64,000 nucleotides of DNA, taken from assembly GCF_030247605.1 (NCBI RefSeq), contig NZ_JAOTSB010000018.1:2463-66462 (forward strand). The letters are read 5' to 3'. The DNA comes from Acidaminobacter sp. (GTDB lineage Bacteria > Bacillota > Clostridia > Peptostreptococcales > Acidaminobacteraceae). Both the position numbers and the translations under genes were made by a program. The notes below the pieces were generated by a model. The model made no database searches. It worked only from the letters and a program-made list of their open reading frames with translations, and was not told the DNA's origin. Shown here piece after piece: positions 1 to 64,000 of the stretch (positions are counted from its first letter, which is position 1; each line of letters begins with the position of its first letter).

Positions 1-1080
1 CTGTGGAATGGTCGTCATGAGTGCGCCAAACTTAGGAATGAAGCCTGCGACCAGAACGAAGACTGCAGCGAACAAGAAGACAACGCGGCTGACAACTTTC
101 GTTGTGGAGACGATACCGACGTTCTGGCTGTATGTCGCAACTGGCAGACCACCAAAGAAAGCGCCAACTATGGAAGCCATGTTGCTGGCAATGATGCCGC
201 CGCGGAGCTCAGTATCCGTAACTTCGCGGTTCATACCGCCAATAGTGGTAGCGGACAAGTCGCCGACTGCTTGGATCGAGTTGACAATAAAGATAACAGC
301 CATGGAGACGATCGCTGCCGGGTGGAATTCAATTGGGAACTGGCCGAGAGCCGGAAGTGCAAACCAGGACTTTTGGCCGATGGCTGCGAAATTGACCATA
401 CCAAGCGGGAGCGCAATAGCATAACCGACGAGAATACCGATCAAGATCGAGGACAGTTTAACGATGCCCTTGCCAAATTGGCCGACGATCAATACTGTAA
501 TAAGTGTAGCGAAACCGACGATGAGCTGGTTAGGTGCGCCAAAGAGCTCAGGCGCTGTTGCTTTGAGACCTGCGCCGCCGCCAATGTAGTTGACAGCTGT
601 CGTATAGAGGGAGAGACCGATACTCATAACGACTGTGCCCGCAACAATCGGCGGGAAGTATTTTCTGAGTGGTTTGATAAAGATTCCGACCAAGATCCCT
701 ATGACACCGCCGATAATCTGTGCGCCGAGGATCCCCGGGAGTCCGTATTGTGAGCCAATAGCGGTCATAGTAGGTATGTAAGCAAAGCTGACACCCATGA
801 TGACTGGGAGCTTGGAGCCGACGATCATGACTGGGAACAGCTGAATCAGCGTAGCAATAGCTGCGAGGAACATTGCACTTTGAACGAGTGTGGCGGCGTC
901 TGCACCTTGGCCGGCGATGCCTGTTTTAGCAGCGAGGGCATTGACAGTACCTGAAATGATCAGGGCTGGCGTAATGTTGCCTACGATCATAGCAAGGACG
1001 TGCTGGAAAGAAAGCGGCAGTGCGGTCAGGAAATCAGGTTTGCCATAAAAATCAAAGATCGATGTGGACTTAGTGCTCAT
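1..1080 (-). CDS. NCS2 family nucleobase (xanthine/uracil-type) permease; N-terminus complete, C-terminus cut by window edge
   Basis: Manual reverse translation from ATG at 1080 (RBS GGAGGGGAG upstream) gives MSTKSTSIFDFYGKPDFLTALPLSFQHVLAMIVGNITPA...ATYSQNVGIVSTTKV. The frame stays open to base 1. It is a paralog of the permease at 25685-27043. It is absent from the ORF track because it has no stop in the window. Confidence 0.85.
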   Translation of the reverse strand, partial: MSTKSTSIFDFYGKPDFLTALPLSFQHVLAMIVGNITPALIISGTVNALAAKTGIAGQGADAATLVQSAMFLAAIATLIQLFPVMIVGSKLPVIMGVSFAYIPTMTAIGSQYGLPGILGAQIIGGVIGILVGIFIKPLRKYFPPIVAGTVVMSIGLSLYTTAVNYIGGGAGLKATAPELFGAPNQLIVGFATLITVLIVGQFGKGIVKLSSILIGILVGYAIALPLGMVNFAAIGQKSWFALPALGQFPIEFHPAAIVSMAVIFIVNSIQAVGDLSATTIGGMNREVTDTELRGGIIASNMASIVGAFFGGLPVATYSQNVGIVSTTKVVSRVVFLFAAVFVLVAGFIPKFGALMTTIPQ

Positions 1081-1135
1081 AAAATCTCCCCTCCAAAATG
1101 GTGTTGACATAGAATTATGAGTGCGTTTGCGTTAA

Positions 1136-1176
1136 ATAAAAAGAGTCAGCATCAATGCGCGTGCATTAATACTGAC
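1136..1176 (-). terminator. Intrinsic terminator inside the 5' leader of the permease gene (attenuator)
   Basis: 14-bp stem (1145-1158 with 1163-1176, two G-U pairs) followed by a U-run on the minus strand. It lies about 60 nt upstream of the start codon. Confidence 0.6.
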
Positions 1177-1392
1177 CCTGTAAAGCCTGAATCTTTGCTG
1201 GGTTCCAGCAGTTTTGATGAAGTTTTGAGTGACAGATACCGCATCAATCGGTTTCTGCTATGGGGCTAGTATATCATAGCAACAAAAAGGTTACAAGATT
1301 ATTTCACAGAAAAATGTGAAAAGTTCAAACGGAACGCGTATCACCTGCACGGCGGAAGGCTTGGAGGAACATGACTAAAGTTGAAATTGATC

Positions 1393-2733
1393 TTAAAGGA
1401 CGCCGTCTTCCCTCATAGCCAGCAGGCTTCGAACCGCGCCATATTGAGAATGGGCGAAGGTCAGACCGCCCTGGAAGAAAACGTCGAAAGGCTCACGAAT
1501 TGGCGCGTCAGCGCTGAGCTCAATCGAGGAGCCTTGAACAAAGGCGCCGGCAGCCATGATGACATCGCTGGTATAACCTGGCATGGCCCAAGGGAGCGGA
1601 ACCACATGGGCATCCACGGGTGCCGCGCTCTGGATGCCGCGGCAGAAGCTGATGACCCGGTCGGCGCTGCTCAGTCGGACGGCTTGAATGATATCACTGC
1701 GGTTTGCGTCCCATTTTGGATTGACATCAAAGCCGAGGCGCTCATAGAGGCGGGCGCAGAAGACCGCGCCTTTCAGTGCGGAGGCAACGACGTTTGGCGC
1801 CATGAAGAGGCCTTGAAGAATAGTGCGGTTCTGTCCAAAAGTCAAGCCGCACTCTCCGCCTATGCCCGGGGTAGTCATGCGATAGGAGACGAGTTCTACC
1901 AAGTCTTTGCGTCCGACGATATAGCCGCCGCTGAGGGCCAGGCCGCCGCCGGGATTTTTTATGAGGGAGCCGGCCATGAGGTCCGCGCCAACGCTGGTGG
2001 GCTCCTGGGTATCAATGAATTCGCCGTAGCAATTGTCGACCATAACAATGACATCCGGATCAATGGCTTTTATATGACGAATCATGCCGGCGATTTCCGG
2101 CACGGTCAGGGAGCGGCGCCAGCTGTAGCCGCTGGAACGCTGGAGGTAGATCATGCGGGGGCGCTCGGCACTGACGCAGGTGGCGATACGCTCCAAGTCG
2201 AGGCTTCCGTCCTCCAGTAGGTCGATCTGGGCATAGCGGATGCCATATTCGGACAAAGAACCCTGCCCTCTTGCCGATGGCTGCCTGTCAGCAAAACTTC
2301 CGGCACCGGCAGCTTTAACCACTGTCGAATCATTTTTTGTCGTGATCCCAATCACCTGATCCAAAGTGTCATAGGGTTTGCCCGTGACGCTGATCATCAG
2401 GTCGCCGGGGCGCAGTGTTCCCTGCAGGCAAAGGGCCAGCGCGTGAGTGCCGTTGACAATGAGGGGGCGCACCAGGGCAGCCTCTGCGTCGAAAACGGTG
2501 GCGTAGATTTTCTCAACAGTTTCGCGACCAGGATCATCATAGCCGTAGCCGGTGTTCCAGGCGAAATGCATGTCACTTAAGCGGTGCTCCTGCATGCCTT
2601 TCAGGATTTTGATCTGATTATAGGACGCCTTCGCGTCGATGTCAGCATTCAGAGCGGTAATGTCCTGCTCCACGTCTTGGACGAGGGTCAGAACATCTTC
2701 CGGGATGCCGAGAAGTTCAAGATAATGTGGCAA
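1393..2733 (-). CDS. Methionine gamma-lyase family / aluminium-resistance (YnbB-like) PLP protein
   Basis: 467-aa ORF with the family-typical NTGYGYDDPGRE and GSLIKNPGGG segments. The likely true start is the in-frame TTG at 2733, preceded by AGGGAGG; the ORF itself extends to 2796. Confidence 0.8.
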   Translation of the reverse strand: MPHYLELLGIPEDVLTLVQDVEQDITALNADIDAKASYNQIKILKGMQEHRLSDMHFAWNTGYGYDDPGRETVEKIYATVFDAEAALVRPLIVNGTHALALCLQGTLRPGDLMISVTGKPYDTLDQVIGITTKNDSTVVKAAGAGSFADRQPSARGQGSLSEYGIRYAQIDLLEDGSLDLERIATCVSAERPRMIYLQRSSGYSWRRSLTVPEIAGMIRHIKAIDPDVIVMVDNCYGEFIDTQEPTSVGADLMAGSLIKNPGGGLALSGGYIVGRKDLVELVSYRMTTPGIGGECGLTFGQNRTILQGLFMAPNVVASALKGAVFCARLYERLGFDVNPKWDANRSDIIQAVRLSSADRVISFCRGIQSAAPVDAHVVPLPWAMPGYTSDVIMAAGAFVQGSSIELSADAPIREPFDVFFQGGLTFAHSQYGAVRSLLAMREDGVL

Positions 2734-2946
2734 AAGGCAGACCTCCCTTTGGGATTTTGTTATGCGAGGTATTTCTTTACGGGGTGAAGTGGACATGAAA
2801 CGTTTTTGAGTGTCGTTTAACCTGGTTCAAAATATTACCCGAAAAATTACCTTCTTATTATTCACTTTTTTGTCACCGTCGTCAAGGCGCGGTCAATGAC
2901 TTTAGGGACGAATTGGTTGGATAAACGACCATCGGCAAAAAAACAT

Positions 2947-2977
2947 AAAAAAGAGCGCTCCATAAAGGAGCGCCCTT
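2947..2977 (-). terminator. Intrinsic terminator after hfq
   Basis: GC-rich hairpin GGGCGCTCC/GGAGCGCTC followed by a U-run on the minus strand. Confidence 0.7.
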
Positions 2978-3015
2978 CAGAGTTATGCGCCACAAGAGAT
3001 TAGGTTGCGGTTAAA

Positions 3016-3267
3016 CTAATCAACGACAGGCGGGTCCTCCGGTCTGCCGGTATTGAAATTGACCGCACGGCTAGGGATAATGGTTGAAATGGCGTGTTTG
3101 TAGATCATTTGCTGCTTGCCCTCACTGTCAAGGACTATGGTATAACTGTCAAAACCTTTGACATGGCCCTTGATCTGGTAGCCGCTGATGAGAAAAATGG
3201 TGATTTGGGTTTTATCCTTTCTCACCTGGTTGAGAAAAATGTCCTGCAGATTCAATGAGACTTTCAT
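3016..3267 (-). CDS. hfq: RNA chaperone Hfq
   Basis: 83 aa; [11 protein letters not shown]...[25 protein letters not shown] Sm-like core. Confidence 0.95.
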
Positions 3268-3271
3268 ACGA

Positions 3272-4273
3272 TTAACCCTCCCGTGACAATTTTTGACGAA
3301 TGGCTCTCTCTATCTGATCGATGACCGAATCGAGATCCGTCAGGCCGGCTGTGTCAAACCACTGAAGGGTCGGATATCGCTTGAACCAAGTGAGCTGACG
3401 CTTGGCGTAGCGCCTGGAGCTTTGCTTGATCAAATCCTTGGTCTCTTCAAGTGTTGCCAGTCCGTCTAGATATCGGAATACTTCCTTGTATCCTATACCC
3501 TGCATGGACTGACTTTTATCACTTAAACCCAAGTTTTTCAAAAAAATTATTTCGTCGATGAGGCCCGCCTCAAACATAAGGTCGACTCGCCGGTCAATCC
3601 GCTCATAGAGCGCTTGCCTATGGTCAGTGAGTCCGAGCAAAATAAAATTGAAACGCGGATTCGGAACGGGCGCGGTGTCGAAAGCCGGCGTCGCGGCACC
3701 TGTGGTCTCAAGCAGCTCCAGGGCGCGGACCACACGCCTTACATTATTGGGGTGGATTCGATCCGCAGCTTCGGGATCCTGGGCTCTGAGCCTATCATGG
3801 AGGGCATCCTTGCCCTCCTCTGTAGCTATGGCTTCAAGCCGTTTGCGCAGGGCGGCGTCCCCGCTGGCTCCGGAAAAATCCCGGTCAAACAGCAAAGCGT
3901 CGAAGTAGAGACCGGTGCCACCAACCAGAATGGGCAGTCTGCCCCTGGATAGAATGTCCTCCAGGCACTGCTCCGCAGCCGCTTTATAATCAGCGGCTGT
4001 AAATGGAAGATTGGGGTCCGCCACGTCCATCATGTGGTGAGGTACGCCCTCCTGCTCTTCTTTAGAAGGCTTCGCGCTGCCTATGTTCATGTGACGGTAA
4101 ATCTGCATGGAGTCCGCAGACACAATTTCGCCGTCAAGCCTGTGACAGAGCTCAATGGAGATCTTCGTCTTGCCAACTGCGGTTGGGCCTGCGAGCATGA
4201 CCACGTCTCTGGGGGATGCCGTGGGAGCTGGTTCGGCTGAATGGGCAGAAGTTTTTGAAAGTTGTAGAGTCAT
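3272..4273 (-). CDS. miaA: tRNA dimethylallyltransferase
   Basis: P-loop GPTAVGKT, then SADSMQIYR and GGTGLY motifs; lies between mutL and hfq. Confidence 0.95.
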
Positions 4274-4297
4274 ATCTCACCTGCTCACGTTAAGTTC

Positions 4298-6526
4298 TCA
4301 AGTTCTGAGGAATTTTTTCTCAATTTCCTGCCGTTCCATTCGCACCACGAGTGGCCGTCCGTGTGGGCAGGTATAAGGCGATTCAAGGGTTCTGAGCTCT
4401 TTGATCAATTGGGCCGCTTCAAAGGGCGTCAAGGCGTCGTTGGATTTGACAGCGGCCTTACAGGCCATGCTCATCAACCGGTCTTCAATGGGTTTCTGTG
4501 CGGCAGCGCGCAGTTCGTGGGCACTTTCTTTGTCCTTCAGCTGCTCAAAGAACCGCTTGGTACCAGGGACATCAAACAGCATTGGGACCTCTCTTAAGAT
4601 GAAGTCCGTTTCGCCGAAAGGTTCCAGGGTGAAACCAATTTTTTCAAGGGTCTCACTTCTCTCGCCCAGGAGCAGCGCTGTCGCTTGGTCGCATTCAATC
4701 AGAATGGGTTCGACTAAAAGCTGCCTCACGACTTCGCGACGCTCATAGTCGCGTTTCATCTTGGCATAAAGTATTTTTTCATGGGCGGCATGCTGATCTA
4801 TCAAAAGGATATGATTTTCCTTTTCATACATCAGGAAGGATTTGAAGAGCTGGCCAACATAGCGCGCGCTGTCATAAAGCGTCTCAGTGGGGGCCGTTTC
4901 GGTTGGTCTTGCGGCTTCTTCAAGTCCCGCAAATCTTGTCTCCGGGATCACGAGATTTTCGAGCAGCGTCGAGTCGAATCGGATGGGTTCGGAGTGCTTT
5001 GTAAAATCACGCCCGCCATAGCTGCTGCCCGACTCCCGGCTGACATTTGAGGTTTGTGTGACAGGCACATTTTTGGAGTTGGTGCCAGTCACGGAGATGG
5101 CGCTTGGGTCTGTCTCCGGATCTAAGTCGGTGCCCGTCACCGAGTCAGTATGGGTGCCTGTCACCAAATTCGTTTTGGTGTCTGACACTGATTCTGTTTT
5201 GGTGCCTGTCACTGAATTGAGTTTAGTGTCTGACCCCAAAGTGGATTCGGTGCCAGAGCTTGAACTATCTCGCCTTATATTTATGCCATTATATGGTGAT
5301 TCCGTAGGGCTTTTTGGTCTGTTGAACGAATCCAGAGCAGGTACTGGTGCCGATGGTCCCGGTTCGAAGGCCGGTTTCGCCACAAAACTTTTAACGGGAA
5401 CCTGCTGCCGCTGCTCAAGGGCCCGCTTCAACTCAACGGATAAAAAGTTCCGAAGGGCATCTTCCCTCTCGAACTTGATCTCCGTCTTTTGGGGATGAAT
5501 ATTGACATCACAGGCATCAGGCTGGATTTCCAGGTAAAGGAGCACCGCCGGAAACCGGCTTCCCGGAAGCAGTCCCTGATAGGCATATTGAATCGCGTCC
5601 AGCGTCATGCGGCTCTTCACGTAGCGCCCGTTGACAAAGGTCATCTGATAGTTGCGGTTGCCCCGTGTATAGTCAATCTTGGAGGCCCAGCCTGTCACTT
5701 TGACAAGCTCATTTTCAAAGCTGAACTCGAATAAAGAACGTGTCAGCCCACGCTCTAAAGTGGCGTAAGCCGCTGAAAAAACCTTATCATCTCCCGGCGT
5801 CTTGAAGACCAGCCTCTTATCGAGGACGAACTGAAAGGAAATCCCGGGATGGGACAAGGCCAGCTTGGTCATCAAGTCACTGATATAAGCGGCTTCTGAG
5901 GCCGCAGATTTCATAAACTTCAGCCGTGCCGGCGTATTGAAGAAAAGATCTTTGACGACAACGGTCGTACCGTGGGCCGCAGAGGTTGCTCTGCGGTCAG
6001 TCTCCCGGCCGCCGGCCAGGGTCATGTGAAGGCCTTCCTCGTCCTTTTGCCGCCGCGTGGTCAGCTCCAGATACGACACAGCTGCAATGCTGGACAGCGC
6101 TTCACCTCTAAAACCCAAAGTCCTGAGGGACACCAGGTCGTCTATGGAGGCGACTTTGCTGGTAGCGTGGCGTTCAAAAGCCAGGGGCACATCCTCCGGA
6201 TTCATGCCGCAGCCGTTGTCTGTGACGCGAATGTACTTCTTCCCGCCCTGCTCGACCTCGACGACAATACGGGTAGACCCGGCATCAATCGCGTTTTCAA
6301 CCAATTCTTTGATGACCGCCGCAGGGCGTTCGACAACCTCGCCGGCAGCGATTTTATCCGATACTTGAGGTGACAGTCTTTGGATCCGTTTGGGCTCGGG
6401 GAGGGTATGGGCTTCGGTGACCACTGGATGAATCTGTTCTGGTACGGATGAAGTCAAGACATCATCACCTTCATGTCCAGCGAGCTGTTCTTCATTCATT
6501 GATTTGTTTGGTTGGGTCATCCTCAT
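4298..6526 (-). CDS. mutL: DNA mismatch repair protein MutL with an expanded repetitive linker
   Basis: IAAGEVVERPAAVIKELVENAIDAG GHKL ATPase N-terminus and a C-terminal dimerisation/endonuclease domain (DQHAAHEKI). 742 aa, against roughly 615-630 aa for E. coli and B. subtilis MutL. Confidence 0.95.
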   Translation of the reverse strand: MRMTQPNKSMNEEQLAGHEGDDVLTSSVPEQIHPVVTEAHTLPEPKRIQRLSPQVSDKIAAGEVVERPAAVIKELVENAIDAGSTRIVVEVEQGGKKYIRVTDNGCGMNPEDVPLAFERHATSKVASIDDLVSLRTLGFRGEALSSIAAVSYLELTTRRQKDEEGLHMTLAGGRETDRRATSAAHGTTVVVKDLFFNTPARLKFMKSAASEAAYISDLMTKLALSHPGISFQFVLDKRLVFKTPGDDKVFSAAYATLERGLTRSLFEFSFENELVKVTGWASKIDYTRGNRNYQMTFVNGRYVKSRMTLDAIQYAYQGLLPGSRFPAVLLYLEIQPDACDVNIHPQKTEIKFEREDALRNFLSVELKRALEQRQQVPVKSFVAKPAFEPGPSAPVPALDSFNRPKSPTESPYNGINIRRDSSSSGTESTLGSDTKLNSVTGTKTESVSDTKTNLVTGTHTDSVTGTDLDPETDPSAISVTGTNSKNVPVTQTSNVSRESGSSYGGRDFTKHSEPIRFDSTLLENLVIPETRFAGLEEAARPTETAPTETLYDSARYVGQLFKSFLMYEKENHILLIDQHAAHEKILYAKMKRDYERREVVRQLLVEPILIECDQATALLLGERSETLEKIGFTLEPFGETDFILREVPMLFDVPGTKRFFEQLKDKESAHELRAAAQKPIEDRLMSMACKAAVKSNDALTPFEAAQLIKELRTLESPYTCPHGRPLVVRMERQEIEKKFLRT
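5058..5262. repeat. 24-bp phased array (9 units) with core GTGNCNGNCAC, in frame inside the mutL linker
   Basis: Cores start at 5058, 5082, 5106, 5130, 5154, 5178, 5202, 5226 and 5250, exactly 24 bp apart. The first core is GTGACAGGCAC and the last is GTGCCAGAGCT, as in the intergenic arrays. Confidence 0.85.
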
Positions 6527-9189
6527 CTCCCCTTTCCGCTGCTGCCGTTAATTCTTCGCGCCTCATTGATCAGGCGGTCCAGCGCGCCCATAGCCTCAAG
6601 GGGTGTCATTTTCAGCACGTCCAGGGTTGCCATCTCTGACACAAGGTTTTCGGCCTGGCCGGACGTCAGAAAGCTCAGCTGCTGCATCACAGGCGTTGGC
6701 TCAGAAGGCATAACCGGGTCGAGGTCATTTAGCTGCTGAATATTATTATTGATATCATTTTCCTCAAGCTTTTTCAGAATCTGTCTTGCCCGCGTCACCA
6801 CAGCCTCCGGCAGGCCCGCCAGCCGAGCCACCTGAATGCCGAAGCTCTGATTGGCGCCGCCGCGGACGATCTTGCGAAGGAACACAATATCCTCTCCCTG
6901 CTCCCGAACGGCAATGCAGAAGTTCTTGACACCGCTGAACTTCCCTTCCAGCTCCGTCAGCTCGTGATAATGGGTCGCAAACATAGTCTTTGCGCGGATG
7001 CCGCTGCGTCGTGACAGGTGCTCTACCACGGCCCAGGCAATACTGAGGCCGTCATAAGTGCTGGTGCCCCGGCCTATTTCATCCAGCAGAATGAGCGACT
7101 GTGACGTCGCGTGGCGCAGGATGTGGGACAGCTCGATCATCTCCACCATAAAGGTGGATTGGCCCTGTGAGAGGTCATCAGAGGCGCCTACGCGGGTAAA
7201 GATCCGGTCTACCGGGAACAGTGATGCCCGGTGGGCTGGGACGAAGGAGCCAATCTGATACAGCAGCGTAATCAGCGCTACCTGCCGCAGATAGGTCGAC
7301 TTACCGGCCATGTTGGGGCCGGTGATGATGTGAAATTGCTGCTCATCCTGGTCCAGGGACGCATCATTGGGGATGAACGGCACCTTGGGGAACATCTTTT
7401 CGATCACCGGATGTCGTCCGCCTTCAATGGTTAAAGCACCGGGCTCTCCAGTGAGGGGGCGGCAGTAATTCTGCACATAGGCCAGCTCCGCCAGACCCGT
7501 GAGGACATCAATGGAAGCCACTGCATCTGCAGTTCGTTTCAGCCGTGAGACTTCGGCCAGCACTAAAGTACGAATCTCGCTGAACAGCTCATATTCGAGG
7601 CCGGTGATGCGCTCCTCGGCACCCAAAACCTTTTCCTCCAGGGACTTCAGTTCCGGGGTAATATAGCGCTCGGAATTGGCCAAGGTCTGCTTGCGCTGGT
7701 AATCCTCCGGGGCCAGGTGACTGTTGGTGCGGGTGATATCCAGATAATAGCCAAAGACTTTATTGAAGCCCACTTTAAGGGATTTTATGCCGGTACGCTG
7801 ACGTTCGCGGGTCTCCAGATCCAGGATCCACTGCTTCCCGTTTTGGACAATATCCCTCAGTTCAGCCAGGTCGGCGTTGTAATCAGAGCGGATCAAGCCC
7901 CCCTCTTTGACAGAGATGGGCGGCTCGTCCGCGATGGAACGGTCTATTAAATCATAAACGTCTTCAAGAGGATCAATCTCGCCCCTGAGTTGATTGAGCA
8001 GAGTCGCGTCCGCGTCGCTGAGGATGGCCTTGAGGTCCGGCAGAATAGCCAGGGAGGATTTCAGCGCCAGAAGGTCCCTGGCATTGACAGTCCCGAAGAC
8101 CAGCTTCGAAGAAAGTCGTTCCAGGTCGTAAACGGACTTGAGGAGCTCCCGGACCTCACTCCGGAGGATCAGATCGTTGACGAAGAGGTCAACGGTTTCC
8201 AGGCGCTGCTCAATAGCCTCTGTATCCAGCAGTGGCCGTTCGAGCCATTGGCGTAGCCTGCGGCCGCCCATGCTGGTGGCCGTATGGTCCAGAACCCAAA
8301 GGAGTGAACCGCGCTTGCGCTTATCCCTAAGGGTCTCTACAATCTCCAGGTTGCGCCAGGCAAACTTGTCCAGCATCATGAACTGACCGGTCTGATAGAC
8401 CAGGATCTGCTCAAAATGCCGGAGATCCACCTTTTGGGTTTCTTCAATATAAGCCAGCAAGCCGCCCACAGCGCCCAGCTGAGCACTGTCAGGAACGAGG
8501 CCCAGCCCTTCCAGGGACAAAACACTATAAACCCGACGAATCAATGGTGCAGCTTGATTAGGGTCGAAATAAGCATCCGGTACTGTGGTCATAGTGTAGC
8601 CTTCGGCCGTCAAGGTTGACATAATATTATTATGTAAACCGTCAAACCCTTTACTCACAATAATCTCACTTGGCTTAACTTTGAGAATTTCTTCCAGCAC
8701 CCGGTCAACGCCTTTTTCGGGATCAAAAAGGGTTGTCTTCAGCTCGCCCGTCGTAATATCCGCGTAGGCCACAGACCAGGCATTCCTCTCATTCAGCGCC
8801 AGGACGTAGTTATTTTCCCTCTCATCCAAAAAGGCCGGATCAATGACCGTACCCGGCGTCAGGATCCGCACCACTTCACGCTTGACCAGCCCCTTGGCGA
8901 GGGCCGGATCCTCCACCTGCTCGCAGATGGCAACTTTGTAGCCCTTTTCCACCAGTCTTGAGAGGTACACATCCGCCGCATGATAAGGGACGCCGCATAG
9001 CGGCGCCCGTTCCTCCAGACCGCAGTTGCGGCCGGTCAGCGTCAATTCCAGCTCCCTGGAAGCGGTGACAGCGTCATCAAAAAACATCTCATAAAAGTCG
9101 CCGAGCCTATAAAACAGGATATAGTCCTGATAGCTGTTCTTAATCTCAAAATACTGCCGCATCATGGGCGTCAACTTGTCGTAGTCCAC
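6523..9189 (-). CDS. mutS: DNA mismatch repair protein MutS
   Basis: 888 aa; MMRQYFEIK N-terminus and Walker A GPNMAGKST. Confidence 0.97.
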   Translation of the reverse strand: MDYDKLTPMMRQYFEIKNSYQDYILFYRLGDFYEMFFDDAVTASRELELTLTGRNCGLEERAPLCGVPYHAADVYLSRLVEKGYKVAICEQVEDPALAKGLVKREVVRILTPGTVIDPAFLDERENNYVLALNERNAWSVAYADITTGELKTTLFDPEKGVDRVLEEILKVKPSEIIVSKGFDGLHNNIMSTLTAEGYTMTTVPDAYFDPNQAAPLIRRVYSVLSLEGLGLVPDSAQLGAVGGLLAYIEETQKVDLRHFEQILVYQTGQFMMLDKFAWRNLEIVETLRDKRKRGSLLWVLDHTATSMGGRRLRQWLERPLLDTEAIEQRLETVDLFVNDLILRSEVRELLKSVYDLERLSSKLVFGTVNARDLLALKSSLAILPDLKAILSDADATLLNQLRGEIDPLEDVYDLIDRSIADEPPISVKEGGLIRSDYNADLAELRDIVQNGKQWILDLETRERQRTGIKSLKVGFNKVFGYYLDITRTNSHLAPEDYQRKQTLANSERYITPELKSLEEKVLGAEERITGLEYELFSEIRTLVLAEVSRLKRTADAVASIDVLTGLAELAYVQNYCRPLTGEPGALTIEGGRHPVIEKMFPKVPFIPNDASLDQDEQQFHIITGPNMAGKSTYLRQVALITLLYQIGSFVPAHRASLFPVDRIFTRVGASDDLSQGQSTFMVEMIELSHILRHATSQSLILLDEIGRGTSTYDGLSIAWAVVEHLSRRSGIRAKTMFATHYHELTELEGKFSGVKNFCIAVREQGEDIVFLRKIVRGGANQSFGIQVARLAGLPEAVVTRARQILKKLEENDINNNIQQLNDLDPVMPSEPTPVMQQLSFLTSGQAENLVSEMATLDVLKMTPLEAMGALDRLINEARRINGSSGKGR

Positions 9190-9206
9190 TTCAGAACCCC
9201 CTCAAC

Positions 9207-10679
9207 CTAAGCCAGCACTTCCACTATATCCCCAACCAGGGAGAAATTTTTAGACTTCGTGATCTTGACCATGGCAAAGGCCCCGACTAAGTCCAGGGGT
9301 CCCTCAAACGCCACCAGATGATTATGGCGGGTGCGGCCAATCAGCGTGCCTTCCCCATCCTTGCCCTGCTGCTCAACCAGAACCTCGTATGTCTCACCCA
9401 CGTGGACTTTGTTCTTCTCGATCACAATTTCGTTCATCCGCTTCAGCATCCGGTCAAACCGCGCGTGCTTCACGTCCTCCGGCACCTGGTCCTCACGCTC
9501 CGCAGCCGGCGTGCCCGTCCGGATGGAATACATAAACGTAAACGCCGAATCATAGCGGGCCTGCTCGATCAGTGACATGGTCTCTTCGTGGTCCTCCTCC
9601 GTCTCCCCGGGAAAACCGACAATAATGTCCGTCGTTACCGCAAGTCCAGGGATGCGCTTTCGCGCCCGCTCCAGAATGTCCAGATACTGCCCTTTGGTGT
9701 AGTGCCGGTTCATGGCCTTCAGCACCCGGTCGCTCCCAGACTGAACCGGCAGGTGCAGGTACTCGCAGATGTTTTCACAGCGAGCCATGACTTCGATCAG
9801 CTCGTCTGAAATGTCCTTAGGATGGCTGGTCATAAACCGGATCCGTTTTAGTCCTTCAATTTTGCTGACGCGCTCCAGGAGTGACGGGAAGTCTTTTACA
9901 GCCTCAAAGCCTTCTCCAGTGCTTTCTGCCGATGGTTCCAGCCCCCGCCCATAAGAATTGACATTTTGCCCGAGCAGCGTCACTTCTTTGGCGCCGTCCC
10001 GAACCAGTCCCTCGATTTCCCTGACTATGGACTCCGGCGTCCTGCTCCGTTCCCGACCCCGTGTATAAGGCACAATACAATAGGTGCAGAAGTTATTGCA
10101 GCCGTACATGATGTTGACATACGCCTTGATGCCCACTTTGCGCGTCACCGGAAGGCCTTCTATGACTTCGCCCTCCGAATCCCAAACATCCACCAGCAGA
10201 TGTGAGGACGTATAGGTCTGTGACAGCAGATGCGGGAACTGATGAAGATTGTGCGTCCCAAAAACCAGGGATACATGGGCATACTTAGCCTTGATTTCCT
10301 CAACCACGTGAGGCTGCTGCATCATGCAGCCGCAGACAACAATACGCAGATCCGGATTCTTTTTTTTAAGCGGTTTCAGCGCGCCAAGATTGCCATAGAC
10401 TCTGAGCTCAGCGTTTTCTCTGACACAGCAGGTGTTGAAAATTATGAGATCAGCATCTTCCTTCTTCAGTGCTTCCACATAACCCATTTCTCCGAGCATG
10501 CCCGTCAATTTTTCAGAGTCGTGCTCATTCATCTGACAGCCATAGGTCATGATCATGAACCGCCGCTTCCGGTCGTGGTCGACCTCGAACTGCGCATTCA
10601 GATTTCGTTGTATTTGAATATAATAGGACTGGTCTGCGTAAGCAGACGCAGAAAGTGGCGGCCTTTCAGTGCGTTTCAA
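9207..10679 (-). CDS. miaB: tRNA-i6A37 methylthiotransferase
   Basis: YGCQMNEHDSE UPF0004 domain, radical SAM CNNFCTYC, C-terminal TRAM domain. Confidence 0.93.
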   Translation of the reverse strand: MKRTERPPLSASAYADQSYYIQIQRNLNAQFEVDHDRKRRFMIMTYGCQMNEHDSEKLTGMLGEMGYVEALKKEDADLIIFNTCCVRENAELRVYGNLGALKPLKKKNPDLRIVVCGCMMQQPHVVEEIKAKYAHVSLVFGTHNLHQFPHLLSQTYTSSHLLVDVWDSEGEVIEGLPVTRKVGIKAYVNIMYGCNNFCTYCIVPYTRGRERSRTPESIVREIEGLVRDGAKEVTLLGQNVNSYGRGLEPSAESTGEGFEAVKDFPSLLERVSKIEGLKRIRFMTSHPKDISDELIEVMARCENICEYLHLPVQSGSDRVLKAMNRHYTKGQYLDILERARKRIPGLAVTTDIIVGFPGETEEDHEETMSLIEQARYDSAFTFMYSIRTGTPAAEREDQVPEDVKHARFDRMLKRMNEIVIEKNKVHVGETYEVLVEQQGKDGEGTLIGRTRHNHLVAFEGPLDLVGAFAMVKITKSKNFSLVGDIVEVLA

Positions 10680-10932
10680 TGTGTTTCCTCCTCATAAAAA
10701 CTTAAAATCAGCTATTTGAAGCGATAAAATTTCATCCCTTTATTATATCAGAAATTTTAGATGGCACCAACCTGAACGCTTTTCAAGTCAGAAGAAATAG
10801 TGAAAGATTTTATATGTAAACAATGTGTGAACACCATGACGCTTTTTCTCCTTTTAGGTGTATAATACTATTACTGAGTCATTCAAAACAGATGATGCAA
10901 AAAATCTTATTTAGGTGAGGGATCCCGTCCAT

Positions 10933-12357
10933 ATGCAATCGACTCTGAAGCAAAACACATTATGGGGTTATGGATTTGGAAATTTTGGCTATGGGGTAAT
11001 CTCCCAGGCCGTTTCTACTTTTTTGATGTTTTATGCCACAGCAGTTCTCGGCATGAACGGCGCCTGGGTTGGGATGATTGTGAGTATAGGCGTGATCTGG
11101 GATGCCGTTTCGGATCCAATCATGGGTTATTTATCTGATCAGACACGCTCAAAGCGCTTTGGCCGGAGACACCTTTACCTTTGGATTGGCGGTATTGGCA
11201 TTGCCCTCAGCAACGCGCTCTTATGGTACATCCAGCCGGAGATGAGCCTAACGGTCAAACTTATTTCCATGGCTACCTGGATCCTCGTACTTAAGACCTT
11301 TCTGACCATTTATATCACCCCTTACACTGCCCTTTCCGCCGAACTGACAGAAGGCTACGAGGAGCGCACGAAGATTCAAGCAGTGAAGACAGCCTTTTTT
11401 CTGATGGGAATCTTCTTCACAGCAGCACTTGGTTTGGTCCTCTTTTTCAAGCCCACCGCTGAATACCCGGTAGGACAGCTGAACCCGGCAGGCTACCAGG
11501 CTATGGGTACGGCAACCTCGATCCTCATGTTGATTTCCATGGCAGGTGTTATCCTGACAACAAAGCGCATGATCCCCTATTTGAATGGACGGATTCTCTC
11601 TGAAGGACAGGTTGGCATAAAGCACTTTGTAAAATCGATCCGACACGCTTTCACCAACAAAGACTACACTGCCGTTGTCATAGGCTATCTGTTCACCAAC
11701 CTCTCCAGTGCCTTAATCAATACCATAGGCCTCCATGTCTTCACCTACACCTTTTCACTCAACAGCTCAGGAATAGCTATGATTATAGGCGCCCAGATCC
11801 TGATCAGCATCTTGAGTCAGCCTGTATGGGCAATGCTGTCAGACAAAATGGAAAAACGTGAATTGATCAAGCTGGGTCTTCAGATTTCAATAGTTGGCTG
11901 CTTATATTTTATGCTTATGGTCATTTTCAGAAATTATTTTGACTTTCAATTTTATCACTTAATTCCATTTAGCTTATTGGCTGGTTTTGGCACCGGCGGT
12001 CTCTATACCCTGCCCCAGTCTATGATTGCTGACACGGTGGACGTCAACGCCCTGGAAGTGGGAATGCGTCAGGAAGGCGTCTTCTTTGGCTGCATGACCC
12101 TTTCCTATAAATTGTCGCAATCCGTAGCTGTTTTTCTGCTCGGTTTTGTACTCGAATTATCCGGATTCAATGCAGAGCTGGGCGCCCAGTCGCCGAATAC
12201 AGGCTTGGTGCTCGGGCTGGTGCTGGCCCTTGGCGGCATTCTCTTCTTTGTGTTCGCGTATTGGGCATTCAAACCCTATTCTCTTGATCGCGACAAAGTC
12301 AACGACGTGCATCGTGAGCTGCAGCGGCGCATAGCTGAAGGCAGAGTCAAACTTTAA
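10933..12357 (+). CDS. GPH/MFS family glycoside-pentoside-hexuronide:cation symporter-like transporter
   Basis: Twelve-TM-like hydrophobic profile and the DPIMGYLSDQTRSKRFGRR motif typical of MelB/GPH transporters. The ATG at 10933 is preferred over the GTG at 10915. Confidence 0.8.
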   Translation: MQSTLKQNTLWGYGFGNFGYGVISQAVSTFLMFYATAVLGMNGAWVGMIVSIGVIWDAVSDPIMGYLSDQTRSKRFGRRHLYLWIGGIGIALSNALLWYIQPEMSLTVKLISMATWILVLKTFLTIYITPYTALSAELTEGYEERTKIQAVKTAFFLMGIFFTAALGLVLFFKPTAEYPVGQLNPAGYQAMGTATSILMLISMAGVILTTKRMIPYLNGRILSEGQVGIKHFVKSIRHAFTNKDYTAVVIGYLFTNLSSALINTIGLHVFTYTFSLNSSGIAMIIGAQILISILSQPVWAMLSDKMEKRELIKLGLQISIVGCLYFMLMVIFRNYFDFQFYHLIPFSLLAGFGTGGLYTLPQSMIADTVDVNALEVGMRQEGVFFGCMTLSYKLSQSVAVFLLGFVLELSGFNAELGAQSPNTGLVLGLVLALGGILFFVFAYWAFKPYSLDRDKVNDVHRELQRRIAEGRVKL

Positions 12358-12374
12358 AGGTGAGAAAAAAACAG

Positions 12375-12416
12375 GAACCGGCGTCTTTTTCGCGCCGGTT
12401 CTGATTTGTTTTTTGC
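12375..12416 (+). terminator. Intrinsic terminator after the GPH transporter gene
   Basis: GAACCGGCG/CGCCGGTTC stem followed by a T-rich tract. Confidence 0.75.
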
Positions 12417-12420
12417 ATTA

Positions 12421-12492
12421 AAATAGACAGATGGTCATCAATGTGATTTCCATCTGTCTATTTTTGAGGGGCTGCGTTGCAGCAACCCCTTC
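12421..12492. terminator. Two hairpins between convergent genes (rpsA terminator region)
   Basis: ATAGACAGATGG/CCATCTGTCTAT 12-bp stem flanked by A/T runs, plus a GGGGCTGC...GCAGC..CCCC hairpin next to the rpsA stop. Confidence 0.6.
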
Positions 12493-12516
12493 ATTATAAT
12501 CTCCAAACTCGCTTAA

Positions 12517-13683
12517 TTACTCTTCCTCAGAAGCCTCAACATCATCAGAGAACGCGCCGTCAACAGTTGCTTCGATAGTCTCGACAACTTCTGCTTCTTC
12601 CGCTTCCTCAGCCGCTTCTTCTTCAGCTTCCTTCATGGAAAGCTTGATTCTGCGGTTTTCGAGATCCACATCCAGGAGCTTGACGAGACGCTTCTCGCCG
12701 ACTTTAAGCTCGTCAGAAGGCTTCTCTACACGCTTGCGCGCGATTTGAGAAACGTGGACAAGGCCTTCAACACCCGGCTCGAGCTCGACGAATGCACCAA
12801 AGTCAGTCAGATTGACGACTTTGGACTCGAAGATGCCGCCGATTGTGTAGTGATCCATGAACGTCGTCCAAGGGTCGCCTTTGAGCTGCTTAATGCTGAG
12901 GGAAATCTTCTCAGTTTCTTTATCGATAGAAATAACTTTGACTTCTACGACATCACCAATTTTGACAACTTCCTGCGGCTTGTTGATGCGGCCCCAAGTG
13001 AGTTCTGAAATGTGTGCCATGCCGTCGATGCCGCCGAGGTCGATAAAGACGCCAAAGCTTGTGATGCGCTTGACTTCGCCTTGAACGACAGCGCCTTCAA
13101 AGACTTTTTCCCAAACCGCTTCCTTCTTCGCAGCGTTCTCTTTTTGAAGAACAGTCTTGCGTGAGAAGACAGCGCGGCGCTTTTCGCGGTTGAACTCGAT
13201 GATTTTGACCATCATTGTCTTGCCAACGTATTCCTTGAGATCGTTGACATAACGGGTAGAAATCTGGGATGCAGGGATAAAGCCGCGCGCTTCCTGATAG
13301 TAAGCGACGACGCCGCCTTTGACGGTTTCAGTGACTTTGACTTCAATCTCCTGCTCAGCAGCATAAGCTTCCTCGAGAAGACCCCAGTCTGCGTACATGC
13401 TGACGCGCTTGAGGGACAAGAGGACGTTGCCGTCGCCATTGTCATTTTTGATGACATAAACTTCGATTTCCTGATTCTCTTCGAAAACGCTGAGATCAGC
13501 TGGTGTTGCTGCGCTTGAGATCTCTTCGAGAGGAATGACGCCATCCGCTTTATATCCAATGTTGACGATGATCTCGTCACTTTTGACCTGGACAACTTTG
13601 CCTTTTACGATCGATCCGCTGCGCGGAGCGCGTAAAGACTCGTCAATCTGATCCATGAATTGTTCCATTGAGTTGTTTTCCAT
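12517..13683 (-). CDS. rpsA: 30S ribosomal protein S1 (four S1 domains)
   Basis: Repeated G.VV.G.V....GVFIDLGG-type S1 motifs and an acidic C-terminal tail. Confidence 0.9.
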   Translation of the reverse strand: MENNSMEQFMDQIDESLRAPRSGSIVKGKVVQVKSDEIIVNIGYKADGVIPLEEISSAATPADLSVFEENQEIEVYVIKNDNGDGNVLLSLKRVSMYADWGLLEEAYAAEQEIEVKVTETVKGGVVAYYQEARGFIPASQISTRYVNDLKEYVGKTMMVKIIEFNREKRRAVFSRKTVLQKENAAKKEAVWEKVFEGAVVQGEVKRITSFGVFIDLGGIDGMAHISELTWGRINKPQEVVKIGDVVEVKVISIDKETEKISLSIKQLKGDPWTTFMDHYTIGGIFESKVVNLTDFGAFVELEPGVEGLVHVSQIARKRVEKPSDELKVGEKRLVKLLDVDLENRRIKLSMKEAEEEAAEEAEEAEVVETIEATVDGAFSDDVEASEEE

Positions 13684-13699
13684 GTAGGTTACCTCGCCT

Positions 13700-14572
13700 T
13701 CAACTATTTGAAATTTTTTTTAACTGATTCAAGATGTCATCCATCACCCAATCCGGTGTGGATGCTCCAGCCGTTATTCCTATATTATCACAGTTCAACA
13801 AATTTATCATCTGTAAATCTGCCGCAGATTCAATAAAATAGGTATTTTCACAATTTTTTTTACAAATTTCGTAGAGTTTCTTTGTATTTGACGAATGGGG
13901 ACCCCCTACCACCAGCATGCAGTCGACTTCGGAAGAAAGGGTCTCTGCGCTCGCCTGTCGTTCGGAGGTGGCTTTGCAGATCGTGTTGTGTGCGACAAGA
14001 TGCATGGCGCGCTCAGATAGGTGTGCGTAAACCGAGTCCCACAGAGACAGGCGTATGGTTGTCTGTGCCACCAGCATGAGGGGGTGGGAGAAGTGACCAT
14101 CGGCAGATATGTTCTGGCTCTCCCAAGCCACAAGCGCCTCCAGAGAATCCACCACAAACACCGGACCATGACACCAGCCGGCAATGCCGACAACCTCCGG
14201 ATGCGTGGCAGTGCCTACAATCATTACTGCTGAACCATCCTGACTGAAGCCGTCCACGAGTCTGTGGATTTTTTTTACGAAAGGACACGTGCCATCCACC
14301 AATGGAATTCCAAGGGAAGCCGCCTCATCGTGAAAGGACTTGGGGACACCGTGGGAACGGATGACCACGGTTTTGCCGGTACCCTGAACCTCCTTCAGAT
14401 CCTCAATGACGCTGACGCCTTCTTGTTCCAGCTTTCGAACCACATCCCGGTTGTGAATCAGCTCGCCATAGGTGACCGCGCCTGCAGGAGCCTTCCTGGC
14501 ATCCAAAGTCAGCTCCAGTGCACGCTTGACGCCAAAGCAAAATCCGGAGGCAGAGGCTATTCTGATATTCAT
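13700..14572 (-). CDS. ispH: 4-hydroxy-3-methylbut-2-enyl diphosphate reductase
   Basis: MNIRIASASGFCFGVKRA start and conserved cysteines. The ATG at 14572 is preferred over the longer ORF start at 14617. Confidence 0.92.
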   Translation of the reverse strand: MNIRIASASGFCFGVKRALELTLDARKAPAGAVTYGELIHNRDVVRKLEQEGVSVIEDLKEVQGTGKTVVIRSHGVPKSFHDEAASLGIPLVDGTCPFVKKIHRLVDGFSQDGSAVMIVGTATHPEVVGIAGWCHGPVFVVDSLEALVAWESQNISADGHFSHPLMLVAQTTIRLSLWDSVYAHLSERAMHLVAHNTICKATSERQASAETLSSEVDCMLVVGGPHSSNTKKLYEICKKNCENTYFIESAADLQMINLLNCDNIGITAGASTPDWVMDDILNQLKKISNS

Positions 14573-14576
14573 GGAC

Positions 14577-15167
14577 CTATGCCCTCCCCTTGTAAAGCTC
14601 AATGTGAGCATAGACATTTTTTAGAATCTCAAACACCGCATTTTCATAATCCGGACCGGTGGGTTTGCCCTCAAACTGAAGGGTTACCAAGGGATGGATA
14701 ATGATCCGCACTTTTGAGAAAAATTTATAGGTTGAATCTATGGTCACCGGCTGAATGGGTACCCCAGCCTTGTGTGCAATCATGCCCACACCCGCTTTGG
14801 GCGGCAGCGGGGTCAGACCCGGATTACGCGTTCCTTCCGCAAAAATCAGCACGCTTTCCCCACCTTTGAGAAACCGCAGCGCCGCCTTGACCGCGCCAAT
14901 ATCGTTGCCGGTCCGGTCCACGGGGAACCCGCCGCAGCCCCTGAAGAACCAATCGAAAAGCCGGTTGCTGAACAGCTCTTTTTTAGCCATGAAGCGGATG
15001 TAGTCCGGGATAAAGGTGCCAAACACCAGCGGATCTTTGTAATCGATATGATTGGGACAGACGACTTTGGGCTGAGCGGGGTCCCAGTTTTCGCGTCCAA
15101 CGACCTCTACCCGGTAGATCACCCGGTAAAGCACATTGAAAATGAATTTGATAAATACCTTCAGCAC
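14577..15167 (-). CDS. plsC: 1-acyl-sn-glycerol-3-phosphate acyltransferase
   Basis: NHIDYKDP (NHxxxxD) and FAEGTR acyltransferase motifs. Confidence 0.9.
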   Translation of the reverse strand: MLKVFIKFIFNVLYRVIYRVEVVGRENWDPAQPKVVCPNHIDYKDPLVFGTFIPDYIRFMAKKELFSNRLFDWFFRGCGGFPVDRTGNDIGAVKAALRFLKGGESVLIFAEGTRNPGLTPLPPKAGVGMIAHKAGVPIQPVTIDSTYKFFSKVRIIIHPLVTLQFEGKPTGPDYENAVFEILKNVYAHIELYKGRA

Positions 15168-15916
15168 GGAGGCGCCTCCCCTCTTCGCAACTTTTCTACA
15201 GCGTCGCAGATAGCTGCCACGACCTGGTCAATACTCTTTCCCGTGGTATCAATGCGAAACGCGTCCTCCGCCATGACCAGCGGAGAATCCTCGCGGCTGC
15301 TGTCCACCTGATCCCGGTGGGCAATGTCTTTAAGGATCGTGTCGAAGTCTGCGGAAAAGCCCCGGGCTTCAAACTCCAGGAACCGCCTGCGTGCCCGCTC
15401 TTCAAGGGAGGCTGTCAGGAAGAATTTGTAGCGCGTTTCAGGGAGCACCACGGTGCCAATATCGCGGCCGTCCATGACGACGCTTCGGCCCTCTGCCTGG
15501 GCGCGCTGCATTTTGACCAGGTGCCTGCGCACTGCCGACATGGCAGCTACCTGAGAGACCCGGCGGGTGACTTCCTGAGTCCGGATGGCCTCTGAGACGT
15601 CCCTTCCGTCCAGAATGACCTGTTCAGTGTAGAGCTCCAGGCCGGTGGTATCCAGAAGGTGATCAATTTCGAGGTCGAGTTCAGGGGTCAGTTCGGGGGT
15701 GCTTTGGAGTGTGTTTTCGCGACCATCGGCAAATCCATCCAGCTTATGAAAGAGGCCGGTTTCAATGAACTTCAGGGCAATGGCCCGGTACATGGCGCCG
15801 GTGTCTATATAGTCACAGCCCAGCGCTTTGGCCACCCTGCGGGCAACAGTGCTCTTGCCCGAGCCGGCGGGCCCGTCCAGCGCAATCTGGATTTTACTAG
15901 TCGAATCTGATTCCAT
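15161..15916 (-). CDS. cmk: Cytidylate kinase, carrying a roughly 25-residue internal insertion
   Basis: IALDGPAGSGKST P-loop, then DTGAMYR and MDGRDIGT. 251 aa, against about 225 aa typical. Confidence 0.92.
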   Translation of the reverse strand: MESDSTSKIQIALDGPAGSGKSTVARRVAKALGCDYIDTGAMYRAIALKFIETGLFHKLDGFADGRENTLQSTPELTPELDLEIDHLLDTTGLELYTEQVILDGRDVSEAIRTQEVTRRVSQVAAMSAVRRHLVKMQRAQAEGRSVVMDGRDIGTVVLPETRYKFFLTASLEERARRRFLEFEARGFSADFDTILKDIAHRDQVDSSREDSPLVMAEDAFRIDTTGKSIDQVVAAICDAVEKLRRGEAPPC

Positions 15917-16119
15917 ATGGCAAAACTCCTTCGTTGAAAATGCTTATCATCTCATTATAATACAATATAAAAAGCGTCGCAAGGCCGGCGGTCCATAGTT
16001 TGCAAGGGACCCATCAGCGCGTGTCTGAATTAAACCACCTATACTGACTAAAGCGCGTAAATTGCCTAAACCGCCAGGGGAACCGAAAAATTTTCACAAA
16101 AAGCTTCTTGAACCAACAC

Positions 16120-16151
16120 AAAAAGGAGGCCGCGTCTTTGGCTGGCCTCCC
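16120..16151 (-). terminator. Intrinsic terminator after the RpiR-family gene
   Basis: GGAGGCC...GGCCTCC hairpin followed by a U-run on the minus strand. Confidence 0.65.
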
Positions 16152-16203
16152 CCCTGCATTTCATGGATGACATGCGCACCGGCCTGAACAGGCGGTCACA
16201 GAA

Positions 16204-17070
16204 TCACTTAGGGTTGTAGATCTTATATTCGTTCCAGATATTCTCGAGCTTCTCGAAGTTTTCTTCCACACGTTCCATTTCCTTGATCGAAACCATCTGG
16301 ATCAGCGCGTTGATGAGGCTCATAGGCGCGACCAGGGAGTCGATAAAGGTATTCATGCCGTAGCGGGCGAAGAGTGAGTGCTTGACCATAGGCACAAGGG
16401 GCGCCATAGGGCTGTCTGTGATGCCTATTATAGTCGCCCCCTGAGTCGTCGCAAACTCAACGATCTCAAAGGTCCGCTTCGCGTAGCGCGGGAAGGAAAT
16501 GGTGATGAGCAGGTCGTCTTTGGTGATATTGACGAGGTGGTCAAAGACATCCAGCGCGCCGGCAGTGACCACGACCACATCCTTCAGGATGAAGTTGAGG
16601 TAAAAGCCGAGGTAATTGGCCAGAACGGAGGAACTGCGCATGCCCAGGATATAGACGCGCCGGGCGTTGTGAATCTCCTCGACGATCTGGGGCATGGTCT
16701 CTTCATCCACGCCGTCCAGCGTGCGCCGGATGTTGTCCATGTCCGCGTTCATGACCTTTTTCGTATAACTGGATTCCTTCTCCAAATCCTTGGAAAGCTC
16801 AAAGCGCTGAACTGTGGTCAGCTTGGTCTTGATGGATTCCTGAAGACCCTTCTGCAGCTTGGGATACCCGTCATAGCCCAGGGCGTTGGCAAAGCGTACG
16901 ACCGTGGATTCGCTCACGCCCGTAGAATCACCCAGGGTGGAAGCTGTCATAAACGCCACTTTGTCGTAGTTCTGGAGGATAAAGTCAGCAATCCGCTTTT
17001 GACCTTTACTCAGTTTAATATAATTTTTCTCTATGCGATTGAGTAAATCATTATGATCGGCCATGGCCAA
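16204..17070 (-). CDS. MurR/RpiR family transcriptional regulator (HTH_6 + SIS)
   Basis: N-terminal LSKGQKRIADFIL...STVVRFANALGYDGY HTH and a C-terminal SIS domain. Confidence 0.9.
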   Translation of the reverse strand: MAMADHNDLLNRIEKNYIKLSKGQKRIADFILQNYDKVAFMTASTLGDSTGVSESTVVRFANALGYDGYPKLQKGLQESIKTKLTTVQRFELSKDLEKESSYTKKVMNADMDNIRRTLDGVDEETMPQIVEEIHNARRVYILGMRSSSVLANYLGFYLNFILKDVVVVTAGALDVFDHLVNITKDDLLITISFPRYAKRTFEIVEFATTQGATIIGITDSPMAPLVPMVKHSLFARYGMNTFIDSLVAPMSLINALIQMVSIKEMERVEENFEKLENIWNEYKIYNPK

Positions 17071-17090
17071 GACCGCCCTTCCTGGGATAA

Positions 17091-17627
17091 TTAATTGTTG
17101 ACCAATGCATAGCCTTCAATGAGGGCTGAGCGGTTGAGGTCAATGGTGCCCTTTGGAACGCGGGCGAGGACTGCGCCTTCAACTTGCTCTCTGGTCAGAA
17201 CGTCAATCAGTTCAGTGAGTACGCCGATGGCGACAATATTAGCAACAATGCCTTTGCCGAGCTTGTCTGTCGCCGTGCTGATGATTGGAAGGCTGTAAAT
17301 CTTGCCAGCCTTCAGATCCGCAGGAAGCGTGATGGAGTCGTCAACGACGACAATACCATTTGGATTGATGCCTTTGATATACTTGTCGCAAGCGTCTTGT
17401 GTAAGGGCCAGGAACAAGTTGAGATCCTGAACCTTAGGGAAGTCGATCTCAGCGTCGCTGATGATGACTTCAGCCTTGGAAGCGCCGCCGCGGGCTTCAG
17501 GGCCGTAGCTTTGTGTCTGAATGGCATTGAGGCCGGAGTTGATGGCCGCCTCCGCCAGAATGATTCCTGCCAGGATCAGGCCTTGTCCGCCGGATCCGGA
17601 GAGTCTGAGTTCAAATTGGTTTCCCAT
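17091..17627 (-). CDS. korC: 2-oxoacid:ferredoxin oxidoreductase gamma subunit
   Basis: ELRLSGSGGQGLILAGIILAEAA signature. Confidence 0.88.
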   Translation of the reverse strand: MGNQFELRLSGSGGQGLILAGIILAEAAINSGLNAIQTQSYGPEARGGASKAEVIISDAEIDFPKVQDLNLFLALTQDACDKYIKGINPNGIVVVDDSITLPADLKAGKIYSLPIISTATDKLGKGIVANIVAIGVLTELIDVLTREQVEGAVLARVPKGTIDLNRSALIEGYALVNN

Positions 17628-17632
17628 GACAA

Positions 17633-18457
17633 TTACTCCTTCCTCAAGCGGTCTACGATTTTTTGGTACTCAGCCGAGTATTCAGGCAGCTGCGTGTTGT
17701 GCTTGAACTCGCCCATCAGGAACTTGCCCTGGAGCTGTTCCGGCGTCATACGCTCAGCGGCTTTGACGTCGACGAAGGACTCTTTGAGGAAGTTCATCAT
17801 AGCGACAGCAGAGCCTTTTTTGTTCTTACGGCCGTAGTAAGTCGGGCAGACGGAAATCGCTTCAACGAGGGAGAACCCTTCGTGTGCAATCGCTTTCTGG
17901 ATGTAGTTCGTCATTTGAGTCGCGTGGAACGCTGTAGTTCTGGCAGCGTAAGTTGCGCCGGCAGCAGCAGCGAGGTTCGCGATGTCAAACGGACGGTCGA
18001 TGTTGCCGTAAGGCGCGGTGGTGCCAAAATCGCCATGCGGCGTCGTTGGTGAGTACTGACCGCCGGTCATGCCGTAGATGTTGTTGTTAAAGACGATCGT
18101 CGTGATGCCGATGTTTCTTCTGGCAGCATGGATCAAGTGGTTGCCGCCTATAGCAGACGCGTCGCCGTCACCGGAGATGACGATGACTTTCATGTCAGGC
18201 TTCGCAAGCTTGATGCCTGTAGCAAACGCGAGCGCACGGCCATGGGTCGTGTGAAGCGTGTTGAAGTCCATGTAGCCAGGGGCTCTGGAAGAGCAGCCAA
18301 TACCCGATACAATTGTGACCTTGTCTTTGTCAAGACCGAGGTTTTCAATGGCGCGGATGATGGAGTGCATGATGATGCCGTGGCCGCAACCCGGGCACCA
18401 GATATGCGGAAGGCGCGAGTCGCGCATATACTTGCTGACAAGTTCGCTGTTCTTCAC
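17633..18457 (-). CDS. korB: 2-oxoacid:ferredoxin oxidoreductase beta subunit (TPP-binding)
   Basis: WCPGCGHG and GDGD..AIGGNH TPP motifs. Confidence 0.9.
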   Translation of the reverse strand: MKNSELVSKYMRDSRLPHIWCPGCGHGIIMHSIIRAIENLGLDKDKVTIVSGIGCSSRAPGYMDFNTLHTTHGRALAFATGIKLAKPDMKVIVISGDGDASAIGGNHLIHAARRNIGITTIVFNNNIYGMTGGQYSPTTPHGDFGTTAPYGNIDRPFDIANLAAAAGATYAARTTAFHATQMTNYIQKAIAHEGFSLVEAISVCPTYYGRKNKKGSAVAMMNFLKESFVDVKAAERMTPEQLQGKFLMGEFKHNTQLPEYSAEYQKIVDRLRKE

Positions 18458-19594
18458 TTATAAAACCTCCTTGACTTTTTTCACGATATCTGAAGGTACA
18501 AAGACATCGCCATCAGCACGTCCGAGGAAGTGAAGCTCAGCTTCCGATTTGACGACGCGCTCGACTTCCAGCATCAGCTGGCCAAGGTTGTGCTCAACGA
18601 CGAGAACTTTATTGACTTGCTTGGCGCGGGCGAGGGTCGCCTCTACCGGATACGGCCAGATGGTGATAGGTCGCAGCATGCCGACTTTGATGCCTTCAGC
18701 GCGAAGCTTGTTGATGGCATTTTTTGCAGTTCTCGCTGTAGAACCGTAAGCCACGATCATGATTTCAGCGTCATCCATGAGGTACTCGTCATAAGAGATC
18801 AGGTCCTCGAGGTTGTCCGTGATTTTAGCCATGAGGCGGTTGATTTTAACGCCAGCCTTGACGGTGCTGTTCGTTGGGAAGCCCATGTCGTCGTGGAAGA
18901 GGCCGGTGATGTGGTAACGGTAGCCTTCACCGAAGCCAGCCATACGAGGCACGAGGTCGCCTTCGCGAACGCCGTAAGGAATGTAATCTTCACCTTCAAC
19001 CGGCTTTAAGCGGTCAAAGATCTCAAGCTCGTCCGCGTTCGGGATCTCAATGCGCTCGCGCATGTGACCGACGACTTCGTCCGGCATGAGGATGACAGGT
19101 GTTCTATATTTTTCAGCAAGATTAAAGGCGCGAACTGTTTCGTAGTACATTTCAGTGACGGACTGCGGTGAAATGGCGATGACCGGATGGTCGCCGTGAG
19201 TACCCCACATAGCCTGCATGACGTCGCCCTGACCAGGTGACGTAGGAAGACCTGTAGACGGGCCGCCGCGCATGACGTTGACGATGACGAGCGGAATCTC
19301 AGCAAGCGCCGCGTAGCCAATGTTTTCCTGCTTCAGTGAGAAACCGGGACCACTTGTAGCCGTCATGGATTTGAAGCCGGCGATGCTTCCGCCGATCGCT
19401 GCAGCAATACCTGCAATCTCATCTTCCATTTGGATGAATTTACCGCCGACTTCAGGGAGCTTTTCCGCTGAGCCCTCAGCAATTTCTGTGGACGGTGTGA
19501 TTGGATAGCCGGCGAAGAACTTCATGCCGGCAGCGAGTGCGCCAGCGACGCAAGCTTCATTGCCCTGCATGAGTTTGACGATGCGTTTACTCAT
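18458..19594 (-). CDS. korA: 2-oxoacid:ferredoxin oxidoreductase alpha subunit
   Basis: MQGNEACVAGALAAG..FFAGYPITPSTEI N-terminus. Confidence 0.9.
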   Translation of the reverse strand: MSKRIVKLMQGNEACVAGALAAGMKFFAGYPITPSTEIAEGSAEKLPEVGGKFIQMEDEIAGIAAAIGGSIAGFKSMTATSGPGFSLKQENIGYAALAEIPLVIVNVMRGGPSTGLPTSPGQGDVMQAMWGTHGDHPVIAISPQSVTEMYYETVRAFNLAEKYRTPVILMPDEVVGHMRERIEIPNADELEIFDRLKPVEGEDYIPYGVREGDLVPRMAGFGEGYRYHITGLFHDDMGFPTNSTVKAGVKINRLMAKITDNLEDLISYDEYLMDDAEIMIVAYGSTARTAKNAINKLRAEGIKVGMLRPITIWPYPVEATLARAKQVNKVLVVEHNLGQLMLEVERVVKSEAELHFLGRADGDVFVPSDIVKKVKEVL

Positions 19595-19802
19595 TGTCTA
19601 TACCTCCCAAAAAAATGGCGAAATCCGGGCAGCGCAGTTCACACTGACCGCACTTGATGCAGTTCTCACGATCATTCATGTTCACTTTGCCATTATCGTC
19701 GAATCCGAGGACTTTTTTAGGGCAGAACGCGATACAGATGCCGCAACCTTTACACCAATTTTTGTTGATCTTGATTTCCAGTTGCTCTTTACTCTTGCTC
19801 AA
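19587..19802 (-). CDS. korD: 2-oxoacid:ferredoxin oxidoreductase delta subunit (2x[4Fe-4S] ferredoxin)
   Basis: CKGCGICIAFCP and CIKCGQCELRCP clusters; TTG start 8 nt after GGAGG. Confidence 0.85.
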   Translation of the reverse strand: MSKSKEQLEIKINKNWCKGCGICIAFCPKKVLGFDDNGKVNMNDRENCIKCGQCELRCPDFAIFLGGIDNE

Positions 19803-19879
19803 GTCAACGACCTCCTTAAGAATAACTACATTTCAATGATAACACATAGTCACAATTTTGCAAGATAGATTTCATCTTA

Positions 19880-19897
19880 TTATGAAATCTTTCACAA
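19880..19897 (-). promoter_or_regulatory. Rex-like operator candidate upstream of the kor operon
   Basis: The minus strand reads TTGTGAAAGATTTCATAA, against the Rex consensus TTGTGAAnnnnTTCACAA. It lies just upstream of a putative TTGCAA(-35)/TGtTATCAT(-10) promoter and overlaps the 9-bp palindrome AGATTTCAT/ATGAAATCT. Confidence 0.35.
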
Positions 19898-20057
19898 AAT
19901 CGCAAGTTGACGTGCATAAAGTATAATTGTGCGTGTGTATTTTGGTATACAAAAAGAGATTCTGCCGATGGTCACATCTTCTATCCCCTTCTCCAATCTG
20001 GGTTCGGGCGGGATGCTCACTGTGGTTTGGTGGTGGCGGGAAACCATCGGCTCAAAA

Positions 20058-20114
20058 AAGGAAAAAAACGCGTTTGTTTGTTTATTCATTAACAAACAAT
20101 TGAACGCGTTTTTA
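20058..20114 (-). terminator. Intrinsic terminator after surE
   Basis: AAACGCGTT...AACGCGTTT stem with an inner TTGTTTGTT/AACAAACAA stem and a U-run on the minus strand. Confidence 0.65.
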
Positions 20115-20127
20115 TTCATTATTTAGC

Positions 20128-20883
20128 CTACTCCAGTTTAAATTGATCGCTGTCTATCAGCGGCTCGTGGAAGTCGTTGAAATTGAAGCGGATAGGCGTG
20201 AGGCTCACCCGGTTCCGGGAAATGGCGTAGACATCCGTGTCGATCTGATCCGGCGGGATCAGGAGGTCGCCGGCGATCCAGTAGTACTCCCCGCCTCGGG
20301 GGCTGGTGCGGCGCTGGACGGAATTTTCGTAGACCATTTTTCCGAGCTTGCAGTAGGAAATGCCTTCGTAATCATCTGCCGGCGGGAAGTTGATGTTGAC
20401 GGCGTTATAGTCCCATTTGAAGGCGGACAGCAAGGTTTCGAGGTTGTCGCGGATAAATTCGGCGGCTTTACGAAAACCGGATTCTGCGCCGGAATAATGG
20501 GAAATGGCGAAACTCGGGATGCCGTGGAAGCTGCCTTCCAGCGCGGCAGCGACCGTGCCGGAATAAATGACGTCGATGCCCAGGTTAGGGCCGTTGTTGA
20601 TGCCGGAGAGGACCAGGTCGAACTTGACCTCTTCAAACTTGGCGAGACCAATTTTGACGCAGTCCGCTGGAGTGCCGTTGATGGCCCACTCTGCTGAGCT
20701 TCCCGGATAGAGGTGGGTCCGGCGGGCGTGGACGATGTCGTGCATGGTCAGCGCGTGACTCTTGGCGCTCTGCTGATACTCCGGCGCAGCGATATAGACT
20801 TGGTGATGGGGTATGAGGGCTTCGGCGAGGGCTTTCAGACCGGCGGCCTGGATGCCGTCGTCGTTGCTGATGAAGATGTTCAT
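20128..20883 (-). CDS. surE: 5'/3'-nucleotidase SurE
   Basis: MNIFISNDDGI start at 20883. The 52-codon upstream extension of the ORF overlaps the neighbouring gene and is not expected for SurE. Confidence 0.9.
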   Translation of the reverse strand: MNIFISNDDGIQAAGLKALAEALIPHHQVYIAAPEYQQSAKSHALTMHDIVHARRTHLYPGSSAEWAINGTPADCVKIGLAKFEEVKFDLVLSGINNGPNLGIDVIYSGTVAAALEGSFHGIPSFAISHYSGAESGFRKAAEFIRDNLETLLSAFKWDYNAVNINFPPADDYEGISYCKLGKMVYENSVQRRTSPRGGEYYWIAGDLLIPPDQIDTDVYAISRNRVSLTPIRFNFNDFHEPLIDSDQFKLE

Positions 20884-20923
20884 AGAGGGATCACTGCCTT
20901 TCAGGGTGTGACTGTTTAGGTTG

Positions 20924-21364
20924 TTAAAGCTGGACGGGGGCTTTTTTAGCGCTGTTGCAGCCTTGGCAGCCTCTGTCGAAGAACGGGTCGATTTCGAGGG
21001 CGAGGCGGTCCTTAACCTCCGGATCTGCTTCAAAGCCAAAGCGGGTCAGGTAGCCCGAGATTTCGGTATTGTTGTCAGCATAAACCCAGCCGAAGCCGCG
21101 GTTGAGCATGTAGAACATAATGGCTCTCAGGAGACCATCGGCAAACTTTTTGTTTCTGAGGGCAGGCGTCATATAGAGGTGGCGGATGGTGGGATCCAGA
21201 ATGACGAGCTCCGCGGTGACAAAGCCGAGGACCTTTTCCTTTTCCCGTGCGACGACAACTTCGAGGTTTTGAGGGAAATTCGCAGGGACGGTGATCCCCT
21301 CTTCCTCTATGAATTTCTGAAGATCTGCGAAATCTTCTTTTTCAGCGGTTTTTAAAAGCATCAT
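20924..21364 (-). CDS. GNAT-like N-acetyltransferase (tentative)
   Basis: 146 aa with an acetyltransferase-like VVAREKEKVLGFV...LYMTPALRNKKFADGLL segment; family call is weak. Confidence 0.5.
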   Translation of the reverse strand: MMLLKTAEKEDFADLQKFIEEEGITVPANFPQNLEVVVAREKEKVLGFVTAELVILDPTIRHLYMTPALRNKKFADGLLRAIMFYMLNRGFGWVYADNNTEISGYLTRFGFEADPEVKDRLALEIDPFFDRGCQGCNSAKKAPVQL

Positions 21365-21415
21365 GATAGTCAGGCTCCTTTGTGTTTTGAAATTTTCGAA
21401 CGGTTTTGATGGTAG

Positions 21416-21575
21416 GTGACAGGCGCCAGTTTGAAGTGAGTGTCTGACACTGAGTTGAAGTGAGTGTCTGACACTGAGTTGAAGTGAGTGTCTGACACTG
21501 AGTTGAAGTGAGTGTCTGACACTGAAATCGTTTCGGTGCCAGAGCTTGCGAGAATGTTTCTCAATAAATGTCGTT
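21416..21575. repeat. 24-bp phased array (6 units) plus conserved tail
   Basis: Cores at 21416 (GTGACAGGCGC), at 21440, 21464, 21488 and 21512 (GTGTCTGACAC, four identical 24-bp units) and at 21536 (GTGCCAGAGCT). Tail is TGCGAGAATGTTTCTCAATAAATG. Confidence 0.9.
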
Positions 21576-22299
21576 ATTTAAGAGCTTTCAACGCTGCTAC
21601 TTCTTCCGGGGTCAGGTGGCGCCAGGCTCCGGACTTTAAATCTCCGAGTTCCAGCGGACCTATGGACAGGCGGCGAAGGCGTTTGACATTGGCACTGAGC
21701 GCTTCGACCATTCTGCGGATCTGACGGTTCTTTCCTTCGCGGATCCCCACAATCAGCCCTTTGCCCTTCTGTCTTTCGACGAAAGCCGGCTGAGTGACGT
21801 AGTCCCCAATATCAACGCCGTCACGCAGCTTTGCAAGCTCGGTATCCGTCAGTAAGCGATCAGTCTCAACGTAGTAGCGCTTTTCGAATTCATGGCTCGG
21901 GTGGGTCAGGAGGTGGGTTAGGGCGCCGTCATCGGTTAAGAGGATCAGGCCTTCGGAGTCATAGTCCAGTCGGCCAACGGGATAAACCCGGCGGTCAATC
22001 CGGACCAGATCCAGTGCGGTGGGCCGGCCAAAGTTGTCCTTGACGGAGGTGATGTAGCCCGTGGGCTTGTTGAGCATCACGTAGACGTGATCGGCGGCTG
22101 TCTGGATCAGGGTGCCATCGACTTCAACCCGGTCACTCTCGGGTGAAATGGAGGTGCCAAGCTCGCGGACAACCTCACCGTTGACCTTGACCCTGCCGTC
22201 GAGGATCATCCCCTCCGCACTTCTGCGGGAGGCGACGCCGCAGTGGGCCATATATTTCTGAAGCCGCATCATTGTCTTCGAATCGGTTGTAGTGGTCAT
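21574..22299 (-). CDS. rluB: 23S rRNA pseudouridine synthase (RluB/RsuA family)
   Basis: S4 domain (RLQKYMAHCGVASRR) plus the GRLDYDSEGL catalytic motif. Confidence 0.9.
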   Translation of the reverse strand: MTTTTDSKTMMRLQKYMAHCGVASRRSAEGMILDGRVKVNGEVVRELGTSISPESDRVEVDGTLIQTAADHVYVMLNKPTGYITSVKDNFGRPTALDLVRIDRRVYPVGRLDYDSEGLILLTDDGALTHLLTHPSHEFEKRYYVETDRLLTDTELAKLRDGVDIGDYVTQPAFVERQKGKGLIVGIREGKNRQIRRMVEALSANVKRLRRLSIGPLELGDLKSGAWRHLTPEEVAALKALK

Positions 22300-22982
22300 A
22301 GTGTTTCGTCCCTTTCGTAGGGGATGGTAACGTCATCCTCTTCGGACAAAGCGCTCTGTTCAGCTGCAGTCGTTTCTGAAACCGATCCGTCCGACCCATC
22401 CAACCCATCCGAACCATCCGTTTCATCCGCTTCACGGGCCTCAAGCAGGTTGATCAGACGCTCGGCGCCGTCAAAGGTCGTGAGATCCGGAAGCTCTTCC
22501 AGGGACCTCAGACCAAAAGTTCTGAGAAACTCGTCCGTCGTGCCGTAAAGCATCGGTCGGCCAATCTTCTCCAGCCTGCCCTTTTCTTCAATAAGCCCGC
22601 GCTCGATCAAAATCTGCAGGGGCTTGTCCGACTTGACGCCCCGGGTGTAATCGATCTCCGACCGGGTCACAGGCTGTTTGTAGGCGATAATGGCGAGTGT
22701 CTCCAGCGTCGCCGGGGACAAGCCTCTGGATTTAGTGGTCTTCATGACGCGCTCGATAAAGTCTGCATTTTCCGGTGCGCTGGCCATCTGAACGGCGTCG
22801 CGGATGAACAGCAGGCGCATCCCCCGCTCCCCGGACTCGTATTCCTTGCGCAGGGTTTCCAGCAGTTCCACGGTCCAGCTCATGGGTAGATCCAGGGCTG
22901 CCGCCAGCCGGTCGATTGCCACAGGCTCGCCGCTGACAAACAGAATGGATTCTATGGCGCTTCGGTAGGAACGTTCTTCCAT
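22296..22982 (-). CDS. scpB: Segregation and condensation protein B
   Basis: SAIESILFVSGEPV N-terminus and the LETLAIIAYKQPVTRSEID winged helix; repetitive acidic DGSDG tail. Confidence 0.9.
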   Translation of the reverse strand: MEERSYRSAIESILFVSGEPVAIDRLAAALDLPMSWTVELLETLRKEYESGERGMRLLFIRDAVQMASAPENADFIERVMKTTKSRGLSPATLETLAIIAYKQPVTRSEIDYTRGVKSDKPLQILIERGLIEEKGRLEKIGRPMLYGTTDEFLRTFGLRSLEELPDLTTFDGAERLINLLEAREADETDGSDGLDGSDGSVSETTAAEQSALSEEDDVTIPYERDETL

Positions 22983-25099
22983 CAGTCGGTCTCCCCTTCT
23001 TCATCGTAGTGGTCTTCTTTGTGGTTTTTGTTTTGGTTATCGCCGCGGGCTTGTGGGTTTTGGACCTGGGAACCATCGGCAGCGGTATTGGTGTCTTGGG
23101 ACTGAGACGTCTCATACCAGTGCTCCAGCAGGGACTCCTGAATCAATTCCTCTTCAGTTTCCGATGGTTCCCTGCGCCGAATCAGGATGCCGCTGAACAT
23201 CTCGTCCTGAACCACACGAACGCGCTTCAGCTTCAAAAGCTCAAGAAGGGCCAGAAACGTGGTTACAACGACGTTGCGGGTTGCGCCGCCCTCGAACAGG
23301 GCTTCAAAGGAAATGTCGTTCACTTCCTTGAGGCGGGCCGTCAGCGCCTTGATGGCGTCCTCCACGGCGTAGGGCTCACGGTTCAGGGTAGAGAAAAAAT
23401 GCTCTCTGTGGGTATCGGTGCGATCCAGTTTGGTGAGCACCCGTTTTAGGGCTTCTGTGAGAAGGTCAATCTCGGTAGGCTCGTTGAGGGTTTCCGGATT
23501 CTGAGGGAGGATTTCAGAGAGATCTGAGGCCTCCCGAGTGAAATAAGCGCCGTCCTGCAGCTCGAGGCCACTGAGGAGCCTTGCGGCTTCCTTGTAGCGC
23601 TTGTACTCGACGAGTTTGGTGACGAGCTCCGTACGCGGGTCCTCGGCCACATCCCAGGCTTCGAAAATGCCCGCTTCACGGTCCGGCAGCAGCATCATGG
23701 ACTTGATCTCAAGGAGCGTGGCGGCCATGACCAGGAATTCGCCGGCAATGTCGACGCGTGCCGTTTCCATATGGATCAGGTAGTCGAGGTACTGGGTGCA
23801 GAGGGTGGCCACAGGGATATCGTAGATATCGATTTCGTTGTCCTGGATCAGGTGGAGCAGGAGGTCCATAGGGCCTTCGAAGGCATCCAGCTTGACGGAG
23901 TAGGCGGCATTGCCGGATGGGGATGGTGAATGGGATTCGGGTTGGGTTGGGTGATCATCGGCATCTGGTTGGTCTTTTGGGGGTGTTGCAAGTTCGGGTT
24001 TATGTGGAAGGACCTCGTGGAGGTTCAGTTGCTGGGCCAGGGCGTCTGGGGACGTGGTGTTCAGTGCGCGGGCCGCATTTTTGAGTTTGCGGGGCAGCGA
24101 GCACTGTCGGAAGCGCTCTGCGAAGTCCGGGGAGGTTTGGGAAAAATAACCGAACAGGTGACTCGCCTTGTCGTCACCGCAGAGACCGGGGGCGTGCTCG
24201 ACGACCCGGGCAAAGGCTATGGCCTGGATCAGGGCCTCAGAGGTTGGTGCTGTGTTGTCCTCTGTTGTGATCAGAAGACCTAGGTCGAGCATCAAGCGAA
24301 CAGCCTCTTCGCAGTGGCCGTCACTGAAGTTGAGGAACAGCTCGCGCATAATGCGGTCATTGGTCAGGGTTTTCAGTACACCCGCTTCTATGGCTTCTTT
24401 CATTTGTTTTTCTGTTGTGTCCACCGGGGTCAGACCTACTCGGGCCATGTAGCGGACCGCGCGGTACAGACGGGTGGGATCGTCGTAAAAGCTCTGGTCA
24501 TGAAGGACTCTAAGGGCTTGGGCTTTCAAGTCGTCGAGGCCTTTTAGGGGATCCAGCAGCTGGATCAGGATCGTGCGGGTGGTGCTTAAGTCGCATGTTT
24601 CAGGGTCCACATAGTCCAGGAGTTCCAGCTCGAGGGCCATGGCATTGACGGTGAAGTCCCGGCGTTTCAGGTCGTCCTCAATGGTGCCCGGCGTGACTGT
24701 GGGAAGCTGGCCAGGAGCTTCATAGCGTTCGCTGCGGGCGGTGATCAGATCGATCTCCCCTGTGTCCAGGATGCCTGAGGCGGTCATGAAGCGGTCGTAG
24801 TACTGCCAGTCAATGTTAGTGAGGCGGTCGGTTAGTTTGGTGATCTCGCCTTCTATCACCACGTCCAGGTCGCGGACGTCGCTGCCTAGAATCAGGTCAC
24901 GGACAGCACCGCCGACGAGGAAGACTCTGAGGGTGGCGTTTGGAGTTTCGGATTTATAATCTTCAGCTGCGAGCAGAAGCTGGGTCAAAATGCCGTCGTG
25001 GGCGCGATTCAGTGCGTTGACCCTGTCTTCAAGGTGCGCAATGAGTTCTTCCAGCGGCAGTGCCAGCAGCGATTGAGTTTGAGTGATTAGGTCGGTCAC
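22982..25099 (-). CDS. scpA: Fusion protein: CCA-adding/poly(A) polymerase family nucleotidyltransferase (N-terminal about 390 aa) + ScpA kleisin (C-terminal about 300 aa)
   Basis: N-terminal part has LVGGAVRDLILG..VRDLDV, RSERY, DLKRRDFTVNAMA and FYDDPTRLYRAVRY. After a P/Q/D/S-rich linker comes YSVKLDAFEGPMDLLLHLIQDNEIDIYDIPV (ScpA N-terminus). Single 705-codon frame, ending where scpB starts. Confidence 0.8.
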   Translation of the reverse strand: MTDLITQTQSLLALPLEELIAHLEDRVNALNRAHDGILTQLLLAAEDYKSETPNATLRVFLVGGAVRDLILGSDVRDLDVVIEGEITKLTDRLTNIDWQYYDRFMTASGILDTGEIDLITARSERYEAPGQLPTVTPGTIEDDLKRRDFTVNAMALELELLDYVDPETCDLSTTRTILIQLLDPLKGLDDLKAQALRVLHDQSFYDDPTRLYRAVRYMARVGLTPVDTTEKQMKEAIEAGVLKTLTNDRIMRELFLNFSDGHCEEAVRLMLDLGLLITTEDNTAPTSEALIQAIAFARVVEHAPGLCGDDKASHLFGYFSQTSPDFAERFRQCSLPRKLKNAARALNTTSPDALAQQLNLHEVLPHKPELATPPKDQPDADDHPTQPESHSPSPSGNAAYSVKLDAFEGPMDLLLHLIQDNEIDIYDIPVATLCTQYLDYLIHMETARVDIAGEFLVMAATLLEIKSMMLLPDREAGIFEAWDVAEDPRTELVTKLVEYKRYKEAARLLSGLELQDGAYFTREASDLSEILPQNPETLNEPTEIDLLTEALKRVLTKLDRTDTHREHFFSTLNREPYAVEDAIKALTARLKEVNDISFEALFEGGATRNVVVTTFLALLELLKLKRVRVVQDEMFSGILIRRREPSETEEELIQESLLEHWYETSQSQDTNTAADGSQVQNPQARGDNQNKNHKEDHYDEEGETD

Positions 25100-25565
25100 C
25101 GGGACCCCTCCTTCTTTAACTCAATTATTATAACAAAAAGCCTGCCTTGGTCATAGTGCGGGGCTGGAAATTTTGCTTGACGCGGTGTTGGGGTTGTCGG
25201 GGTACATCATGGAGAAAGTGGATTAGGTTGTATGCAATGTAGTTTACTTTCTGTGGGATGTACTCTAAAACTTTGAAATATTTGCGACCATCGGCACAAA
25301 TTTAGGTTATTGTCATTAATTTTCGATATTTATTGACAAAATTTCGAGCTTGATTTTGTGAACTTTTACAAATAGTCAGACTTTTAATTTTGTGATACAT
25401 TTGTAACCAGCAACAGATCAAAGTGCCTGCACGCAGTCCGGAAACCATGGGTTCGCCAGACTGACGGCATTGAGACGCTGCGAAACAATAGCGCACTACA
25501 TACCAGACACCACAACTTCATACACGTAGGCAATCGTGAAGATGAATCGCATTCAAGCTTCATAC

Positions 25566-25612
25566 GGCCGGCAGTCAGGGGTTTACAAACCTCTGTTTGC
25601 CGGCCTTTTTTA
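25566..25612 (+). terminator. Intrinsic terminator inside the 5' leader of the second NCS2 permease (attenuator)
   Basis: GGCCGGCA...TGCCGGCC stem followed by TTTTTT, 73 nt upstream of the ATG at 25685. Confidence 0.7.
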
Positions 25613-25684
25613 TTTCACAAGGAGGGATTCAACCTTAATTTTTTCAGGCGGCGCTACTCACCTACTTTTTGAGGAGGAACACAC

Positions 25685-27043
25685 ATGAGAGTCAAGCAAA
25701 CTTCTGAAATCCTTTACAAGATCAATGACAAACCACCTATGCACATCAGCCTCGTCCTTGCGTTTCAGCACATTCTGGCAGCCTTCGGCGGGATCGTGGC
25801 CGTGCCGCTCGTCATCTCCGGCGTTCTGGGCGTCAACACCGCAGACACAGCTTACCTGGTCAGCGCGGCGATCTTCATGGCCGGCGTCACCACTTGGATT
25901 CAGGCCCGCGGCATCTGGAAAATCGGCGCGAAAGTGCCATGCGTCATGGGTACGGACTTTACGTTTGTGGGACCTTCCATCGCGGTTGGCTCCATGCTGG
26001 GGCTTCCAGGCATCTTCGGTGCCACGGTGCTCGGCTCCTTCATTGAAATCATCCTTAGCCGTTTTATTAAGCCCCTCAGAAAATTTTTCCCGCCGATTGT
26101 CACCGGTACCGTCGTCGCACTCATCGGGCTGACGCTCCTTCCTGTCTCCATTGACTGGGCAGCAGGCGGCTACGGCGCGGCGGACTATGGCAGTGTCCTC
26201 AACATTTCGATTGCTATGGCAGTGCTGGTCATCACAGTCCTCCTCAACCGCTATGGCAAAGGCTTCATCAGCTCTGCCTCCGTCATTATTGGCCTCGTCT
26301 TTGGCTACATCATCTGCTGGCCACTCGGTCTTCTCAATATGCAAGCCGTTGCGGACGCTTCTTTGTTCGCCATTCCAACGCCGCTCAAGTTCGGCATTAC
26401 GTTCAGTATGGCTGCCGTGATCCCCTTCATCACCGCTTACCTCGTGACGACCATTGAAACGGTGGGATGTCTGATGGCCGTGGGTGAAGCTGCGGAGCAA
26501 GAGTTGACGGATGAACAACTATCGGCAGGGATTCTGGCGGATGGTGTGGGCAGCTTCCTCGCCGGTTTCTTCAACGCAGGTCCGAACACCTCCTTCAGCC
26601 AGAACGTCGGCCTGATCCCAATGACCAAAGTCGCCAGCCGCCACGTGGTTTCCCTGGCGGGCATTGTGCTGGTGCTCCTCGGCATCTTCCCAAAAGTCGG
26701 CGCGCTGATCGCGATCATCCCGAACCCGGTTCTGGGCGGCGCTGGCATCATCATGTTCGGCATGGTGGCATCCGCGGGCATCAAAACCCTGAAGGATGTG
26801 CCGCTCAACAACCGCAACATGATCATAATCGCGGTTTCCATTGGTCTGGGCCTTGGCGTCACGGTGCGTCCGGAGTTCCTCAGCCAGCTCCCTGACTTCG
26901 TCAAGAGCCTCTTCTCCTCCGGCATCAGCGCGGGCACCATCACGGCGCTCCTCCTCAACATCTTCCTCAAAGAAGAGGTCGAAGAGCAAGACTCTGCCGA
27001 TGGTCACGACTACAACACCCAGGAAGCAAATCAAATCGCGTAG
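25685..27043 (+). CDS. NCS2 family xanthine/uracil permease
   Basis: 452 aa with SLVLAFQHILAAFGGIVAVPLVI and FSQNVGLIPMTKVASR motifs; RBS GAGGAGG. Confidence 0.93.
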   Translation: MRVKQTSEILYKINDKPPMHISLVLAFQHILAAFGGIVAVPLVISGVLGVNTADTAYLVSAAIFMAGVTTWIQARGIWKIGAKVPCVMGTDFTFVGPSIAVGSMLGLPGIFGATVLGSFIEIILSRFIKPLRKFFPPIVTGTVVALIGLTLLPVSIDWAAGGYGAADYGSVLNISIAMAVLVITVLLNRYGKGFISSASVIIGLVFGYIICWPLGLLNMQAVADASLFAIPTPLKFGITFSMAAVIPFITAYLVTTIETVGCLMAVGEAAEQELTDEQLSAGILADGVGSFLAGFFNAGPNTSFSQNVGLIPMTKVASRHVVSLAGIVLVLLGIFPKVGALIAIIPNPVLGGAGIIMFGMVASAGIKTLKDVPLNNRNMIIIAVSIGLGLGVTVRPEFLSQLPDFVKSLFSSGISAGTITALLLNIFLKEEVEEQDSADGHDYNTQEANQIA

Positions 27044-27081
27044 GTGTTGAGGATTGGTTTAAAACGATAATTATTAAAGGT

Positions 27082-27137
27082 AAACGCCTGAAGCCCCCTT
27101 TCGCGCCCGCGAAAGGCTGCTTCAGGCGTTTCTTCTT
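27082..27137 (+). terminator. Intrinsic terminator after the permease gene
   Basis: AAACGCCTGAAGC/GCTTCAGGCGTTT 13-bp stem followed by a T-rich tract. Confidence 0.75.
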
Positions 27138-27354
27138 GGAAGCGTCTCCCACCGAAATTTTTGCCAATGATTACAAACGGTTTGAGATGGAAGGAGGTCT
27201 CTCTGACACCAATTTCCGTTTTGGCTGTAATTTGAGCCCACGCCCTCTCTGTGAAGTCGTTACATTGTTTGGGCATTGACATTGTGATAAAATTTACAAA
27301 GATAAATGGACTCTGAAAACAGGCTTCGAGGCGCATTGGCAAAATTTTGAGTTT

Positions 27355-27435
27355 GTGACGTGGACAACTTCAGAGTTGGTGACTCGGACAACTTTCAATC
27401 CGGTGCCAGAGCATGCGTGAATAGTTCTCAATTAG
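27355..27435. repeat. 24-bp phased array (3 units) plus conserved tail, upstream of the sensor kinase
   Basis: Cores at 27355 (GTGACGTGGAC), 27379 (GTGACTCGGAC) and 27403 (GTGCCAGAGCA). The tail TGCGTGAATAGTTCTCAATTA matches the tail at 21547. Confidence 0.8.
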
Positions 27436-27491
27436 GTTATCAGTTGCTGTGTCCCTGTCTTTCTACGCCACCGCAAGAAAGGAAATCGCCT

Positions 27492-30044
27492 ATGACTAAG
27501 CGTTTCAATAGATTGAGGTTTTCTATCTCTGTCCTTTTCTCATTGATCTTTGCATTGCTCTTTGCCCTGGGATGGAGCTGTCTCCCCGCTTTTGCGACTG
27601 CACCGGATACGGAGGTGGATGAAGGGACCATCGGCAGCGCACCGTCCTATACGCATTCCCAGCCGGGCCTGACAGAGCTCGTTCTGCAGCTGCGCTGGGA
27701 CCACCAGTTCCAGTTCGCCGGCTATTACGCCGCCCAGTGGATGGGCTACTATGAAGAGGAAGGCCTGAATGTCGACATTCGATCTGCTTTCACGGCACAG
27801 AGTCCGGACATCCTGGATGCTGCCCTTGAGGTCGAGGAAGGACGCGCGGACTTTGGCGTGGGTGCCGCGAACCTCATGATGGCACAGGACGACGGCATGG
27901 ATCTGATCCTTGTGGCCTCCATCTTTCAGCGCAGCGCTGTCGAATACGTCACCTTGCTGGAAGACCGCGGCAACACCGTGTTCGACCTGTCCCAGCTGCA
28001 TATCGCCAGAAGGCCGGGGGATCTTCTGGACCTGGAGCTTCAGGCTCTCCTCGCGAGTGAGGGCATTGCGCCCTATGCCACCCGAACCACGGACATCACC
28101 AGGGACTTCACCCTGGAGGACCTGATCAACAAAACCTTTGACGTCGTTCCAGACTTCCTTGGACAGATTCCCTACGCCGCAGAAAAGGCCGGCGTTCCCG
28201 TTAAGGTGATCCGGCCGGCGGAGCACGGCATTGATTTTTATGGGGACACGCTTTTTACATCAGGGAAACTTGCCCGGAGCAATCCGGAGCTCGTTGAGCG
28301 GTTCCGGCGCGCGAGCATCAAGGGCTGGTTTTATGCTCTGGAGCATCCCATGGAGATCTCGGAGCTGATCGTGACGCGGCTGGCAGCCCCGGACGCGGCC
28401 CCGGAGAGGCAAGCCGCCCTCCTCGACTTCAACCTTTACCAGGCCGGGAAGGTCCTGGAGCTGACCCACTATCCCATTGTCGAGGTCGGCAACATCAACC
28501 CCTTCCGGTGGATTAAAATGGCAGAGGCCATGAAGAGCCTGGGCATGATTGAGGAAGTGCCGGACCTGGACGCCATGATCTTTGACTACGATCAGGTCAA
28601 GATGACTCAGCTTGAAAACACCCGTAAAAACCTGGCCTATGCCTTTCTGATCCTGACTGCCCTAATTACCTTTTTTTTCGTCGTTTACCTCAAGCGCCGC
28701 AATACCCTCCTCCTGAAGGAGATCGACGACCGCCAGCTCGCCGAGCGGCAGCTGGTCCTCAGCAACGCGCGTTATGAAACCATTTTCCGCAGCTCCGTTC
28801 TGGGGATCACTGTGACGGATTCGGAGGGCAACATCCGCCATGTGAACGACGCCTGGTGCAGCATGACCGGGTACACAGCGGATGAGCTTAGCGGCATGAA
28901 TATCAACCAGCTGATCGCAGCCGACAGCAGGGACCTGGACGCCGGCCTGCACCGCGACCTTATGGAAGGCCGCATTTCCAGCTATTCCATGGAGAAAAAG
29001 TATCTCCGAAAGCCAGATCCCCAAAATCCTGACCAGGAAGACCACTTCCACGGCCGCATGGTTCTCACCTGCATCTGGGATTCCGGCGCTGACGCCATGC
29101 TCAATATGAGTATGGTGACGGACATCACCAAGGAAGTGAGAGATGCCCAGGCGGTGCGCCGGGCGGAAGAGCGCTTTCGGAAGATCATTGGTCAAGTCGC
29201 TCAGGAAATAGGCGGTTCAGCCGTGTCCCTCGTGGGAAGTCCGGTGGCCGGCGAGCTGTCCATGAATCTGGAGGAGATCAACCTCGAGCTGGAGCGGCTC
29301 TTTACCCGGGAGCTGGAGGAAAACCGGCGCAAGGACGCGCTGATTCGCTATCAGGGCCGCATGGCGGCCATGGGCGAGATGATTGGCAGCATAGCCCACC
29401 AGTGGCGCCAGCCCCTGCACACCCTGCGCCTGGTCCTCATGAACCTCAGGGATCCCGGGAACGATCCGGATTACGTGGAGTCCTGCTACCTCAAGGCGAA
29501 CGCGCTGATCCGCCGCATGTCGGAGACCATTGACGACTTCCGGTATTTCTCAAATCCCCGAACTGAGCCCCGCGCCTTCACTGTGGCGGAGTCGGTGCGG
29601 CTGGTGCAGGGCCTGGTGGACGAGCAGCTGCGCGTGTCCGGCATCACCCTTTCGACCGAGAATTTAGAGAGCCTTCAGCCGATGGTCGGTTTCGACAACC
29701 AATTCTCCCACGTTCTCTTCAACCTGATCTCCAACGCTATAGATGCCCTGAAGCACAACCCGCCCGGGAAGCCGCGTACCATCCGCGTCGCTGGGGAACA
29801 GCGTGAGATGTTGCTGACCGTGCGCATTGAGGACTCAGGACCGGGGATACCGTCAACAGATGCGGACAGCGTTTTTGAAATGTACTATACGACCAAAGAA
29901 GCCCAGGGCGGAACCGGACTTGGATTGCCTATGGCCAGATCCATCATAGAAACCGCTTTTGGCGGACGCCTCACCCTGGTGCCTGCTGAAGCCGGCTGTG
30001 CGTTTGAAATTGAGGTACCGGTTAGTGGAAAGGTTGGTGAATGA
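27492..30044 (+). CDS. Sensor histidine kinase with extracytoplasmic SBP-like (NMT1/SsuA-type) domain, TM, PAS, dimerisation/His and HATPase_c
   Basis: Signal/TM MTKRFNRLRFSISVLFSLIFALLF after an AAAGGAAA RBS. Then QFQFAGYYAAQWMGYYEEEGL (SBP fold), a PAS segment, the H-box IGSIAHQWRQPL and the G-box GGTGLGL. The ORF-track start at 27360 would translate the repeat array. Confidence 0.88.
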   Translation: MTKRFNRLRFSISVLFSLIFALLFALGWSCLPAFATAPDTEVDEGTIGSAPSYTHSQPGLTELVLQLRWDHQFQFAGYYAAQWMGYYEEEGLNVDIRSAFTAQSPDILDAALEVEEGRADFGVGAANLMMAQDDGMDLILVASIFQRSAVEYVTLLEDRGNTVFDLSQLHIARRPGDLLDLELQALLASEGIAPYATRTTDITRDFTLEDLINKTFDVVPDFLGQIPYAAEKAGVPVKVIRPAEHGIDFYGDTLFTSGKLARSNPELVERFRRASIKGWFYALEHPMEISELIVTRLAAPDAAPERQAALLDFNLYQAGKVLELTHYPIVEVGNINPFRWIKMAEAMKSLGMIEEVPDLDAMIFDYDQVKMTQLENTRKNLAYAFLILTALITFFFVVYLKRRNTLLLKEIDDRQLAERQLVLSNARYETIFRSSVLGITVTDSEGNIRHVNDAWCSMTGYTADELSGMNINQLIAADSRDLDAGLHRDLMEGRISSYSMEKKYLRKPDPQNPDQEDHFHGRMVLTCIWDSGADAMLNMSMVTDITKEVRDAQAVRRAEERFRKIIGQVAQEIGGSAVSLVGSPVAGELSMNLEEINLELERLFTRELEENRRKDALIRYQGRMAAMGEMIGSIAHQWRQPLHTLRLVLMNLRDPGNDPDYVESCYLKANALIRRMSETIDDFRYFSNPRTEPRAFTVAESVRLVQGLVDEQLRVSGITLSTENLESLQPMVGFDNQFSHVLFNLISNAIDALKHNPPGKPRTIRVAGEQREMLLTVRIEDSGPGIPSTDADSVFEMYYTTKEAQGGTGLGLPMARSIIETAFGGRLTLVPAEAGCAFEIEVPVSGKVGE

Positions 30045-30871
30045 GGATGAATGTCGAAAGAAAGACTGATGTTAGTGAAGCCGGTGTGCCCGGGAGCCCG
30101 GAAGCGCCGAGACCTGAGGCGCTCCTGAACACCCTGCGCCTGCTTTATGTGGAGGACGACCAGGAAGCCTTGGAAGAGCTGGCGCATTTTCTCAAGAAAC
30201 GCGTCGCCTCCCTGGCGGTGGCTTCCAATGGCTTGGAAGCTTTGGAGCTGTGCAGGCGCCAGACTTTTGATGTCATCCTGTGCGACCTATGGATGCCCAA
30301 GATGGACGGCTTCACGCTGATTCAGACCCTTCGTGAAGAAGCCGTTTTGACTCCAGTCATCATCACCTCCGCGTTCTCGGACCTGGAAACGGTGCTGAAA
30401 GCGATTGATCTGGGCATAGTCAAGTACTGCGTCAAGCCTATAGAAGCCGATGAACTCCTGGACAGCCTCTGCCGAATAGCCCAGGACAAGCTGTCTTCTT
30501 CCGGGGAAGCTACAGGCCGACTGATGGACCGTCAGCAGCGCCTTGAAGCCGAAAAGGCTTTGAAAAGCGCTTTCGCCCATTTACTGAAGTCGCTGACGGG
30601 CAAAGGCCCCAGAGAAGTACACGTCTCACTGGGCGCCCATGATTTGGAAATCTGGGCGACGGAAGTCCAGTCGCCTTTTGAGACCTCACTGCTGGGGCTC
30701 AAGGAGCATTCAGGCGTCGTGCCCTATCTCAGGAAGTCCTTGTATACGGGCTATCAGCAACGTTTTGAAGCGCTGATAGCGGATCACCTGAAGGTGTCCG
30801 CTTCTTTGGAAGAGGTAAGGGTCGTGATTGAAGAAAATACCGATTGGCTGGTGTTTAAGCTGAGAGGGTGA
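30041..30871 (+). CDS. Response regulator: REC receiver + DUF2294-like C-terminal domain, no recognisable DNA-binding domain
   Basis: LLYVEDDQEA...DVILCDLWMPKMDG receiver. The C-terminus LEAEKALKSAFAHLLKSLTGKGPREVHVSL...WLVFKL matches my recollection of DUF2294. The start overlaps the kinase stop (ATGA). Confidence 0.8.
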   Translation: MRMNVERKTDVSEAGVPGSPEAPRPEALLNTLRLLYVEDDQEALEELAHFLKKRVASLAVASNGLEALELCRRQTFDVILCDLWMPKMDGFTLIQTLREEAVLTPVIITSAFSDLETVLKAIDLGIVKYCVKPIEADELLDSLCRIAQDKLSSSGEATGRLMDRQQRLEAEKALKSAFAHLLKSLTGKGPREVHVSLGAHDLEIWATEVQSPFETSLLGLKEHSGVVPYLRKSLYTGYQQRFEALIADHLKVSASLEEVRVVIEENTDWLVFKLRG

Positions 30872-30898
30872 TTTTATGGATGGGGAAACTTCAAGTGA

Positions 30899-31040
30899 GT
30901 GACAGTCACCAAAGTTGAGTGAGTGACAGTCACCGAAGTAGAGTGAGTGTCAGACACCGAAGTAGAGTGAGTGTCAGACACCAACCCAAAACTAGTGCCA
31001 GAGCTTCACACAATTCTCGAACAATTTATTGGTGAGTCAT
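30899..31040. repeat. 24-bp phased array (5 units) plus tail, immediately after the response regulator gene
   Basis: Cores at 30899 and 30923 (GTGACAGTCAC), at 30947 and 30971 (GTGTCAGACAC) and at 30995 (GTGCCAGAGCT). Confidence 0.88.
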
Positions 31041-31060
31041 CCAACACCACGCACACAAGC

Positions 31061-31090
31061 AAAAAACCGCCAAAAAGAGGCGGTTTTTTG
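31061..31090. terminator. Bidirectional intrinsic terminator
   Basis: AAAAAACCGCC...GGCGGTTTTTT, located between convergent genes. Confidence 0.8.
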
Positions 31091-31109
31091 CTTGAATTTT
31101 TCAATTTTC

Positions 31110-31328
31110 TCAACCACGCAAATTGCGCAGCATCCTCAAATAAGTGTCTTCGTCAATGTCGCCTTTAGCATACCTGTTCTTCAGCGTCGCCTCGGCATTG
31201 TATTTTGAATCGTTGTAGCCTAATCCCGACAAGCCGGTCTGAAAAACAGTCTGTCTGCCTGAAGTGTCATTGCCTTTTAACGCGAGATAAATAACATAGC
31301 CAATTATACCCCAAAAGATGATCATCAT
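31110..31328 (-). CDS. SHOCT-domain small membrane protein
   Basis: One N-terminal TM helix plus C-terminal LKNRYAKGDIDEDTYLRMLRNL. Confidence 0.75.
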   Translation of the reverse strand: MMIIFWGIIGYVIYLALKGNDTSGRQTVFQTGLSGLGYNDSKYNAEATLKNRYAKGDIDEDTYLRMLRNLRG

Positions 31329-31465
31329 GATCGATCCCTCCCTTATTCTCCTTTTAGTTTAGCAAAATGGTGTGGAGGTTTAATGGAGGTGGGTGAAAAA
31401 CGCACTGGTTGTAAGTTGCTCTGGCGCTCCCCCCGCAATTGCAAAACAAGCACGCTCCTATACTT

Positions 31466-31520
31466 ACAAAAAAACGGACAGGAGATGTCTCGATTCTGCA
31501 ACCGAGACGCCCCTGTCCGT
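31466..31520 (-). terminator. Intrinsic terminator after the ferritin-like gene
   Basis: ACGGACAGG/CCTGTCCGT outer stem with an inner GTCTCG/CGAGAC stem and a U-run on the minus strand. Confidence 0.75.
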
Positions 31521-31552
31521 TTCCTTTTTATCTCTTCAAGTTTCAGCAAGCC

Positions 31553-32044
31553 CTAAAACGGCGCAAACCCCTGATCCGCCCACCAGGTATTCTGGAGTTT
31601 ATCATACTCCTTGGAGAACATATCCAGGTGGACCTGCTCCCATTTGGCCAGAGTGCCGAACAGCGAGCGAGCCGCAGTGATCTCAGAGCGCTTGGCAGCA
31701 TTCTCATAAAATTCTACAGACATGCGCTCCATTTGGATGCCAATGCCAAAGACGGAAACGGCCAGGCTCGCGCTGGTTCTGTCGAGATTTTCCCACTGAA
31801 AGATATTTGGACTTGGCGGATTATCCATCATGGAAAGCTTGATGACGTCTTCTTCGCTGTCTCTAACCTTCTCAAACAGCTCTTTCAGCCACTCAATGTG
31901 CTTTCTTTCTTCCTCTGCCAAAGTCGAAAAAGCTTCTTTGACAGCAGGATCTGTGGTTTTTTCGTGGGCCATTTTGTAAAACTCATAGCCTTCAAGCTCG
32001 TTGATGATTGCCGTTTGAATGATTTTAAGCTCCTGATCCTTCAA
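31553..32044 (-). CDS. Ferritin-like / rubrerythrin diiron-domain protein
   Basis: Two E..H-containing helices (LAEEERKHIEWL and LAKWEQVHLDMF). Confidence 0.75.
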   Translation of the reverse strand: MKDQELKIIQTAIINELEGYEFYKMAHEKTTDPAVKEAFSTLAEEERKHIEWLKELFEKVRDSEEDVIKLSMMDNPPSPNIFQWENLDRTSASLAVSVFGIGIQMERMSVEFYENAAKRSEITAARSLFGTLAKWEQVHLDMFSKEYDKLQNTWWADQGFAPF

Positions 32045-32147
32045 AGTTGAACCCTCCCTATGGTGTATGATCTATAAACAAATTAATTCCAACTATTTCT
32101 TTTTCTTAGATAACCTTACCTTTTATCTTATTGCTTTATGACCCTAT

Positions 32148-32202
32148 TACCTCACTACCTCACTACCCCACTACCTCACTACCCACTGCCTCAGTACCTC
32201 AC
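32148..32202. repeat. 8-bp tandem repeat TACCTCAC (about 7 units)
   Basis: TACCTCAC TACCTCAC TACCCCAC TACCTCAC TACCCAC TGCCTCAG TACCTCAC. The last units overlap the final codons and stop of pdp. Confidence 0.8.
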
Positions 32203-33516
32203 AACCCCATCCTTGCTCACCACAGCGTGAATCAGCTTCGGTACGGTTACGTCCTCCTCCTGGATCTGATAAGCCCCCAGAAGTCTCTCCCTGGCCTCCT
32301 CCAGCCGCGCGTCGCTGTTGGTGTGGAGATAAGCCAGGACCTCGCCCTGCTTCACCGCGTCCCCGACCTTTTTGACCAGCACTATGCCGGCGCCGTGGTC
32401 AATAACGCTGTCCAGGGTCTCGCGACCCGCACCTAAAATAGTGGCGCTGATGCCGACCTCATCAGATTGTATATGGGCAATGTGCCCCCCGCGCACAGAC
32501 AGAACCGGCTCAATGATCCGGGCCCCCGGAAGCGTCTCCGGCGCGTCAATCTGTGACACCTCGCCGTGCTGGGCAGCCACAAAAGCCTTCAGCTTCTCGT
32601 AAGCCGCACCGCTGCGCAGGGCATCCAGGACAAGTTCTGAGCCTTCCTCCGGAGATTTGGCCTTACCGCCCAGGTACACCATCATGCCGCCAAGTCTCAG
32701 GCAAAGTTCACGCAAATCCTGCGGCCCCTCTCCCCTCAGCGTCGCAATGGCTTCCTTGACTTCCAAGGCATTCCCTATCGCATAGCCCAGCGGCTGATCC
32801 ATCCCGGTGACCACTGCAATGACTTCCCTGCCCATACCATCGCCAATATCCACCATAATCTGCCCCAGCTCAATAGCGCCGTCCACGGTTTTCACAAAGG
32901 CGCCGCTGCCCACTTTGACGTCCAGGACAATGGCGTCACTGCCCGCCGCAAGCTTCTTGCTCATGACACTGGCCGCAATCAGGCTGACGTTGTCAACTGT
33001 CGCGGTGACGTCCCGCAGTCCGTAAAGCTTTTTATCCGCCGGCGCAATGTTCTTCGACTGGCCAATAACTGCCAGCCCCACCTCATTGACCTGTCGGATA
33101 AAGTCATCTGAAGACACCTCGACCATCAGGCCGGAGATGGACTCCAGCTTGTCCAGCGTGCCCCCCGTGTGACCGAGCCCCCTGCCGGACATCTTGGCAA
33201 CCGGCACGCCGCAAGCCGCGACCATCGGCCCAAGAAGGATCGTGGTCTTGTCCCCTACGCCGCCGGTGGAATGCTTATCCACCTTGATGCCGGCAATGCT
33301 GGAGAGGTCCACCGTATCCCCGGAATGCATGACGGCCTCGGTGAGATCTACCGTTTCGCGGCGATCCATTTTATTGAGGAAAATGGCCATCAGAAGCGCC
33401 GAAACCTGGTAATCCGGAATTTGGCCATTGGTGTAGCCCTCGACGAAAAACCGGATTTCCTCCCTGGTCAGCGTCCCGCCGTCGCGCTTTTTGTGAATGA
33501 TGTCATACATGCGCAT
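32191..33516 (-). CDS. pdp: Pyrimidine-nucleoside (thymidine) phosphorylase
   Basis: MRMYDIIHKKRDG...KHSTGGVGDK and SGRGLGHTGGTLDKLE motifs. Confidence 0.95.
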   Translation of the reverse strand: MRMYDIIHKKRDGGTLTREEIRFFVEGYTNGQIPDYQVSALLMAIFLNKMDRRETVDLTEAVMHSGDTVDLSSIAGIKVDKHSTGGVGDKTTILLGPMVAACGVPVAKMSGRGLGHTGGTLDKLESISGLMVEVSSDDFIRQVNEVGLAVIGQSKNIAPADKKLYGLRDVTATVDNVSLIAASVMSKKLAAGSDAIVLDVKVGSGAFVKTVDGAIELGQIMVDIGDGMGREVIAVVTGMDQPLGYAIGNALEVKEAIATLRGEGPQDLRELCLRLGGMMVYLGGKAKSPEEGSELVLDALRSGAAYEKLKAFVAAQHGEVSQIDAPETLPGARIIEPVLSVRGGHIAHIQSDEVGISATILGAGRETLDSVIDHGAGIVLVKKVGDAVKQGEVLAYLHTNSDARLEEARERLLGAYQIQEEDVTVPKLIHAVVSKDGVVRY

Positions 33517-33535
33517 GGTTAATCCTCCTTGCTAC

Positions 33536-34360
33536 TTACTTCAGTATCGGTACCACAGCCTTAACCAATGCTGTAAACGTTGATTTTACACGCTCCGCGG
33601 TCTCGACAACCTCGCTGTGATGCAGCGGCTGATCCAGAATGCCGGCAGCCATGTTGGTAATACAGGAAATTCCTACCGTTTTTATACCGCAGTGATTGGC
33701 AACGAGCGCCTCCGGCACCGTGGACATGCCCACCGCGTCCGCGCCAATAATCCGGGCCATGCGCACCTCTGCCGGCGTCTCGTAGGACGGCCCCGGCGAC
33801 ATGGCGTAGACCCCCCGCTGGAGGCGAATCCCCATGGACTTTGCCAGGGCGCGGATCTCGGCATTCAAGGCCCTGTCATAGACCTCTGACGCATCCGGGA
33901 ACCTCGGCCCAAACCGCTCATCATTTGGCCCAATCAGCGGATTGTGGCCGGACAGGTTCAAATGGTCCTCAATCAGCATCAAGTCCCCCGGCTCGTACCC
34001 GGTGTTGACCCCGCCTGCCGCATTCGTCAGCAGCAGGTGCGTCACACCCAGCAGCTTCATGACGTAAACCGGCATGGCCACCGACCCAATGTCGTAGCCC
34101 TCGTAATAATGGAACCGCCCCTGCATGGCAATGACGCTGCGCCCTTCAAATTCCCCAATGACGAACCGCCCGGCGTGGCCCTCCACCGTCGAAACCGGGA
34201 AGCCCTCCAGTGTGTCGTAAGGGACGTAGACCGGGTTCGAGATTTCGTCCGCCAGTCCCCCGAGTCCGCTGCCCAGAATCAGACCCACTTCCGGCGCCTT
34301 GCTGATCTTACCCCTCAGCGCCTCCGCCGCAGCGGTCATCACGTCGTATGTCAGTTTCAC
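33536..34360 (-). CDS. punA: Purine nucleoside phosphorylase (PunA/PNP type)
   Basis: LGSGLGGLADE, GRFHYYEGY and VGMSTVPE motifs. Confidence 0.93.
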   Translation of the reverse strand: MKLTYDVMTAAAEALRGKISKAPEVGLILGSGLGGLADEISNPVYVPYDTLEGFPVSTVEGHAGRFVIGEFEGRSVIAMQGRFHYYEGYDIGSVAMPVYVMKLLGVTHLLLTNAAGGVNTGYEPGDLMLIEDHLNLSGHNPLIGPNDERFGPRFPDASEVYDRALNAEIRALAKSMGIRLQRGVYAMSPGPSYETPAEVRMARIIGADAVGMSTVPEALVANHCGIKTVGISCITNMAAGILDQPLHHSEVVETAERVKSTFTALVKAVVPILK

Positions 34361-34430
34361 AAAAAATCCCCCTCATAAAAAGTTCAAAAACTTTTTTTTA
34401 GCCGATGGTCACCCAAAAGCCCCCATCCCA

Positions 34431-35648
34431 TTACGCCCTAAAGATCTCCCCGGCAAAGCTGCGTCCGTGATCCATGGGGGTCAGACCCAGAAGCTCAGCG
34501 GTCGTCTGCGCAATATCGGCAAAAGTCTCGCGTGTCCCTAAGGACACCCCTTCTTTGACATAATGCCCCGCCACAAGGAGCGGCACATATTCCCTGGTGT
34601 GATCCGAACCCTTGAAGCCCGGATCATTGCCGTGGTCGGCAATCAGGATTAAGAGATCGTCCGACCTCATGGTGTTCATGAGTTCAGGAAGTCGTTGATC
34701 AAAAGCCTCCAGAGCCAGTCGGTAACCCTCAGCATCTCTTCGGTGGCCAAACTTTGCGTCGAAATCCACCAGATTTGTGAAGAGGATGCCGGTCGAGTCC
34801 GTTTTCAAGTAGTCCAGCGTCTTGTCCACCCCATCCATGTTGTCCTTGGTGTGAACCTCCTCTGTGATGCCCTGGCCGTTAAAAATGTCGTAGATTTTAC
34901 CCACCGCCTGAACGTCATAACCCGCCTCTTTGGCCTTGTCCAGTACTGTAGGTTCAAAAGGGTTTATGGAGTAATCCCGGCGGTTGGAGGTTCTGGTGAA
35001 GGCGCCGGGCGTCCCAATAAATGGCCGCGCGATAACCCGCGCCACCTGATCCTTGCCCCTCAAAATTTCTCTGGCAATGTCGCACATGCGGTAGAGCTCG
35101 TCCAGTCCCACGACTTCCTCGTGAGCGGCGATCTGAAAGACGCTGTCCGCGGAGGTGTAGACTATGGGATTGCCGGTTTCCATGTGCTCCTTGCCATAGG
35201 TTTCTATGACCTCGGTGCCGGAAGCCGGCTTGTTGCACAGTGCTTTACGTCCGGTCTGACTTTCGAAGGCGTCGATGATGTGGGGCGGGAAACCATCGGG
35301 ATAAGTCTGGAAGGGCTCTGAAATCTTTAAGCCGGTAATTTCCCAATGGCCGGTTGTGGTATCCTTGCCGTTCGAAATCTCGCTCATGCGGCCATATGCA
35401 CCGCGCGGCGCTTCCGTCCTGGGAACATAATCAATGCCCTCAATGTGCCCCAGGCCCAGCTGTACCAGATTAGGCAGATTCACGGTCGACCCTGAGCTCA
35501 GAATACTTCTCAGGGTATTCGCCCCGCTGTCGCCAAACTCAGCTGCGTCCGGCAGCTCGCCTATGCCAACGCTGTCCAGGACGAAAAGAATCACCCGCTT
35601 AATGGGTCCCGGCGGGACAGGCTTATTGGTCTTCGCAGAATTAGTCAT
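34431..35648 (-). CDS. deoB: Phosphopentomutase
   Basis: VLDSVGIGELPDA, TTGHWE and ADHGNDP motifs. Confidence 0.95.
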   Translation of the reverse strand: MTNSAKTNKPVPPGPIKRVILFVLDSVGIGELPDAAEFGDSGANTLRSILSSGSTVNLPNLVQLGLGHIEGIDYVPRTEAPRGAYGRMSEISNGKDTTTGHWEITGLKISEPFQTYPDGFPPHIIDAFESQTGRKALCNKPASGTEVIETYGKEHMETGNPIVYTSADSVFQIAAHEEVVGLDELYRMCDIAREILRGKDQVARVIARPFIGTPGAFTRTSNRRDYSINPFEPTVLDKAKEAGYDVQAVGKIYDIFNGQGITEEVHTKDNMDGVDKTLDYLKTDSTGILFTNLVDFDAKFGHRRDAEGYRLALEAFDQRLPELMNTMRSDDLLILIADHGNDPGFKGSDHTREYVPLLVAGHYVKEGVSLGTRETFADIAQTTAELLGLTPMDHGRSFAGEIFRA

Positions 35649-35847
35649 CTAAACAAATCACCTCATTTTGAGATTGAACCATTTGGTGTTAACTGGACAC
35701 TTTTAATCATACCCATAAAACGTCGAATGAAGACTTGAAACTGCAAAAAAATGATGCCGATGGTGGCGGGAATGGGGGTGACAAGCGCTGGCTGGAGACA
35801 CACCTTTCCACGCAGCCCCTATCTCCACCCCTTTTTCTTCTTCCATT

Positions 35848-35875
35848 AAAAAAGACCCGCACACCGCGCGGGCCT
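35848..35875 (-). terminator. Intrinsic terminator after xerD
   Basis: GGCCCGC...GCGGGTC hairpin followed by a U-run on the minus strand. Confidence 0.65.
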
Positions 35876-35937
35876 TAAGTCTCAATCTCGATCTCATAAT
35901 CTTAATTTTTACATATGCTTAATTCCAAAGTCAAAGA

Positions 35938-36825
35938 CTACGACTTCCTCGCATTCTTCCTCGCGGTGTTCGCCATATCCTGCTTGACGGCGGTATACAG
36001 GTGCGTCGTCGTCAGATCCGAATGGCCCAGCATCTCCTTGACCGCCTTGAGCTCCACACCGCTTTCGATCATGTGGACAGCGAACGAGTGTCTCAGCGTA
36101 TGCGGCGTGATGGTCTTTTTGATGCCCGCCTGCTCTGTGTACTTCTTGATCAGCTTCCAAAAGCCTTGACGCGTCAGACGCTGTCCGGCGTTGTTGACGA
36201 AAGCGGATTCATCACAAATTACACCCCGGCGACAGATTTTCTCGCGGCCGACTTTCAAATAATGCTCAAGGGCTTCAATGGAGGATTTCCCAATAGGGAC
36301 CACCCGTACTGAATTTCCGGTGCTGCAGCGTATGTAACCCAGGCTGAGATTGATGTCCTCAATATTCAGGGACACGAGCTCAGACACCCTGAGGCCGGTC
36401 GAATACAAGACTTCAAGCATGGCTTTGTCTCTGAGGCCAATTGGAGAATGATCCGACGGTTCTGCCAGCAGCCGTTCAACCTCATCTACCGTCATAATTT
36501 CCGGGAGCTTCTTCTCAAATTTGGGACGCTTCAGCTTTTTTGCCTGATTGTGCTCCACAATCTTCTGATCTTGTAGATAGTCAAAAAAGGTGCGCAGCGT
36601 CGCCAAAACACGTGACTGTGTTGCAGCGGACTTGCCCATCTGATCCAGATGCTGAATGAAGGTCTGCATGTCGTGGGTTCTGACCTCGGAGATTTCACTT
36701 ACGCCTTTGGTCTCAAGATAGTCCACCATGTCCCTAAGGTCACGGGTGTAGGCTTCCAGAGTATTGCGGGAAAGTTGCCGTTCGTTTTCAATATGATGGA
36801 TAAAGTGCTGAACATATTTTTTCAT
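35938..36825 (-). CDS. xerD: Tyrosine site-specific recombinase XerD/XerC family
   Basis: SRNTLEAYTRDL N-terminal SAM-like domain, catalytic R...HTLRHSFA...GH...TT..Y. Confidence 0.85.
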   Translation of the reverse strand: MKKYVQHFIHHIENERQLSRNTLEAYTRDLRDMVDYLETKGVSEISEVRTHDMQTFIQHLDQMGKSAATQSRVLATLRTFFDYLQDQKIVEHNQAKKLKRPKFEKKLPEIMTVDEVERLLAEPSDHSPIGLRDKAMLEVLYSTGLRVSELVSLNIEDINLSLGYIRCSTGNSVRVVPIGKSSIEALEHYLKVGREKICRRGVICDESAFVNNAGQRLTRQGFWKLIKKYTEQAGIKKTITPHTLRHSFAVHMIESGVELKAVKEMLGHSDLTTTHLYTAVKQDMANTARKNARKS

Positions 36826-37163
36826 AGCTACCCCTCAGACCTGTCGCTGACGGCGACGAATTGGATAAAGCGACATAGTGTGTATGACATAAAATTTTTT
36901 GCTGTGTTGGGCAGTCTAAAGCTGCCCAGATGCAAATGACGGGATCATAATACTTCAATTTCCGGATGTTTGAAGGGGTTGATGCCTTGGTTCCTTTTCA
37001 GAACCTGTCTATGTGCTGCACAAAACCTAAAGTTAAGAAACTAAACAAACCTTTATAAAACGTTTTAGCGTACTATACCAGTATAGCCCTCAAAACCGTC
37101 GAGTTCAATAGCCCAGGCGCTTTTTCCCCGGATATTTGATCACAGTGAACTACCGTACGCCCT

Positions 37164-37955
37164 TTAACTGCTGGCCTCGTGATTGACCTCATTTCGAACA
37201 TGGTGGGCAATATAGGCAATAAATTCGCCATTGGTGATCCTGCCCTCGCTGAGTGGCATATTCAAATTGAAGAAATTGGCGAACAGCTCTTTGGAGCCAC
37301 GCTGGAAAGTCAGCTCCACCGCGTTTCGGATCGAGCGCTCCACTCTCTGAGAGGTAGAATCGTGCCGCTTCGCAATGCCGGGATACAATGTCTTCGTAAT
37401 TTTCATAAGATGGCTCTCGTCCTCATAGACCATGGCCACCGCGTCGCGGAGATAGACAAAGCCTTTGATGTGAGGCGGCACCCCAAGCATTTGCAGAACC
37501 TCGGTGATGACGCGCTGCACTGCGAAATCATCTCCTGGCGAAGCCGCTGGTGTGACAGAGAGGTTCTTTGACTCTTCCTGGATGATTTGCTCCAGACGTT
37601 CAATGAGAAGGTCAAAATCAATAGGCTTGACCATGTAATATTTTGCACCAAGACCAATTGCCTGGCTGGTCAGTGAATCCTGACCTATGGCAGAAAGAAT
37701 GATGATTTTAGGGTGATAATCTTTGACCCCGGACTGGTTAAACCGCTCCAGAACCCCAAGGCCATCCAGCATAGGCATGATCATATCCAGAATGACAAGA
37801 TCAGGCCGCATGGAGAGCATCAGTTCGAGCGCTTTCTCACCATTATTGGCCTCACCAATAACCTCAAAAGTATCGCTGAATTCAATCCTGTCTTTCAGAA
37901 GTTCGATGAAATTTTGATTGTCGTCTACCAAGAGGACTTTAACTTTTTCTGTCAT
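37164..37955 (-). CDS. spo0A: Sporulation/stationary-phase master regulator Spo0A
   Basis: REC domain (LLVDDNQ...DLVILDMIMPMLDG) plus the Spo0A-specific C-terminus GVPPHIKGFVYLRDAV...LYPGIAKRHDSTSQRVERSIRNA. Confidence 0.93.
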   Translation of the reverse strand: MTEKVKVLLVDDNQNFIELLKDRIEFSDTFEVIGEANNGEKALELMLSMRPDLVILDMIMPMLDGLGVLERFNQSGVKDYHPKIIILSAIGQDSLTSQAIGLGAKYYMVKPIDFDLLIERLEQIIQEESKNLSVTPAASPGDDFAVQRVITEVLQMLGVPPHIKGFVYLRDAVAMVYEDESHLMKITKTLYPGIAKRHDSTSQRVERSIRNAVELTFQRGSKELFANFFNLNMPLSEGRITNGEFIAYIAHHVRNEVNHEASS

Positions 37956-37972
37956 ACGCGCCAGGACTCCTT

Positions 37973-39637
37973 TTAAGGTTCATTAAGCAAGGATCTTGCG
38001 TGTTCAAGTGCGGTCTCGTTGATTTCGCCGCCGCCAATCATGCGCGCGATCTCTTCCACGCGGCGATCGCCAGAGGCGCTCAGAACTTCTGTATAAGTAC
38101 GATCCTGATCGACTCTTTTTTCTATAACAAGATGACAGCTGCCCTTAGAGGCAATTTGAGGCAAATGGGTCACCAGAATCACCTGGTTGTCATCCGCGAT
38201 CTGAACCAGCTTTTCAGCCACACGGGACGCCGTTCTGCCGCTGATGCCGGAATCGATTTCGTCAAATATCTGAGTGCTGGCATAGCGGGCGCGGCGGTTG
38301 ATGAGCTTCACCGCCAGCATGATGCGGGACAACTCGCCGCCGGAAACAATTTTCCTGAGCTCCTTCATAGGCTCCCCCGGATTGGTGGAGATCAGCCACT
38401 GGATGTGAGCACTGCCCTCAAGCCTGACAGAAGTCCCTTCAACCACAGTGAGCGCCTGCTTAAGGCCTTCAAAGCCCAGACTGGAGAGTTCTTTATGGAG
38501 AACTGCGGCGAAACGGTTGGCAACCTCCTGACGGGCCTCTGAAAGTACTTTGTCCTGCCGATGGTAGGCTGCCAGCGCCTTGTCAAGTCGTCCGATGATC
38601 TCTTCTTTTTCTTCTGTATAGCTTGCCAGGGACTCAAGCTCTTTTTTCATAGACTTATAATGTGCCAGAATATCCGGAATCGTTCCGCCGTATTTACGTC
38701 TCAAATCGAAGATCAACGCCATTCGCGCTTCAATTTTCGCGATTTCGTGTTCATCTGGCTGATCTGAGGCATCAAAGCTGCCTACAAGGTCATGAATGGC
38801 ACTTTCCAAAGTCAGATACCCTTCCTCCAGCTGATCCGCCAAAGTGCCCCAGCGGTGCTGAAGCTGGGAAAGTTCAGAAAGCTGACGGCGCGTCTTTGAG
38901 ATCTGGCTTAAATAACCGTCTTCAGATAGAGCATCTGCCTCAATCTGGGAAACCAAGGCTGCAATGCGTTCAAAATGCTTAAGTGCGCTGTAAGTCTCTT
39001 CAAGGGTTTCTTCTTCGCCGTCTTTCAAAGCAGCGTCATCCAGTTCATCCAGCTGAAACTGGAGAAAATCCATGCGCCGGGCCACTTCAGCAGGATCCAT
39101 GGCAAACTTTTCAAGGCTTTCCTCGAGGGCAAACACCGCTTTGGCAGCGGAAGCCACCTCGTTCAAAGGTGTACTCAGCTCTTTGTGACCAAATTCATCA
39201 ATGAGTCCCAGATAGTTGGAAGGCGTGAGCAGCATCTGATGTTCGTGCTGGCCGGAAATATCCACCAGACCAGCCGCCAGCTCTCTGACTACAGCGGCGG
39301 GCACCATGCGCGCGCCAAGTCTGTAGACCGACTTTCCGGAATCAGTGATTTCTCTGGAAAGAAAGAGATCCCCTTCCTCAAGGCTGTAGCCCAGGGACTT
39401 GATTTGTTCAGCAAAGCCCTCAGAGCGCACCTCAAACACACCTTCCAGAAGGAGCTTGTCAGCTCCGGTTCTGAGAAAGTCACGTCCTCCTTTGCCGCCA
39501 AGCAAAAGTCCAATCGCTTCAAAAATCATGGATTTGCCGGAACCGGTTTCGCCCGTAATGACATTTAAGCCTTCGCCAAAGTTGACGGAGGCTTGTTCTA
39601 TGATCAAAAAATTTTCCAGATAGAGCTGTTTCAGCAT
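37973..39637 (-). CDS. recN: DNA repair protein RecN
   Basis: GETGSGKS Walker A, long coiled coil, SGGELSRIMLA signature. Confidence 0.95.
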   Translation of the reverse strand: MLKQLYLENFLIIEQASVNFGEGLNVITGETGSGKSMIFEAIGLLLGGKGGRDFLRTGADKLLLEGVFEVRSEGFAEQIKSLGYSLEEGDLFLSREITDSGKSVYRLGARMVPAAVVRELAAGLVDISGQHEHQMLLTPSNYLGLIDEFGHKELSTPLNEVASAAKAVFALEESLEKFAMDPAEVARRMDFLQFQLDELDDAALKDGEEETLEETYSALKHFERIAALVSQIEADALSEDGYLSQISKTRRQLSELSQLQHRWGTLADQLEEGYLTLESAIHDLVGSFDASDQPDEHEIAKIEARMALIFDLRRKYGGTIPDILAHYKSMKKELESLASYTEEKEEIIGRLDKALAAYHRQDKVLSEARQEVANRFAAVLHKELSSLGFEGLKQALTVVEGTSVRLEGSAHIQWLISTNPGEPMKELRKIVSGGELSRIMLAVKLINRRARYASTQIFDEIDSGISGRTASRVAEKLVQIADDNQVILVTHLPQIASKGSCHLVIEKRVDQDRTYTEVLSASGDRRVEEIARMIGGGEINETALEHARSLLNEP

Positions 39638-39647
39638 CTGAAAACCT

Positions 39648-40097
39648 CTACTTTGTCATATTTCTAAAAACTTCCAGGGCTTCGTCCATTTCAAAGCCAT
39701 CTCTGATGACGAGGAAAATAGTGTCATCCCCGGCTATGGTGCCGGCGACCTCTTTGAGATCCACAGCGTCAATGGCAGCGGCAGCTGCATTGGCGGCGCC
39801 TATCAGTGTTTTGATGATGATCATATTGCCGGCATGATCAATAGAGAGGACAGAATCCTTGAACAGCTTCATAAAACGATCTGTCACGACGCTCTCCTGC
39901 TGCTTGATAGTAGCGTACTTGTACTTGCCCTCGCGGGTGAGCACTTTGATCAGCCGCAGCTCCTTGATGTCCCTGGATACCGTAGCTTGAGTGACATTGA
40001 AGCCGGACTGTCTCAGACTGTTGGCGAGATCCTCCTGGGTTTCAATTTCGTTGTTTTCGATCAATTCCAGAATTTTAGCATGTCTTGAATATTTCAA
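39648..40097 (-). CDS. argR: Arginine repressor
   Basis: SRHAKILELIENNEIETQEDLA...VTQATVSRDIKEL and GTIAGDDTIF motifs. Confidence 0.93.
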   Translation of the reverse strand: MKYSRHAKILELIENNEIETQEDLANSLRQSGFNVTQATVSRDIKELRLIKVLTREGKYKYATIKQQESVVTDRFMKLFKDSVLSIDHAGNMIIIKTLIGAANAAAAAIDAVDLKEVAGTIAGDDTIFLVIRDGFEMDEALEVFRNMTK

Positions 40098-40364
40098 TTC
40101 AAGGCCCCCCTATCAGTGTGTCACACAAAAACCTCTGAAAACTCCGCTTTTTATGGAAAGCTTTTACAACCATAAGATGGCCTGCGTCACCGGTGACTTT
40201 TTCCGGTGATGCTGATCCGGACGGCCTTTGACAGCTCAGGTTTTCAGCGGTGTCGTTGGTCGTCGACATCTTCAGTGGTTTCAGGATGCAATTGGATATT
40301 CGCTATTAACGTATAATTTTCCTTCTTTTGCATAAAATATTTTTTAATTTTTTTGAAATTTTTT

Positions 40365-41180
40365 TTAGCCAAGAGACTGATGCGTTTCAGCCACTAGGTT
40401 TGAAACATAAATATCATCAACAATCAGACGGTCTACTCTTGCTTCGTCGCGGGTCGCATAGCATAAAAACTCAACATTTCCCTTAGGCCCTTTAATAGGC
40501 GAGTAGGTGAGTTTGACCGTATAAAGACCCGCTTTTTCAGCCTCGTGAATGACGCTCAGCAGCACCTGTTTGTGAATCTCAGGATCTCTCACTACCCCGT
40601 GCTTGCCCACGGATTCCCGTCCGGCTTCAAACTGGGGTTTAATCAGGTACACGGTTTCACCCTGGTCAGCCAACAACACTTTCATGACAGGAAAAATCAG
40701 TTTCAGTGAAATAAAAGCAACATCGACGGAGATGAAATCCACCGGGTTGCCCCCGATACTTTCCAGGGTCAGATGCCGGGCATTGGTTCGCTCCATATTC
40801 ACAACCCGTTCGTCACTGCGAAGTTTCCAGTCCAGCTGGCCATAACCGACGTCTACAGCATAAACCAATGACGCGCCGTTTTGCAGCATGCAGTCTGTAA
40901 ATCCGCCTGTGGAAGCGCCAATATCCATACAGCGCTTACCTGTCAGATCGAGGCCATAAGCTTCAACCGCTTTTTCAAGCTTTAGTCCGCCCCGGCTTAC
41001 ATACTTCAGTGCAGCGCCTTTCATTTCCACCACAGAGGTTTCTTTAATCAGCGTTCCTGCCTTGTCCACGACCTGGCCATCCACCAGGATGATCCCTGCC
41101 ATAATGGCGCCCTTAGCTTTTTCTCTGGACTCGAAAAACCCGTCTTCGACAAGTCGCACATCCAATCGCGCTTTACTCAT
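40365..41180 (-). CDS. tlyA: TlyA family rRNA (cytidine-2'-O)-methyltransferase
   Basis: S4 domain plus FtsJ-like DIGASTGGFTDC. Confidence 0.92.
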   Translation of the reverse strand: MSKARLDVRLVEDGFFESREKAKGAIMAGIILVDGQVVDKAGTLIKETSVVEMKGAALKYVSRGGLKLEKAVEAYGLDLTGKRCMDIGASTGGFTDCMLQNGASLVYAVDVGYGQLDWKLRSDERVVNMERTNARHLTLESIGGNPVDFISVDVAFISLKLIFPVMKVLLADQGETVYLIKPQFEAGRESVGKHGVVRDPEIHKQVLLSVIHEAEKAGLYTVKLTYSPIKGPKGNVEFLCYATRDEARVDRLIVDDIYVSNLVAETHQSLG

Positions 41181-43116
41181 AGTCCACCCCGTTCGCCTCC
41201 GCCGGATGCGATGAGATTTTTCCCGTAGTTCCCTGATCCGGCTCCTGAGTTATTCCCCGCTCTTTGATCAAAGCTTCGCCAATGCGCGCGGCGACCCTTT
41301 TGCCGGATAGCCCCAGCTGTTCATGCAGCTGAGGTATGGCGCCATGCCCCACGAAGGTATCGGGCACTGCAAAGTTGATGACTTTATAGTGTCCGGCGTC
41401 CAGCGCCAGTGTAATCCGTTCGCCGAATCCGCCGGTCAGGACGTTGTCTTCCAAAGTGAAAACCGCCCGCGCTTCTCCTATACATTGGGTTACAGCATCC
41501 ACAGATAAGGGCTTTAAGCGCCTAGGATTGATGAGTTTGCCGCGATAGCCCTGCGCGGTGAGGGTTTCAAAGGCCTCGAGGGCATTGGAGAAGACGTTGC
41601 CTACGGCGATCAGGGCAAAGTCGTCACCTTCGTACCGTTCGACGAATGGCTCGTCCACGCTGCCTTTGAAAGGCAGCAAAGTTGATGCGGCGCCCCTTGG
41701 ATAGCGGACAGTCACCGGGCCGGATTCGCGTTTCATGACAAAGGCCAGTGTCGCTTCCAGCTCATCCCCGTCCTTAGGGGAATAAATGGCCATATTTGGG
41801 AGGGGCTGCAGGAAGGACAGATCGAACATCCCGTGATGGGTTTCACCATCCTGGCCGACCAGACCAGCGCGGTCCACCGCTAAGGTTACGTTGGCGTTCT
41901 GGATGCACACATCGTGGAGAACCTGGTCATAAGCGCGCTGCAGGAAGGTGGAGTAGACCGCGAACACCGGTTTCATGCCGGCGGCAGCGAGTGACGCAGA
42001 CAGGGTTACGGCATGCTGTTCTGCAATGCCAACGTCAAAAAACCGTTTAGGATGCCGGGCTCTGAAGCTTTCGAGGCCGGTGCCGTCACACATGGCGGCT
42101 GTGAGGGCGACGATGCGCTGATCATCGGCCGCAAGGCGCGTCAATGTGTCCCCAAAGGTTTGCGATAAAGTTTTGACTGCAGGAAGCTCGGAGACCCCCT
42201 TGGAAAGTGAAAACTTTCCAACGCCATGGTATTTGTCCGGATCCAGCTCAGCAGGCAGAAAGCCCTTGCCCTTCTTAGTCAGGACGTGGATCAGGATGGG
42301 GCCGTCATGGGCTTCCTTGGCGCGATTCAGTGAAAGGGTCAGTGCCCTGAGGTCATGGCCGTCTACCGGTCCAATATAGGTGATGCCAAGATCTTCAAAC
42401 AACATACCAGGCACAAAGAAATATTTGACGGAGCCTTTTAGGCGCTTGAGGCCTCGGGCCATAGCTTCACCGACACCCGGGACTTTACCCAGGATGGATT
42501 CGGTCTCGCCTTTGAGCCAATAGTAGTTGTTGCTGGTACGAATTCGATCGAGATATTTTGACAGACCCCCGACGTTTTCGGAGATCGACATTTCGTTGTC
42601 ATTGAGAATAATGATGACCTTTTCGCGGTCGTGGCCAATGTGGTTCAAGGCTTCGAAGGCCATGCCGCCGGTGAGGGCGCCGTCACCGATTACCGCTATA
42701 ACGTTCTCTTTAGTGCCTTTCAGCGAGCGCGCCTTGGCAAAGCCGAGGGCTGCGGACAGCGAAGTGCTGCTGTGACCGGCTTCAAAGGCGTCGTGCTCGG
42801 ATTCTGAGCGCTTCAAAAAGCCGCTCATTCCGTCCAACTGACGCAGAGTTGGAAACTGGTCCCGTCGTCCGGTCAGCAGCTTGTGGACATAGCCTTGGTG
42901 GCCAACGTCAAAAATGATCTTGTCCTCCGGGGAGTTAAAGACCTTGTGCAGTGCTATGGTCAGCTCGACAATGCCCAGGTTGGAGGCCAGGTGGCCGCCG
43001 GTTTTCGACAGGGATTCGAGTAGAAATTGACGAATTTCTATAGCTAAAATTTTGAGTTCCGCCTCGGAGAGCTTTTTCAAGTCCGCCGGGGACTGGATGT
43101 GATCCAGGTGTCGCAT
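41173..43116 (-). CDS. dxs: 1-deoxy-D-xylulose-5-phosphate synthase
   Basis: GGHLASNLGIVELT, DVGHQGYVHK and GDGALTGGMAFEA motifs. Confidence 0.96.
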   Translation of the reverse strand: MRHLDHIQSPADLKKLSEAELKILAIEIRQFLLESLSKTGGHLASNLGIVELTIALHKVFNSPEDKIIFDVGHQGYVHKLLTGRRDQFPTLRQLDGMSGFLKRSESEHDAFEAGHSSTSLSAALGFAKARSLKGTKENVIAVIGDGALTGGMAFEALNHIGHDREKVIIILNDNEMSISENVGGLSKYLDRIRTSNNYYWLKGETESILGKVPGVGEAMARGLKRLKGSVKYFFVPGMLFEDLGITYIGPVDGHDLRALTLSLNRAKEAHDGPILIHVLTKKGKGFLPAELDPDKYHGVGKFSLSKGVSELPAVKTLSQTFGDTLTRLAADDQRIVALTAAMCDGTGLESFRARHPKRFFDVGIAEQHAVTLSASLAAAGMKPVFAVYSTFLQRAYDQVLHDVCIQNANVTLAVDRAGLVGQDGETHHGMFDLSFLQPLPNMAIYSPKDGDELEATLAFVMKRESGPVTVRYPRGAASTLLPFKGSVDEPFVERYEGDDFALIAVGNVFSNALEAFETLTAQGYRGKLINPRRLKPLSVDAVTQCIGEARAVFTLEDNVLTGGFGERITLALDAGHYKVINFAVPDTFVGHGAIPQLHEQLGLSGKRVAARIGEALIKERGITQEPDQGTTGKISSHPAEANGVDYE

Positions 43117-43189
43117 GGACTTCCGACCTTTCAGATAAGACAGAATTTGCCAGGACGAGAGGTCCTGGCTTGAGGTTGAATAGTTTTCA

Positions 43190-43633
43190 TCAAATCATCA
43201 CATTTGCCACGACAATGCCCAGTATGGCACCGGCAAAGACTTCGTAAGGCGTGTGTCCGATCAGTTCCTTCAGCTTGTCCTGGCTGAAGGGCTTATGCTG
43301 GTAAGCGTCTTCGATGATCTGGTTGAGTATAGCTGCCTGTATGCCCACCGAGCGCCTGACGCCGCTGGCATCATACATTACCACCAGGCTGGTGACCAGC
43401 GCTACAGCATATAATGGCGAATCCCAGCCCATATGAAGTCCCACCGCAGTGGAAAGTCCCATTACCAGTGAACTGTGGGAGCTTGGCATGCCCCCGGATC
43501 CGATCATCCGGTACAAGTTGAGTTTACGGTCGGTGATCAGCGTCAATATGACCTTCAGTGCCTGAGCTATGAACCAGCTGATAAATGCCACCTGGAACAT
43601 TCGGTTGTTGACGATGCCTGGAAAAAAGGACAT
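43190..43633 (-). CDS. Divergent PAP2 (acid phosphatase/vanadium haloperoxidase-related, DUF212) membrane protein
   Basis: GGMPSSHS motif. The ATG at 43633 follows a GAGGGG RBS. Confidence 0.85.
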   Translation of the reverse strand: MSFFPGIVNNRMFQVAFISWFIAQALKVILTLITDRKLNLYRMIGSGGMPSSHSSLVMGLSTAVGLHMGWDSPLYAVALVTSLVVMYDASGVRRSVGIQAAILNQIIEDAYQHKPFSQDKLKELIGHTPYEVFAGAILGIVVANVMI

Positions 43634-43732
43634 GGACTCACCCCTCTTTGTCACTTTTCAGTTGTCACGCTTTAGTTTACACTTTTCGTTAATTGTTCTC
43701 TTGGCGCTTCCCTGATGACTCAATAGTTCCCT

Positions 43733-44629
43733 TTATTTGTCCCTGTAACACAGATATTTGAACAGCGCCTCAAGGAACGCCGTATCGCCTTCGAATTCAT
43801 TCAGAATTGAAATGGCATGATCTACCCGCTCTTTGACAATTTTCTTTGAGACATCAGAACCAAGCAGCATAGGATAGGTGGTCTTGTCATTTCGCAGGTC
43901 GCTGCCCCGGGGCTTGCCCATTGCGGCTGAGGAGCTCTCAATATCGAGGATGTCATCCACGATTTGGAAGGCCATGCCAATATTAAGTCCTATGGTTTCC
44001 ACCTTGCCCAGGGCTTCTTTTCCGGCGCCGCCAATAATGGCGCCCGCCATCATGGCTGCCTTGATCAGATCCCCCGTCTTATGTAAATTAACGTAGTCCA
44101 GGGTTTCGACGCCAATAGCCTCACCCTCGCACATAATATCCGCTACCTGTCCCAGGATCATCCCCCGGCACCCGGATTTCTCCGCAATGATTTTTGCCGC
44201 GTGAACGTAGCGCTGCATTTTGGCCGGATCCTGTAGTGCCTTGCTGAGCATATTCTCGTAGGCGTAGTTCAGAAGCGCGTCCCCTGCCAGAATGGCCGTT
44301 GCTTCACCAAAGACAATGTGATTCGTCGGTTTGCCCCGGCGCAGGTCATCATTGTCCATTGCAGGGAGGTCGTCGTGAATCAGGGAATAAGTATGGATCA
44401 TCTCAATGGAAGCCGCGAAGTCCACAGCATCCTCCTCAGTGCCTCCAAAAAGCTTGCAGAACTCCATGAGGAGCAGCGGTCTAAGCCGCTTGCCGGAAGC
44501 CGTCAGGCTGTATCGCATGGCCTTGTTGATCTTCTCAATAAATTTATTGTCACTGCGGATGAAATAGCCGTTCAGGTAGGCGTCCATCTGCTCCGCCTTC
44601 AATTCAAACTGTTTCAAAAACTGAGTCAT
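43733..44629 (-). CDS. ispA: Polyprenyl (farnesyl/geranylgeranyl) diphosphate synthase
   Basis: LIHDDLPAMDNDDLRRG and FQIVDDILD aspartate-rich motifs. Confidence 0.93.
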   Translation of the reverse strand: MTQFLKQFELKAEQMDAYLNGYFIRSDNKFIEKINKAMRYSLTASGKRLRPLLLMEFCKLFGGTEEDAVDFAASIEMIHTYSLIHDDLPAMDNDDLRRGKPTNHIVFGEATAILAGDALLNYAYENMLSKALQDPAKMQRYVHAAKIIAEKSGCRGMILGQVADIMCEGEAIGVETLDYVNLHKTGDLIKAAMMAGAIIGGAGKEALGKVETIGLNIGMAFQIVDDILDIESSSAAMGKPRGSDLRNDKTTYPMLLGSDVSKKIVKERVDHAISILNEFEGDTAFLEALFKYLCYRDK

Positions 44630-44865
44630 TCCTCCACCTCCGAGGTTTGATCAAAGGGCTTCAGTTCCTCCCCGGTGAGAATCCTGACGCGGCGCTCGGC
44701 GTCTTCAATCATGCTGAGGCAGTCACGGTAAAGGGCGACACCCGACTCGAACTCCGCCAAAGCTTTGTCAAGAGGTTGGTCACCTTTTTCCAGTGTCGCG
44801 GTAATTTTTCTCAGAGTCTCAAGTTTTTCCTCTAGGGTTTGGTTGGCTTTCGCTGCTTTAGGCAT
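44626..44865 (-). CDS. xseB: Exodeoxyribonuclease VII small subunit
   Basis: 79 aa; LEEKLETLRKI...LDKALAEFESGVALYRDC. Confidence 0.9.
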   Translation of the reverse strand: MPKAAKANQTLEEKLETLRKITATLEKGDQPLDKALAEFESGVALYRDCLSMIEDAERRVRILTGEELKPFDQTSEVEE

Positions 44866-44870
44866 GGCTT

Positions 44871-46082
44871 CTAGAGAGCCTCCTTTGTAATGGCTTCGAC
44901 GGTGACGTCCAGGACGCCGTCTCTGAGTTTGGCCTTCAGTTTCTGGCCGGGTTTAGCTTTGGAAACCTCATCCACAGCATGTCCGGACGCATCCGTCAAG
45001 ACTGCGTAGCCCCTTCCCAGGACACCCAGCGGCGACAGCGCGTTCAGCGCTGCCCCAAGCTCTGACAGAGCGGTTTTTTCGCGCCTGAGGCGGTTCTGAA
45101 GGCTCTGATCCAGGTGATCCCGTTCGTAGTCCAGGGTCATGCGTTTCTGATTCAGGCCGTCCTGCAGCCGCTTCAACTCGGACTGGGGCGAGTGACGCTC
45201 AATTTCATGCCGCAGTGTCATGAGCCTTGCGGCAATTTTGGCGTGCATGCGGTTTAAGCTGCCTGCGAGTTCGCTGACCAGCATTTTGTCGCTGGGGAAT
45301 AAAAGCTCAGCCCCTGCCGATGGTGTCGGCACCCGCTGATCGCTCACAAAATCCGATATGGTAAAGTCCGTCTCATGCCCTACGGCCGAGACAACTGGAA
45401 TTTCAGAATCATGGATGGCTTCCGCCACGACGCGCTCATTGAAGGCCCAGAGCTCTTCAATGGAACCGCCGCCTCGGCCGATCAGAAGAACATCGGCCAA
45501 CTTCTTTTCGTTGGCATAGCGGATAGCTTTGGCAATGGACGCAGCAGCGCCTTCACCTTGAACCGCTGCCGGCAGAAGGATGACCTCTGGGAGGCGGGAA
45601 CGCCTGAAGCCCACGTTGAGAATGTCCTGGATGGCGGCGCCGGTAGGTGATGTGACCACGGCAATGCGCTCCGGAAGCTCGGGAATGGGCTTTTTGTGTT
45701 TTGGGTCAAAATAGCCAAGGGCTGCCAGTTCTGTCTTCAAGGCTTCGAAGCGCTGATAGAGGTCGCCTACGCCCAGGCGCTCGACGCTTCTGACATAGAG
45801 CTGGTAGCGGCCGTCGCGTTCGTATATGGAAATGTTGCCGGTGCAGGATGCCATCATGCCGTCTGAGAGGTCAATCTGGCTGAGAATCGTATCTGAGCGG
45901 AACATTACGCAGCTGAGGCGGGCCTCGCCGTCCTTCAGCGTAAAGTAAAGGTGTCCGCTGGAATGTTTTTTGAAGTTGGAGATTTCCCCTTCCACCGTCA
46001 GGTGGTGCAGGATGGGATCACGGTTCATGAGCTGCTTGATGTAATTGTTGACTTCAGCGACCTTAAGGGGTCTGAGCTTCAT
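44871..46082 (-). CDS. xseA: Exodeoxyribonuclease VII large subunit
   Basis: OB-fold N-terminus (GEISNFKKHSSGHLYFTLKD) and catalytic GRGGGS. Confidence 0.95.
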   Translation of the reverse strand: MKLRPLKVAEVNNYIKQLMNRDPILHHLTVEGEISNFKKHSSGHLYFTLKDGEARLSCVMFRSDTILSQIDLSDGMMASCTGNISIYERDGRYQLYVRSVERLGVGDLYQRFEALKTELAALGYFDPKHKKPIPELPERIAVVTSPTGAAIQDILNVGFRRSRLPEVILLPAAVQGEGAAASIAKAIRYANEKKLADVLLIGRGGGSIEELWAFNERVVAEAIHDSEIPVVSAVGHETDFTISDFVSDQRVPTPSAGAELLFPSDKMLVSELAGSLNRMHAKIAARLMTLRHEIERHSPQSELKRLQDGLNQKRMTLDYERDHLDQSLQNRLRREKTALSELGAALNALSPLGVLGRGYAVLTDASGHAVDEVSKAKPGQKLKAKLRDGVLDVTVEAITKEAL

Positions 46083-46230
46083 AGGGGAATGGCCACCTCC
46101 GTCTGAATGTGGATCAGGAAATCATGGGAACTAGCGAGATATCGTGGAAACTCGTGAAAAGTCAGGCTTGCGTAATAAGCAGGTTTTCTGCCGGGGTTTA
46201 AGCTGGCGCTTGATAGTCTGGTCCATTTGG

Positions 46231-47253
46231 CTATTCAACAGCAGTCTGGCCGCTGTTCCGGCTCCCCTGCTGATAGCATGCCTTCGCGATCAGCGCGACG
46301 CCAACGGCATTGTCGCTGGAATCCGCCACGCTGGCGTAACGAGCGGTTAAAGGCTGCGGCAGTGCGTTAAAGCCCTGCTCAAGCGCAGCTCTGAGTCTCA
46401 GGTTAGAGGCAACGCCGCCTATGATCAGGATATCTTTTATGGCAGTCAGTTCTGGATCCGGATCGCTTTCAAGGGTCTTAACGGCCTCGAGGAGTGTTCT
46501 GGCCATACAGTCTATCAGGCCTGCCGCCACATCTGCGGGCTGTTTTCCTGCTTCGATCAGACTGTAAGCCTTGTTTTCAAGGCCGGAGAGATTGAACCAG
46601 GCAGCGGACTTAACTTTGGGAAAGGTGCAGGGCTTGAGCGTTTTCTTGTCTTCAGCATCCAGAATCAAGGCTTCCAGTGGTTTGCCAGCGGGAAAAGACA
46701 GGCCGAGGTGAACGCCGATCCGGTCGATCAACTGTCCAAAGCTGAGGTCTTTAGTGCCCCCAATGAGCACTGCCTGAAATCCCGTGCCCAGAAAGCGGCA
46801 GCTTAAGATTTCCGTGGTCCCTCCGGACAGATGGACAGCGAGAAACGGCCGTTCCAGAAGCGTCGGGTGCGTTTGGCAGCCTGCCATAATATGACCGTCC
46901 TGATGGGTCGTCTTATAGAGCGGAACGCCCAGGGCGACAGATAAGTTTTCTGCCAGACGGACGCCAGCTTGAAAGACTGGCATATAACTGCCCTCTACGT
47001 CTCTTGGAGCGGCGCTGACGGCTATGGCAGACAGCTTTGGATGGCCGGCCTCAGTCAGTGCGTGTTCAAGTCGCTCAGGGAAGTGATTGACATGCTGAAA
47101 AAAAGCCTCGGATTGCCTCAGCCCACGTTCGCCGTCTTTGACGTCCAGCAGTCTGCGCGCGTCAGAAAGGCAAACCCCTGTCTCGTCCACGACTGCGACA
47201 GAGGTTGTATAAGCACTGGTATCGATGCCCAGGAAGAATTGTTTAGTGCTCAT
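46231..47253 (-). CDS. Peptidase M22 / Kae1-TsaD-like (O-sialoglycoprotein endopeptidase family) protein
   Basis: FLGIDTSAYTTSVAVVD ASKHA-fold N-terminus and HLSGGTTE. Confidence 0.75.
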   Translation of the reverse strand: MSTKQFFLGIDTSAYTTSVAVVDETGVCLSDARRLLDVKDGERGLRQSEAFFQHVNHFPERLEHALTEAGHPKLSAIAVSAAPRDVEGSYMPVFQAGVRLAENLSVALGVPLYKTTHQDGHIMAGCQTHPTLLERPFLAVHLSGGTTEILSCRFLGTGFQAVLIGGTKDLSFGQLIDRIGVHLGLSFPAGKPLEALILDAEDKKTLKPCTFPKVKSAAWFNLSGLENKAYSLIEAGKQPADVAAGLIDCMARTLLEAVKTLESDPDPELTAIKDILIIGGVASNLRLRAALEQGFNALPQPLTARYASVADSSDNAVGVALIAKACYQQGSRNSGQTAVE

Positions 47254-47662
47254 GAGGTGTCACTTCTTCGTGACGGACCATTTCTCCCAGGACCCCGTTG
47301 ACAAAACCCGGCGTCTCGTCGTCAGAAAAGCGCTTGGCGAGATTGACGGCCTCGTTGATGGCGACTGCCGTGCTGACTTCCTCAATAAATAAGATCTCGG
47401 TGGTGGCGAGTCTCAGAATAGAGACGTCGAGCTTCGCGAGGCGGTCAAATGTCCAGCCCTTGAGGTATTTGCCTATGGCGATGTCGATGGTTTCACGATT
47501 ATCGGCAAAAGCATTGACGACACTGTGGACATATCTGAGGTCGTCAGACTCCGTCATGTTGTCGCTGATATAGTTTTCAAAAGATTTTGACGCGAAATCC
47601 TCATGAATGGCCATTTGATACAGGACGTTCATGGCGATTTCACGCGCGAGTTTTCTGCTCAT
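47243..47662 (-). CDS. nusB: Transcription antitermination factor NusB
   Basis: RKLAREIAMNVLYQ start and EAVNLAKRF segment. Confidence 0.93.
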   Translation of the reverse strand: MSRKLAREIAMNVLYQMAIHEDFASKSFENYISDNMTESDDLRYVHSVVNAFADNRETIDIAIGKYLKGWTFDRLAKLDVSILRLATTEILFIEEVSTAVAINEAVNLAKRFSDDETPGFVNGVLGEMVRHEEVTPHEH

Positions 47663-47919
47663 AAGCTGATTAAGCCCTCCGTATTGTCACACGAGTTGGG
47701 ACGCCGCTGAATCTGCGGCGATAACGGCGATAAGGATCGTCAAAGTATGGCGGCAAAAATTCGCCTGAAGCTTCCTTTTACTGATTTGCGGGAAACTATG
47801 GCGAATTTTGTACGTGTTCTGCACGCCTGCAGTATGTCGACTTCTGTCTGGCAGCGGACATCAGTGTGTTGTAACTGATCCGCTGCTGCCTACCCGGTGA
47901 TCAAGCTTCATGTATTTTC

Positions 47920-48309
47920 TTATTCGGCTTTCGCCGGTGCTTCTTCTTTTTTCTTGAGGTTGATGCCGTTGACGTGAACGTTGACAGCCAGGACCTTGAG
48001 TCCGGTCATGGATTCAACGGCCGTTTTGACGTTTTCCTGAACCCTCCAGGAGACATCCGGAATTTTGACGCCGTAATCGACGATCAGGTTGAGGTCGATC
48101 TCGACTTTGTCGTCTTTGACCTCGACTTTGACCCCTTTGGAAAAATTCTTCTTGCCTAGCATTTCCACGAGGTCCTCGGTGATCTTGCCGCTGAGGCCGC
48201 TGATGCCGGTGATTTCTGCTGCTGCAATGGATGAAATGATGCCTATAACGTCATCCGATATATTGACATTGCCATATTCAAGTTCGTCAAGCTGAGTGTT
48301 TTCAGTCAT
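47920..48309 (-). CDS. Asp23/Gls24 family alkaline-shock protein
   Basis: GNVNISDDVIGIISSIAAAEITGISG motif. The ATG at 48309 follows GGAGG. Confidence 0.88.
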   Translation of the reverse strand: MTENTQLDELEYGNVNISDDVIGIISSIAAAEITGISGLSGKITEDLVEMLGKKNFSKGVKVEVKDDKVEIDLNLIVDYGVKIPDVSWRVQENVKTAVESMTGLKVLAVNVHVNGINLKKKEEAPAKAE

Positions 48310-48500
48310 GTTCAAACCTCCAATCGTATACGTCCTCATTATACCAAAAACGCATAAAGAAGTACAAACAAAAAGGCCGCGGCGCATCAGCCCACGGCCC
48401 CAAGATTTTAATCTTGCAAATGCTTTCTTACGTCGAGTTCGACGTCCTTTTGTGACATACCCTGGGATCTGGTGAATCTGTTGGAATGGATCAAGCGAAA

Positions 48501-48953
48501 TTACTCGCTTTCCACCTCATCGATTTCTTCCATGTCGTCGTCTTCGTCTTCGTCATCGTCGCAGCCGCAGCCACAGCAGCTGTCGCACTCGTCTTCGTCA
48601 CAGACAACAAATTCGTTGCCGCAGCCTGGGCAGACAATTTCTGCGCAGCCATTGTCGTCGAACTCTTCCTCAGCGATCAGGATTTCCTCGCCGCAGTCCG
48701 GGCATTCGAAGGAGTCGAATTCGTCATCATAGTCCTCGAGGGTTTCCTCGATGTCCGCAACGTCATCGCTCAGCGCTTCGACAAACTCGTCGATCTCGTC
48801 GACGTTTTCCTGGATATCGTCAAGTTCGTAGACGATGTCCTCAAGGACGCTTATGATCTCCTTCAGGAGCTTGCCTTCCTTCGAATTCTTCTCGATTTCG
48901 AGGCCTTCCGCGAGTCCTTTCAAGTATGACACTCTTTCAAACAGCATGCTCAT
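48501..48953 (-). CDS. Highly acidic zinc-ribbon protein (conserved clostridial hypothetical)
   Basis: CPDCG...CPGCG ribbon, then a CDSCCGCGC cluster and a D/E tail. Confidence 0.7.
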   Translation of the reverse strand: MSMLFERVSYLKGLAEGLEIEKNSKEGKLLKEIISVLEDIVYELDDIQENVDEIDEFVEALSDDVADIEETLEDYDDEFDSFECPDCGEEILIAEEEFDDNGCAEIVCPGCGNEFVVCDEDECDSCCGCGCDDDEDEDDDMEEIDEVESE

Positions 48954-49052
48954 AAACCTCCCTGTGAAATGGATAAGTGGTGGACGTCAAATGCCTTTGG
49001 TGCTTTTGCTTTGTTGCTTTTGCACGTGCTTGCGCAGTGCGGTGTTTATAGG

Positions 49053-49610
49053 TTACGCTCTTGAGAGGTACTCGTCAGATCGTGTGTCGATCTTGATCTT
49101 GTCGCCTTCCTCTACAAATAGCGGAACGTCAATGTAAGCGCCAGTTTCAACTTTGACCTTTTTAGTCGTATTGGAAGCCGTGTCGCCTTTGACACCCGGC
49201 TCAGCTTCAATAACTGCGAGAATGACAAAGTTAGGTGCATCAACCTGGAAGCATTTGCCCTTGTAAAACTTAAGGGTAGCAGAGTCGTTCTCGCGAAGGT
49301 ACCGGATGGCGTCCTCAACTTCTTCGTGGTGAAGCGGAATCTGGTCGAAGGTTTCATTGTCCATGAAGTAGTACAGCTCGCCGTCTGAATAAAGGAACTG
49401 CATCTCTTTCGTTTCGATATGCGCTCTCGGGAATTTCTCCGATGGATTGAACGCCTCCTCGCGGATCGCGCCAGTAATCAAACTCTTATACTTCGTGCGA
49501 ACGAAAGCTGCGCCCTTGCCAGGCTTAACGTGCTGGAAATCCACGACGACAAACGGCTCGCCGTTGATCTCGAAGGTCATTCCTTTTCTAAATTCACTTG
49601 CTGATACCAT
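49053..49610 (-). CDS. efp: Translation elongation factor P
   Basis: [38 protein letters not shown] motif; second ATG preferred as start. Confidence 0.96.
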
Positions 49611-49632
49611 GAACATTTCCCCTTCTGAAAAA

Positions 49633-50706
49633 TTAAAGTTCCATCAATTGTTTTGGCGAATGACTCAAGACCACGCAGCCGTCTTTTTTCACAACGACCA
49701 GGTCCTCGATTCTGACACCGCCGAAGCCAGGAATATAAATCCCCGGCTCATCTGTCACTACCATGTTCTCCAGCAGCGTCTTCGTGCCGGTTGGCGACAG
49801 TCTTGGTTCTTCGTGAATTTCGAGCCCCACCCCGTGACCGAGGCCGTGACCGAAATATTCTCCATATCCCCTAGATGATATTACATCTCGTGCTATTTTG
49901 TCAACGTTTATGCCGTTAATCCCTTCACGAATTGCGTCCAAAGCTTTCTCTTGGGCTTCCAGAACCGTATTGTAAATTTCTTTCTGCTTTTCAGAGGCTT
50001 TGCCGACCACCACTGTTCTGGTCATGTCTGAGCAGTAGCCTTCGTAGACGCAGCCAAAGTCGAGCGTAAGAAAATCGCCGTCCTCAATGAGCTTGTCTGA
50101 GGCAACGCCGTGAGGCATTGCAGACCTCAGCCCGGACGCCGCGATGGTCTCAAAAGACAACCCGCTGGCCCCAAGTTTTTTCATGTAAATTTCCAGCTCC
50201 AGTGCTACTTCACGCTCAGAAACCCCTGGCCGGATGTAGCCTGTAATGTGCTCAAAAGCCTTGTCTGCAATTTCAGCAGCTTTCGCGATCTTCTCGATCT
50301 CCCAATCTTCCTTAATGAGTCTCAGTGCCTCTATTTCCGCGCCTGCAGGGATCAGGGTGATCTCAGGCAGTTTTTCTGACAGATTTTTGTAAAACTGATA
50401 GGTCACATAGTTATCTTCGAAGGCCAGTTTTTGAATTCCAGCTTCCTTCAAAACTGCTTCAAGGGGTCGATCCGCATTGTGGAGCTGGACTTCAAAGTCA
50501 GGACACTGTGCTTTGGCTTGCTCTGTGTATCTAAAATCCGTGATGAACCACTGGGTCTCAGGAAGGATTAAAACGTATCCGCTGGTACCGGTGAAACCCG
50601 AAAAATAGCGACGGTTTTCAGGTTTAAAAGACAGGAGTGCATCTGCGTTCAAACTGGATAAAAGCTTACGTGAACTGCTTAAGAGATGATTAGACAAGGA
50701 CGTCAC
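49633..50706 (-). CDS. M24 family Xaa-Pro aminopeptidase/dipeptidase
   Basis: Creatinase-like N-terminal domain, [13 protein letters not shown] and GGVRIED; GTG start. Confidence 0.9.
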
Positions 50707-50799
50707 CTGCTTTGTGAGATTTTTGTTGTTGGCTGATGTGTCATTGATTTAAATGCCATCCCTATCATATCACATTTTTTATATGGTTAGAAGAAGTTG

Positions 50800-50906
50800 G
50801 TGACGCGGACAGAATTTGATTTAGTGCCAGTCACTGAGTTGAGGTTGGTGTCTGACACTCAGTCAAGTTTGGTGTCTGACACTCAGTCAAGCTTGGTGTC
50901 AGGCAC
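50800..50906. repeat. 24-bp phased array (5 units), degenerate terminal unit
   Basis: Cores at 50800 (GTGACGCGGAC), 50824 (GTGCCAGTCAC), 50848 and 50872 (GTGTCTGACAC) and 50896 (GTGTCAGGCAC). Confidence 0.85.
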
Positions 50907-50961
50907 TCACTACAATTCAGACACAATTCGTGAGGCATTCCCGGTCCACCGAATCAAAAAA

Positions 50962-50999
50962 CTGCTGCAAATGGTCATTTTACAGACCATCGGCAGCAG
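50962..50999. repeat. CTGCCGATGGTC-family hairpin (degenerate left arm)
   Basis: CTGCTGCAAATGGTC - loop - GACCATCGGCAGCAG. Confidence 0.7.
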
Positions 51000-51034
51000 T
51001 AGTTTCGCTTTCCTATAAATTACTTCACCTTCAT

Positions 51035-51136
51035 ATTAAATAACATCTCGCTGACTGAGCAGCAAAAAGAGATTCAACAAGAGAAAGAGCAGATTCGCGA
51101 TCAACATAGCAAAAAGAAGAAATTTTCTTTTTTTCA
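51035..51136 (-). CDS. Possible 33-aa hydrophobic peptide
   Basis: Manual translation MKKRKFLLFAMLIANLLFLLLNLFLLLSQRDVI, directly downstream of the DUF5658 gene. No homology support. Confidence 0.25.
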
Positions 51137-51151
51137 TGGGTTTGTTCATCT

Positions 51152-51454
51152 CTAGAACAAAATCATTCGGTGATACAGCACCACCGTCGAATACGCTGCA
51201 AACGGCACCCAGGCCAGCGTCACCAAAGACCGTCCGATCTTATGCCGCAGCTGCCACAGGAGCACGAGAAGAAGCGGCACAAGAAACAGCTTCACAAGCG
51301 GAAACTCGAATGTGCCCACCATAGGCGCCAAAAACGGATTGGCTTCCTTAAACCCCCGCTCCAAAGCTTCAAGAGTCATCAGGTAGTCCACTTTATTAAA
51401 CGCCGCAATTCCAATCAACTGCAGCCACAGCAAACGTTCCATTGATTTCGGCAT
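51152..51454 (-). CDS. DUF5658-like small membrane protein
   Basis: 100 aa; FNKVDYLMTLEALERGFKEANPFL followed by TM helices. Confidence 0.7.
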   Translation of the reverse strand: MPKSMERLLWLQLIGIAAFNKVDYLMTLEALERGFKEANPFLAPMVGTFEFPLVKLFLVPLLLVLLWQLRHKIGRSLVTLAWVPFAAYSTVVLYHRMILF

Positions 51455-51630
51455 AACCTCATCCCCAAACTAGAAAATGATCAGCCGGTTACGCCACTGG
51501 ATCCCTGCAGCCAAAGCGTCCAAATGCAGCTGCAGCTCAACTCCTCTGATGGCCTATTAATACCCAGAATGGCTGCGCGGAAAACAATCAATTGAGAATA
51601 ATTATCGATTGAAAAAGATTTTAAAACATA

Positions 51631-51660
51631 TGCCGATGGTCACCCCACCCACCATCAGCG
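51631..51660. repeat. CTGCCGATGGTC-family hairpin
   Basis: TGCCGATGGT - CACCCCACCC - ACCATCAGCG (one mismatch). Confidence 0.7.
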
Positions 51661-51670
51661 GTTATGTAAA

Positions 51671-51720
51671 TGTGAAACTTGGTGTCATGTGAAACTTGGT
51701 GTCAGACACCCAGTTTCACA
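51671..51720. repeat. 17-bp tandem duplication ending in a 16-bp-stem hairpin centred on GTGTCAGACAC
   Basis: TGTGAAACTTGGTGTCA x2, then GACACCCAGTTTCACA, about 150 nt upstream of the MFS gene. Confidence 0.8.
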
Positions 51721-51871
51721 TCCATCCCCGCCCATCCAACAACACTCTCGAACTTTGACCCCTAGATATGCTATACTGACCCTAAGCCAAAATCGGCCTG
51801 AGCCCGGCCCATTAAACCCATGACCGGCAATCAATCCCCAACCCCACAACGACATTTTTCAGGAGCGCAAG

Positions 51872-53044
51872 ATGACACGAGAACCCCTTTGGACACGAAA
51901 CTTCATCACTATTTCCATAGTCTTTTTCCTAGTCGCCCTGGTCTTCTACCTTCTCATGGTAACCATGGCCTCCTACGCCGCCACGGCCTTCAACGTCACT
52001 GAAAGCATGGCGGGCCTCGTCACGGGCATTTTCATCATAGGCGCCCTGACCGGCAGGATCTTCACCAGCAAACTCATGTCCCAAATTGGCAGCAGACGCA
52101 CCCTGCTGATAGGGCTTGGCCTGTTTACAACAGGTTCAGGGCTTTATTTTTTCGCGGTCAACATTCCGCTGCTGCTGACCATTCGCTTTTTCCACGGCAT
52201 GTCGACGGGGATCACCCTCAATGCCTCCGCGACCCTGGTCGCCCTCATGATCCCCTTCGCCAGGCGGGCCGAGGGGATTGGCTACTTCAGCACAGCCTCC
52301 GTCCTTTCTACAGCCCTCGGGCCGTTTCTCGGCATCTTTCTGCTGGAAAAAGCCGGCCTCCATTTCATATTTGGCTTTTGCCTGGCAATCAGCCTCATCA
52401 GCTTCGTCTTGTCCCTGAGGATCAGCGCACCGGCAGCGGATGCCGCTTCCAGCCCCACCCAAAAAGGCTTCAGACTCTCCGACACCTTTGAAATCACAGC
52501 GCTCCCCATCTCTTTGATCACAATGTTGTTAGGCTTCTCCTACTCCAGCATCTTGTCCTTCATCACCCTCTACGCCAAAGCCGTAGACCTCGTCTGGGCC
52601 GCCAGCTTTTATTTCGTCGTTTATGCCATCACCATCATCCTAACCCGGCCCTTCACCGGCCGCCTGATGGACCAGAGGGGCGCCAATCTCGTCGCTTACC
52701 CCACCCTCCTGACCTACGTCGCTGGTATGGTCCTGCTGAGCCAGTCCCGTCACGGGATTGTACTCCTCCTCGCCGCCGCCATTATAGGTTTGGGATACGG
52801 CAACTTCAACTCCGTCGCCCAAACCCTCTCCATCAGCAGGGTCCCAAGCGCGCGCATCTCTGTTGCCACGACCACGTATTTCATTTTCCTGGAGCTGGGC
52901 CTCGGCCTTGGCCCGTACCTCCTCGGCACCCTGATCTCGCTGACCGGCTACCGCGTTATGTATCTGAGCATGTCAGGCGTCATCGTGGTCGCGGCGGTGC
53001 TTTATCATCTGTTTTATGGAAGACATGAGCACAGGCAAGAATGA
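51872..53044 (+). CDS. MFS transporter
   Basis: 390 aa with a twelve-TM profile and the GRIFTSKLMSQIGSRR loop motif. Confidence 0.88.
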   Translation: MTREPLWTRNFITISIVFFLVALVFYLLMVTMASYAATAFNVTESMAGLVTGIFIIGALTGRIFTSKLMSQIGSRRTLLIGLGLFTTGSGLYFFAVNIPLLLTIRFFHGMSTGITLNASATLVALMIPFARRAEGIGYFSTASVLSTALGPFLGIFLLEKAGLHFIFGFCLAISLISFVLSLRISAPAADAASSPTQKGFRLSDTFEITALPISLITMLLGFSYSSILSFITLYAKAVDLVWAASFYFVVYAITIILTRPFTGRLMDQRGANLVAYPTLLTYVAGMVLLSQSRHGIVLLLAAAIIGLGYGNFNSVAQTLSISRVPSARISVATTTYFIFLELGLGLGPYLLGTLISLTGYRVMYLSMSGVIVVAAVLYHLFYGRHEHRQE

Positions 53045-53092
53045 GTCGATTCAGCAGCTCTTACAATGGAAATTTCCCAAAAACCCAAAACG

Positions 53093-53133
53093 TCTGCCGA
53101 TGGTCACTTAACCCACCATCGGCAGATGTTTTT
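53093..53133 (+). terminator. Intrinsic terminator after the MFS gene, built from a CTGCCGATGGTC inverted pair
   Basis: TCTGCCGATGGT - loop - ACCATCGGCAGA followed by TGTTTTT. Confidence 0.8.
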
Positions 53134-53240
53134 AATTTTGGATTAAAAGAAGGAAGACGGTGTCAGCTGCTAGCATCTATCAACCCCTTCTTCCTTCCAT
53201 TTAGCACCAAAATGCTTGCTTCTTGAAACCAAAAACGTTG

Positions 53241-53711
53241 CTAATCCCCATTCTCAATCACAAAGTACAACGGGTCTCTCTGTTCAATCTCAAGACTCGT
53301 CTCAAACATCACTTTGCCGGTGTCGAGTTCTTCAACAGTTAAATGCACCTCAAAGGATTCCGCCTTAATTTCGTGATCAGGATCCACCGTCCAGTAAATT
53401 TTGTGCTCGTTCGTCATCACGTCGCGCCCCAGAACCTCTATACGGCCCATCCCACTGGCGCTGCCGTGCCACTTGAGGAAAGCACCCTCCTCCGCGATCC
53501 AGTGGTAGACATAATTTTTATTCTTGAGTTCCCGGGTAAACACCGCAACCAGAGGGATTCCAGGCGTTGTGGACATGTATGGAGAGTATTCAAAGAGTTC
53601 CGGTTTGATGGTCAGGCTGGAGTCATCCGCTGAGCAGCCTGGGAGAGAAAGGATCATGGCCAATAACGCCAGAATCGTCAACGCAGCTTTTAGGACATTC
53701 CTTGATTTCAT
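53241..53711 (-). CDS. Lipoprotein of unknown function
   Basis: MKSRNVLKAALTILALLAMILSLPGC lipobox; ATG at 53711 preferred. Confidence 0.75.
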   Translation of the reverse strand: MKSRNVLKAALTILALLAMILSLPGCSADDSSLTIKPELFEYSPYMSTTPGIPLVAVFTRELKNKNYVYHWIAEEGAFLKWHGSASGMGRIEVLGRDVMTNEHKIYWTVDPDHEIKAESFEVHLTVEELDTGKVMFETSLEIEQRDPLYFVIENGD

Positions 53712-53845
53712 GTTATGGCCACCTCTCATACGAAAACGTTGTCTGGTGCTGCCCACTATTATTCTAATTCATTATCTATATACCACTTGTCCGACATGAC
53801 AATCTTTCAAGTTCTCTTGAGGACTTCAAATACCTCCACAAGAAA

Positions 53846-53887
53846 AATTTCTGCCGATGGTCACATAATCAACCATCGGCAGAAATT
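53846..53887 (-). terminator. Intrinsic terminator after gdhA, built from a CTGCCGATGGTC inverted pair
   Basis: 16-bp stem AATTTCTGCCGATGGT/ACCATCGGCAGAAATT with a U-run on the minus strand. Confidence 0.8.
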
Positions 53888-53962
53888 CAATTATAGTGGA
53901 AGGCGGGGTTGACAGGCGCTAGCCGCAGACACCAATTTCCAGCTTCATATTCCTTACCATTA

Positions 53963-55300
53963 TCAATAATCCCCCTGCAGCATCATGGCCTCCGCAACCC
54001 TAATAAAGCTCGCGATATTCGCGCCAGCCACGAGATCATGGCCAAAGCCGTACTTCCTGGAAGCGGCCAGACAATCCTTGTAAATGTTGTTCATGATCAC
54101 CTTTAGGATCGCGTCGACTTCCTCGAAGGTCATGCTCTGGCGCATGGAGTTCTGGGTCATTTCCACCGCGGAAATCGCCACGCCGCCCGCATTGCTGGCC
54201 TTCGCAGGCGTCAGCAGGATGCCCTCGTCCATCAGGAATTTCATGGCGTCATAAGTCGTTGGCATATTGGCGCCCTCACAGACGGCCAAGACCCCATTGG
54301 TTACCAGCTTCTCCGCGCTCTTAAGATCAATATCATTCTGCGTCGCGCACGGAAACGCGATATCACACTTGAGATTCCATATGTTTCTGAGCCCTTCGAC
54401 GAACTCTGCCTTTGGATGATCTTTCAGGTACTCCTTGATCCGTCCGTGCCGGACTTCCTTCAGTTCTATCATGGCTGGGACGTCTATACCGTCCGGGTCA
54501 TAGACGTAGCCGCTGGAATCGCTCATAGCCAGCACCTTGATGCCAAACTCTGTCGCTTTCACCGCCGTATACAAAGCCACGTTGCCCGAGCCGGAAATGA
54601 CCGCTGTCTTACCCGTCAGCTCAATGTTGTTCTCCTCAAACATGGCCTTCGTGAAATAGAGCAGCCCGAATCCCGTCGCTTCCTTGCGGCCGTGGGAGCC
54701 GCCATAAATAATATGTTTGCCGGTCAGGACGCCGCTCTCATGCGCCCCGGTCAGACGCCGGTACTGGCCGAACAGGAACCCGATTTCCCTGGAGCCCACA
54801 CCTATGTCTCCCGCAGGCACGTCAATATCAGGTCCTATGTGTCTGTAAAGCTCGCTCATAAAGCTCTGGCAAAAGCGCATGATCTCCGCGTCGCTCTTAC
54901 CTTTCGGGTCAAAATCCGCGCCACCCTTGGCACCGCCAATTGGCCGTCCGGTCAGGGAATTCTTGAAGGTTTGCTCAAAGCCCAGAAACTTCAGGATACT
55001 GAGATTCACGGTAGGATGGAATCTGAAACCGCCCTTGTACGGTCCTCTGGCCCCGTTGAACTGAATTCGGAAGCCTCTGTTGACAATGAGTTCCCCTTTG
55101 TCGTTGACCCACGGAACCCTGAAAATGATCGTCCTCTCCGGCTCTGCTATTCGCTCAAGGATATTGGCCTTTTCAAACTCCGGGTGCTGCTTGATGACCG
55201 GCGCCAAAGAGGTAAACACCTCTTCTACCGCCTGGATAAACTCCGGTTCATTTGCGTTTCTTGCTTTGATGTTTTCAATGGCTTTTTCCAAGTACGTCAT
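53963..55300 (-). CDS. gdhA: Glutamate dehydrogenase
   Basis: RIQFNGARGPYKGGFRFHP and GGAKGG motifs. The ATG at 55300 follows GGGAGGG. Confidence 0.95.
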   Translation of the reverse strand: MTYLEKAIENIKARNANEPEFIQAVEEVFTSLAPVIKQHPEFEKANILERIAEPERTIIFRVPWVNDKGELIVNRGFRIQFNGARGPYKGGFRFHPTVNLSILKFLGFEQTFKNSLTGRPIGGAKGGADFDPKGKSDAEIMRFCQSFMSELYRHIGPDIDVPAGDIGVGSREIGFLFGQYRRLTGAHESGVLTGKHIIYGGSHGRKEATGFGLLYFTKAMFEENNIELTGKTAVISGSGNVALYTAVKATEFGIKVLAMSDSSGYVYDPDGIDVPAMIELKEVRHGRIKEYLKDHPKAEFVEGLRNIWNLKCDIAFPCATQNDIDLKSAEKLVTNGVLAVCEGANMPTTYDAMKFLMDEGILLTPAKASNAGGVAISAVEMTQNSMRQSMTFEEVDAILKVIMNNIYKDCLAASRKYGFGHDLVAGANIASFIRVAEAMMLQGDY

Positions 55301-55528
55301 GGTGATCCCTCCCAAACGGATATTCATACATTTAAAAACCAATTGATAACGCTGATAAAATTAACCGAATGATCATGAACGTGTTCGAATTAGTTAATTT
55401 ATTGCTTAACAAGATTTATTCGAAGCGTTATCCTAAAACAACTTATTGAGGATTTTTACCCATCGCATAAATAATTATTCATATTTTTCTTAACCAAGCG
55501 GTGCCAGAAATTTCGAATTCCCCCCCCC

Positions 55529-55569
55529 AAAAAAAATGCCTGCCGATGGTCATTTTCACCCATCGGCAG
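55529..55569 (-). terminator. Intrinsic terminator after the MerR gene and 115-bp element, built from a CTGCCGATGG inverted pair
   Basis: CTGCCGATGG/CCATCGGCAG stem. On the minus strand it is followed by T8 and then G9. Confidence 0.75.
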
Positions 55570-55591
55570 CCTTTAGTATTTATTTGGATTT

Positions 55592-55720
55592 AACTTCATT
55601 TTCCCGTACCTGGTAGTAAAAGTGAAGATAATGAAGTTGCTTTTCGTGAAATCTAGTAATATCAGTCTTTACAAAATACTTGTACGTCGGTGTTCCGAAA
55701 AACGTGCCAGGTACGGGACC
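55592..55720. repeat. 115-bp TIR-bounded element, copy 1 (MITE-like or structured 3'-UTR RNA)
   Basis: CCCGTACCTGG at 55603-55613 and CCAGGTACGGG at 55707-55717. About 94% identical to copy 2 and about 88% to copy 3 by manual alignment. Confidence 0.85.
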
Positions 55721-55724
55721 CCGC

Positions 55725-56531
55725 TTAATCAGCTACCCTCATTTGAACTTCTGTCAAAAATTCCTCTTGCTGAACGGTATAACGATTGTCAATATGGTAC
55801 AGCTCAAATGGGTCACCCAGCACGTCCATATCACGCGTATTCGCGTAATTCAGTATCTTCCGGATTTGATCCGAACTTTGCGCATACGTTCCGCGGTAAT
55901 AGACGCTGAGATACCGTCCTGCTGGAAGCATAAAATCGAAGTGGTCAGTTTCATTCTCCAAAATAATAAATACAGAATTAAACACCCCGTTGCCGCCCTT
56001 ATAAAAGTTTTCCATGGAGGGAACAGCTCCAATGGACAAGTTGCCCAGCTCACAAAGTATGGCGTCATGCTTCATGTGGAGTTTGTTGATGGCAAAATCA
56101 GTTTCCTCATCTCGGGTAATCTCAGCGTTGAGGCGCAGGCAGAACCTGTCTGAGTAAGTTCTGACGACGCATTCTCCAACCTGAACAGAAGACAAATAGT
56201 TCAACATTTCCATGCGGGAGTGAAGGGCTGCTTTGGCAGCACGAAGGGTCTCCAATTGTGTTTCAATAAGGGCCTGTTCTTCCTGAATCAACACCAAAGA
56301 ATTTGTGATGCATTGATCATCCAAATAGGCCTTGATCTGCTTAAAAGAAAAATCGAGACTTCTAAGATCCCGAATGATATTCAGCTTATAAATTTCTTTT
56401 AGGCTGTAAAGGCGATAGCCGTTATCGTCCCGTTTAGGGGTCAATATCCCGAGTTTCTCATAATATCGCAGCGAATCAATGCCAATCTTGTAGAGCTTTG
56501 ATATCTGATTGATCTTGTAATAGTCTTTCAT
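55725..56531 (-). CDS. MerR family transcriptional regulator with GyrI-like effector-binding domain
   Basis: YKINQISKLYKIGIDSLRYYEKLGIL HTH and a C-terminal GyrI-like domain; ATG at 56531. Confidence 0.88.
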   Translation of the reverse strand: MKDYYKINQISKLYKIGIDSLRYYEKLGILTPKRDDNGYRLYSLKEIYKLNIIRDLRSLDFSFKQIKAYLDDQCITNSLVLIQEEQALIETQLETLRAAKAALHSRMEMLNYLSSVQVGECVVRTYSDRFCLRLNAEITRDEETDFAINKLHMKHDAILCELGNLSIGAVPSMENFYKGGNGVFNSVFIILENETDHFDFMLPAGRYLSVYYRGTYAQSSDQIRKILNYANTRDMDVLGDPFELYHIDNRYTVQQEEFLTEVQMRVAD

Positions 56532-56648
56532 TAAAAGGATCACCTCATTATTAAAACTTAAGAACATCACTTGACCCTAGTATTATACCAGGGTTTACAC
56601 TTAGGATGTGATACAAATTGTTCCAGTCAAAAAGAGAGGTTAACCATC

Positions 56649-57332
56649 ATGACAACGATTCATAACACATCTTTATCAGTTAATAATTCCTATGCCAACT
56701 TACTTACCCCTAAGAAACTATTGGTCATTATAATTGGGACGGCGTTGCTGTCCTTTGGTTTGTATAACGTCCATCGGCAGGCTTCACTCTCTGAAGGTGG
56801 TGTGCTGGGGTTGATATTGCTGCTTGACCACTGGTTTGGATTAACGCCTGGCCTCGTGTCTCCCGCGCTCGATGCTTTGTGCTACGCGATGGCGTTTAAG
56901 GCTCTTGGCAAAGACTTTCTCAAAATATCCGCGGTTTCGGCGGTTAGCCTAGGGGGATTTTTTATGCTGTGGACGCAGTTTCCACCCCTGCTGCCGAACC
57001 TCACTGAGATGCCGCTGCTGGCGTCCATAATTGGAGGCCTCTTTGTAGGGGTCGGCGCGGGCTTGGTGATTCGCCAGGGTGGCACCACAGGTGGGGATGA
57101 CGCCTTGGCGCTGACACTCTCAAAACTCACAGGCTGCCGCTTATCCCTCGCTTACCTGGCGACAGATTTGACAGTGCTGCTGCTTTCACTGACCTATATT
57201 CCGTTCGGACGTATTGGTTTTTCAATAGTGACGGTTGTGATCTCATCTTTGCTGATTGATTATGTTAAAAATTTTACTGCTGGTAAATCAAACAAAACAA
57301 GCTCTGTGGAAATTTCTGTGAATGAAGCATGA
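56649..57332 (+). CDS. YitT-family (DUF161) integral membrane protein
   Basis: Multi-TM with QGGTTGGDDALALTL. The ATG at 56649 follows GAGAGG. Divergent from the MerR gene. Confidence 0.75.
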   Translation: MTTIHNTSLSVNNSYANLLTPKKLLVIIIGTALLSFGLYNVHRQASLSEGGVLGLILLLDHWFGLTPGLVSPALDALCYAMAFKALGKDFLKISAVSAVSLGGFFMLWTQFPPLLPNLTEMPLLASIIGGLFVGVGAGLVIRQGGTTGGDDALALTLSKLTGCRLSLAYLATDLTVLLLSLTYIPFGRIGFSIVTVVISSLLIDYVKNFTAGKSNKTSSVEISVNEA

Positions 57333-57403
57333 CTTCATTAAAATGTATGATGTAGAATGGATGGATTGTTGAATAGATCGGATAAAACCTAAATCAAAAA
57401 CTG

Positions 57404-57455
57404 AAAGCTGCCGATGGTCGCTTGTGTATATGACGACCATCGGCAGCTTTTTCAT
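57404..57455. terminator. Bidirectional terminator hairpin built from a CTGCCGATGGTC inverted pair
   Basis: 17-bp stem AAAGCTGCCGATGGTCG/CGACCATCGGCAGCTTT with T-runs on both strands, between convergent genes. Confidence 0.8.
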
Positions 57456-57576
57456 TTTCCCGTACCTGGTAGTAAAAGTGAAGATAATGAAGTTGTTTTT
57501 CGTGAAAACAAGCAATATCAGTCTTTGCAAAATATTTGTACGTTGGTGTTCCGAAAAACGTGCCAGGTACGGGACC
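57448..57576. repeat. 115-bp TIR-bounded element, copy 2
   Basis: CCCGTACCTGG at 57459-57469 and CCAGGTACGGG at 57563-57573; same 115-bp span as copy 1. Confidence 0.85.
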
Positions 57577-57581
57577 CGTTC

Positions 57582-58316
57582 TTAATAGCATTTATAAGCA
57601 TTCTTAGGCAGCGTCATCCAACCGCGCGCTTCATCTTGATGCACAAGAATCGTCCGTTCCCAGTTCAAATAGACCATCTTGACCATGTCTTCACACAGCC
57701 CGACCTGATCCGAATCATCGACATGGGAACCATCCAGGCCGCAGACGCGCTCTGCGCCTGTAACTTTTTTCAACTCAGCCGCTTTGAGGCTATCTCCGGC
57801 AGCGCCGGCATAAATCTTGCCTTTGATCCTGCCGTCGTGGCCATTCAGTCGAAGCCCCACGCCAGCAATAGCGCCTATCACCCCGCCACCTGTCCCGCCA
57901 TGCTCGGACAAATGAACCTTCGTGGATTCTGCCAGCTCATAAGCCATGGCTTTCGTCACCAAACCCGCTTTTGCCTGCCGACCAAAGGCAATCAGCCGCT
58001 CCAGACCCTGAATCTGATCCCGAACCGCAACACACAGGCCTGGGTCTGACCCTTCTTCGCTGACCTCCAGCAGATGCTCCTGGGCCAGCGCGATCACCTG
58101 CGCCAGAGCGCCGCATACCAGTTCTGCTTCAAAACACATGGCGCTGTTATGGGAGGTGTAAGGCACCTCCTCATGGACATAGAGCTGGTGCCTGGTAATA
58201 TAGCGGGTCGTTCCCAGTCCGAGGGCTTCAATCTTCTGCCGCAGCGCCTCCGCGTGGTGGCCTGTGCCTGGGGTGCCCAGACTGTCGGTGTCATCTATAG
58301 CTATCAATACTCTCAT
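57582..58316 (-). CDS. Hypothetical protein resembling the N-terminal ATP-utilising domain of archaeal TiaS
   Basis: MRVLIAIDDTDSLGTPGTG start, PYTSHNSAMCF, SDPGL and a GGTGGGVIGAIAGVG segment resemble, from memory, the TiaS N-terminal domain. No OB fold or zinc ribbon. 24-nt gap and a GAGGTGA RBS after the SBP gene. Confidence 0.6.
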   Translation of the reverse strand: MRVLIAIDDTDSLGTPGTGHHAEALRQKIEALGLGTTRYITRHQLYVHEEVPYTSHNSAMCFEAELVCGALAQVIALAQEHLLEVSEEGSDPGLCVAVRDQIQGLERLIAFGRQAKAGLVTKAMAYELAESTKVHLSEHGGTGGGVIGAIAGVGLRLNGHDGRIKGKIYAGAAGDSLKAAELKKVTGAERVCGLDGSHVDDSDQVGLCEDMVKMVYLNWERTILVHQDEARGWMTLPKNAYKCY

Positions 58317-58340
58317 CTCATCACCTCTGCCTCATAGGGC

Positions 58341-59453
58341 TCATGAAGATTTTGCCGCGCGCATGCCGACGCCGGACAGGATTTCTTCGATTTCTTCAGA
58401 GTCAAATTCAAGTCCAAAGTAGGTCCCGTAGTAATCCTTTGTATACTGAACCAGATCCAGATCCTCAAATTTTTCAGGATAAAAGAGCTGAGCCATGTAC
58501 AGGACAGCCATAGGTGTCTCTATGGAGCCGGGATGGCCCCATCTGGAAATGCCTACAGGAAGCGTAAACACCTGCCCGGACTGGACTGCCTCAAGGCCCT
58601 GCCACTTGGCATCCGTCCGGATATAGTCTGCCACCAGATACTCATTGGCCAGGATCGCCTCCGGTTTCCAGCCGTAGATTTCTTCCAGGGTCACAAAGGT
58701 TTTTTCATCAGCCATGGCAGCGCCAGCCTCCGCGGAGACATTGATCAGACCCGCCAGGGTGGTCACTTCTTCCTGAATGCTGCCCATGGCATCCGTTCTG
58801 GTCGCTTCATTGACAGAGTGATAGACGCGGACGCGTTCTTCCATAGGAATGTCGCTGATGCGCGCCTGGACCATGGCAATGGCAGCTTCATAAAAATCCA
58901 GATAAGCCTGTGCAGCCTCCTGACGGTTCAGGACCTCGCCCAGTACTTGAATGGAACGCTTTTGTTCCTCAATGTTGGTGTAATCAATGACAACATAGGG
59001 GATGCCGGCCTTGTCCAACTTTTCCGTTTCTGCCCCGCTGAGGGCTATGGAATGGCGGATCAGCGCGATCTCAGCGCCTGAAGCGATCAGTTCCTCAACA
59101 TTGATGACGCCGGTCGCCGAAGGGACACTCAGCCTATCAATGTCAGCGCGTTTCATCCGCATCAGCTGATCGCGTTTGAGTCCCTCCACCAGGGCGACGA
59201 TCTGATCCTGGGTGTCAAGGAGAGTCATGCCATGGCCGGCGTAGGCGTAAAGACATGCGATCTTCAGCTCGCCTTCTGGTATTTCAACTGTTCTGCCATC
59301 ACAGTCAACAATGCTTCGGGTGGCGGCCGCCTCTTCCAGAGCTGGCGGAGTGGCTTCAACCGGCTTTGTTTGTGGCGCGCAGGCGGTGAGTAAGAGGACC
59401 ATCGGCAGAAAAAGCACTGCTGAGAGTAAAGTGGCACGCCAATGACGTTTCAA
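58341..59453 (-). CDS. ABC transporter substrate-binding lipoprotein, Fe3+-siderophore/cobalamin (FecB/BtuF) type
   Basis: Lipobox LLLTAC and a class III periplasmic-binding-protein-like sequence. Confidence 0.85.
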   Translation of the reverse strand: MKRHWRATLLSAVLFLPMVLLLTACAPQTKPVEATPPALEEAAATRSIVDCDGRTVEIPEGELKIACLYAYAGHGMTLLDTQDQIVALVEGLKRDQLMRMKRADIDRLSVPSATGVINVEELIASGAEIALIRHSIALSGAETEKLDKAGIPYVVIDYTNIEEQKRSIQVLGEVLNRQEAAQAYLDFYEAAIAMVQARISDIPMEERVRVYHSVNEATRTDAMGSIQEEVTTLAGLINVSAEAGAAMADEKTFVTLEEIYGWKPEAILANEYLVADYIRTDAKWQGLEAVQSGQVFTLPVGISRWGHPGSIETPMAVLYMAQLFYPEKFEDLDLVQYTKDYYGTYFGLEFDSEEIEEILSGVGMRAAKSS

Positions 59454-60268
59454 TTTGCGTCCCTCCTCTTGTCTGGAACCGCCATGATGTAGCTGAAAGG
59501 AAGCCCGTCCATGACCCCAGTATGGGTAACGACTCTGGTATGATACAGGCGTTCAATCGTGTCGCTGGTCAAGACCTTCGACGGCTTGCCCTGCGCAATC
59601 AGCTGGCCCTGCTCCATAATGCCCACTCTGACCGGCATGCCGCTGTTTTCAAAGTAAAGCGGATGATTCAGGTCATGGGTTGTCAGCATGAAGGAAAGGC
59701 CCTCGGTCCGGGTGAGGGCGCAGATCAGGTTCAAAATTTCATTTTCGTTCTTAAAATCCAGATGCGAAGTGGGCTCGTCCATGATGATCAGCTTTGCCTT
59801 CTGGGCCAGCGCCCGGGCGATCATGACGAGCTGCAGCTCGCCGCCGCTGATCTGGGTGTAGGGCTTTTGGGAGATCGCCTCCAGGCCCGTCATAGCAATG
59901 GCCTCCCGGGCGATTTCCCGGTCGCGCCTGTCAGGACTCGAAAAGGTGCCTGTCGCAAAAGTCCGCCCCATTAACACAATTTCAAAAACAGAATAAGGAA
60001 ACGTCTTGGCGTGCAGCTGAGGCACAAAGGCGATCTGCGACGCGACTTCAGCGGGCTTAAGGGTATGAATAGACCGGCTGCCGAGGCTGATGTCACCGGA
60101 CTTCAGCGGATGCTGGCCCAGGACACAGTCAATCAGCGTTGTCTTGCCGCAGCCATTGGGGCCGAGGAGGCAATAAATCTCCCCCGGGGCGACTTTCAGG
60201 CTGATCCCGCGAAGCGTATGCTCTGTCCCATAAGAAAAATTAAGGTTGTCAATACTCAATAATGTCAT
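59450..60268 (-). CDS. ABC transporter ATP-binding protein (FepC/BtuD type)
   Basis: Walker A GPNGCGKTT, signature SGGELQ, Walker B IIMDEP. ATGA overlap with the permease stop. Confidence 0.92.
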   Translation of the reverse strand: MTLLSIDNLNFSYGTEHTLRGISLKVAPGEIYCLLGPNGCGKTTLIDCVLGQHPLKSGDISLGSRSIHTLKPAEVASQIAFVPQLHAKTFPYSVFEIVLMGRTFATGTFSSPDRRDREIAREAIAMTGLEAISQKPYTQISGGELQLVMIARALAQKAKLIIMDEPTSHLDFKNENEILNLICALTRTEGLSFMLTTHDLNHPLYFENSGMPVRVGIMEQGQLIAQGKPSKVLTSDTIERLYHTRVVTHTGVMDGLPFSYIMAVPDKRRDAN

Positions 60269-61287
60269 GCCCAATTCTCCCCTTTGGTCCGTTTCAAAAG
60301 ATAGATGAAAAATGGCCCGCCAACCAGCGCCGTGACTATACCGAGCGGAATCTCCGCGCCGGTCAGGGTCCTGCAGAGAGTATCCACCAGGAGCATGAAG
60401 CTTGCGCCCAGGGAAATAGAGGCAGGAATCAGCTTTCTGTTGTCGTTGCCGACCAGCATCCGCCCTACATGGGGGATGACAAGGCCAATCCAGCCCACCA
60501 CACCGCTGACGCTGACCGCTCCGGCCGTCGCTAAAGTCGCGAAGCCAATCAGAAAGAACTTGACGACTTTGACGTTGATGCCAAGACTCCTGGCCTCCCT
60601 GTCGCCCATGGAAATGATGTTGAGCCGGAAGCTGAGCAGCAGCAGTCCAACCAGTCCTAGTCCCATTGGGATGCTGCTCATCAGAATGTCCTGACTCCTG
60701 GCAGCGCTGAGGCTCCCCATGAGCCAGAAGGTGATCGCCGGCAGCTTATTCAGCGGATCCGCGACGTATTTCACCAGCTGCAGCAGCGCGGAAAAAATGG
60801 AGGAGATCACCGTACCGCCCAGAACCAGCATAATGGTTGAGGTCGAGGACGATTTGTAGACTCTGCCCACCAGATAACTGGCCCCAACGGCCACGATGCC
60901 AAAGACAAAGGCGAACACCGGCGTCCACAGGGTCCCAAACAGCAAAATCGAAATAGCTGCCCCAAAGCCCGCCCCCGAAGACACGCCAAGGATTCCGGGG
61001 CTGGCGAGGGGATTTCGAAACAGCGCCTGATAGGCCGCACCAGACACGGCTAACGCGCTCCCGGTTGCCATGGCCAGAAATGTCCTTGGCAAGCGGATTT
61101 CCATGACAATGGTATACAGATCCTTCACGACCAGGGCGGACTGGCCTGTCGCCGCACGAAATAGAATCTCAAAAACTGTGCCGGCCGGGATTTCAAACCT
61201 GCCGGTGCTCATGGAAATCACGGCCATAAGGATTGGCAGGACCACGAAGATCAATAGTCTCAAGATCAATTTCAGAGTCAGCTTCAT
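60265..61287 (-). CDS. FecCD/BtuC family ABC transporter permease
   Basis: 340 aa multi-TM with IRLPR, GILGVSSGAG and GEIPLGIVTALVGGPFF. Confidence 0.92.
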   Translation of the reverse strand: MKLTLKLILRLLIFVVLPILMAVISMSTGRFEIPAGTVFEILFRAATGQSALVVKDLYTIVMEIRLPRTFLAMATGSALAVSGAAYQALFRNPLASPGILGVSSGAGFGAAISILLFGTLWTPVFAFVFGIVAVGASYLVGRVYKSSSTSTIMLVLGGTVISSIFSALLQLVKYVADPLNKLPAITFWLMGSLSAARSQDILMSSIPMGLGLVGLLLLSFRLNIISMGDREARSLGINVKVVKFFLIGFATLATAGAVSVSGVVGWIGLVIPHVGRMLVGNDNRKLIPASISLGASFMLLVDTLCRTLTGAEIPLGIVTALVGGPFFIYLLKRTKGENWA

Positions 61288-61290
61288 ACT

Positions 61291-61980
61291 TTATGAACGC
61301 TTTTTCTTCATCCAGTACCCGGCGATCAGCATCACAGCTGCAATGCCGGCCATGACATAGATCATGGAGGATGGCGCGCTGTCGGTGCCAGCTTCCTCTG
61401 CGGCTGGCGCTTCGGCTATTGGTGCTTCGGCTGTTGGCGCTTCAGCAGCAGGTGCTTCAGTCGTTGCCGGCGCTTCAGTCGTAATTGGAGTCTCCCCGCC
61501 GGCGGCGGCTGTCGTGAAGCTGATGACAATGTCCTCTGCCAGGCTGGCCCCGCTCTTTGAAGTCAGAGCTTTGCTGATCGTCACTATGTATTCCGTTCCG
61601 GCTTCCAGTTCTGCCGATGGTTTCACCACCACATCATTCTTCTTATCAGGCTCAACCTGCGAATCTGCCATCAGCACTTCATAGGCGACTTCACCGCCGT
61701 CTTTCTTCTCCAGCTTGAAGCACGCCAGGTTGGCTTCTTTGACACTGAGGTCCGTCACGTTCTTGCTGAACACCATGGTGACAGACGGGGTCAGACCTAC
61801 TTCGGTTTGTCCATCCGTGACCGTTGAGGAAACTAGCGTGAGCGGCTCTGAGCTGTTGCCGCCGGTGCCTCCCCCGGTTCCACCGCCAGTTCCACCGCCA
61901 GAACCGTCTGCGGAGGAAATGATCAAGGGCATAAACAGGAGGGCTAATGCAATGCTTACAAGGACTGAAACTTTTTTCAT
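61291..61980 (-). CDS. Surface protein: signal peptide, Gly-rich spacer, SbsA/Big_5-like Ig domain, TEAPA repeats, C-terminal TM anchor
   Basis: MKKVSVLVSIALALLFMPLII signal, GGGTGGGTGGGTGG spacer, an Ig-like segment, (T/A)EAP repeats, then MAGIAAVMLIAGYWMKKKRS. ATG at 61980. Confidence 0.75.
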   Translation of the reverse strand: MKKVSVLVSIALALLFMPLIISSADGSGGGTGGGTGGGTGGNSSEPLTLVSSTVTDGQTEVGLTPSVTMVFSKNVTDLSVKEANLACFKLEKKDGGEVAYEVLMADSQVEPDKKNDVVVKPSAELEAGTEYIVTISKALTSKSGASLAEDIVISFTTAAAGGETPITTEAPATTEAPAAEAPTAEAPIAEAPAAEEAGTDSAPSSMIYVMAGIAAVMLIAGYWMKKKRS

Positions 61981-62045
61981 GATGTCGACCCCTTTACAAT
62001 TTGATGTGTCGCAGCAGCTAAAGGAAAGGCGCGCTGGTTTTTGGA

Positions 62046-62075
62046 CAAAAAAAGACACTCGGAAAGTCGAGTGTA
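62046..62075 (-). terminator. Intrinsic terminator within the 5' leader of the ABC importer operon (attenuator)
   Basis: ACACTCG-ACTTTC-CGAGTGT followed by T7 on the minus strand, about 65 nt upstream of the first gene. Confidence 0.7.
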
Positions 62076-62265
62076 CCGGTTATTGCCTATGAGTCATCAC
62101 AAAAACAGCGGTGATCCCATAGACACGTCAGACTCTTTCTTTCCAAAACGGGAGGCTGTGGGATTTCTCCCCTAACCCAGGTTGGTGACCATAGCAAAAA
62201 GTAAGCCGTAGGTCATTCAACTCGAAATGAGCGCGATATTCAGTTGGCAGTTTTGACATGTCTAG

Positions 62266-62294
62266 AGTATAACATACTCTTGATAGGGGTTAAA
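62266..62294 (-). promoter_or_regulatory. Putative promoter of the ABC importer operon
   Basis: The minus strand has an extended -10 TGTTATACT and a weak -35 TTTAAC at 17-nt spacing. Confidence 0.35.
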
Positions 62295-62363
62295 GGGACT
62301 TCGCGGCTGCGAGGGAGAATTTGGAGGAATGGGCTTTCGAGACTTGAAGCCCAGAAGATTTTA

Positions 62364-62401
62364 GCCGATGGTCAGATGGCGTACATCACATGACCATCGG
62401 C
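62364..62401. repeat. CTGCCGATGGTC-family hairpin between divergent transcription units
   Basis: GCCGATGGTCA - 16-nt loop - TGACCATCGGC. Confidence 0.75.
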
Positions 62402-62579
62402 AGCTAATATCTTCATGCCTTTCTTGTAGTGTACACAAAAACTAATAACGAACGCAGGTCCAAACTCTACCCCTTCCCTTCCCAAATGTTGTATAATTAG
62501 ACAAAGCTTTTATATGGCTGACGGGGATCTGGCCATTTATTACCCGTTAAAGTCAAACCAACAAGCGAGGGGATCAAAC

Positions 62580-63602
62580 ATGAGCAAAGTCTACTTCATA
62601 AAAAATGAAAGCCTCAATGACGATCAGCTGGGATCAGATGCATTGAAGCTGCTTAAGACAGTGGTCGCGGCGTCCGGGCATACCTTTGAAAAGGAGGTCC
62701 CGCTCAAAGTGCATTTTGGAGAAAAAGGTAATACGACCTTTCTGTCAGCCAAATGCTACGACCCAACCATTCAATATCTGAAAGAGATGGGGGTCTCCCC
62801 TTCCTACATAGAAACCAACGTTCTCTACAGAGGATCGCGAACCACCACGGATAAGCACCTGGAAACCGCGAAAGCCCACGGCTTCTCCCAGATTCCAATT
62901 ATCATTGCGGACGGTGACCTCGGTACAGAGTATGTTGAGGTAGAGATCCCTGGAGAGTATATAAAAAAGTGTAAAATTGGAAAAGGTTACGGCAGGTTTA
63001 ACCAATTTATTGTCATGAGCCATTTCAAAGGCCATATTCAAGCTGGGTTTGGCGGGGCTTTGAAGCAGCTGGCCATGGGCTTTGCGGCCAGAGGCGGCAA
63101 GCTGGAGCAGCATGCCGGCATCGCGCCGGTTGTGTCTGCAAAAAAATGTGTGTCCTGTGGACTCTGTATCGAAAAATGTGACTTTGATGCCATTGAAATG
63201 ATTAATACTGCGGTGATTGATCCGGACAAATGCGTGGGCTGCGCGGGCTGTATTGCTGTCTGCCCGGAAGGCGCCATCCGCAACTCCTGGTCGGGCTCCA
63301 ACTTCCTGGAGAAGCTATCAGAATACGCCCTGGGTGCAGCCAAAGACAAGGACATCATCTACATCTCCTTCATCAGCAATGTCACCGAGGAATGCGACTG
63401 CACCGGCATCCACATGAAGCCCATTGCGGATAATATTGGCGTTCTAGCCTCGAAAGATCCTGTAGCGCTGGATACCGCCTGCCTGGACCTGCTTCAGCAG
63501 CGCAGCCGCAAGAAGCTCTTTGAGAATGGTCGAGTGTCTTTGAAGCACGCTGAAAAGATTGGGCTGGGGACTATGGCGTATGAATTGGTTGCGCTGGATT
63601 AG
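62580..63602 (+). CDS. DUF362 domain protein with 2x[4Fe-4S] ferredoxin insert
   Basis: MSKVYFIK...LKVHFGEKGN start, CVSCGLCIEKC and CVGCAGCIAVCP clusters. The ATG at 62580 follows GAGGGG. Confidence 0.85.
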   Translation: MSKVYFIKNESLNDDQLGSDALKLLKTVVAASGHTFEKEVPLKVHFGEKGNTTFLSAKCYDPTIQYLKEMGVSPSYIETNVLYRGSRTTTDKHLETAKAHGFSQIPIIIADGDLGTEYVEVEIPGEYIKKCKIGKGYGRFNQFIVMSHFKGHIQAGFGGALKQLAMGFAARGGKLEQHAGIAPVVSAKKCVSCGLCIEKCDFDAIEMINTAVIDPDKCVGCAGCIAVCPEGAIRNSWSGSNFLEKLSEYALGAAKDKDIIYISFISNVTEECDCTGIHMKPIADNIGVLASKDPVALDTACLDLLQQRSRKKLFENGRVSLKHAEKIGLGTMAYELVALD

Positions 63603-63626
63603 GAAAGATCAAAAATGATAAAGCTG

Positions 63627-63655
63627 GCCGATGGTTGTTATAATTCACCATCGGC
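63627..63655 (+). terminator. CTGCCGATGGTC-family hairpin after the DUF362 gene
   Basis: GCCGATGGT - loop - ACCATCGGC; weak T-run. Confidence 0.55.
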
Positions 63656-63657
63656 AT

Positions 63658-63781
63658 AACTTCATTTTCCCGTACCTGGTAACGCCAGTGAAGTTAATGA
63701 AGTTACTTTTCGTGAAAGCAAGCAATATCAGTCTTGACAAAATAATTGCACGTTGGTGTTCCGAAAAACGTGCCAGGTACA
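63658..63781. repeat. 115-bp TIR-bounded element, copy 3 (right inverted repeat truncated)
   Basis: CCCGTACCTGG at 63669-63679; the right end CCAGGTAC at 63773-63780 stops short of GGG. Confidence 0.8.
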
Positions 63782-63784
63782 GAA

Positions 63785-63828
63785 AAAAGGCTGCCGATGG
63801 TCATTTGAAGCGCCATCTGCAGCCTTTT
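63785..63828 (-). terminator. Intrinsic terminator after the ParE/RelE gene, built from a CTGCCGATGG inverted pair
   Basis: AAAAGGCTGCCGATGG / CCATCTGCAGCCTTTT (one mismatch), with a U-run on the minus strand. Confidence 0.7.
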
Positions 63829-64000
63829 ACAATAAATTTCGATATTCCCTTCGTGCATCTACAATTCCATATATGATGATTTCTTCTTGCTCAACAAATA
63901 TCCTATAAAATATGAGATGCCTTTCAACGATCAAGACTCGGTAACCTTGCTTTTTTAAAATCGAGTATCTTGGCAAACTTCCTGATTCAGGAAAATCCTT
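63827..64000 (-). CDS. RelE/ParE family type II toxin, C-terminal 57 codons only (N-terminus beyond window)
   Basis: Manual reverse translation gives KDFPESGSLPRYSILKKQGYRVLIVERHLIFYRIFVEQEEIIIYGIVDARREYRNLL followed by a stop. This is the typical ParE/RelE C-terminal pattern. Confidence 0.7.
   Translation of the reverse strand, partial: KDFPESGSLPRYSILKKQGYRVLIVERHLIFYRIFVEQEEIIIYGIVDARREYRNLL

Follow-up and report, generated by a model that had tools for sequence, protein, structure and literature searches.

The mutL gene within a 64,000-nucleotide stretch of Acidaminobacter sp. DNA (the window) contains a tandem array of 24-nt units that is translated as part of the protein. Our analysis makes it likely that this array represents one copy of a BOX- or MIRU-like interspersed repeat, specific to this clade, which was captured in the disordered linker of MutL, is tolerated there and evolves as a coding VNTR. 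The mutL array represents a clean, newly found instance of a known phenomenon and not a switch. All data used here are metagenome assemblies.

Structure of the array in mutL

mutL (4298-6526, minus strand) encodes a protein of 742 aa that is identical to Acidaminobacter sp. WP_300688192.1 and matches the Pfam families HATPase_c_3, DNA_mis_repair and MutL_C above their cut-offs. The GHKL ATPase and DNA_mis_repair domains reach aa 370 and MutL_C, the dimerisation and endonuclease domain, spans aa 557-699. The array occupies aa 422-489 and thus lies within the interdomain gap, which by Pfam borders extends from aa 370 to aa 557. The initial annotation described this MutL as about 110 aa longer than the E. 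coli and B. subtilis proteins. It is indeed longer, by about 115-125 aa, but the array explains only 68 aa of the surplus; an N-terminal extension adds about 45 aa, and the MutL of A. hydrogenoformans is already 700 aa long without any array.

The array (5057-5260, minus strand) consists of eight full 24-nt units and a leading half-unit and is in frame throughout, with the translation SSGT ESTLGSDT KLNSVTGT KTESVSDT KTNLVTGT HTDSVTGT DLDPETDP SAISVTGT NSKNVPVT. The in-frame array proposed earlier is therefore real, and the eight peptides given for it comprise the same residues in a shifted register. The phasing of the units was also correct, but their count, previously nine, becomes eight full units plus the half-unit.

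The left terminal half-unit AGCTCTGGCACC (SSGT; 5249-5260, minus strand), whose plus strand is the “closing core” GTGCCAGAGC of the initial annotation, is kept as AGC/AAC/ATC-TCTGGCACC in seven of seven related mutL alleles. Next to it lies a remnant of a left flanking module (5261-5271, minus strand; coding strand GAGATAGTTCA), which is translated within RRDSS and resembles the TTCAGAATAGTCTCA-AGCTCTGGCACC subtype of the intergenic copies L112, L155 and L150. Each of the eight full units (5057-5248, minus strand) combines a 12-nt spacer with a core, likewise of 12 nt, of the GTGNCNGNCACC type. The eight cores match GTGNCNGNCAC with at most one mismatch and are spaced exactly 24 nt between 5058 and 5236; the closing core at 5250 is in phase with them, and the last unit bears the inverted core GTGCCTGTCAC at 5058-5068. 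TRF detected only 3.7 copies with 73% identity, because the units have diverged. Both core sequences are strongly enriched in the window: GGTGNCNGNCAC was observed 16 times (0.46 expected) and GTGCCAGAGC four times (0.11 expected), every copy of the latter lying 24 nt past the last core of an array.

A copy of TGCCGATGGTC in the same linker had been associated with the array. Its position was given correctly (5348-5358, plus strand), but it does not belong to the array element. TGCCGATGGTC is an 11-mer that is over-represented genome-wide, independently of the array: the window contains 19 exact copies, compared with about 1.3 expected when up to one mismatch is allowed, and half of these copies lie inside genes. 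We rejected an association of the motif with the arrays, since it occurs genome-wide, forms terminator hairpins and, even in A. hydrogenoformans, occupies orthologous positions in coding sequence. That it sometimes lies close to an array is in keeping with a common intergenic location.

Intergenic members of the repeat family

Members of the family are laid out as a left module, AGCTCTGGCACC, a variable number of 24-bp units and an end unit (GGCGCCTGTCACC or TGTCCGCGTCACC). The left module has several subtypes and there are two unit types; the 24-bp unit carries an 11-bp palindromic core, GTGNCNGNCAC. The two ends of the family show only a weak inverted relation (GGCAC...GTGCC; GTGACAGGCAC versus GTGCCTGTCAC). 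Site A (21416-21565, minus strand), between rluB and an acetyltransferase gene, is composed of the left module TTGAGAAACATTCTCGCA, AGCTCTGGCACC, four identical type-1 units and the end unit GGCGCCTGTCACC. Site B (27355-27433, minus strand) has a left module, TGCTCTGGCACC and two type-2 units (TGTCCGAGTCACC and TGTCCACGTCACA), while site C (30899-31024, minus strand), situated between convergent genes, has a left module, AGCTCTGGCACT and four type-1 units. A further member (50800-50935, minus strand), between a terminator and the next promoter, comprises a AATTGTGT-type left module, four type-1 units and one type-2 end unit. Comparison of sites A, B and C with their orthologues showed that the left module is retained, whereas the units vary in type and number by strain. 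In A. hydrogenoformans, whose locus covers only sites A and B, both lack an array.

The family is dense, with five copies in the 64-kb window and six strict-pattern matches on one 265-kb contig. In related metagenomes, at least 66 loci with two or more phased units were found, in every gene-orientation context. All five window copies lie on one strand, but a strict orientation rule was rejected, because the downstream gene is co-oriented with 30 and opposed to 18 of 48 intergenic copies. A sigma-54 promoter reading of the left-end TGGCAC-N5-TTGC was rejected as well, since conservation among the copies does not extend to the -12 GC. A sigma-70 scan revealed no enrichment; the sole promoter-like match adjoining an array sits beside the start codon of the downstream gene, outside the element. 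The only terminator-like match near the arrays is the bidirectional terminator that site C adjoins. The search against Rfam at gathering thresholds returned nothing overlapping the arrays, and permissive E-values gave only chance microRNA matches. No transposase, linked IS or other mobilising function for the family was identified in the metagenome assemblies. Literature searches yielded no description of the repeat family: the core sequences matched unrelated primers only, and Acidaminobacter combined with repeats gave nothing relevant.

Variation among mutL alleles

Seven related mutL alleles (84-94% protein identity) carry the array at the same site with five to eight full units, demonstrating a linker length polymorphism in 8-codon steps of the kind that the initial annotation had proposed to look for. 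The related MutL proteins are 718-740 aa long and are all encoded by intact ORFs, and the array-bearing alleles sit in a conserved mutS-mutL-miaA-hfq neighbourhood. All mutL alleles, at least nine in number, are full-length and keep the reading frame. The array is absent from the MutL of A. hydrogenoformans and from more distant MutLs.

It had been suggested that the array could alter or phase-vary MutL function, and that recombination between arrays could contribute to this. Since the unit is 24 nt long and all changes are multiples of 8 codons, no frameshift is possible and phase variation is not supported; the frame is kept in every variant. Moreover, no rearrangement of the locus by recombination between arrays was seen among the alleles. 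Reconstruction of an empty site or a target duplication in mutL failed, as the linkers of the nearest array-less MutLs could not be aligned with it. Therefore, we infer an “insertion” in mutL from family membership and not from direct observation.

The array is present in every allele of the clade although 4-fold sites between these alleles have diverged by 0.21-0.53, a retention that would be explained if the element had been co-opted. In that case, either the cores would be functional DNA or RNA sites (a protein-binding array or structured mRNA) under selection despite being translated, or the steps in linker length would tune MutL activity or the mutation rate. Consistent with selection on the cores, alleles differ less at the synonymous core positions 15, 18 and 21 than at the remaining third positions (three sets of independent pairs; Fisher p = 0.2, 0.006 and 3e-5). 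Among the intergenic copies, left modules are likewise more conserved than the adjoining spacer DNA, the predicted folds of arrays are more stable than those of shuffled sequence (z from -3.6 to -5), and the length of the MutL linker influences roadblock bypass in vitro (PMC6902014). The low core divergence is not predicted by simple neutral decay and could mean constraint at the DNA or RNA level. However, it could also reflect gene conversion or the comparison of units that are not truly orthologous. Furthermore, the palindrome is not kept in mutL, where T14 varies freely (GTG to GGG) and A22 shows no compensatory substitution, and the intergenic copies have neither a consistent position or orientation relative to genes nor a promoter-like signal. 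Taken together, we consider co-option unlikely and favor capture of a tolerated repeat.

Origin of the mutL array

Under the proposed capture, the intergenic form would have come first. The reverse, in which a coding repeat of mutL or another gene gave rise to the family and the intergenic arrays represent its dispersed or decayed copies, would agree with the MutL frame being the most often stop-free one in 62 non-coding arrays (open in 38, or 61%). However, the intergenic copies are far more numerous and possess complete left modules of several subtypes, whereas mutL retains only a remnant. Their cores are also more perfect, with units up to 100% identical, and many of these arrays have stop codons in the MutL frame. 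Evidence that the intergenic arrays are decayed fragments of mutL did not emerge, as these arrays are numerous, more regular and equipped with conserved flank modules of their own, and we regard the reverse direction as very improbable.

The initial annotation assigned the mutL array and the intergenic arrays to one element family and did not regard the former as an independently evolved low-complexity linker; our data support this assignment. The end core GTGCCAGAGC is common to the mutL and intergenic arrays and is in phase at all four of its window occurrences. The claim that the opening core is shared as well holds less widely: GTGACAGGCAC occurs in only one intergenic array of the window (21416, one mismatch), the others terminating in the second unit type TGTCCGCGTCACC or in nothing. 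Likeness between the units extends over both spacer and core, as is evident from AAACTCAATTCAGTGACAGGCACC in mutL and AACCTCAACTCAGTGACTGGCACT in an intergenic array, and the DNA cores are kept in all mutL alleles. In addition, codon usage in the array cores tracks the DNA core and not the genome: GTG encodes 27 of 28 Val residues (30% genome-wide), GGG 10 of 11 Gly residues (16%), ACA 16 of 21 Thr residues (17%) and TCA all 14 Ser residues (12%).

The family is also translated in frame in CbiG, in a B12-binding radical SAM protein and in AroB. CbiG has 0-9 units among relatives, and its array splits CbiG_C at profile position ~100 of 117. The array of the radical SAM protein is located in an interdomain linker and includes the whole left module, and AroB carries the array on the opposite strand. 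Full Pfam domains are kept on both sides of the array in all four hosts (MutL included), and in CbiG and the radical SAM protein the element is read in the same frame as in MutL, with the same SGT start. A phmmer search of 1.84 billion representative proteins, with the 68-aa peptide of the array as query, returned only unrelated proteins with 8-residue repeats and no further host genes.

MutL linkers are commonly low-complexity, and VTGT- or SGTG-type repeats of 8 residues are found in unrelated proteins, so that an independent coding repeat resembling the intergenic arrays by coincidence or convergence had to be weighed. Such a repeat would explain neither the shared, non-repeated and in-phase end core, nor the flank-module remnant and the similar spacers, nor the codon usage set by the DNA core, nor the recurrence of the same element, frame and SGT start in CbiG and the radical SAM protein; the present evidence effectively refutes it. 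Finally, although a scaffold gap interrupts the intergenic array L103 in a related MAG, there is next to no chance that the copy-number differences are artefacts of short-read metagenome assembly of a tandem repeat, given that the mutL units assemble uniquely because they have diverged (73% identity), the alleles differ not only in the number but also in the sequence of their units, and the same lengths are met repeatedly in independent assemblies (one cluster has five members of 718 aa, and proteins of 732 aa occur in several).

Discussion

We propose that a copy of the interspersed repeat entered the linker-coding DNA of mutL in the ancestor of an Acidaminobacter sub-clade. Judging from the sequence, this copy lies in the frame of the family that is most often stop-free and has a unit of 8 codons, so the array is read through, as (x4-V/G-T/S/P-G/D/V-T)n. 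The array would be tolerated because the MutL linker is a flexible tether without conserved sequence, as published work on MutL suggests; in E. coli, shortening of the linker from 100 to 60 residues caused no mutator phenotype (PMC6902014). Units may subsequently have been gained, lost and diverged by slippage or unequal exchange, in the manner of a coding VNTR, and the alleles show that the linker has been altered only in 8-residue steps. Most likely, the array serves no dedicated purpose in mismatch repair and is unable to switch MutL on or off.

In simple-sequence contingency loci, which are phase-variable genes and include mutator switches, the unit is not a multiple of 3 and changes in copy number therefore switch the frame. 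The mutL array resembles such loci in being a tandem repeat in a coding region whose copy number differs by strain, but its unit is 24 nt and the frame never shifts. CRISPR arrays consist of repeats with unique spacers of ~26-72 bp, a leader and nearby cas genes. We rejected a CRISPR reading, since the 13-nt segments between cores are themselves repeated (units up to 100% identical) and no cas context was noticed in the gene lists of the protein-fetched loci. REP/RAYT palindromes are GTAG- or CGTC-tagged, 20-40 bp long and linked to a RAYT transposase; the present cores are palindromic as well, but an unsystematic look at the listed copies revealed no GTAG or CGTC tag.

The MIRUs of mycobacteria are interspersed VNTRs that are intergenic and variable in copy number between strains. 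Like MIRUs and the BREs of Betaproteobacteria, the present family comprises interspersed intergenic tandem repeats whose copy number varies between strains. Units of MIRUs and BREs, however, are ~40-100 bp long and have no defined end modules, and there is no sequence relation. Some BRE copies lie wholly within coding sequences (PMC3110155).

A closer parallel in layout is offered by the BOX elements of Streptococcus pneumoniae (boxA-(boxB)n-boxC), in which terminal modules flank a variable number of tandem units (PMC3049150). Both are small, composite interspersed repeats with terminal modules and a copy number that varies by strain at one locus; in both, some reading frames are open, copies sometimes extend into or enter coding sequence, and folding is predicted upon transcription (for BOX, PMC3049150). 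We claim no sequence relation, and the likeness is one of analogy: the present unit is 24 bp with an 11-bp palindromic core, whereas boxB is 45 bp, and the present family belongs to an uncultured Clostridia genus and has several left-module subtypes and two unit types.

In-frame insertion of repeats is known as well, above all for the Rickettsia palindromic elements (RPEs) (PMC3184786, PMC10969869). RPEs and the present family both occur intergenically and in frame in unrelated housekeeping genes, where they are translated without destroying the protein, probably at tolerated sites (for RPEs, PMC10969869). In the present hosts, such structural compatibility was judged from Pfam borders only, by which the arrays of MutL and the radical SAM protein lie between domains. 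Unlike RPEs, which are single elements of ~100-150 bp, the present elements are tandem arrays, and their peptide varies in 8-residue steps.

Taken together, we identified an abundant and apparently undescribed repeat family in an uncultured Clostridia lineage. It provides a clean case of non-coding repeat DNA turned into protein, seen in four housekeeping genes that include one for DNA repair. The mutL alleles constitute a natural experiment on the tolerance of the linker to changes in length and sequence, and the array could be used as a VNTR-style marker for strain typing. For annotation, the array calls for caution, as a repeat within mutL does not necessarily indicate a mutator switch.

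Results

The mutL array belongs to the intergenic repeat family

The mutL gene of the window (4298-6526, minus strand; a 742-aa ORF) encodes a protein identical to Acidaminobacter sp. WP_300688192.1 and lies in the usual gene order, mutS-mutL-miaA-hfq. On its coding strand, from 5260 to 5057, AGCTCTGGCACC is followed by eight 24-nt units, each consisting of a 12-nt spacer and a core of type GTGNCNGNCACC, and the cores are spaced by exactly 24 nt. The array is translated as SSGT ESTLGSDT KLNSVTGT KTESVSDT KTNLVTGT HTDSVTGT DLDPETDP SAISVTGT NSKNVPVT, and the GGTGNCNGNCAC pattern occurs 16 times in the window versus 0.46 expected. According to Pfam, the N-terminal domains end at aa 370 and MutL_C starts at aa 557; the array, at aa 422-489, therefore lies in the interdomain linker. 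Units, spacing and domain placement thus bear out the initial annotation, which had described an in-frame 24-bp array in this linker.

At about aa 577-588 (IDQHAAHEKILYAKM), this clade has Ala in place of the last Glu of the endonuclease motif DQHA(X)2E(X)4E: the homologous proteins P0001-P0014 read YAKM or YARM, and the more distant relatives P0015 and P0016 read YE. The CPHGRP motif is present.

Other period-24 arrays in the window lie at 21416-21565 (site A), 27355-27433 (site B), 30899-31024 (site C) and 50800-50935. The 10-mer GTGCCAGAGC has four copies in the window (0.11 expected), one of them in mutL, and every copy stands exactly one period past the last core of an array. Directly outside the mutL end core, GAGATAGTTCA-AGCTCTGGCACCGAAT matches the flanking-module subtype TTCAGAATAGTCTCA-AGCTCTGGCACCGAAT of the intergenic copies L112 and L155. 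The likeness of the units covers both spacer and core: translating intergenic units as in MutL yields NLNSVTGT, NSNSVTGT, QLNSVSDT and HSTLVSDT, compared with KLNSVTGT, NSNPVTDT, ELNPVTGT and KSTLVSDT in MutL. Moreover, codons in the array cores track the DNA core and not the codon preference of the genome: Val is GTG in 27/28 cases (30% genome-wide), Gly is GGG in 10/11 (16%), Thr is ACA in 16/21 (17%) and Ser is TCA in 14/14 (12%). A peptide repeat of independent origin would lack the shared end core, the flank match, the spacer likeness and the core-dictated codons. End core, flanking module, units and codons agree in showing that the mutL array is a member of the intergenic family, which had been the main inference from the sequence.

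The 11-mer TGCCGATGGTC, at 5348-5358 in the same linker, had also been noted near the array and proved to be a separate feature. It has 19 exact copies in the window (for example at 2927, 5348, 14095, 19963, 53095/53114, 57409/57435 and 62363/62392) and 36 with at most one mismatch, versus about 1.3 expected. The copies are found window-wide without strand bias, about half of them within genes, and some of the coding copies have counterparts at the orthologous sites of even A. hydrogenoformans; between genes, the motif is often paired in inverted orientation, resembling terminator hairpins (CTGCCGATGGTC...ACCATCGGCAG). This distribution is similar to that of DNA uptake sequences or of a REP-like terminator motif.

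mutL arrays vary in length by whole units

A protein search found close MutL relatives of 740, 732, 724, 721 and 718 aa, and the same lengths recur in independent assemblies and are therefore not assembly noise. We compared the DNA of seven mutL alleles (84-94% protein identity; 4-fold site divergence 0.21-0.53). The position of the array and its end cores are shared by all seven, which have 5-8 full units, and their arrays differ in length by whole 8-codon units only, the polymorphism anticipated in the initial annotation. In A. hydrogenoformans MutL (78% identity) and in more distant MutLs, the linker is of comparable length but not repetitive. Therefore, the array is clade-specific and predates the divergence of the alleles.

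Between alleles, changes are less frequent at synonymous core sites (unit positions 15, 18 and 21) than at other third positions (39/339 versus 184/565 in all pairings; Fisher p = 0.2, 0.006 and 3e-5 for three sets of independent allele pairs). Unit position 14 varies freely in mutL (GTG to GGG), position 22 does not change to compensate, and thus the palindrome as such is not maintained there.

The family between genes

Across three orthologous intergenic sites compared in L115 and L116, from two related strains, AGCTCTGGCACC and the left module are kept, and the internal units vary not only in number but also in type (type 1 core, GTGTCAGACAC; type 2 core, TGTCCGCGTCACC). In A. hydrogenoformans the element is absent at sites A and B, the two that its locus covers, and the family signature is absent from the 44 kb of its genome examined. 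Its site A orthologue (L117 13570-13680) has, in place of the 24-bp array of the window, a long inverted repeat of another kind, GGGGACAGGGACGGACC ... GGTCCGTCCCTGTCCC, which suggests that a second repeat family occupies this position.

A public metagenome scan yielded 101 loci matching the end core and one unit, 66 of them with at least two phased units and nearly all from a few related samples; six matches lie on one 265-kb contig. The left modules are of several subtypes, all of them short repeats in inverted or direct order. Copies occur in every arrangement of left and right neighbour genes (+/+, 16; -/+, 14; -/-, 11; +/-, 7), and no promoter-like signal was found to accompany the arrays. 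Pairing between the palindromic cores of separate units makes the arrays fold more stably than shuffled controls (z from -3.6 to -5).

At 51670-51722, a 17-bp tandem duplication (ATGTGAAACTTGGTGTC x2) runs into a long palindrome, ATGTGAAACTTGGTGTC-A-GACACCCAGTTTCACAT, centred on one GTGTCAGACAC core, in a divergent region adjoining a c-di-GMP-II riboswitch (51474-51556, minus strand). This structure may be an operator or a solo relative of the family. A Moco (molybdenum cofactor) riboswitch lies at 62119-62241 (minus strand); both riboswitches score above the Rfam gathering score. In a 705-aa protein (22982-25099, minus strand), a PolyA_pol domain of the tRNA nucleotidyltransferase type is joined to ScpA (PF01743 + PF02616); this fusion is kept across Acidaminobacter relatives including A. 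hydrogenoformans, and scpB follows it.

Unrelated genomes have their own multi-copy arrays, whose cores are of the same kind and likewise spaced by 24 bp: Achromobacter (L017, L036, L041, L073, L074; GGTGTCTGACACC tandem arrays and a lone inverted copy), the rumen Lachnospiraceae RUG781 (L012, L022, L046, L057, L105 and others; GGTGCCTGTCACTTTT in direct and inverted order) and a Clostridiales MAG (L102). This recurrence is partly by design, since the search pattern selected for such arrays; several loci per genome show that they are real families.

The element is translated in other genes

Three further proteins translate the same element. CbiG of a related species has SGT and then (EFxLVSDT)n inside CbiG_C; among relatives, the protein has 0 to 9 units and a length of 330-418 aa. 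In two strains, the complete left module and four units (WCKFTLSSGTEFKLVTGT...) lie between the B12-binding (aa 31-131) and Radical_SAM (aa 248-403) domains of a B12-binding radical SAM protein. AroB of two strains has three or four units read from the opposite strand (ECLTPTS...). The element is read in one and the same frame in MutL, CbiG and the radical SAM protein. Of the six frames, this is the one most often stop-free in non-coding copies (38/62; 7 to 32 for each of the others). In the radical SAM gene (L151 ~8080-8120, L181), a (GD)n dipeptide repeat (GDGDGDGDGDGDG) directly precedes the array, and this linker therefore has two different repeats side by side.

Discussion

By architecture and behaviour, the family is a small composite interspersed repeat. 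Its best-described analogue is the pneumococcal BOX element, boxA-(boxB)n-boxC, in which boxB number varies between strains (PMC3049150).

In mutL, the array lies in frame in the linker and varies in 8-codon steps. We propose a single entry of the element into the linker-coding DNA, in the ancestor of the clade; it would have survived thanks to an open frame and the nature of the linker as a disordered tether, and slippage or unequal exchange may later have turned over the units. Consistent with tolerance of the array, shortening the E. coli MutL linker from 100 residues to 60 causes loss of roadblock bypass in vitro but no mutator phenotype (PMC6902014).

The slow-changing synonymous core positions are the basis of a minority reading, that the mutL array has a function. 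Any of three causes could account for them: a real constraint on the DNA or RNA, gene conversion by the numerous other copies, or the pairing of units without true orthology in the comparison. The uncompensated variation at position 14 argues against selection for the palindrome. The suggestion that the array alters or phase-varies MutL function is not supported: phase variation is excluded by unit arithmetic (24 nt = 8 codons) and by the intact alleles.

Taken together, our data show that the family recurrently ends up within proteins, probably at tolerated positions. Its capture in MutL, CbiG, the radical SAM protein and AroB is the same phenomenon as in-frame repeat capture first described for Rickettsia palindromic elements and later for BOX, ERIC and BRE (PMC3184786, PMC10969869, PMC3110155). 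The mutL array is a new, well-documented case of an already known phenomenon, in which an interspersed composite repeat is captured in frame.

Follow-up and report, generated by a model that had tools for sequence, protein, structure and literature searches.

Strictly 24-bp-phased core-and-spacer arrays form a dispersed repeat family in one Acidaminobacter species group

The window, by which we mean the whole 64-kb stretch of Acidaminobacter DNA that was analyzed, contains five tandem arrays in which a short core recurs every 24 bp. Acidaminobacter is a genus of the Clostridia, order Peptostreptococcales. No replication, partition or transposition genes adjoin the arrays of the window, and their flanks are unrelated housekeeping genes (GNAT acetyltransferase, pseudouridine synthase, permease, histidine kinase, response regulator, rubrerythrin, prolidase and DUF5658). 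The original prediction had placed five 24-bp-phased arrays here, and all five proved to be real and to lie on the + strand. The arrays, the host gene of the first and a solo unit are as follows.

5058-5262, 21416-21546, 27355-27413, 30899-31005 and 50800-50906, all + strand: the five arrays as read from the 24-bp register printout.
5058-5262, + strand: array 1, eight 24-bp units and a closing half-unit GGTGCCAGAGCT.
4298-6526, - strand: mutL, the host gene of array 1, a 742-aa ORF by translation.
21416-21568, + strand: array 2, one GTGACAGGCGC, four identical GTGTCTGACAC, the closing half-unit (21535-21546) and the tail GCGAGAATGTTTCTCAAT.
27355-27435, + strand: array 3, two GTGAC(G/T)(T/C)GGACAACTT units, the closing half-unit (27402-27413) and the tail GCGTGAATAGTTCTCAAT.
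30899-31030, + strand: array 4, two GTGACAGTCAC, two GTGTCAGACAC, the closing half-unit (30994-31005) and a partly related tail.
50800-50906, + strand: array 5, GTGACGCGGAC, GTGCCAGTCAC, two GTGTCTGACAC and GTGTCAGGCAC, with no closing half-unit.
51670-51717, no strand: solo unit, a 35-bp palindrome ATGTGAAACTTGGTGTC-A-GACACCCAGTTTCACAT centered on GTGTCAGACAC, with its 17-bp left arm duplicated.

Array 1 lies inside mutL, antisense to the gene and in frame, where it encodes 8-aa repeats of the type SVTGTxTx in the disordered linker of the protein; the MutL of the window matched that of an Acidaminobacter sp. MAG at 100% and carries the Pfam MutL domains. Array 2 occupies the interval from the stop of the pseudouridine synthase gene to the start of the GNAT acetyltransferase gene, both on the - strand. 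Array 3 is flanked by the xanthine permease gene and the gene for an NMT1-PAS histidine kinase (27489-30044), and array 4 follows the stop of the response-regulator gene and precedes a bidirectional terminator (31056-31094), beyond which rubrerythrin is encoded. The DUF5658 and prolidase genes, both on the - strand, enclose array 5. Lastly, the palindrome of the solo unit (51683-51717) is found in the divergent region between a c-di-GMP-II riboswitch-controlled gene and an MFS transporter gene. Three exact solo GGGTCWGACCC cores in coding sequence of the window were not counted as family members; at least one of them falls in the conserved C-terminus of phosphopentomutase, where it spells GLTP codons.

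To assess the phasing against chance, we compared the window with dinucleotide-preserving shuffles. The window holds 20 occurrences of GTGNCNGNCAC when 0.93 ± 0.96 would be expected, and this number was matched in none of 100 shuffles. When core pairs with at most one mismatch were tabulated by distance, 15 were found at exactly 24 bp and none at any other spacing between 18 and 30 bp. Together, core frequency and 24-bp phase exclude a chance origin, as the original prediction had argued from the phasing.

Inspection of the register printout showed that the arrays have a common order. All five open with a GTGAC-type core, and four of the five close with GTGCCAGAGC(T/A), which can also be rendered as GGTGCCAGAGC(T/A), so that the predicted opening and closing units were both seen. 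The four identical units of array 2 were recovered by TRF as 4.0 identical copies at 21431-21525. Arrays 2 and 3 have the tail GCG(A/T)GAAT(G/A)(T/G)TTCTCAAT in common after the closing unit and the tail of array 4 is partly related, again as predicted. The spacers, described beforehand as variable but related, indeed follow a loose common consensus while being homogenized within each array and different among arrays. Two claims failed on inspection. It had been stated that every core conforms to GTGNC-N-GNCAC, but the body units of array 3, GTGACGTGGAC (27355) and GTGACTCGGAC (27379), do not fit GTGNCNGNCAC. They represent a second unit type, GTGACGCGGACAACTT, which makes up the body of array 3 and opens array 5, falls outside the GTGNCNGNCAC pattern and is not palindromic. 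The supposed solo terminal unit at 55501 differs from the closing unit at 3 of 14 bases, which is chance level, with 11 such matches in place of 6.9 expected.

The arrays of the window are members of a larger family. A search of genomes, one for each species, for three 24-bp-phased cores returned at least 106 loci, and a search of metagenomes for three GTGTCNGACAC cores returned 51 loci; 38 of the latter could be assigned to the Acidaminobacter family, with arrays of 3-14 units that came mostly from one project. An Acidaminobacter MAG (CAYQDM01) carries the same family on at least seven contigs, including the closing unit and the GTGACGCGGAC unit. In total, our catalogue holds ∼60 further arrays of 2-14 units from related genomes and metagenomes. 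The genome-wide pattern search suggested with the original prediction thus yielded ∼60 more phased arrays, with core and phase kept. Family arrays recur in assemblies from four independent sources (NCBI, ENA, JGI and Logan), which makes an assembly artefact unlikely.

Across these arrays the unit consists of an 11-bp core, with the consensus GTGTC-W-GACAC and the invariant positions G1, T2, G3, C5, G7, C9, A10 and C11, followed by a loosely conserved 13-bp spacer. The ∼60 arrays share one polarity: GTGACGCGGAC-type units come first, followed by GTGCC.GTCAC or GTGAC.GGCAC, then GTGTCWGACAC and finally the half-unit GGTGCCAGAGCT. If these unit types are written as G, A, P and T, respectively, the strings GAPAT, GAPPPPT and GPPPT recur. 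The closing unit GGTGCCAGAGCT is common to ∼35 arrays whose downstream flanks are otherwise mostly unrelated. A tail of ∼20 bp follows in a subset of elements and exists in two variants, GCGAGAATGTTTCTCAAT or GGTAATAATTCTGTAATATT, while a head, CAATAGGCGCCAGCC, precedes some copies. Within each array the spacers are homogenized, and they differ from one array to another. The loose spacer consensus YNANTTNRANTKR is itself dyad-symmetric (A14/T22, T16-17 and A19-20 are conserved), so the ideal unit is a 23-bp palindrome.

The family is specific to one Acidaminobacter species group. We rejected a family that crosses phyla, as the 81 other genome matches listed for the three-unit pattern are for the most part generic repeats of 12 or 24 bp from high-GC genomes; the 24-bp spacing in these 81 was imposed by the search pattern, and core positions 4 and 8 were complementary in 27 of them, when 25% is expected by chance. 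Among the listed matches, only those of the Lachnospiraceae MAG RUG781 and of Achromobacter look like true separate families. The RUG781 family, present on at least 18 contigs, has the same core and period, and its terminal inverted unit forms a 17-bp hairpin.

The number of units at a given site is not stable. Six MutL orthologues with 84-94% protein identity have lengths of 740, 732, 724, 732, 718 and 721 aa. This variation is almost confined to the linker, which differs in steps of 8 aa, and the change in units is visible at the DNA level. In relatives, the mutL array keeps the closing unit at the same end while unit numbers and types differ. In A. hydrogenoformans (80% nucleotide identity), mutL has no array, its linker is unrelated and no core occurs in 22 kb. 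Other orthologous sites gave unit counts of 3, 3 and 9; of 5, 11 and at least 6; and of 4, 6, 6 and 5. The comparison of unit counts between strains therefore bears out the VNTR-type behavior that had been proposed, as counts vary at orthologous sites and the MutL proteins differ in length (740, 732, 724 and 718 aa).

To follow individual sites, we retrieved the region of arrays 2-4 from relatives by way of the histidine kinase orthologues; identities are at the nucleotide level and relative to the window. In loci L162 (91.7%) and L163 (86.4%), arrays are found at the same sites with closing unit and tail kept, and the bodies consist of GTGACGCGGAC units. For instance, both array 2 and array 4 of L162 retain the closing unit and tail around a body whose unit type has been replaced, and the orthologues of array 4 have GTGACGCGGAC bodies in L162, L163 and L170. 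L170 and L171 (82.7%) carry array 4, and their array 3 site is empty with both flanks alignable. L165 (74.1%), in which the array 2 site is a 34-bp spacer, has none of arrays 2, 3 and 4, and L172 (70.6%) has neither array 3 nor array 4, this locus stopping short of the array 2 site. Hence sites are filled at 83-92% nucleotide identity, one of them is empty in an 83% relative, and all those checked are empty at 71-74%.

This pattern indicates that the sites were occupied at different times and that the bodies turn over fast, and it agrees with the suggestion of a mobile repeat, given that a site is filled or empty depending on the relative. Alignment of filled (window and L162) with empty (L170) sites displays an insertion of ∼150-165 bp, the junctions of which are masked by ∼17% flank divergence. 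We found no new insertion among near-identical strains, so differential loss could also have shaped the pattern, and the rate and mechanism of spread are inferred. Likewise, with no terminal inverted repeats and no resolved target-site duplication, the case for transposition comes solely from presence or absence at sites that are 8-30% diverged. What the comparison establishes is that the family is dispersed over many unrelated loci and that unit number and unit type change fast at a fixed site.

Intergenic arrays are found in ∼13 divergent, ∼22 tandem and ∼9 convergent contexts, which is close to random expectation; these counts come from simple, crude ORF calls, at least one of which (at array 3) is visibly wrong. 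Relative to co-directional flanking genes, 13 arrays are antisense and 5 are sense by the same crude calls. This 13:5 skew and the placement of all five window arrays on one strand may reflect an orientation bias. At several loci, either a ribosome-binding site follows the array end by 13-35 nt or the array separates a stop codon from a terminator.

In-frame arrays were found in four genes, mutL, cbiG, aroB and a sulfatase gene; Pfam domains adjoin them or flank them on both sides. The copy in CbiG is near the C-terminus at three orthologous loci, that in AroB occupies a loop ahead of the Pfam DHQ_synthase domain, and that in the sulfatase is near the end of the sulfatase domain. The genes read the repeat in different frames and on different strands, giving SVTGT in MutL and, in the three other genes, LVSDTEFG (CbiG), ECLTPTSN and ECLTPGSN (sulfatase). 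The 24-bp period amounts to eight codons. In addition, a histidine kinase of A. hydrogenoformans has a 40-aa loop insertion with two GGGTCAGACCC cores spaced 24 bp apart, and GGGTCAGACCC is a doubly compensated variant of the palindrome. Hosts thus tolerate elements in 5′ UTRs and 3′ regions and also within proteins, where in-frame copies occupy surface loops or linkers.

These copies raise the question of whether the arrays are a protein-coding repeat, or else chance low-complexity sequence or an assembly artefact. The period is divisible by 3, arrays are open in some frames to give ORFs of 70-150 aa, and high-GC genomes commonly hold generic 12- or 24-bp coding repeats that contain GTGNCNGNCAC. 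Yet the majority of arrays are intergenic, the in-gene copies are read in different frames and strands, and the ends common to the family are non-coding. Chance is excluded by the core count and phase statistics, and an artefact is made unlikely by the recurrence of the same arrays in assemblies that four sources produced independently. We regard these explanations as refuted for the whole family and attach almost no probability to them.

We then asked which part of the unit is under constraint, using the inner units of the 26 arrays that have at least six units. The eight fixed core positions departed from the array majority in 0.8% of units, compared with 9.3% for core positions 4, 6 and 8 and 12.8% for the spacer. 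Fixed core positions are therefore 15 times less variable than spacers within arrays, and ascertainment cannot account for this gap since chaining allowed up to two core mismatches. At symmetric spacer positions there was no compensatory covariation, Watson-Crick pairs being at or below expectation for all six pairs. Because this covariation is missing and an array built solely of the second unit type gives no folding signal, hairpins are not the explanation of the constraint. Core constraint in the absence of a hairpin signal instead leads us to infer a sequence-specific core-binding protein, and the 11-bp core is probably its recognition site.

The folding evidence deserves mention in its own right, since transcribed tandem hairpins in 5′ or 3′ UTRs could control mRNA stability, termination or translation in the way proposed for REP/BIME, ERIC or BOX. 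Arrays with palindromic cores fold far beyond their shuffles (z = -2.3 to -6.9), several arrays are placed close ahead of a ribosome-binding site (13-35 nt) or separate a stop codon from a terminator, and array 3 has a promoter-like box on one side and the ribosome-binding site of the histidine kinase gene on the other. Any tandem palindrome would yield such a folding signal, however, and array 3, which has GTGACGCGGAC-type units only, does not fold (z = +1.0 and +0.5). By itself the core could form at most a 4-bp stem with a 3-nt loop, the six symmetric spacer pairs show no compensatory covariation, arrays occur in both orientations with respect to transcription, and no array has an Rfam match. 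Control through RNA structure consequently seems very improbable to us. We rejected extended hairpins, for which the symmetric spacer positions lack compensatory changes, and a structured RNA family, for which there is no Rfam match, no covariation and no folding of array 3. Promoter functions were likewise discarded. Read on the opposite strand, the closing unit includes TGGCAC, as in a sigma-54 promoter, but none of the copies inspected has the -12 TTGC at the proper distance. For a sigma-70 promoter in the tail, a generic scan returned nothing at the arrays, and properly spaced hexamers could not be found by eye in either tail variant.

A binding protein had also been part of the original prediction, which offered, as one reading of the repeated 5-1-5 core, an iteron or centromere-like array bound by a dimeric DNA-binding protein. 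The dimeric protein is plausible given 0.8% core against 12.8% spacer variation. The iteron or centromere part of the proposal does not stand, as there are no rep or par neighbors, five arrays occur in 64 kb and dozens more in relatives, some copies are within genes, and one unit type is not palindromic.

Freed of its plasmid context, the iteron-like idea becomes one of host benefit. The palindromic unit of ∼23 bp (AACTnnGTGTC-W-GACACnnAGTT) would be the operator of a dimeric protein, and the arrays would be multi-site regulatory, decoy or nucleoid-organizing loci. GntR/FadR-type dimers bind 5-1-5 palindromes, such as TGGTC-N-GACCA. Consistent with binding platforms of this sort are the fixed core that is 15 times less variable than the spacers, the dyad symmetry of the spacer consensus, the solo 35-bp palindrome (51683-51717) in a divergent promoter region, the retention of arrays at orthologous sites in species of 83-92% identity, and the doubly compensated GGGTCAGACCC of A. 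hydrogenoformans, in which the 24-bp period is kept. Arrays persist with cores intact at the same sites across these species, and for this reason host-level selection could explain core conservation as easily as element-level selection. Against host benefit, non-palindromic GTGACGCGGACAACTT units share arrays with palindromic ones and can replace them at one site, in-frame copies are present in four unrelated genes, and the neighboring genes have no function in common. Unit number is unconstrained (2 to 14), the corresponding loci of neighboring species have no arrays and show no sign of compensation, a period of 24 bp or 2.3 helical turns would place adjacent sites off one face of the helix, and no candidate binding protein was found. 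On balance, we see binding platforms that serve the host as possible but rather doubtful.

A more specific version of the operator reading is that the core and its symmetric flanks are recognized by a dedicated, co-evolved dimeric protein that binds or processes DNA, with the arrays being either its platforms or the substrate of its spreading; we put this forward tentatively and would not expect it to hold. Equally speculative is the extension to core variants that would share the 24-bp period, namely GTGTC-W-GACAC here, GGGTC-W-GACCC in A. hydrogenoformans and possibly GGTGCCTGTCAC in Lachnospiraceae. If the operator reading is true, the arrays would be chromosome-wide binding platforms with a cellular role or, alternatively, would reveal a new route for repeat units to duplicate and spread with neither a transposase nor terminal inverted repeats.

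Taken together, we consider it likely, if by no means certain, that the arrays are copies of a composite interspersed repeat, non-autonomous and high in copy number, of the same kind as BOX, NIME or BRE, which changes length by slippage and whose core is probably a protein recognition site. Growth and shrinkage would proceed by slipped-strand mispairing or unequal recombination between units, and new loci would be seeded rarely, through a transposition or recombination step. The dyad-symmetric core would be recognized by a putative sequence-specific protein, either the enzyme that mobilizes or duplicates the element or a DNA-binding protein of the host; the role of the core as a recognition site would account for its remaining intact while the spacers drift. 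No benefit to the host would be required, and the family is most likely selfish. Among 660 ORFs in ∼400 kb of array-bearing loci, we found no partner or mobilizing gene and no multi-copy transposase beside the arrays, and in an all-against-all comparison of the ORFs the only matches were between orthologous loci from different samples.

The family adds an undescribed high-copy repeat from a little-studied clostridial genus, with an unusually short, strictly phased unit and a clear split between core and spacer, and the 15-fold contrast between the two offers a lead to the putative core-recognizing protein. Its recurrent in-frame expansion and contraction affects essential or housekeeping proteins, in the linker of MutL and in loops of AroB, CbiG, the sulfatase and the histidine kinase, and naturally generates linkers and loops of different lengths. 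In practical terms, the arrays break short-read assemblies, as seen in runs of N inside arrays, and create spurious ORFs of 70-150 aa. They are also potential markers for strain typing.

To place the arrays among known sequences, we searched several databases. Rfam gave no match at the arrays, its matches elsewhere in the window being c-di-GMP-II and Moco riboswitches; blastn against 72,556 plasmids found no similar sequence, and blastn against phages found no match. A scan of viral contigs returned four repeats of a 12-bp coding type, which are unrelated and were set aside. A literature search for the core strings retrieved primer sequences only, and the BRE supplement, a text in which sequences may be split across lines, contained no GTGTCWGACAC. 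The earlier remark that no described family has this architecture is in keeping with these literature, Rfam, plasmid and phage searches. CRISPR, in which repeats of 21-48 bp are separated by unique spacers of similar length, was rejected on the basis of an 11-bp core and 13-bp spacers that are related and homogenized within each array. We also rejected a MITE, because GTGACGCGGAC-type elements have no terminal inverted pairs (window 27300-27470 and L162 3810-4000) and ∼400 kb of loci contain no partner IS or transposase. In the other elements, an inverted-repeat search showed that only the internal core palindromes pair.

BOX, NIME, BIME, BRE and RPE are known small interspersed repeats, some of which have tandem internal modules, a variable number of units or in-frame insertions in genes (PMC3049150, PMC3184786, PMC3110155). 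The closest parallel in layout is BOX of S. pneumoniae (boxA-boxB(n)-boxC), which is likewise a composite with distinct end modules and variable tandem internal units, high in copy number, confined to a narrow lineage, polymorphic among strains, sometimes fused to or inserted in ORFs and apparently rarely transposed (PMC3049150). The Acidaminobacter elements also have end modules around variable tandem units, with a head in some copies, a fixed polarity, a closing unit with or without a tail and 2-14 units. Nevertheless, boxB is 45 bp and homogeneous, whereas the unit here is 24 bp with a constrained palindromic core and a drifting spacer, and at least three unit types follow one another in fixed polarity. 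The terminal inverted repeats of BOX resemble those of ISSpn2, while here we detected neither inverted repeats nor a partner IS. The arrays are set apart from BOX by unit length (24 versus 45 bp) and are presumably unrelated to it in sequence.

NIME, in which RS units are flanked by dRS3, resembles the arrays in that a short conserved palindrome alternates with variable segments at many loci (PMC3049150, PMC3184786). Its variable segments differ, being 50-150 bp long and of several unrelated classes, as opposed to the strict 24-bp period and related spacers observed here. The 20-bp dRS3 repeat is a target for integration by phage or IS110-type elements; for the Acidaminobacter arrays no integrase link was found. 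With the REP/BIME/REPIN (RAYT) systems the arrays share a short palindromic unit, high copy number and clustering, and the terminal inverted unit of the RUG781 family is reminiscent of BIME. Here, by contrast, the units are direct, the palindrome is 11 bp, the GTAG-type 5′ motif is missing and copies occur within genes. The alternating imperfect palindromes of ∼20-40 nt typical of REP/BIME were not seen, an inverted terminal unit being limited to the separate RUG781 family, and no RAYT (Y1 transposase) is encoded in the ∼400 kb of array-bearing loci.

BRE is similar in forming dispersed intergenic tandem repeats that also occur wholly inside coding sequences and vary in copy number among strains (PMC3110155). 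Its units are ∼90 bp and have no core-and-spacer structure. MIRU, also a dispersed intergenic tandem repeat, has units of ∼46-101 bp. It too lacks a core-and-spacer structure and is co-oriented with operons, whereas the orientation of the Acidaminobacter arrays is mixed and shows no such co-orientation (the 13 antisense and 5 sense arrays above, from crude ORF calls). As in VNTRs or minisatellites, the family consists of tandem direct repeats at many loci with copy numbers that are polymorphic among strains. RPE offers a precedent for interspersed repeats that sit in frame in genes that still function (PMC3184786), but these are single units of 105-146 bp and not variable arrays. Iterons and parC-type centromeres, like the arrays, are built of short direct repeats in tandem to which a dimeric protein could bind; the former are found at one or two loci by rep or par genes, in contrast to the many chromosomal housekeeping loci and genes that house the arrays. 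Composite small interspersed repeats that contain a tandem internal module are a well-known kind of element, and the sequence family found here is undescribed; it is set apart from the known repeats by termini that are not inverted, its 24-bp unit, the split of that unit into core and spacer, and the fixed polarity of its unit types.

All five arrays in the window lie on the + strand, and the majority of genes there lie on the - strand. Across the catalogue of related loci, comparison of each array with co-directional flanking genes gave 13 antisense and five sense placements. Together, these placements may reflect a preferred orientation with respect to transcription or replication. The arrays are also stop-free in some frames, and as a result spurious ORFs of 70-150 aa appear at many loci, of which the following are examples (L-numbers denote loci from other genomes or metagenomes):

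Window 5058-5498, + strand: array-derived spurious ORF, stop-free frame
Window 50797-51018, + strand: array-derived spurious ORF, stop-free frame
L122 1098-1556 and L157 818-1072: array-derived spurious ORFs

Since runs of N occur inside arrays (L095 and L009), the arrays evidently break short-read assemblies.

A core variant, GGGTC(A/T)GACCC, was found at the histidine kinase locus of A. hydrogenoformans (L164), where two copies lie 24 bp apart and in frame (1605-1639), within a loop insertion of the kinase PAS domain. At the related locus of another species (L165, 9842-9947), three such cores precede the kinase gene with irregular spacing. The window itself holds three exact copies of GGGTCWGACCC in coding sequence (14810, 34478, and 58042), a count far above the shuffle prediction, and two with one mismatch (24427 and 61788). 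Because at least one exact copy falls within the conserved C-terminus of phosphopentomutase (LLGLTPMDH), codon usage is probably responsible for this excess.

Recurring GGTGTCTGACACC cores were observed in two orthologous soil-metagenome contigs of 59-62% GC (L116 1065-1486 and L151 1915-2348). Here, the spacers are unrelated and variable in length, identical codons are used at every copy of the core, and between the two contigs the cores are kept while the spacers have diverged. The region appears to encode a Pro/Ser/Thr-rich segment that carries a (K/P)VSDT motif.

Other elements in the window comprise two riboswitches, both with Rfam scores above the gathering threshold, and a short tandem repeat:

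51474-51556, - strand: c-di-GMP-II riboswitch, 5′ of a DUF5658 gene (51152-51454)
62119-62241, - strand: Moco/tungsten riboswitch
32148-32206: 8-bp tandem repeat, 7.5 copies of TACCTCAC (GTGAGGTA when read on the - strand)

The tandem repeat overlaps the 3′ end of a pyrimidine-nucleoside phosphorylase gene, and the rubrerythrin start codon lies ∼100 nt downstream of it.

GGTGTCWGACACC palindromes are dispersed in Achromobacter spp. (L009, L028, L033, L065, and L066) and also occur in L125 and L005. They are spaced at 24 bp and at other distances, with 13-nt spacers particular to each array, and are frequently found 3′ of genes as inverted pairs ∼40-50 bp apart. These palindromes probably constitute a separate betaproteobacterial repeat family.

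A high-copy family separate from that of Acidaminobacter was found in the Lachnospiraceae MAG RUG781, at the following loci:

L004, L014, L024, L038, L040, L049, L050, L058, L076
L077, L079, L088, L091, L097, L099, L102, L103, L105

Its 12-nt core and 24-bp period are both as in the Acidaminobacter family. Its arrays consist of direct GGTGCCTGTCACTTTTG+N7 units followed by at least one inverted unit, yielding a 17-bp hairpin, and in this closure of direct units by inverted unit(s) with a hairpin the RUG781 family resembles BIMEs.

What the first reader, a model, noticed from the sequence alone, without database searches (positions are those of the whole stretch)
22982..25099. CCA-adding/poly(A)-polymerase-family nucleotidyltransferase fused to the SMC kleisin ScpA
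A single 705-codon frame joins a complete-looking nucleotidyltransferase head and neck to a complete ScpA. The head has GGAVRDLILG..DLDV, RSERY, RRDFTVNAMA and DDPTRLYRAVRY. ScpA begins at YSVKLDAFEGPMDLLLHLI. A roughly 45-residue P/Q/D/S-rich linker joins them. Reading the linker codons, I find no in-frame ATG, GTG or TTG between the two domains. The first Met (in FEGPMDLL) would delete conserved ScpA N-terminal residues that contact the SMC neck. The stop abuts scpB as in normal scpA-scpB operons. I am not aware of a kleisin fused to a tRNA-nucleotidyltransferase-like domain. It would tether an RNA- or nucleotide-modifying or binding module to the condensin complex, or represent a recent gene fusion.
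Basis: partly seen in the sequence, partly recalled or inferred. Interest (0 to 1): 0.7.

Follow-up and report, generated by a model that had tools for sequence, protein, structure and literature searches.

The report
tRNA-nucleotidyltransferase fused to condensin kleisin ScpA
In this Acidaminobacter genome one real gene joins a tRNA-tail-adding type of enzyme to ScpA, the protein that closes the bacterial chromosome-organising SMC ring; the rare architecture arose twice independently from two neighbouring genes and appears undescribed in the literature searched.

Summary
Window 22982-25099 (minus strand) is one 705-codon ORF with a promoter-like site, a strong Shine-Dalgarno and a GTG start. 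It encodes a class-II nucleotidyltransferase module (aa ~11-365), a ~43-aa disordered linker and a full-length ScpA (aa 399-650). Its stop overlaps the scpB start.

It is not an artefact. The same fusion occurs in ~27 protein clusters from independent assemblies, including the isolate Acidaminobacter hydrogenoformans. Among 1.84 billion representative proteins only two lineages carry it: Acidaminobacter-like Clostridia (group A) and an Eisenbacteria-like lineage (group B).

Domain trees and synteny indicate two independent fusions of a recurrent adjacent gene pair (NTase|scpA|scpB), which stays split in relatives from several phyla.

All catalytic motifs are invariant. dN/dS is 0.10-0.26 for the NTase and 0.01-0.07 for ScpA, while the linker evolves near neutrally. 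The NTase is closest to the Thermotoga CCA-adding and Aquifex A-adding enzymes. In group A it lacks the tRNA-elbow-binding tail.

Best reading: a single bifunctional polypeptide made of two autonomous modules. Whether tethering the enzyme to condensin has a function is untested.

Verdict: new variant of known kinds; interest moderate (0.5).

The parts
25127..25154 (-). Promoter-like site (ATGACC, 16-nt spacer, TG-extended TATAAT) upstream of the fusion gene
   Evidence: 10 of 12 consensus matches with TG before the -10 hexamer. It is a consensus match only. The scan found no other minus-strand promoter-like site inside the gene.
25105..25113 (-). Shine-Dalgarno AAGGAGGGG, about 6 nt upstream of the GTG start
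   Evidence: upstream sequence TTAAAGAAGGAGGGGTCCCG|GTG. The GTG (VTDL...) start is conserved in L085, L086, L001 and L087.
22982..25099 (-). Whole fusion ORF: 705 aa plus stop, NTase-linker-ScpA. Identical to WP_300688215.1, annotated only as 'segregation/condensation protein A [Acidaminobacter sp.]'
24935..25099 (-). aa 1-55: N-terminal helical hairpin packed on the NTase
   Evidence: helices 16-33 and 37-51, pLDDT about 95. dN/dS 0.18-0.34 in pairs with unsaturated dS.
24500..24934 (-). aa 56-200: class-II NTase head domain. Contains GGAVRD...DLD (catalytic D77 and D79), RSERY and RRDFTVN.
   Evidence: Pfam PF01743 at 5.7e-20. Motif residues are invariant in 15 fusion proteins from both groups. 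dN/dS 0.10-0.26. pLDDT above 90.
24035..24499 (-). aa 201-355: NTase neck, with the nucleotide-selecting DDPTR..R..R motif, and helical body. The tail domain is absent.
   Evidence: NF041569 model covered only to 724 of 880; Foldseek match to 3h38, 4wby and 1vfg. dN/dS 0.12-0.24.
23906..24034 (-). aa 356-398: P/Q/D/S/H-rich disordered linker with no in-frame ATG, GTG or TTG
   Evidence: pLDDT about 30; dN/dS 0.29-1.4. The R337-to-Y400 spacing, which contains the linker, varies from 49 to 125 aa within group A.
23150..23905 (-). aa 399-650: full-length ScpA kleisin, comprising the N-terminal SMC-neck-binding helices, the central ScpB-binding region and the C-terminal winged helix
   Evidence: Pfam PF02616 covering 1-229 of 232 at 1.9e-34. 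NCBIfam ScpA models covering 4-249 of 251. PDB 3w6j at 2.6e-35. dN/dS 0.014-0.07.
22982..23149 (-). aa 651-705 plus stop: acidic and polar low-complexity C-terminal tail. The stop overlaps the scpB ATG.
   Evidence: dN/dS 0.41-1.07. pLDDT about 30.
22296..22982 (-). scpB, translationally coupled to the fusion gene (TGATG overlap)
   Evidence: Its orthologue in L001 carries PF04079.
21574..22299 (-). rluB-type pseudouridine synthase, the next gene of the conserved cluster
   Evidence: The orthologues in L001 and L002 carry S4 plus PseudoU_synth_2.

Best explanation
This is a genuine gene encoding one ~80-kDa polypeptide. It joins a class-II tRNA nucleotidyltransferase module, from the clade of the Thermotoga CCA-adding and Aquifex A-adding enzymes, to the N-terminus of the kleisin ScpA through a flexible low-complexity linker.

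Origin: an NTase gene lies immediately upstream of scpA-scpB in several phyla. Loss of the NTase stop codon and intergenic spacer joined the two genes. In the Acidaminobacter lineage the tRNA-elbow-binding tail of the NTase was also lost. The same kind of event happened independently in an Eisenbacteria-like lineage.

How it most likely works (inferred): the two modules act autonomously. The ScpA part closes the Smc ring, with its N-terminal helices on the Smc neck and its C-terminal winged helix on the Smc head cap, and it binds ScpB, which is translated from the coupled downstream gene. The NTase part keeps a competent active site for adding nucleotides to RNA 3' ends, most likely tRNA. One consequence is that each Smc-ScpAB complex carries one tethered NTase, expressed in 1:1 ratio with the kleisin.

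Shown here: the architecture, the recurrence, the independent origins, purifying selection on both modules, the near-neutral disordered linker, and the absence of an internal start. Inferred only: enzymatic activity, substrate, compatibility with Smc binding, and any benefit of the tether.
For: - ORF, expression signals and coupling to scpB.
- Both domains supported.
- Recurrence: 27 protein clusters carry PF01743 plus PF02616. Fused loci in an identical context come from NCBI, JGI, ENA and Logan assemblies.
- Rarity: in the exhaustive search only two 50%-identity representatives cover both halves, P0012 at 1041 bits and P0121 at 876 bits. The next hit scores 367 bits and has one domain.
- Split relatives: 10 of 80 loci holding related standalone NTases have scpA/scpB downstream, and in L012, L029, L053 and L072 the genes are directly adjacent. 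L084 (Ca. Eisenbacteria) and L088 are split versions of the group-B locus, and L012 is syntenic with group-A locus L089.
- Independent origins: an A+B clade appears in 0 of 200 bootstraps in both domain trees. Group B nests with split relatives in 200/200 (ScpA) and 110/200 (NTase) replicates.
- Active-site conservation: GGxVRD, DxD, RxExY, RRDFTxN, D..DL and DDPTR..R..R are invariant in all 15 aligned fusion proteins.
- Selection: dN/dS is 0.10-0.26 for the NTase, 0.014-0.07 for ScpA, 0.29-1.4 for the linker and 0.41-1.07 for the C-terminal tail.
- Structure: the linker has pLDDT about 30 and the NTase above 90.
- Literature: the C-terminal body/tail of A-adding enzymes restricts specificity rather than being described as needed for catalysis (PMC3925840, read).
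Against: - No experimental data exist on the protein product, its activity or its Smc binding.
- Group A lacks the roughly 100-aa tail that anchors the tRNA elbow (PMC3925840). tRNA may therefore be bound poorly, or the substrate may have changed.
- The NTase stem branch of group A is long, and its nearest unfused relatives are only about 35-37% identical. That fits altered function after the fusion.
- The NTase reaches no NCBIfam equivalog cutoff.
- Proteolytic cleavage in the linker after translation cannot be excluded.
- I could not determine whether these genomes carry another CCA-adding enzyme.
- The AF2 model gives low confidence for the ScpA part as a monomer, so it says nothing about contacts between the modules.
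Confidence: 0.7

Rival explanations
1. Functional coupling. The tether is selected because the NTase module links Smc-ScpAB to RNA. For example, binding the 3' ends of nascent or immature tRNA could position or retain condensin at highly transcribed tRNA/rRNA genes, or it could concentrate tRNA 3'-end repair on the nucleoid.
For: - The same rare fusion arose twice independently.
- The NTase-scpA neighbourhood recurs in loci labelled Bacillota, Armatimonadia, Spirochaetales and Ca. Eisenbacteria.
- The active site stays under purifying selection after the fusion.
- B. subtilis SMC and yeast condensin are reported to accumulate at tRNA and rRNA genes, as summarised in PMC4937444.
Against: - The scpA-scpB neighbourhood is a general housekeeping cluster (xerD, trpS, lysA, rluB, cmk, plsC, ispH, rpsA, miaB), so adjacency need not mean shared function.
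- The linker is near neutral and variable in length, and no conserved interface between the modules is evident.
- The architecture is confined to two lineages among 1.84 billion representatives, which argues against a broadly advantageous coupling.
- No literature links ScpA to a tRNA nucleotidyltransferase.
Confidence: 0.17
2. One ORF, two proteins. The full-length product is only a precursor. ScpA and the NTase are separated by proteolysis in the disordered linker or by non-canonical internal initiation, so the cell effectively has the ancestral two proteins.
For: - The linker is long, disordered and nearly neutral, which makes it an easy protease target.
- Canonical ScpA has a free N-terminus close to the conserved Y-x-V-K/R-L-D-x-F-E-G-P segment.
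Against: - There is no in-frame ATG, GTG or TTG and no Shine-Dalgarno-like site between aa 300 and M411, and the simple scan finds no internal minus-strand promoter.
- The linker has no conserved motif that could act as a specific cleavage site.
- Natural ScpAs with N-terminal extensions of 40-60 aa exist (P0122, L029 ScpA), so a free N-terminus right at the conserved segment is not required.
Confidence: 0.1
3. Degenerate appendage. The NTase half is a catalytically dead remnant kept only as a structural or regulatory N-terminal domain of ScpA, for example a nucleotide sensor.
For: - The tail domain is lost in group A.
- The group-A stem branch is long and the NTase evolves faster than ScpA.
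- The PolyA_pol_RNAbd match falls below its Pfam threshold.
Against: - Every catalytic and nucleotide-selecting residue is invariant across both independent fusion groups.
- dN/dS of 0.10-0.26 is typical of a working enzyme.
- The predicted fold is confident and superimposes on active CCA- and A-adding enzymes.
- Group B keeps the full-length enzyme, including the tail.
Confidence: 0.03

Closest known systems
Bacterial kleisin ScpA of the Smc-ScpAB complex (Geobacillus and Bacillus; PDB 3w6j, 3zgx, 4i98)
   Same: - The ScpA profile is covered in full (Pfam 1-229 of 232; NCBIfam 4-249 of 251).
- The match to Geobacillus ScpA in PDB entry 3w6j has E = 2.6e-35.
- scpB lies immediately downstream and is translationally coupled, followed by the rluB-cmk cluster.
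   Different: - It carries a ~400-aa N-terminal addition, made of an NTase module and a linker, in front of the Smc-neck-binding helices.
- It has a 55-aa low-complexity C-terminal tail.
- NCBIfam equivalog cutoffs are not reached (227.9 bits against a cutoff of 315).
[quoted passage not shown]
   Same: - Head, neck and body fold match (Foldseek E about 1e-17 to 1e-16 over about 330 columns).
- Sequence matches reach E about 1e-33 to 1e-34.
- It has the same DxD, RRD and DDPTR..R motifs as TmCCA.
   Different: - The C-terminal tail that anchors the tRNA elbow is missing in group A, although group B has it.
- The module is covalently attached to a kleisin.
- It has an extra N-terminal helix pair.
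- Whether it adds CCA, A alone or something else is unknown.
Split NTase|scpA|scpB operons (L012 Clostridiaceae bacterium 35-E11; L084 Ca. Eisenbacteria MAG; L088; L029; L053; L072)
   Same: They have the same gene order and flanking genes as the fused loci: xerC-NTase-scpA-scpB-rluB-cmk, or punA-pdp-...-NTase-scpA-scpB. The NTase belongs to the same subfamily, with NF041569 as its best match.
   Different: They are two cistrons with a stop codon and a spacer of 3-170 nt, or a short overlap. The NTase is full length, at 410-481 aa including the tail.
~880-aa DHH-CBS-NTase proteins (NCBIfam NF041569, 'A-adding tRNA nucleotidyltransferase')
   Same: The NTase catalytic half gives the best NCBIfam match for the window protein. 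One such protein (L046, 876 aa) sits in the equivalent slot upstream of M50-trpS-scpA-scpB.
   Different: In those proteins the extra domains (DHH phosphoesterase and CBS) are N-terminal to the NTase. Here the added partner is C-terminal and is a kleisin. The window protein scores 116 bits against a cutoff of 1440.

Membership tests
ScpA (SMC_ScpA, PF02616; kleisin of Smc-ScpAB) | Full-length match to the ScpA profile above the curated threshold, covering the N-terminal helical domain through the C-terminal winged helix | tested here: met
   Pfam gives 120.1 bits against a gathering score of 24.6, covering 1-229 of 232. NCBIfam models cover 4-249 of 251 but fall below their equivalog cutoffs. 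PDB ScpA chains match at 2.6e-35 and 4.4e-25.
ScpA (SMC_ScpA, PF02616; kleisin of Smc-ScpAB) | Operon partner scpB immediately downstream | tested here: met
   scpB lies at 22296-22982 and its ATG overlaps the fusion stop. The orthologous loci carry PF04079.
ScpA (SMC_ScpA, PF02616; kleisin of Smc-ScpAB) | Binds the Smc neck and head cap and an ScpB dimer | not testable with these tools
   This needs pull-down, crystallography or in vivo cross-linking. The monomer AF2 model of the ScpA part has low confidence.
Class-II nucleotidyltransferase (PolyA_pol head, PF01743: CCA-adding, A-adding, CC-adding, bacterial PAP) | Head domain with GGxVRD and the catalytic DxD carboxylates | tested here: met
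   PF01743 gives 72.4 bits against a gathering score of 23. G63, G64, R67, D68, D77 and D79 are invariant in 15 fusion proteins.
Class-II nucleotidyltransferase (PolyA_pol head, PF01743: CCA-adding, A-adding, CC-adding, bacterial PAP) | Motif B (RRD), motif C (D..DL) and the neck motif D ((E/D)DxxR..R) that select the ribose and base | tested here: met
   R146-R147-D148-F149-T150, D183/D190/L191 and D206-D207-P208-T209-R210/R213/R216 are invariant. The pattern is the same as in TmCCA (alignment).
Class-II nucleotidyltransferase (PolyA_pol head, PF01743: CCA-adding, A-adding, CC-adding, bacterial PAP) | [quoted passage not shown] | tested here: inconclusive
   Head, neck and body are predicted with pLDDT above 90 and superimpose on 3h38, 4wby and 1vfg. 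The tail segment is absent in group A but present in group B and in split relatives.
tRNA CCA-adding or A-adding enzyme (functional equivalogs NF041569, TIGR02692, PRK13299, PRK10885) | Score above the curated equivalog cutoff | tested here: not met
   Scores are 116.4 against 1440, 100.7 against 438.8, 77.4 against 290 and 80.4 against 451. The split neighbours and group B also stay below the cutoffs.
tRNA CCA-adding or A-adding enzyme (functional equivalogs NF041569, TIGR02692, PRK13299, PRK10885) | Adds C74, C75 and/or A76 to tRNA 3' ends | not testable with these tools
   This needs an enzyme assay. The window holds no tRNA genes with which to judge whether CCA is genome-encoded.

The most novel reading that the evidence does not exclude
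The physical linkage is adaptive. A tRNA 3'-end-binding and -modifying enzyme is carried by the bacterial condensin ring. It couples Smc-ScpAB positioning or loading to nascent tRNA and other highly transcribed RNA genes, or it places tRNA end repair on the nucleoid. The cross-phylum NTase-scpA synteny would then reflect an unrecognised functional partnership between tRNA maturation and chromosome organisation.
Probability: 0.15. Interest if true: 0.8.

Novelty: new variant of a known kind. Interest (0 to 1): 0.5.

Why it matters
Kleisins are normally small adaptor proteins without enzymatic domains. A natural kleisin that carries an apparently active RNA nucleotidyltransferase is therefore unusual.

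- If the modules are independent, the protein is a natural experiment. It would show that the ScpA N-terminus tolerates a ~45-kDa cargo on a flexible tether, which is useful for engineering Smc-ScpAB. It is also a clean example of convergent fusion of operon neighbours.
- If the tether matters, it offers a direct and testable handle on the long-noted but poorly explained association of SMC complexes with tRNA and rRNA genes.
- The tail-less NTase of group A is a natural C-terminal truncation of an A-adding/CCA-adding-type enzyme, relevant to how the tail controls specificity.
- Public annotation is incomplete: NCBI calls the protein only 'segregation/condensation protein A'.

Tried and rejected
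- Assembly or frameshift artefact: rejected. The fusion occurs in about 27 clusters and in independent NCBI, JGI, ENA and Logan assemblies with identical context.
- Internal translation start for ScpA: rejected for canonical codons.
- Single origin followed by horizontal transfer of the fused gene between the two lineages: rejected by the domain trees, where an A+B clade appears in 0 of 200 replicates, and by lineage-specific synteny with split loci.
It returned neither the Acidaminobacter genome nor any group-B genome. The taxonomy of group B is therefore only inferred, from its closest split relative, a Ca. Eisenbacteria MAG. The scan still produced the synteny result.
- Second class-II NTase: none in the 64-kb window. 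The whole genomes could not be searched, so I cannot say whether the fused NTase is the only CCA-adding-type enzyme.
- tRNA genes: none in the window, so I could not check whether CCA is genome-encoded.
- AF2 gave low confidence for ScpA as a monomer, so no inference about inter-module contacts was drawn.
- Literature searches for ScpA or kleisin together with nucleotidyltransferase or CCA-adding terms found nothing relevant.
Full report
**1. The observation**

- Window 22982-25099 on the minus strand is a single 705-codon ORF that starts with GTG.
- Pfam supports a PolyA_pol head at aa 59-197 (5.7e-20) and a full-length SMC_ScpA at aa 417-640 (1.9e-34, covering 1-229 of 232 profile positions). 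The neck model PolyA_pol_RNAbd scores below its threshold.
- NCBIfam ScpA models cover aa 399-646. CCA/A-adding models cover aa 55-312, and none reaches an equivalog cutoff.
- The linker at aa 356-398 is P/Q/D/S/H-rich.
- No in-frame ATG, GTG or TTG occurs between aa 300 and M411, and no Shine-Dalgarno-like site is in place there.
- The annotated GTG is preceded by AAGGAGGGG and by an extended -10 promoter-like site at 25154-25127. The scan shows no minus-strand promoter-like site inside the gene.
- The stop overlaps the scpB ATG as TGATG.
The one correction is that the NTase is complete through head, neck and body but lacks the tail.

**2. Not an artefact, but rare**

- A search of 5.8 billion protein clusters found 27 clusters with PF01743 plus PF02616. 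They form two groups.

| Group | Members | Identity to window protein | Length | Notes |
|---|---|---|---|---|
| A | P0001-P0017 | 56-95% | 650-750 aa | includes the isolate Acidaminobacter hydrogenoformans |
| B | P0018-P0027 | ~42% within each aligned domain | ~750-790 aa | high G+C |

- The window protein is identical to WP_300688215.1 / MDK9711436.1, annotated 'segregation/condensation protein A [Acidaminobacter sp.]'. The genus belongs to Acidaminobacteraceae, Peptostreptococcales, Clostridia.
- Fused loci from NCBI, JGI, ENA and Logan assemblies share the context fusion-scpB-rluB-GNAT-surE. The group-B context is xerC-fusion-scpB-rluB-cmk-plsC-ispH-rpsA.
- An exhaustive profile search of 1.84 billion 50%-identity representatives found only two proteins covering both halves: P0012 at 1041 bits and P0121 at 876 bits. 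The third hit scored 367 bits and had one domain.
- The architecture is therefore real and confined to two lineages.

**3. Origin**

Even so, 10 of the 80 loci returned carry scpA/scpB downstream on the same strand.
- Reading-frame analysis shows separate, directly adjacent genes in L012 (Clostridiaceae bacterium 35-E11), L029, L053 and L072.
- In L010, L015, L028, L046 and L067 the gap is 1.6-2.7 kb and is filled by an M50 peptidase and trpS.
- The closest standalone relatives of the group-B NTase sit in the same xerC-NTase|scpA|scpB-rluB-cmk context as fused L002. These are P0123 in L084, from a Candidatus Eisenbacteria MAG, and P0125 in L088.
- The most divergent group-A locus, L089 (punA-pdp-...-fusion-scpB), is syntenic with split L012 (punA-pdp-dacB-NTase|scpA|scpB).
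- In neighbour-joining trees of each domain, groups A and B never form a clade (0 of 200 bootstraps). Group B nests with split relatives in 200/200 (ScpA) and 110/200 (NTase) replicates. Group A's ScpA sits with Firmicute ScpAs.
- Two independent fusions of a recurrent neighbouring gene pair is the parsimonious history.
- No unfused ScpA closer than about 46% identity to the group-A ScpA appeared in the searches. The fusion is thus fixed throughout the sampled group-A clade and is not recent. dS is saturated against the more distant members.

**4. What the modules are**

- NTase module:
  - It matches the Thermotoga maritima CCA-adding enzyme (3h37, 1.8e-34) and the Aquifex aeolicus A-adding enzyme (1vfg/4wbz, about 8e-33). 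These matches are far stronger than those to Bacillus CCA (1miv, 5.5e-8) or E. coli poly(A) polymerase.
  - AF2 predicts aa ~11-365 at pLDDT above 90.
  - Foldseek superimposes about 330 columns on 3h38, 4wby, 4wc2 and 1vfg at E about 1e-17 to 1e-16.
  - All scpA-linked NTases, fused or split, match best to the catalytic half of NF041569 ('A-adding tRNA nucleotidyltransferase'). Group B and the split forms cover the model to about 877 of 880, while the window protein stops at 724.
  - The alignment shows that group A lacks the ~100-aa segment carrying the conserved tail motif.
  - According to the review PMC3925840, the tail anchors the tRNA elbow, and the C-terminal body/tail of A-adding enzymes restricts them to A addition.
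- ScpA module:
  - It covers the whole family profile and matches Geobacillus ScpA (3w6j) at E = 2.6e-35.
  - Its low AF2 confidence as a monomer is expected for a kleisin that folds on its partners. That expectation rests on my own knowledge of the family.

**5. Selection**

- All catalytic and nucleotide-selecting residues are invariant in the 15 aligned fusion proteins from both groups. These are G63, G64, R67, D68, D77, D79, R122, E124, Y126, R146-T150, N152, D183, D190, L191, D206-R210, R213 and R216.
- Nei-Gojobori dN/dS values for the window gene against four group-A orthologues are below.

| Region | dN/dS |
|---|---|
| NTase head | 0.10-0.26 |
| NTase neck/body | 0.12-0.24 |
| ScpA | 0.014-0.07 |
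| Linker | 0.29-1.4 |
| C-terminal tail | 0.41-1.07 |

- The spacing between NTase residue R337 and ScpA residue Y400, which contains the linker, varies from 49 to 125 aa within group A.
- The picture is of two constrained modules joined by an unconstrained tether. It does not fit a decaying remnant.

**6. Mechanism**

- Shown:
  - one ORF with one set of expression signals;
  - no canonical internal start;
  - both modules under purifying selection;
  - a disordered linker;
  - translational coupling to scpB.
- Inferred:
  - The protein is made as one ~80-kDa chain.
  - Its C-terminal half acts as the kleisin of Smc-ScpAB.
  - Its N-terminal half remains an active RNA 3'-nucleotidyltransferase, most likely acting on tRNA. 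In group A its tRNA anchoring may be altered because the tail is gone.
  - Natural ScpAs with N-terminal extensions of 40-60 aa (P0122, L029 ScpA) suggest the N-terminus tolerates additions.
- I rate this reading at about 0.7.
- Rivals:
  - an adaptive RNA-condensin coupling (0.17);
  - cleavage after translation, or non-canonical internal initiation, giving two proteins (0.10);
  - a catalytically dead appendage (0.03).
- The scpA neighbourhood is a general housekeeping cluster: xerD, lysA, trpS, rluB, cmk, plsC, ispH, rpsA and miaB. Synteny alone therefore does not prove a functional partnership.
- Set against that are the convergent fusions, and the reported accumulation of SMC complexes at tRNA and rRNA genes (PMC4937444). 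These keep the coupling hypothesis alive.

**7. Comparison with what is known, and novelty**

- Both halves belong to well-known families.
- ScpA membership is met on the profile and operon criteria.
- Class-II NTase membership is met for the head and the motifs, but not for the complete four-domain architecture in group A. The equivalog cutoffs for CCA- or A-adding enzymes are not met.
- Full-text searches found no paper linking ScpA or kleisins to a tRNA nucleotidyltransferase.
- IMG's automatic annotation of group B does name both parts. NCBI names only ScpA.
- I classify the finding as a new variant of known kinds, with interest 0.5. It is a real, rare, convergently evolved architecture with a testable but unproven functional implication.

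Noticed in passing
window 21431-21525: A perfect tandem array of four 24-bp units (TTGAAGTGAGTGTCTGACACTGAG) lies in the intergenic region between the GNAT gene and rluB. Each unit contains the near-palindrome GTGTC-T-GACAC, so the array could be a set of operator sites or a mobile repeat.
   Followed up: partly
window 3272-22982, and L002 10280-18277: The Acidaminobacter window and the Eisenbacteria-like locus share the same long housekeeping gene order after the fusion: scpB, rluB, cmk, plsC, ispH, rpsA and a miaB-like radical-SAM gene. In the window the order is interrupted by surE, a ferredoxin/2-oxoacid oxidoreductase set and an MFS transporter, and it continues with mutS, mutL and miaA.
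   Followed up: partly
L046 4582-7212: An 876-aa DHH-CBS-NTase protein occupies the slot upstream of M50 peptidase-trpS-scpA-scpB in a Bacillota MAG. It scores 626 bits on NF041569, below the cutoff. The scpA-linked NTase therefore exists with at least three architectures: alone, with N-terminal DHH-CBS, and with C-terminal ScpA.
   Followed up: partly
proteins P0030, P0036-P0112 (sequences): Many ScpA homologues of 550-680 aa carry very long acidic, repetitive C-terminal extensions (E/P/A/I-rich) after a normal ~250-aa ScpA. These extensions end in an Arg/Trp-rich stretch that looks like an out-of-frame read-through. P0115 combines the ScpB and ScpA Pfam domains in one protein.
   Followed up: no
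protein P0027 (group B, on a 2.2-Mb ENA contig): The second half of its ScpA part is replaced by an Arg-rich sequence (…HAVRQGSGATRVLPERRRPEELLRRRGG…). This is most likely a frameshift or assembly error, or a pseudogene, within a fused gene.
   Followed up: no
L001 3610-7774 and L087 4015-7713, compared with window 25100-25684: In A. hydrogenoformans and the P0013 genome, two subtilisin-like S8 peptidase genes lie between the xanthine/uracil permease and the fusion gene. In the window and in L085/L086 they are absent, leaving an intergenic gap of about 600 bp.
   Followed up: no
L053 and L072: Two MAG contigs labelled 'uncultured proteobacterium' and 'uncultured Spirochaetales' carry closely similar high-G+C xerD-NTase-scpA-scpB-rluB loci, with neighbouring short branches in the ScpA tree. 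The similarity suggests that at least one bin's taxonomic label is unreliable.
   Followed up: no
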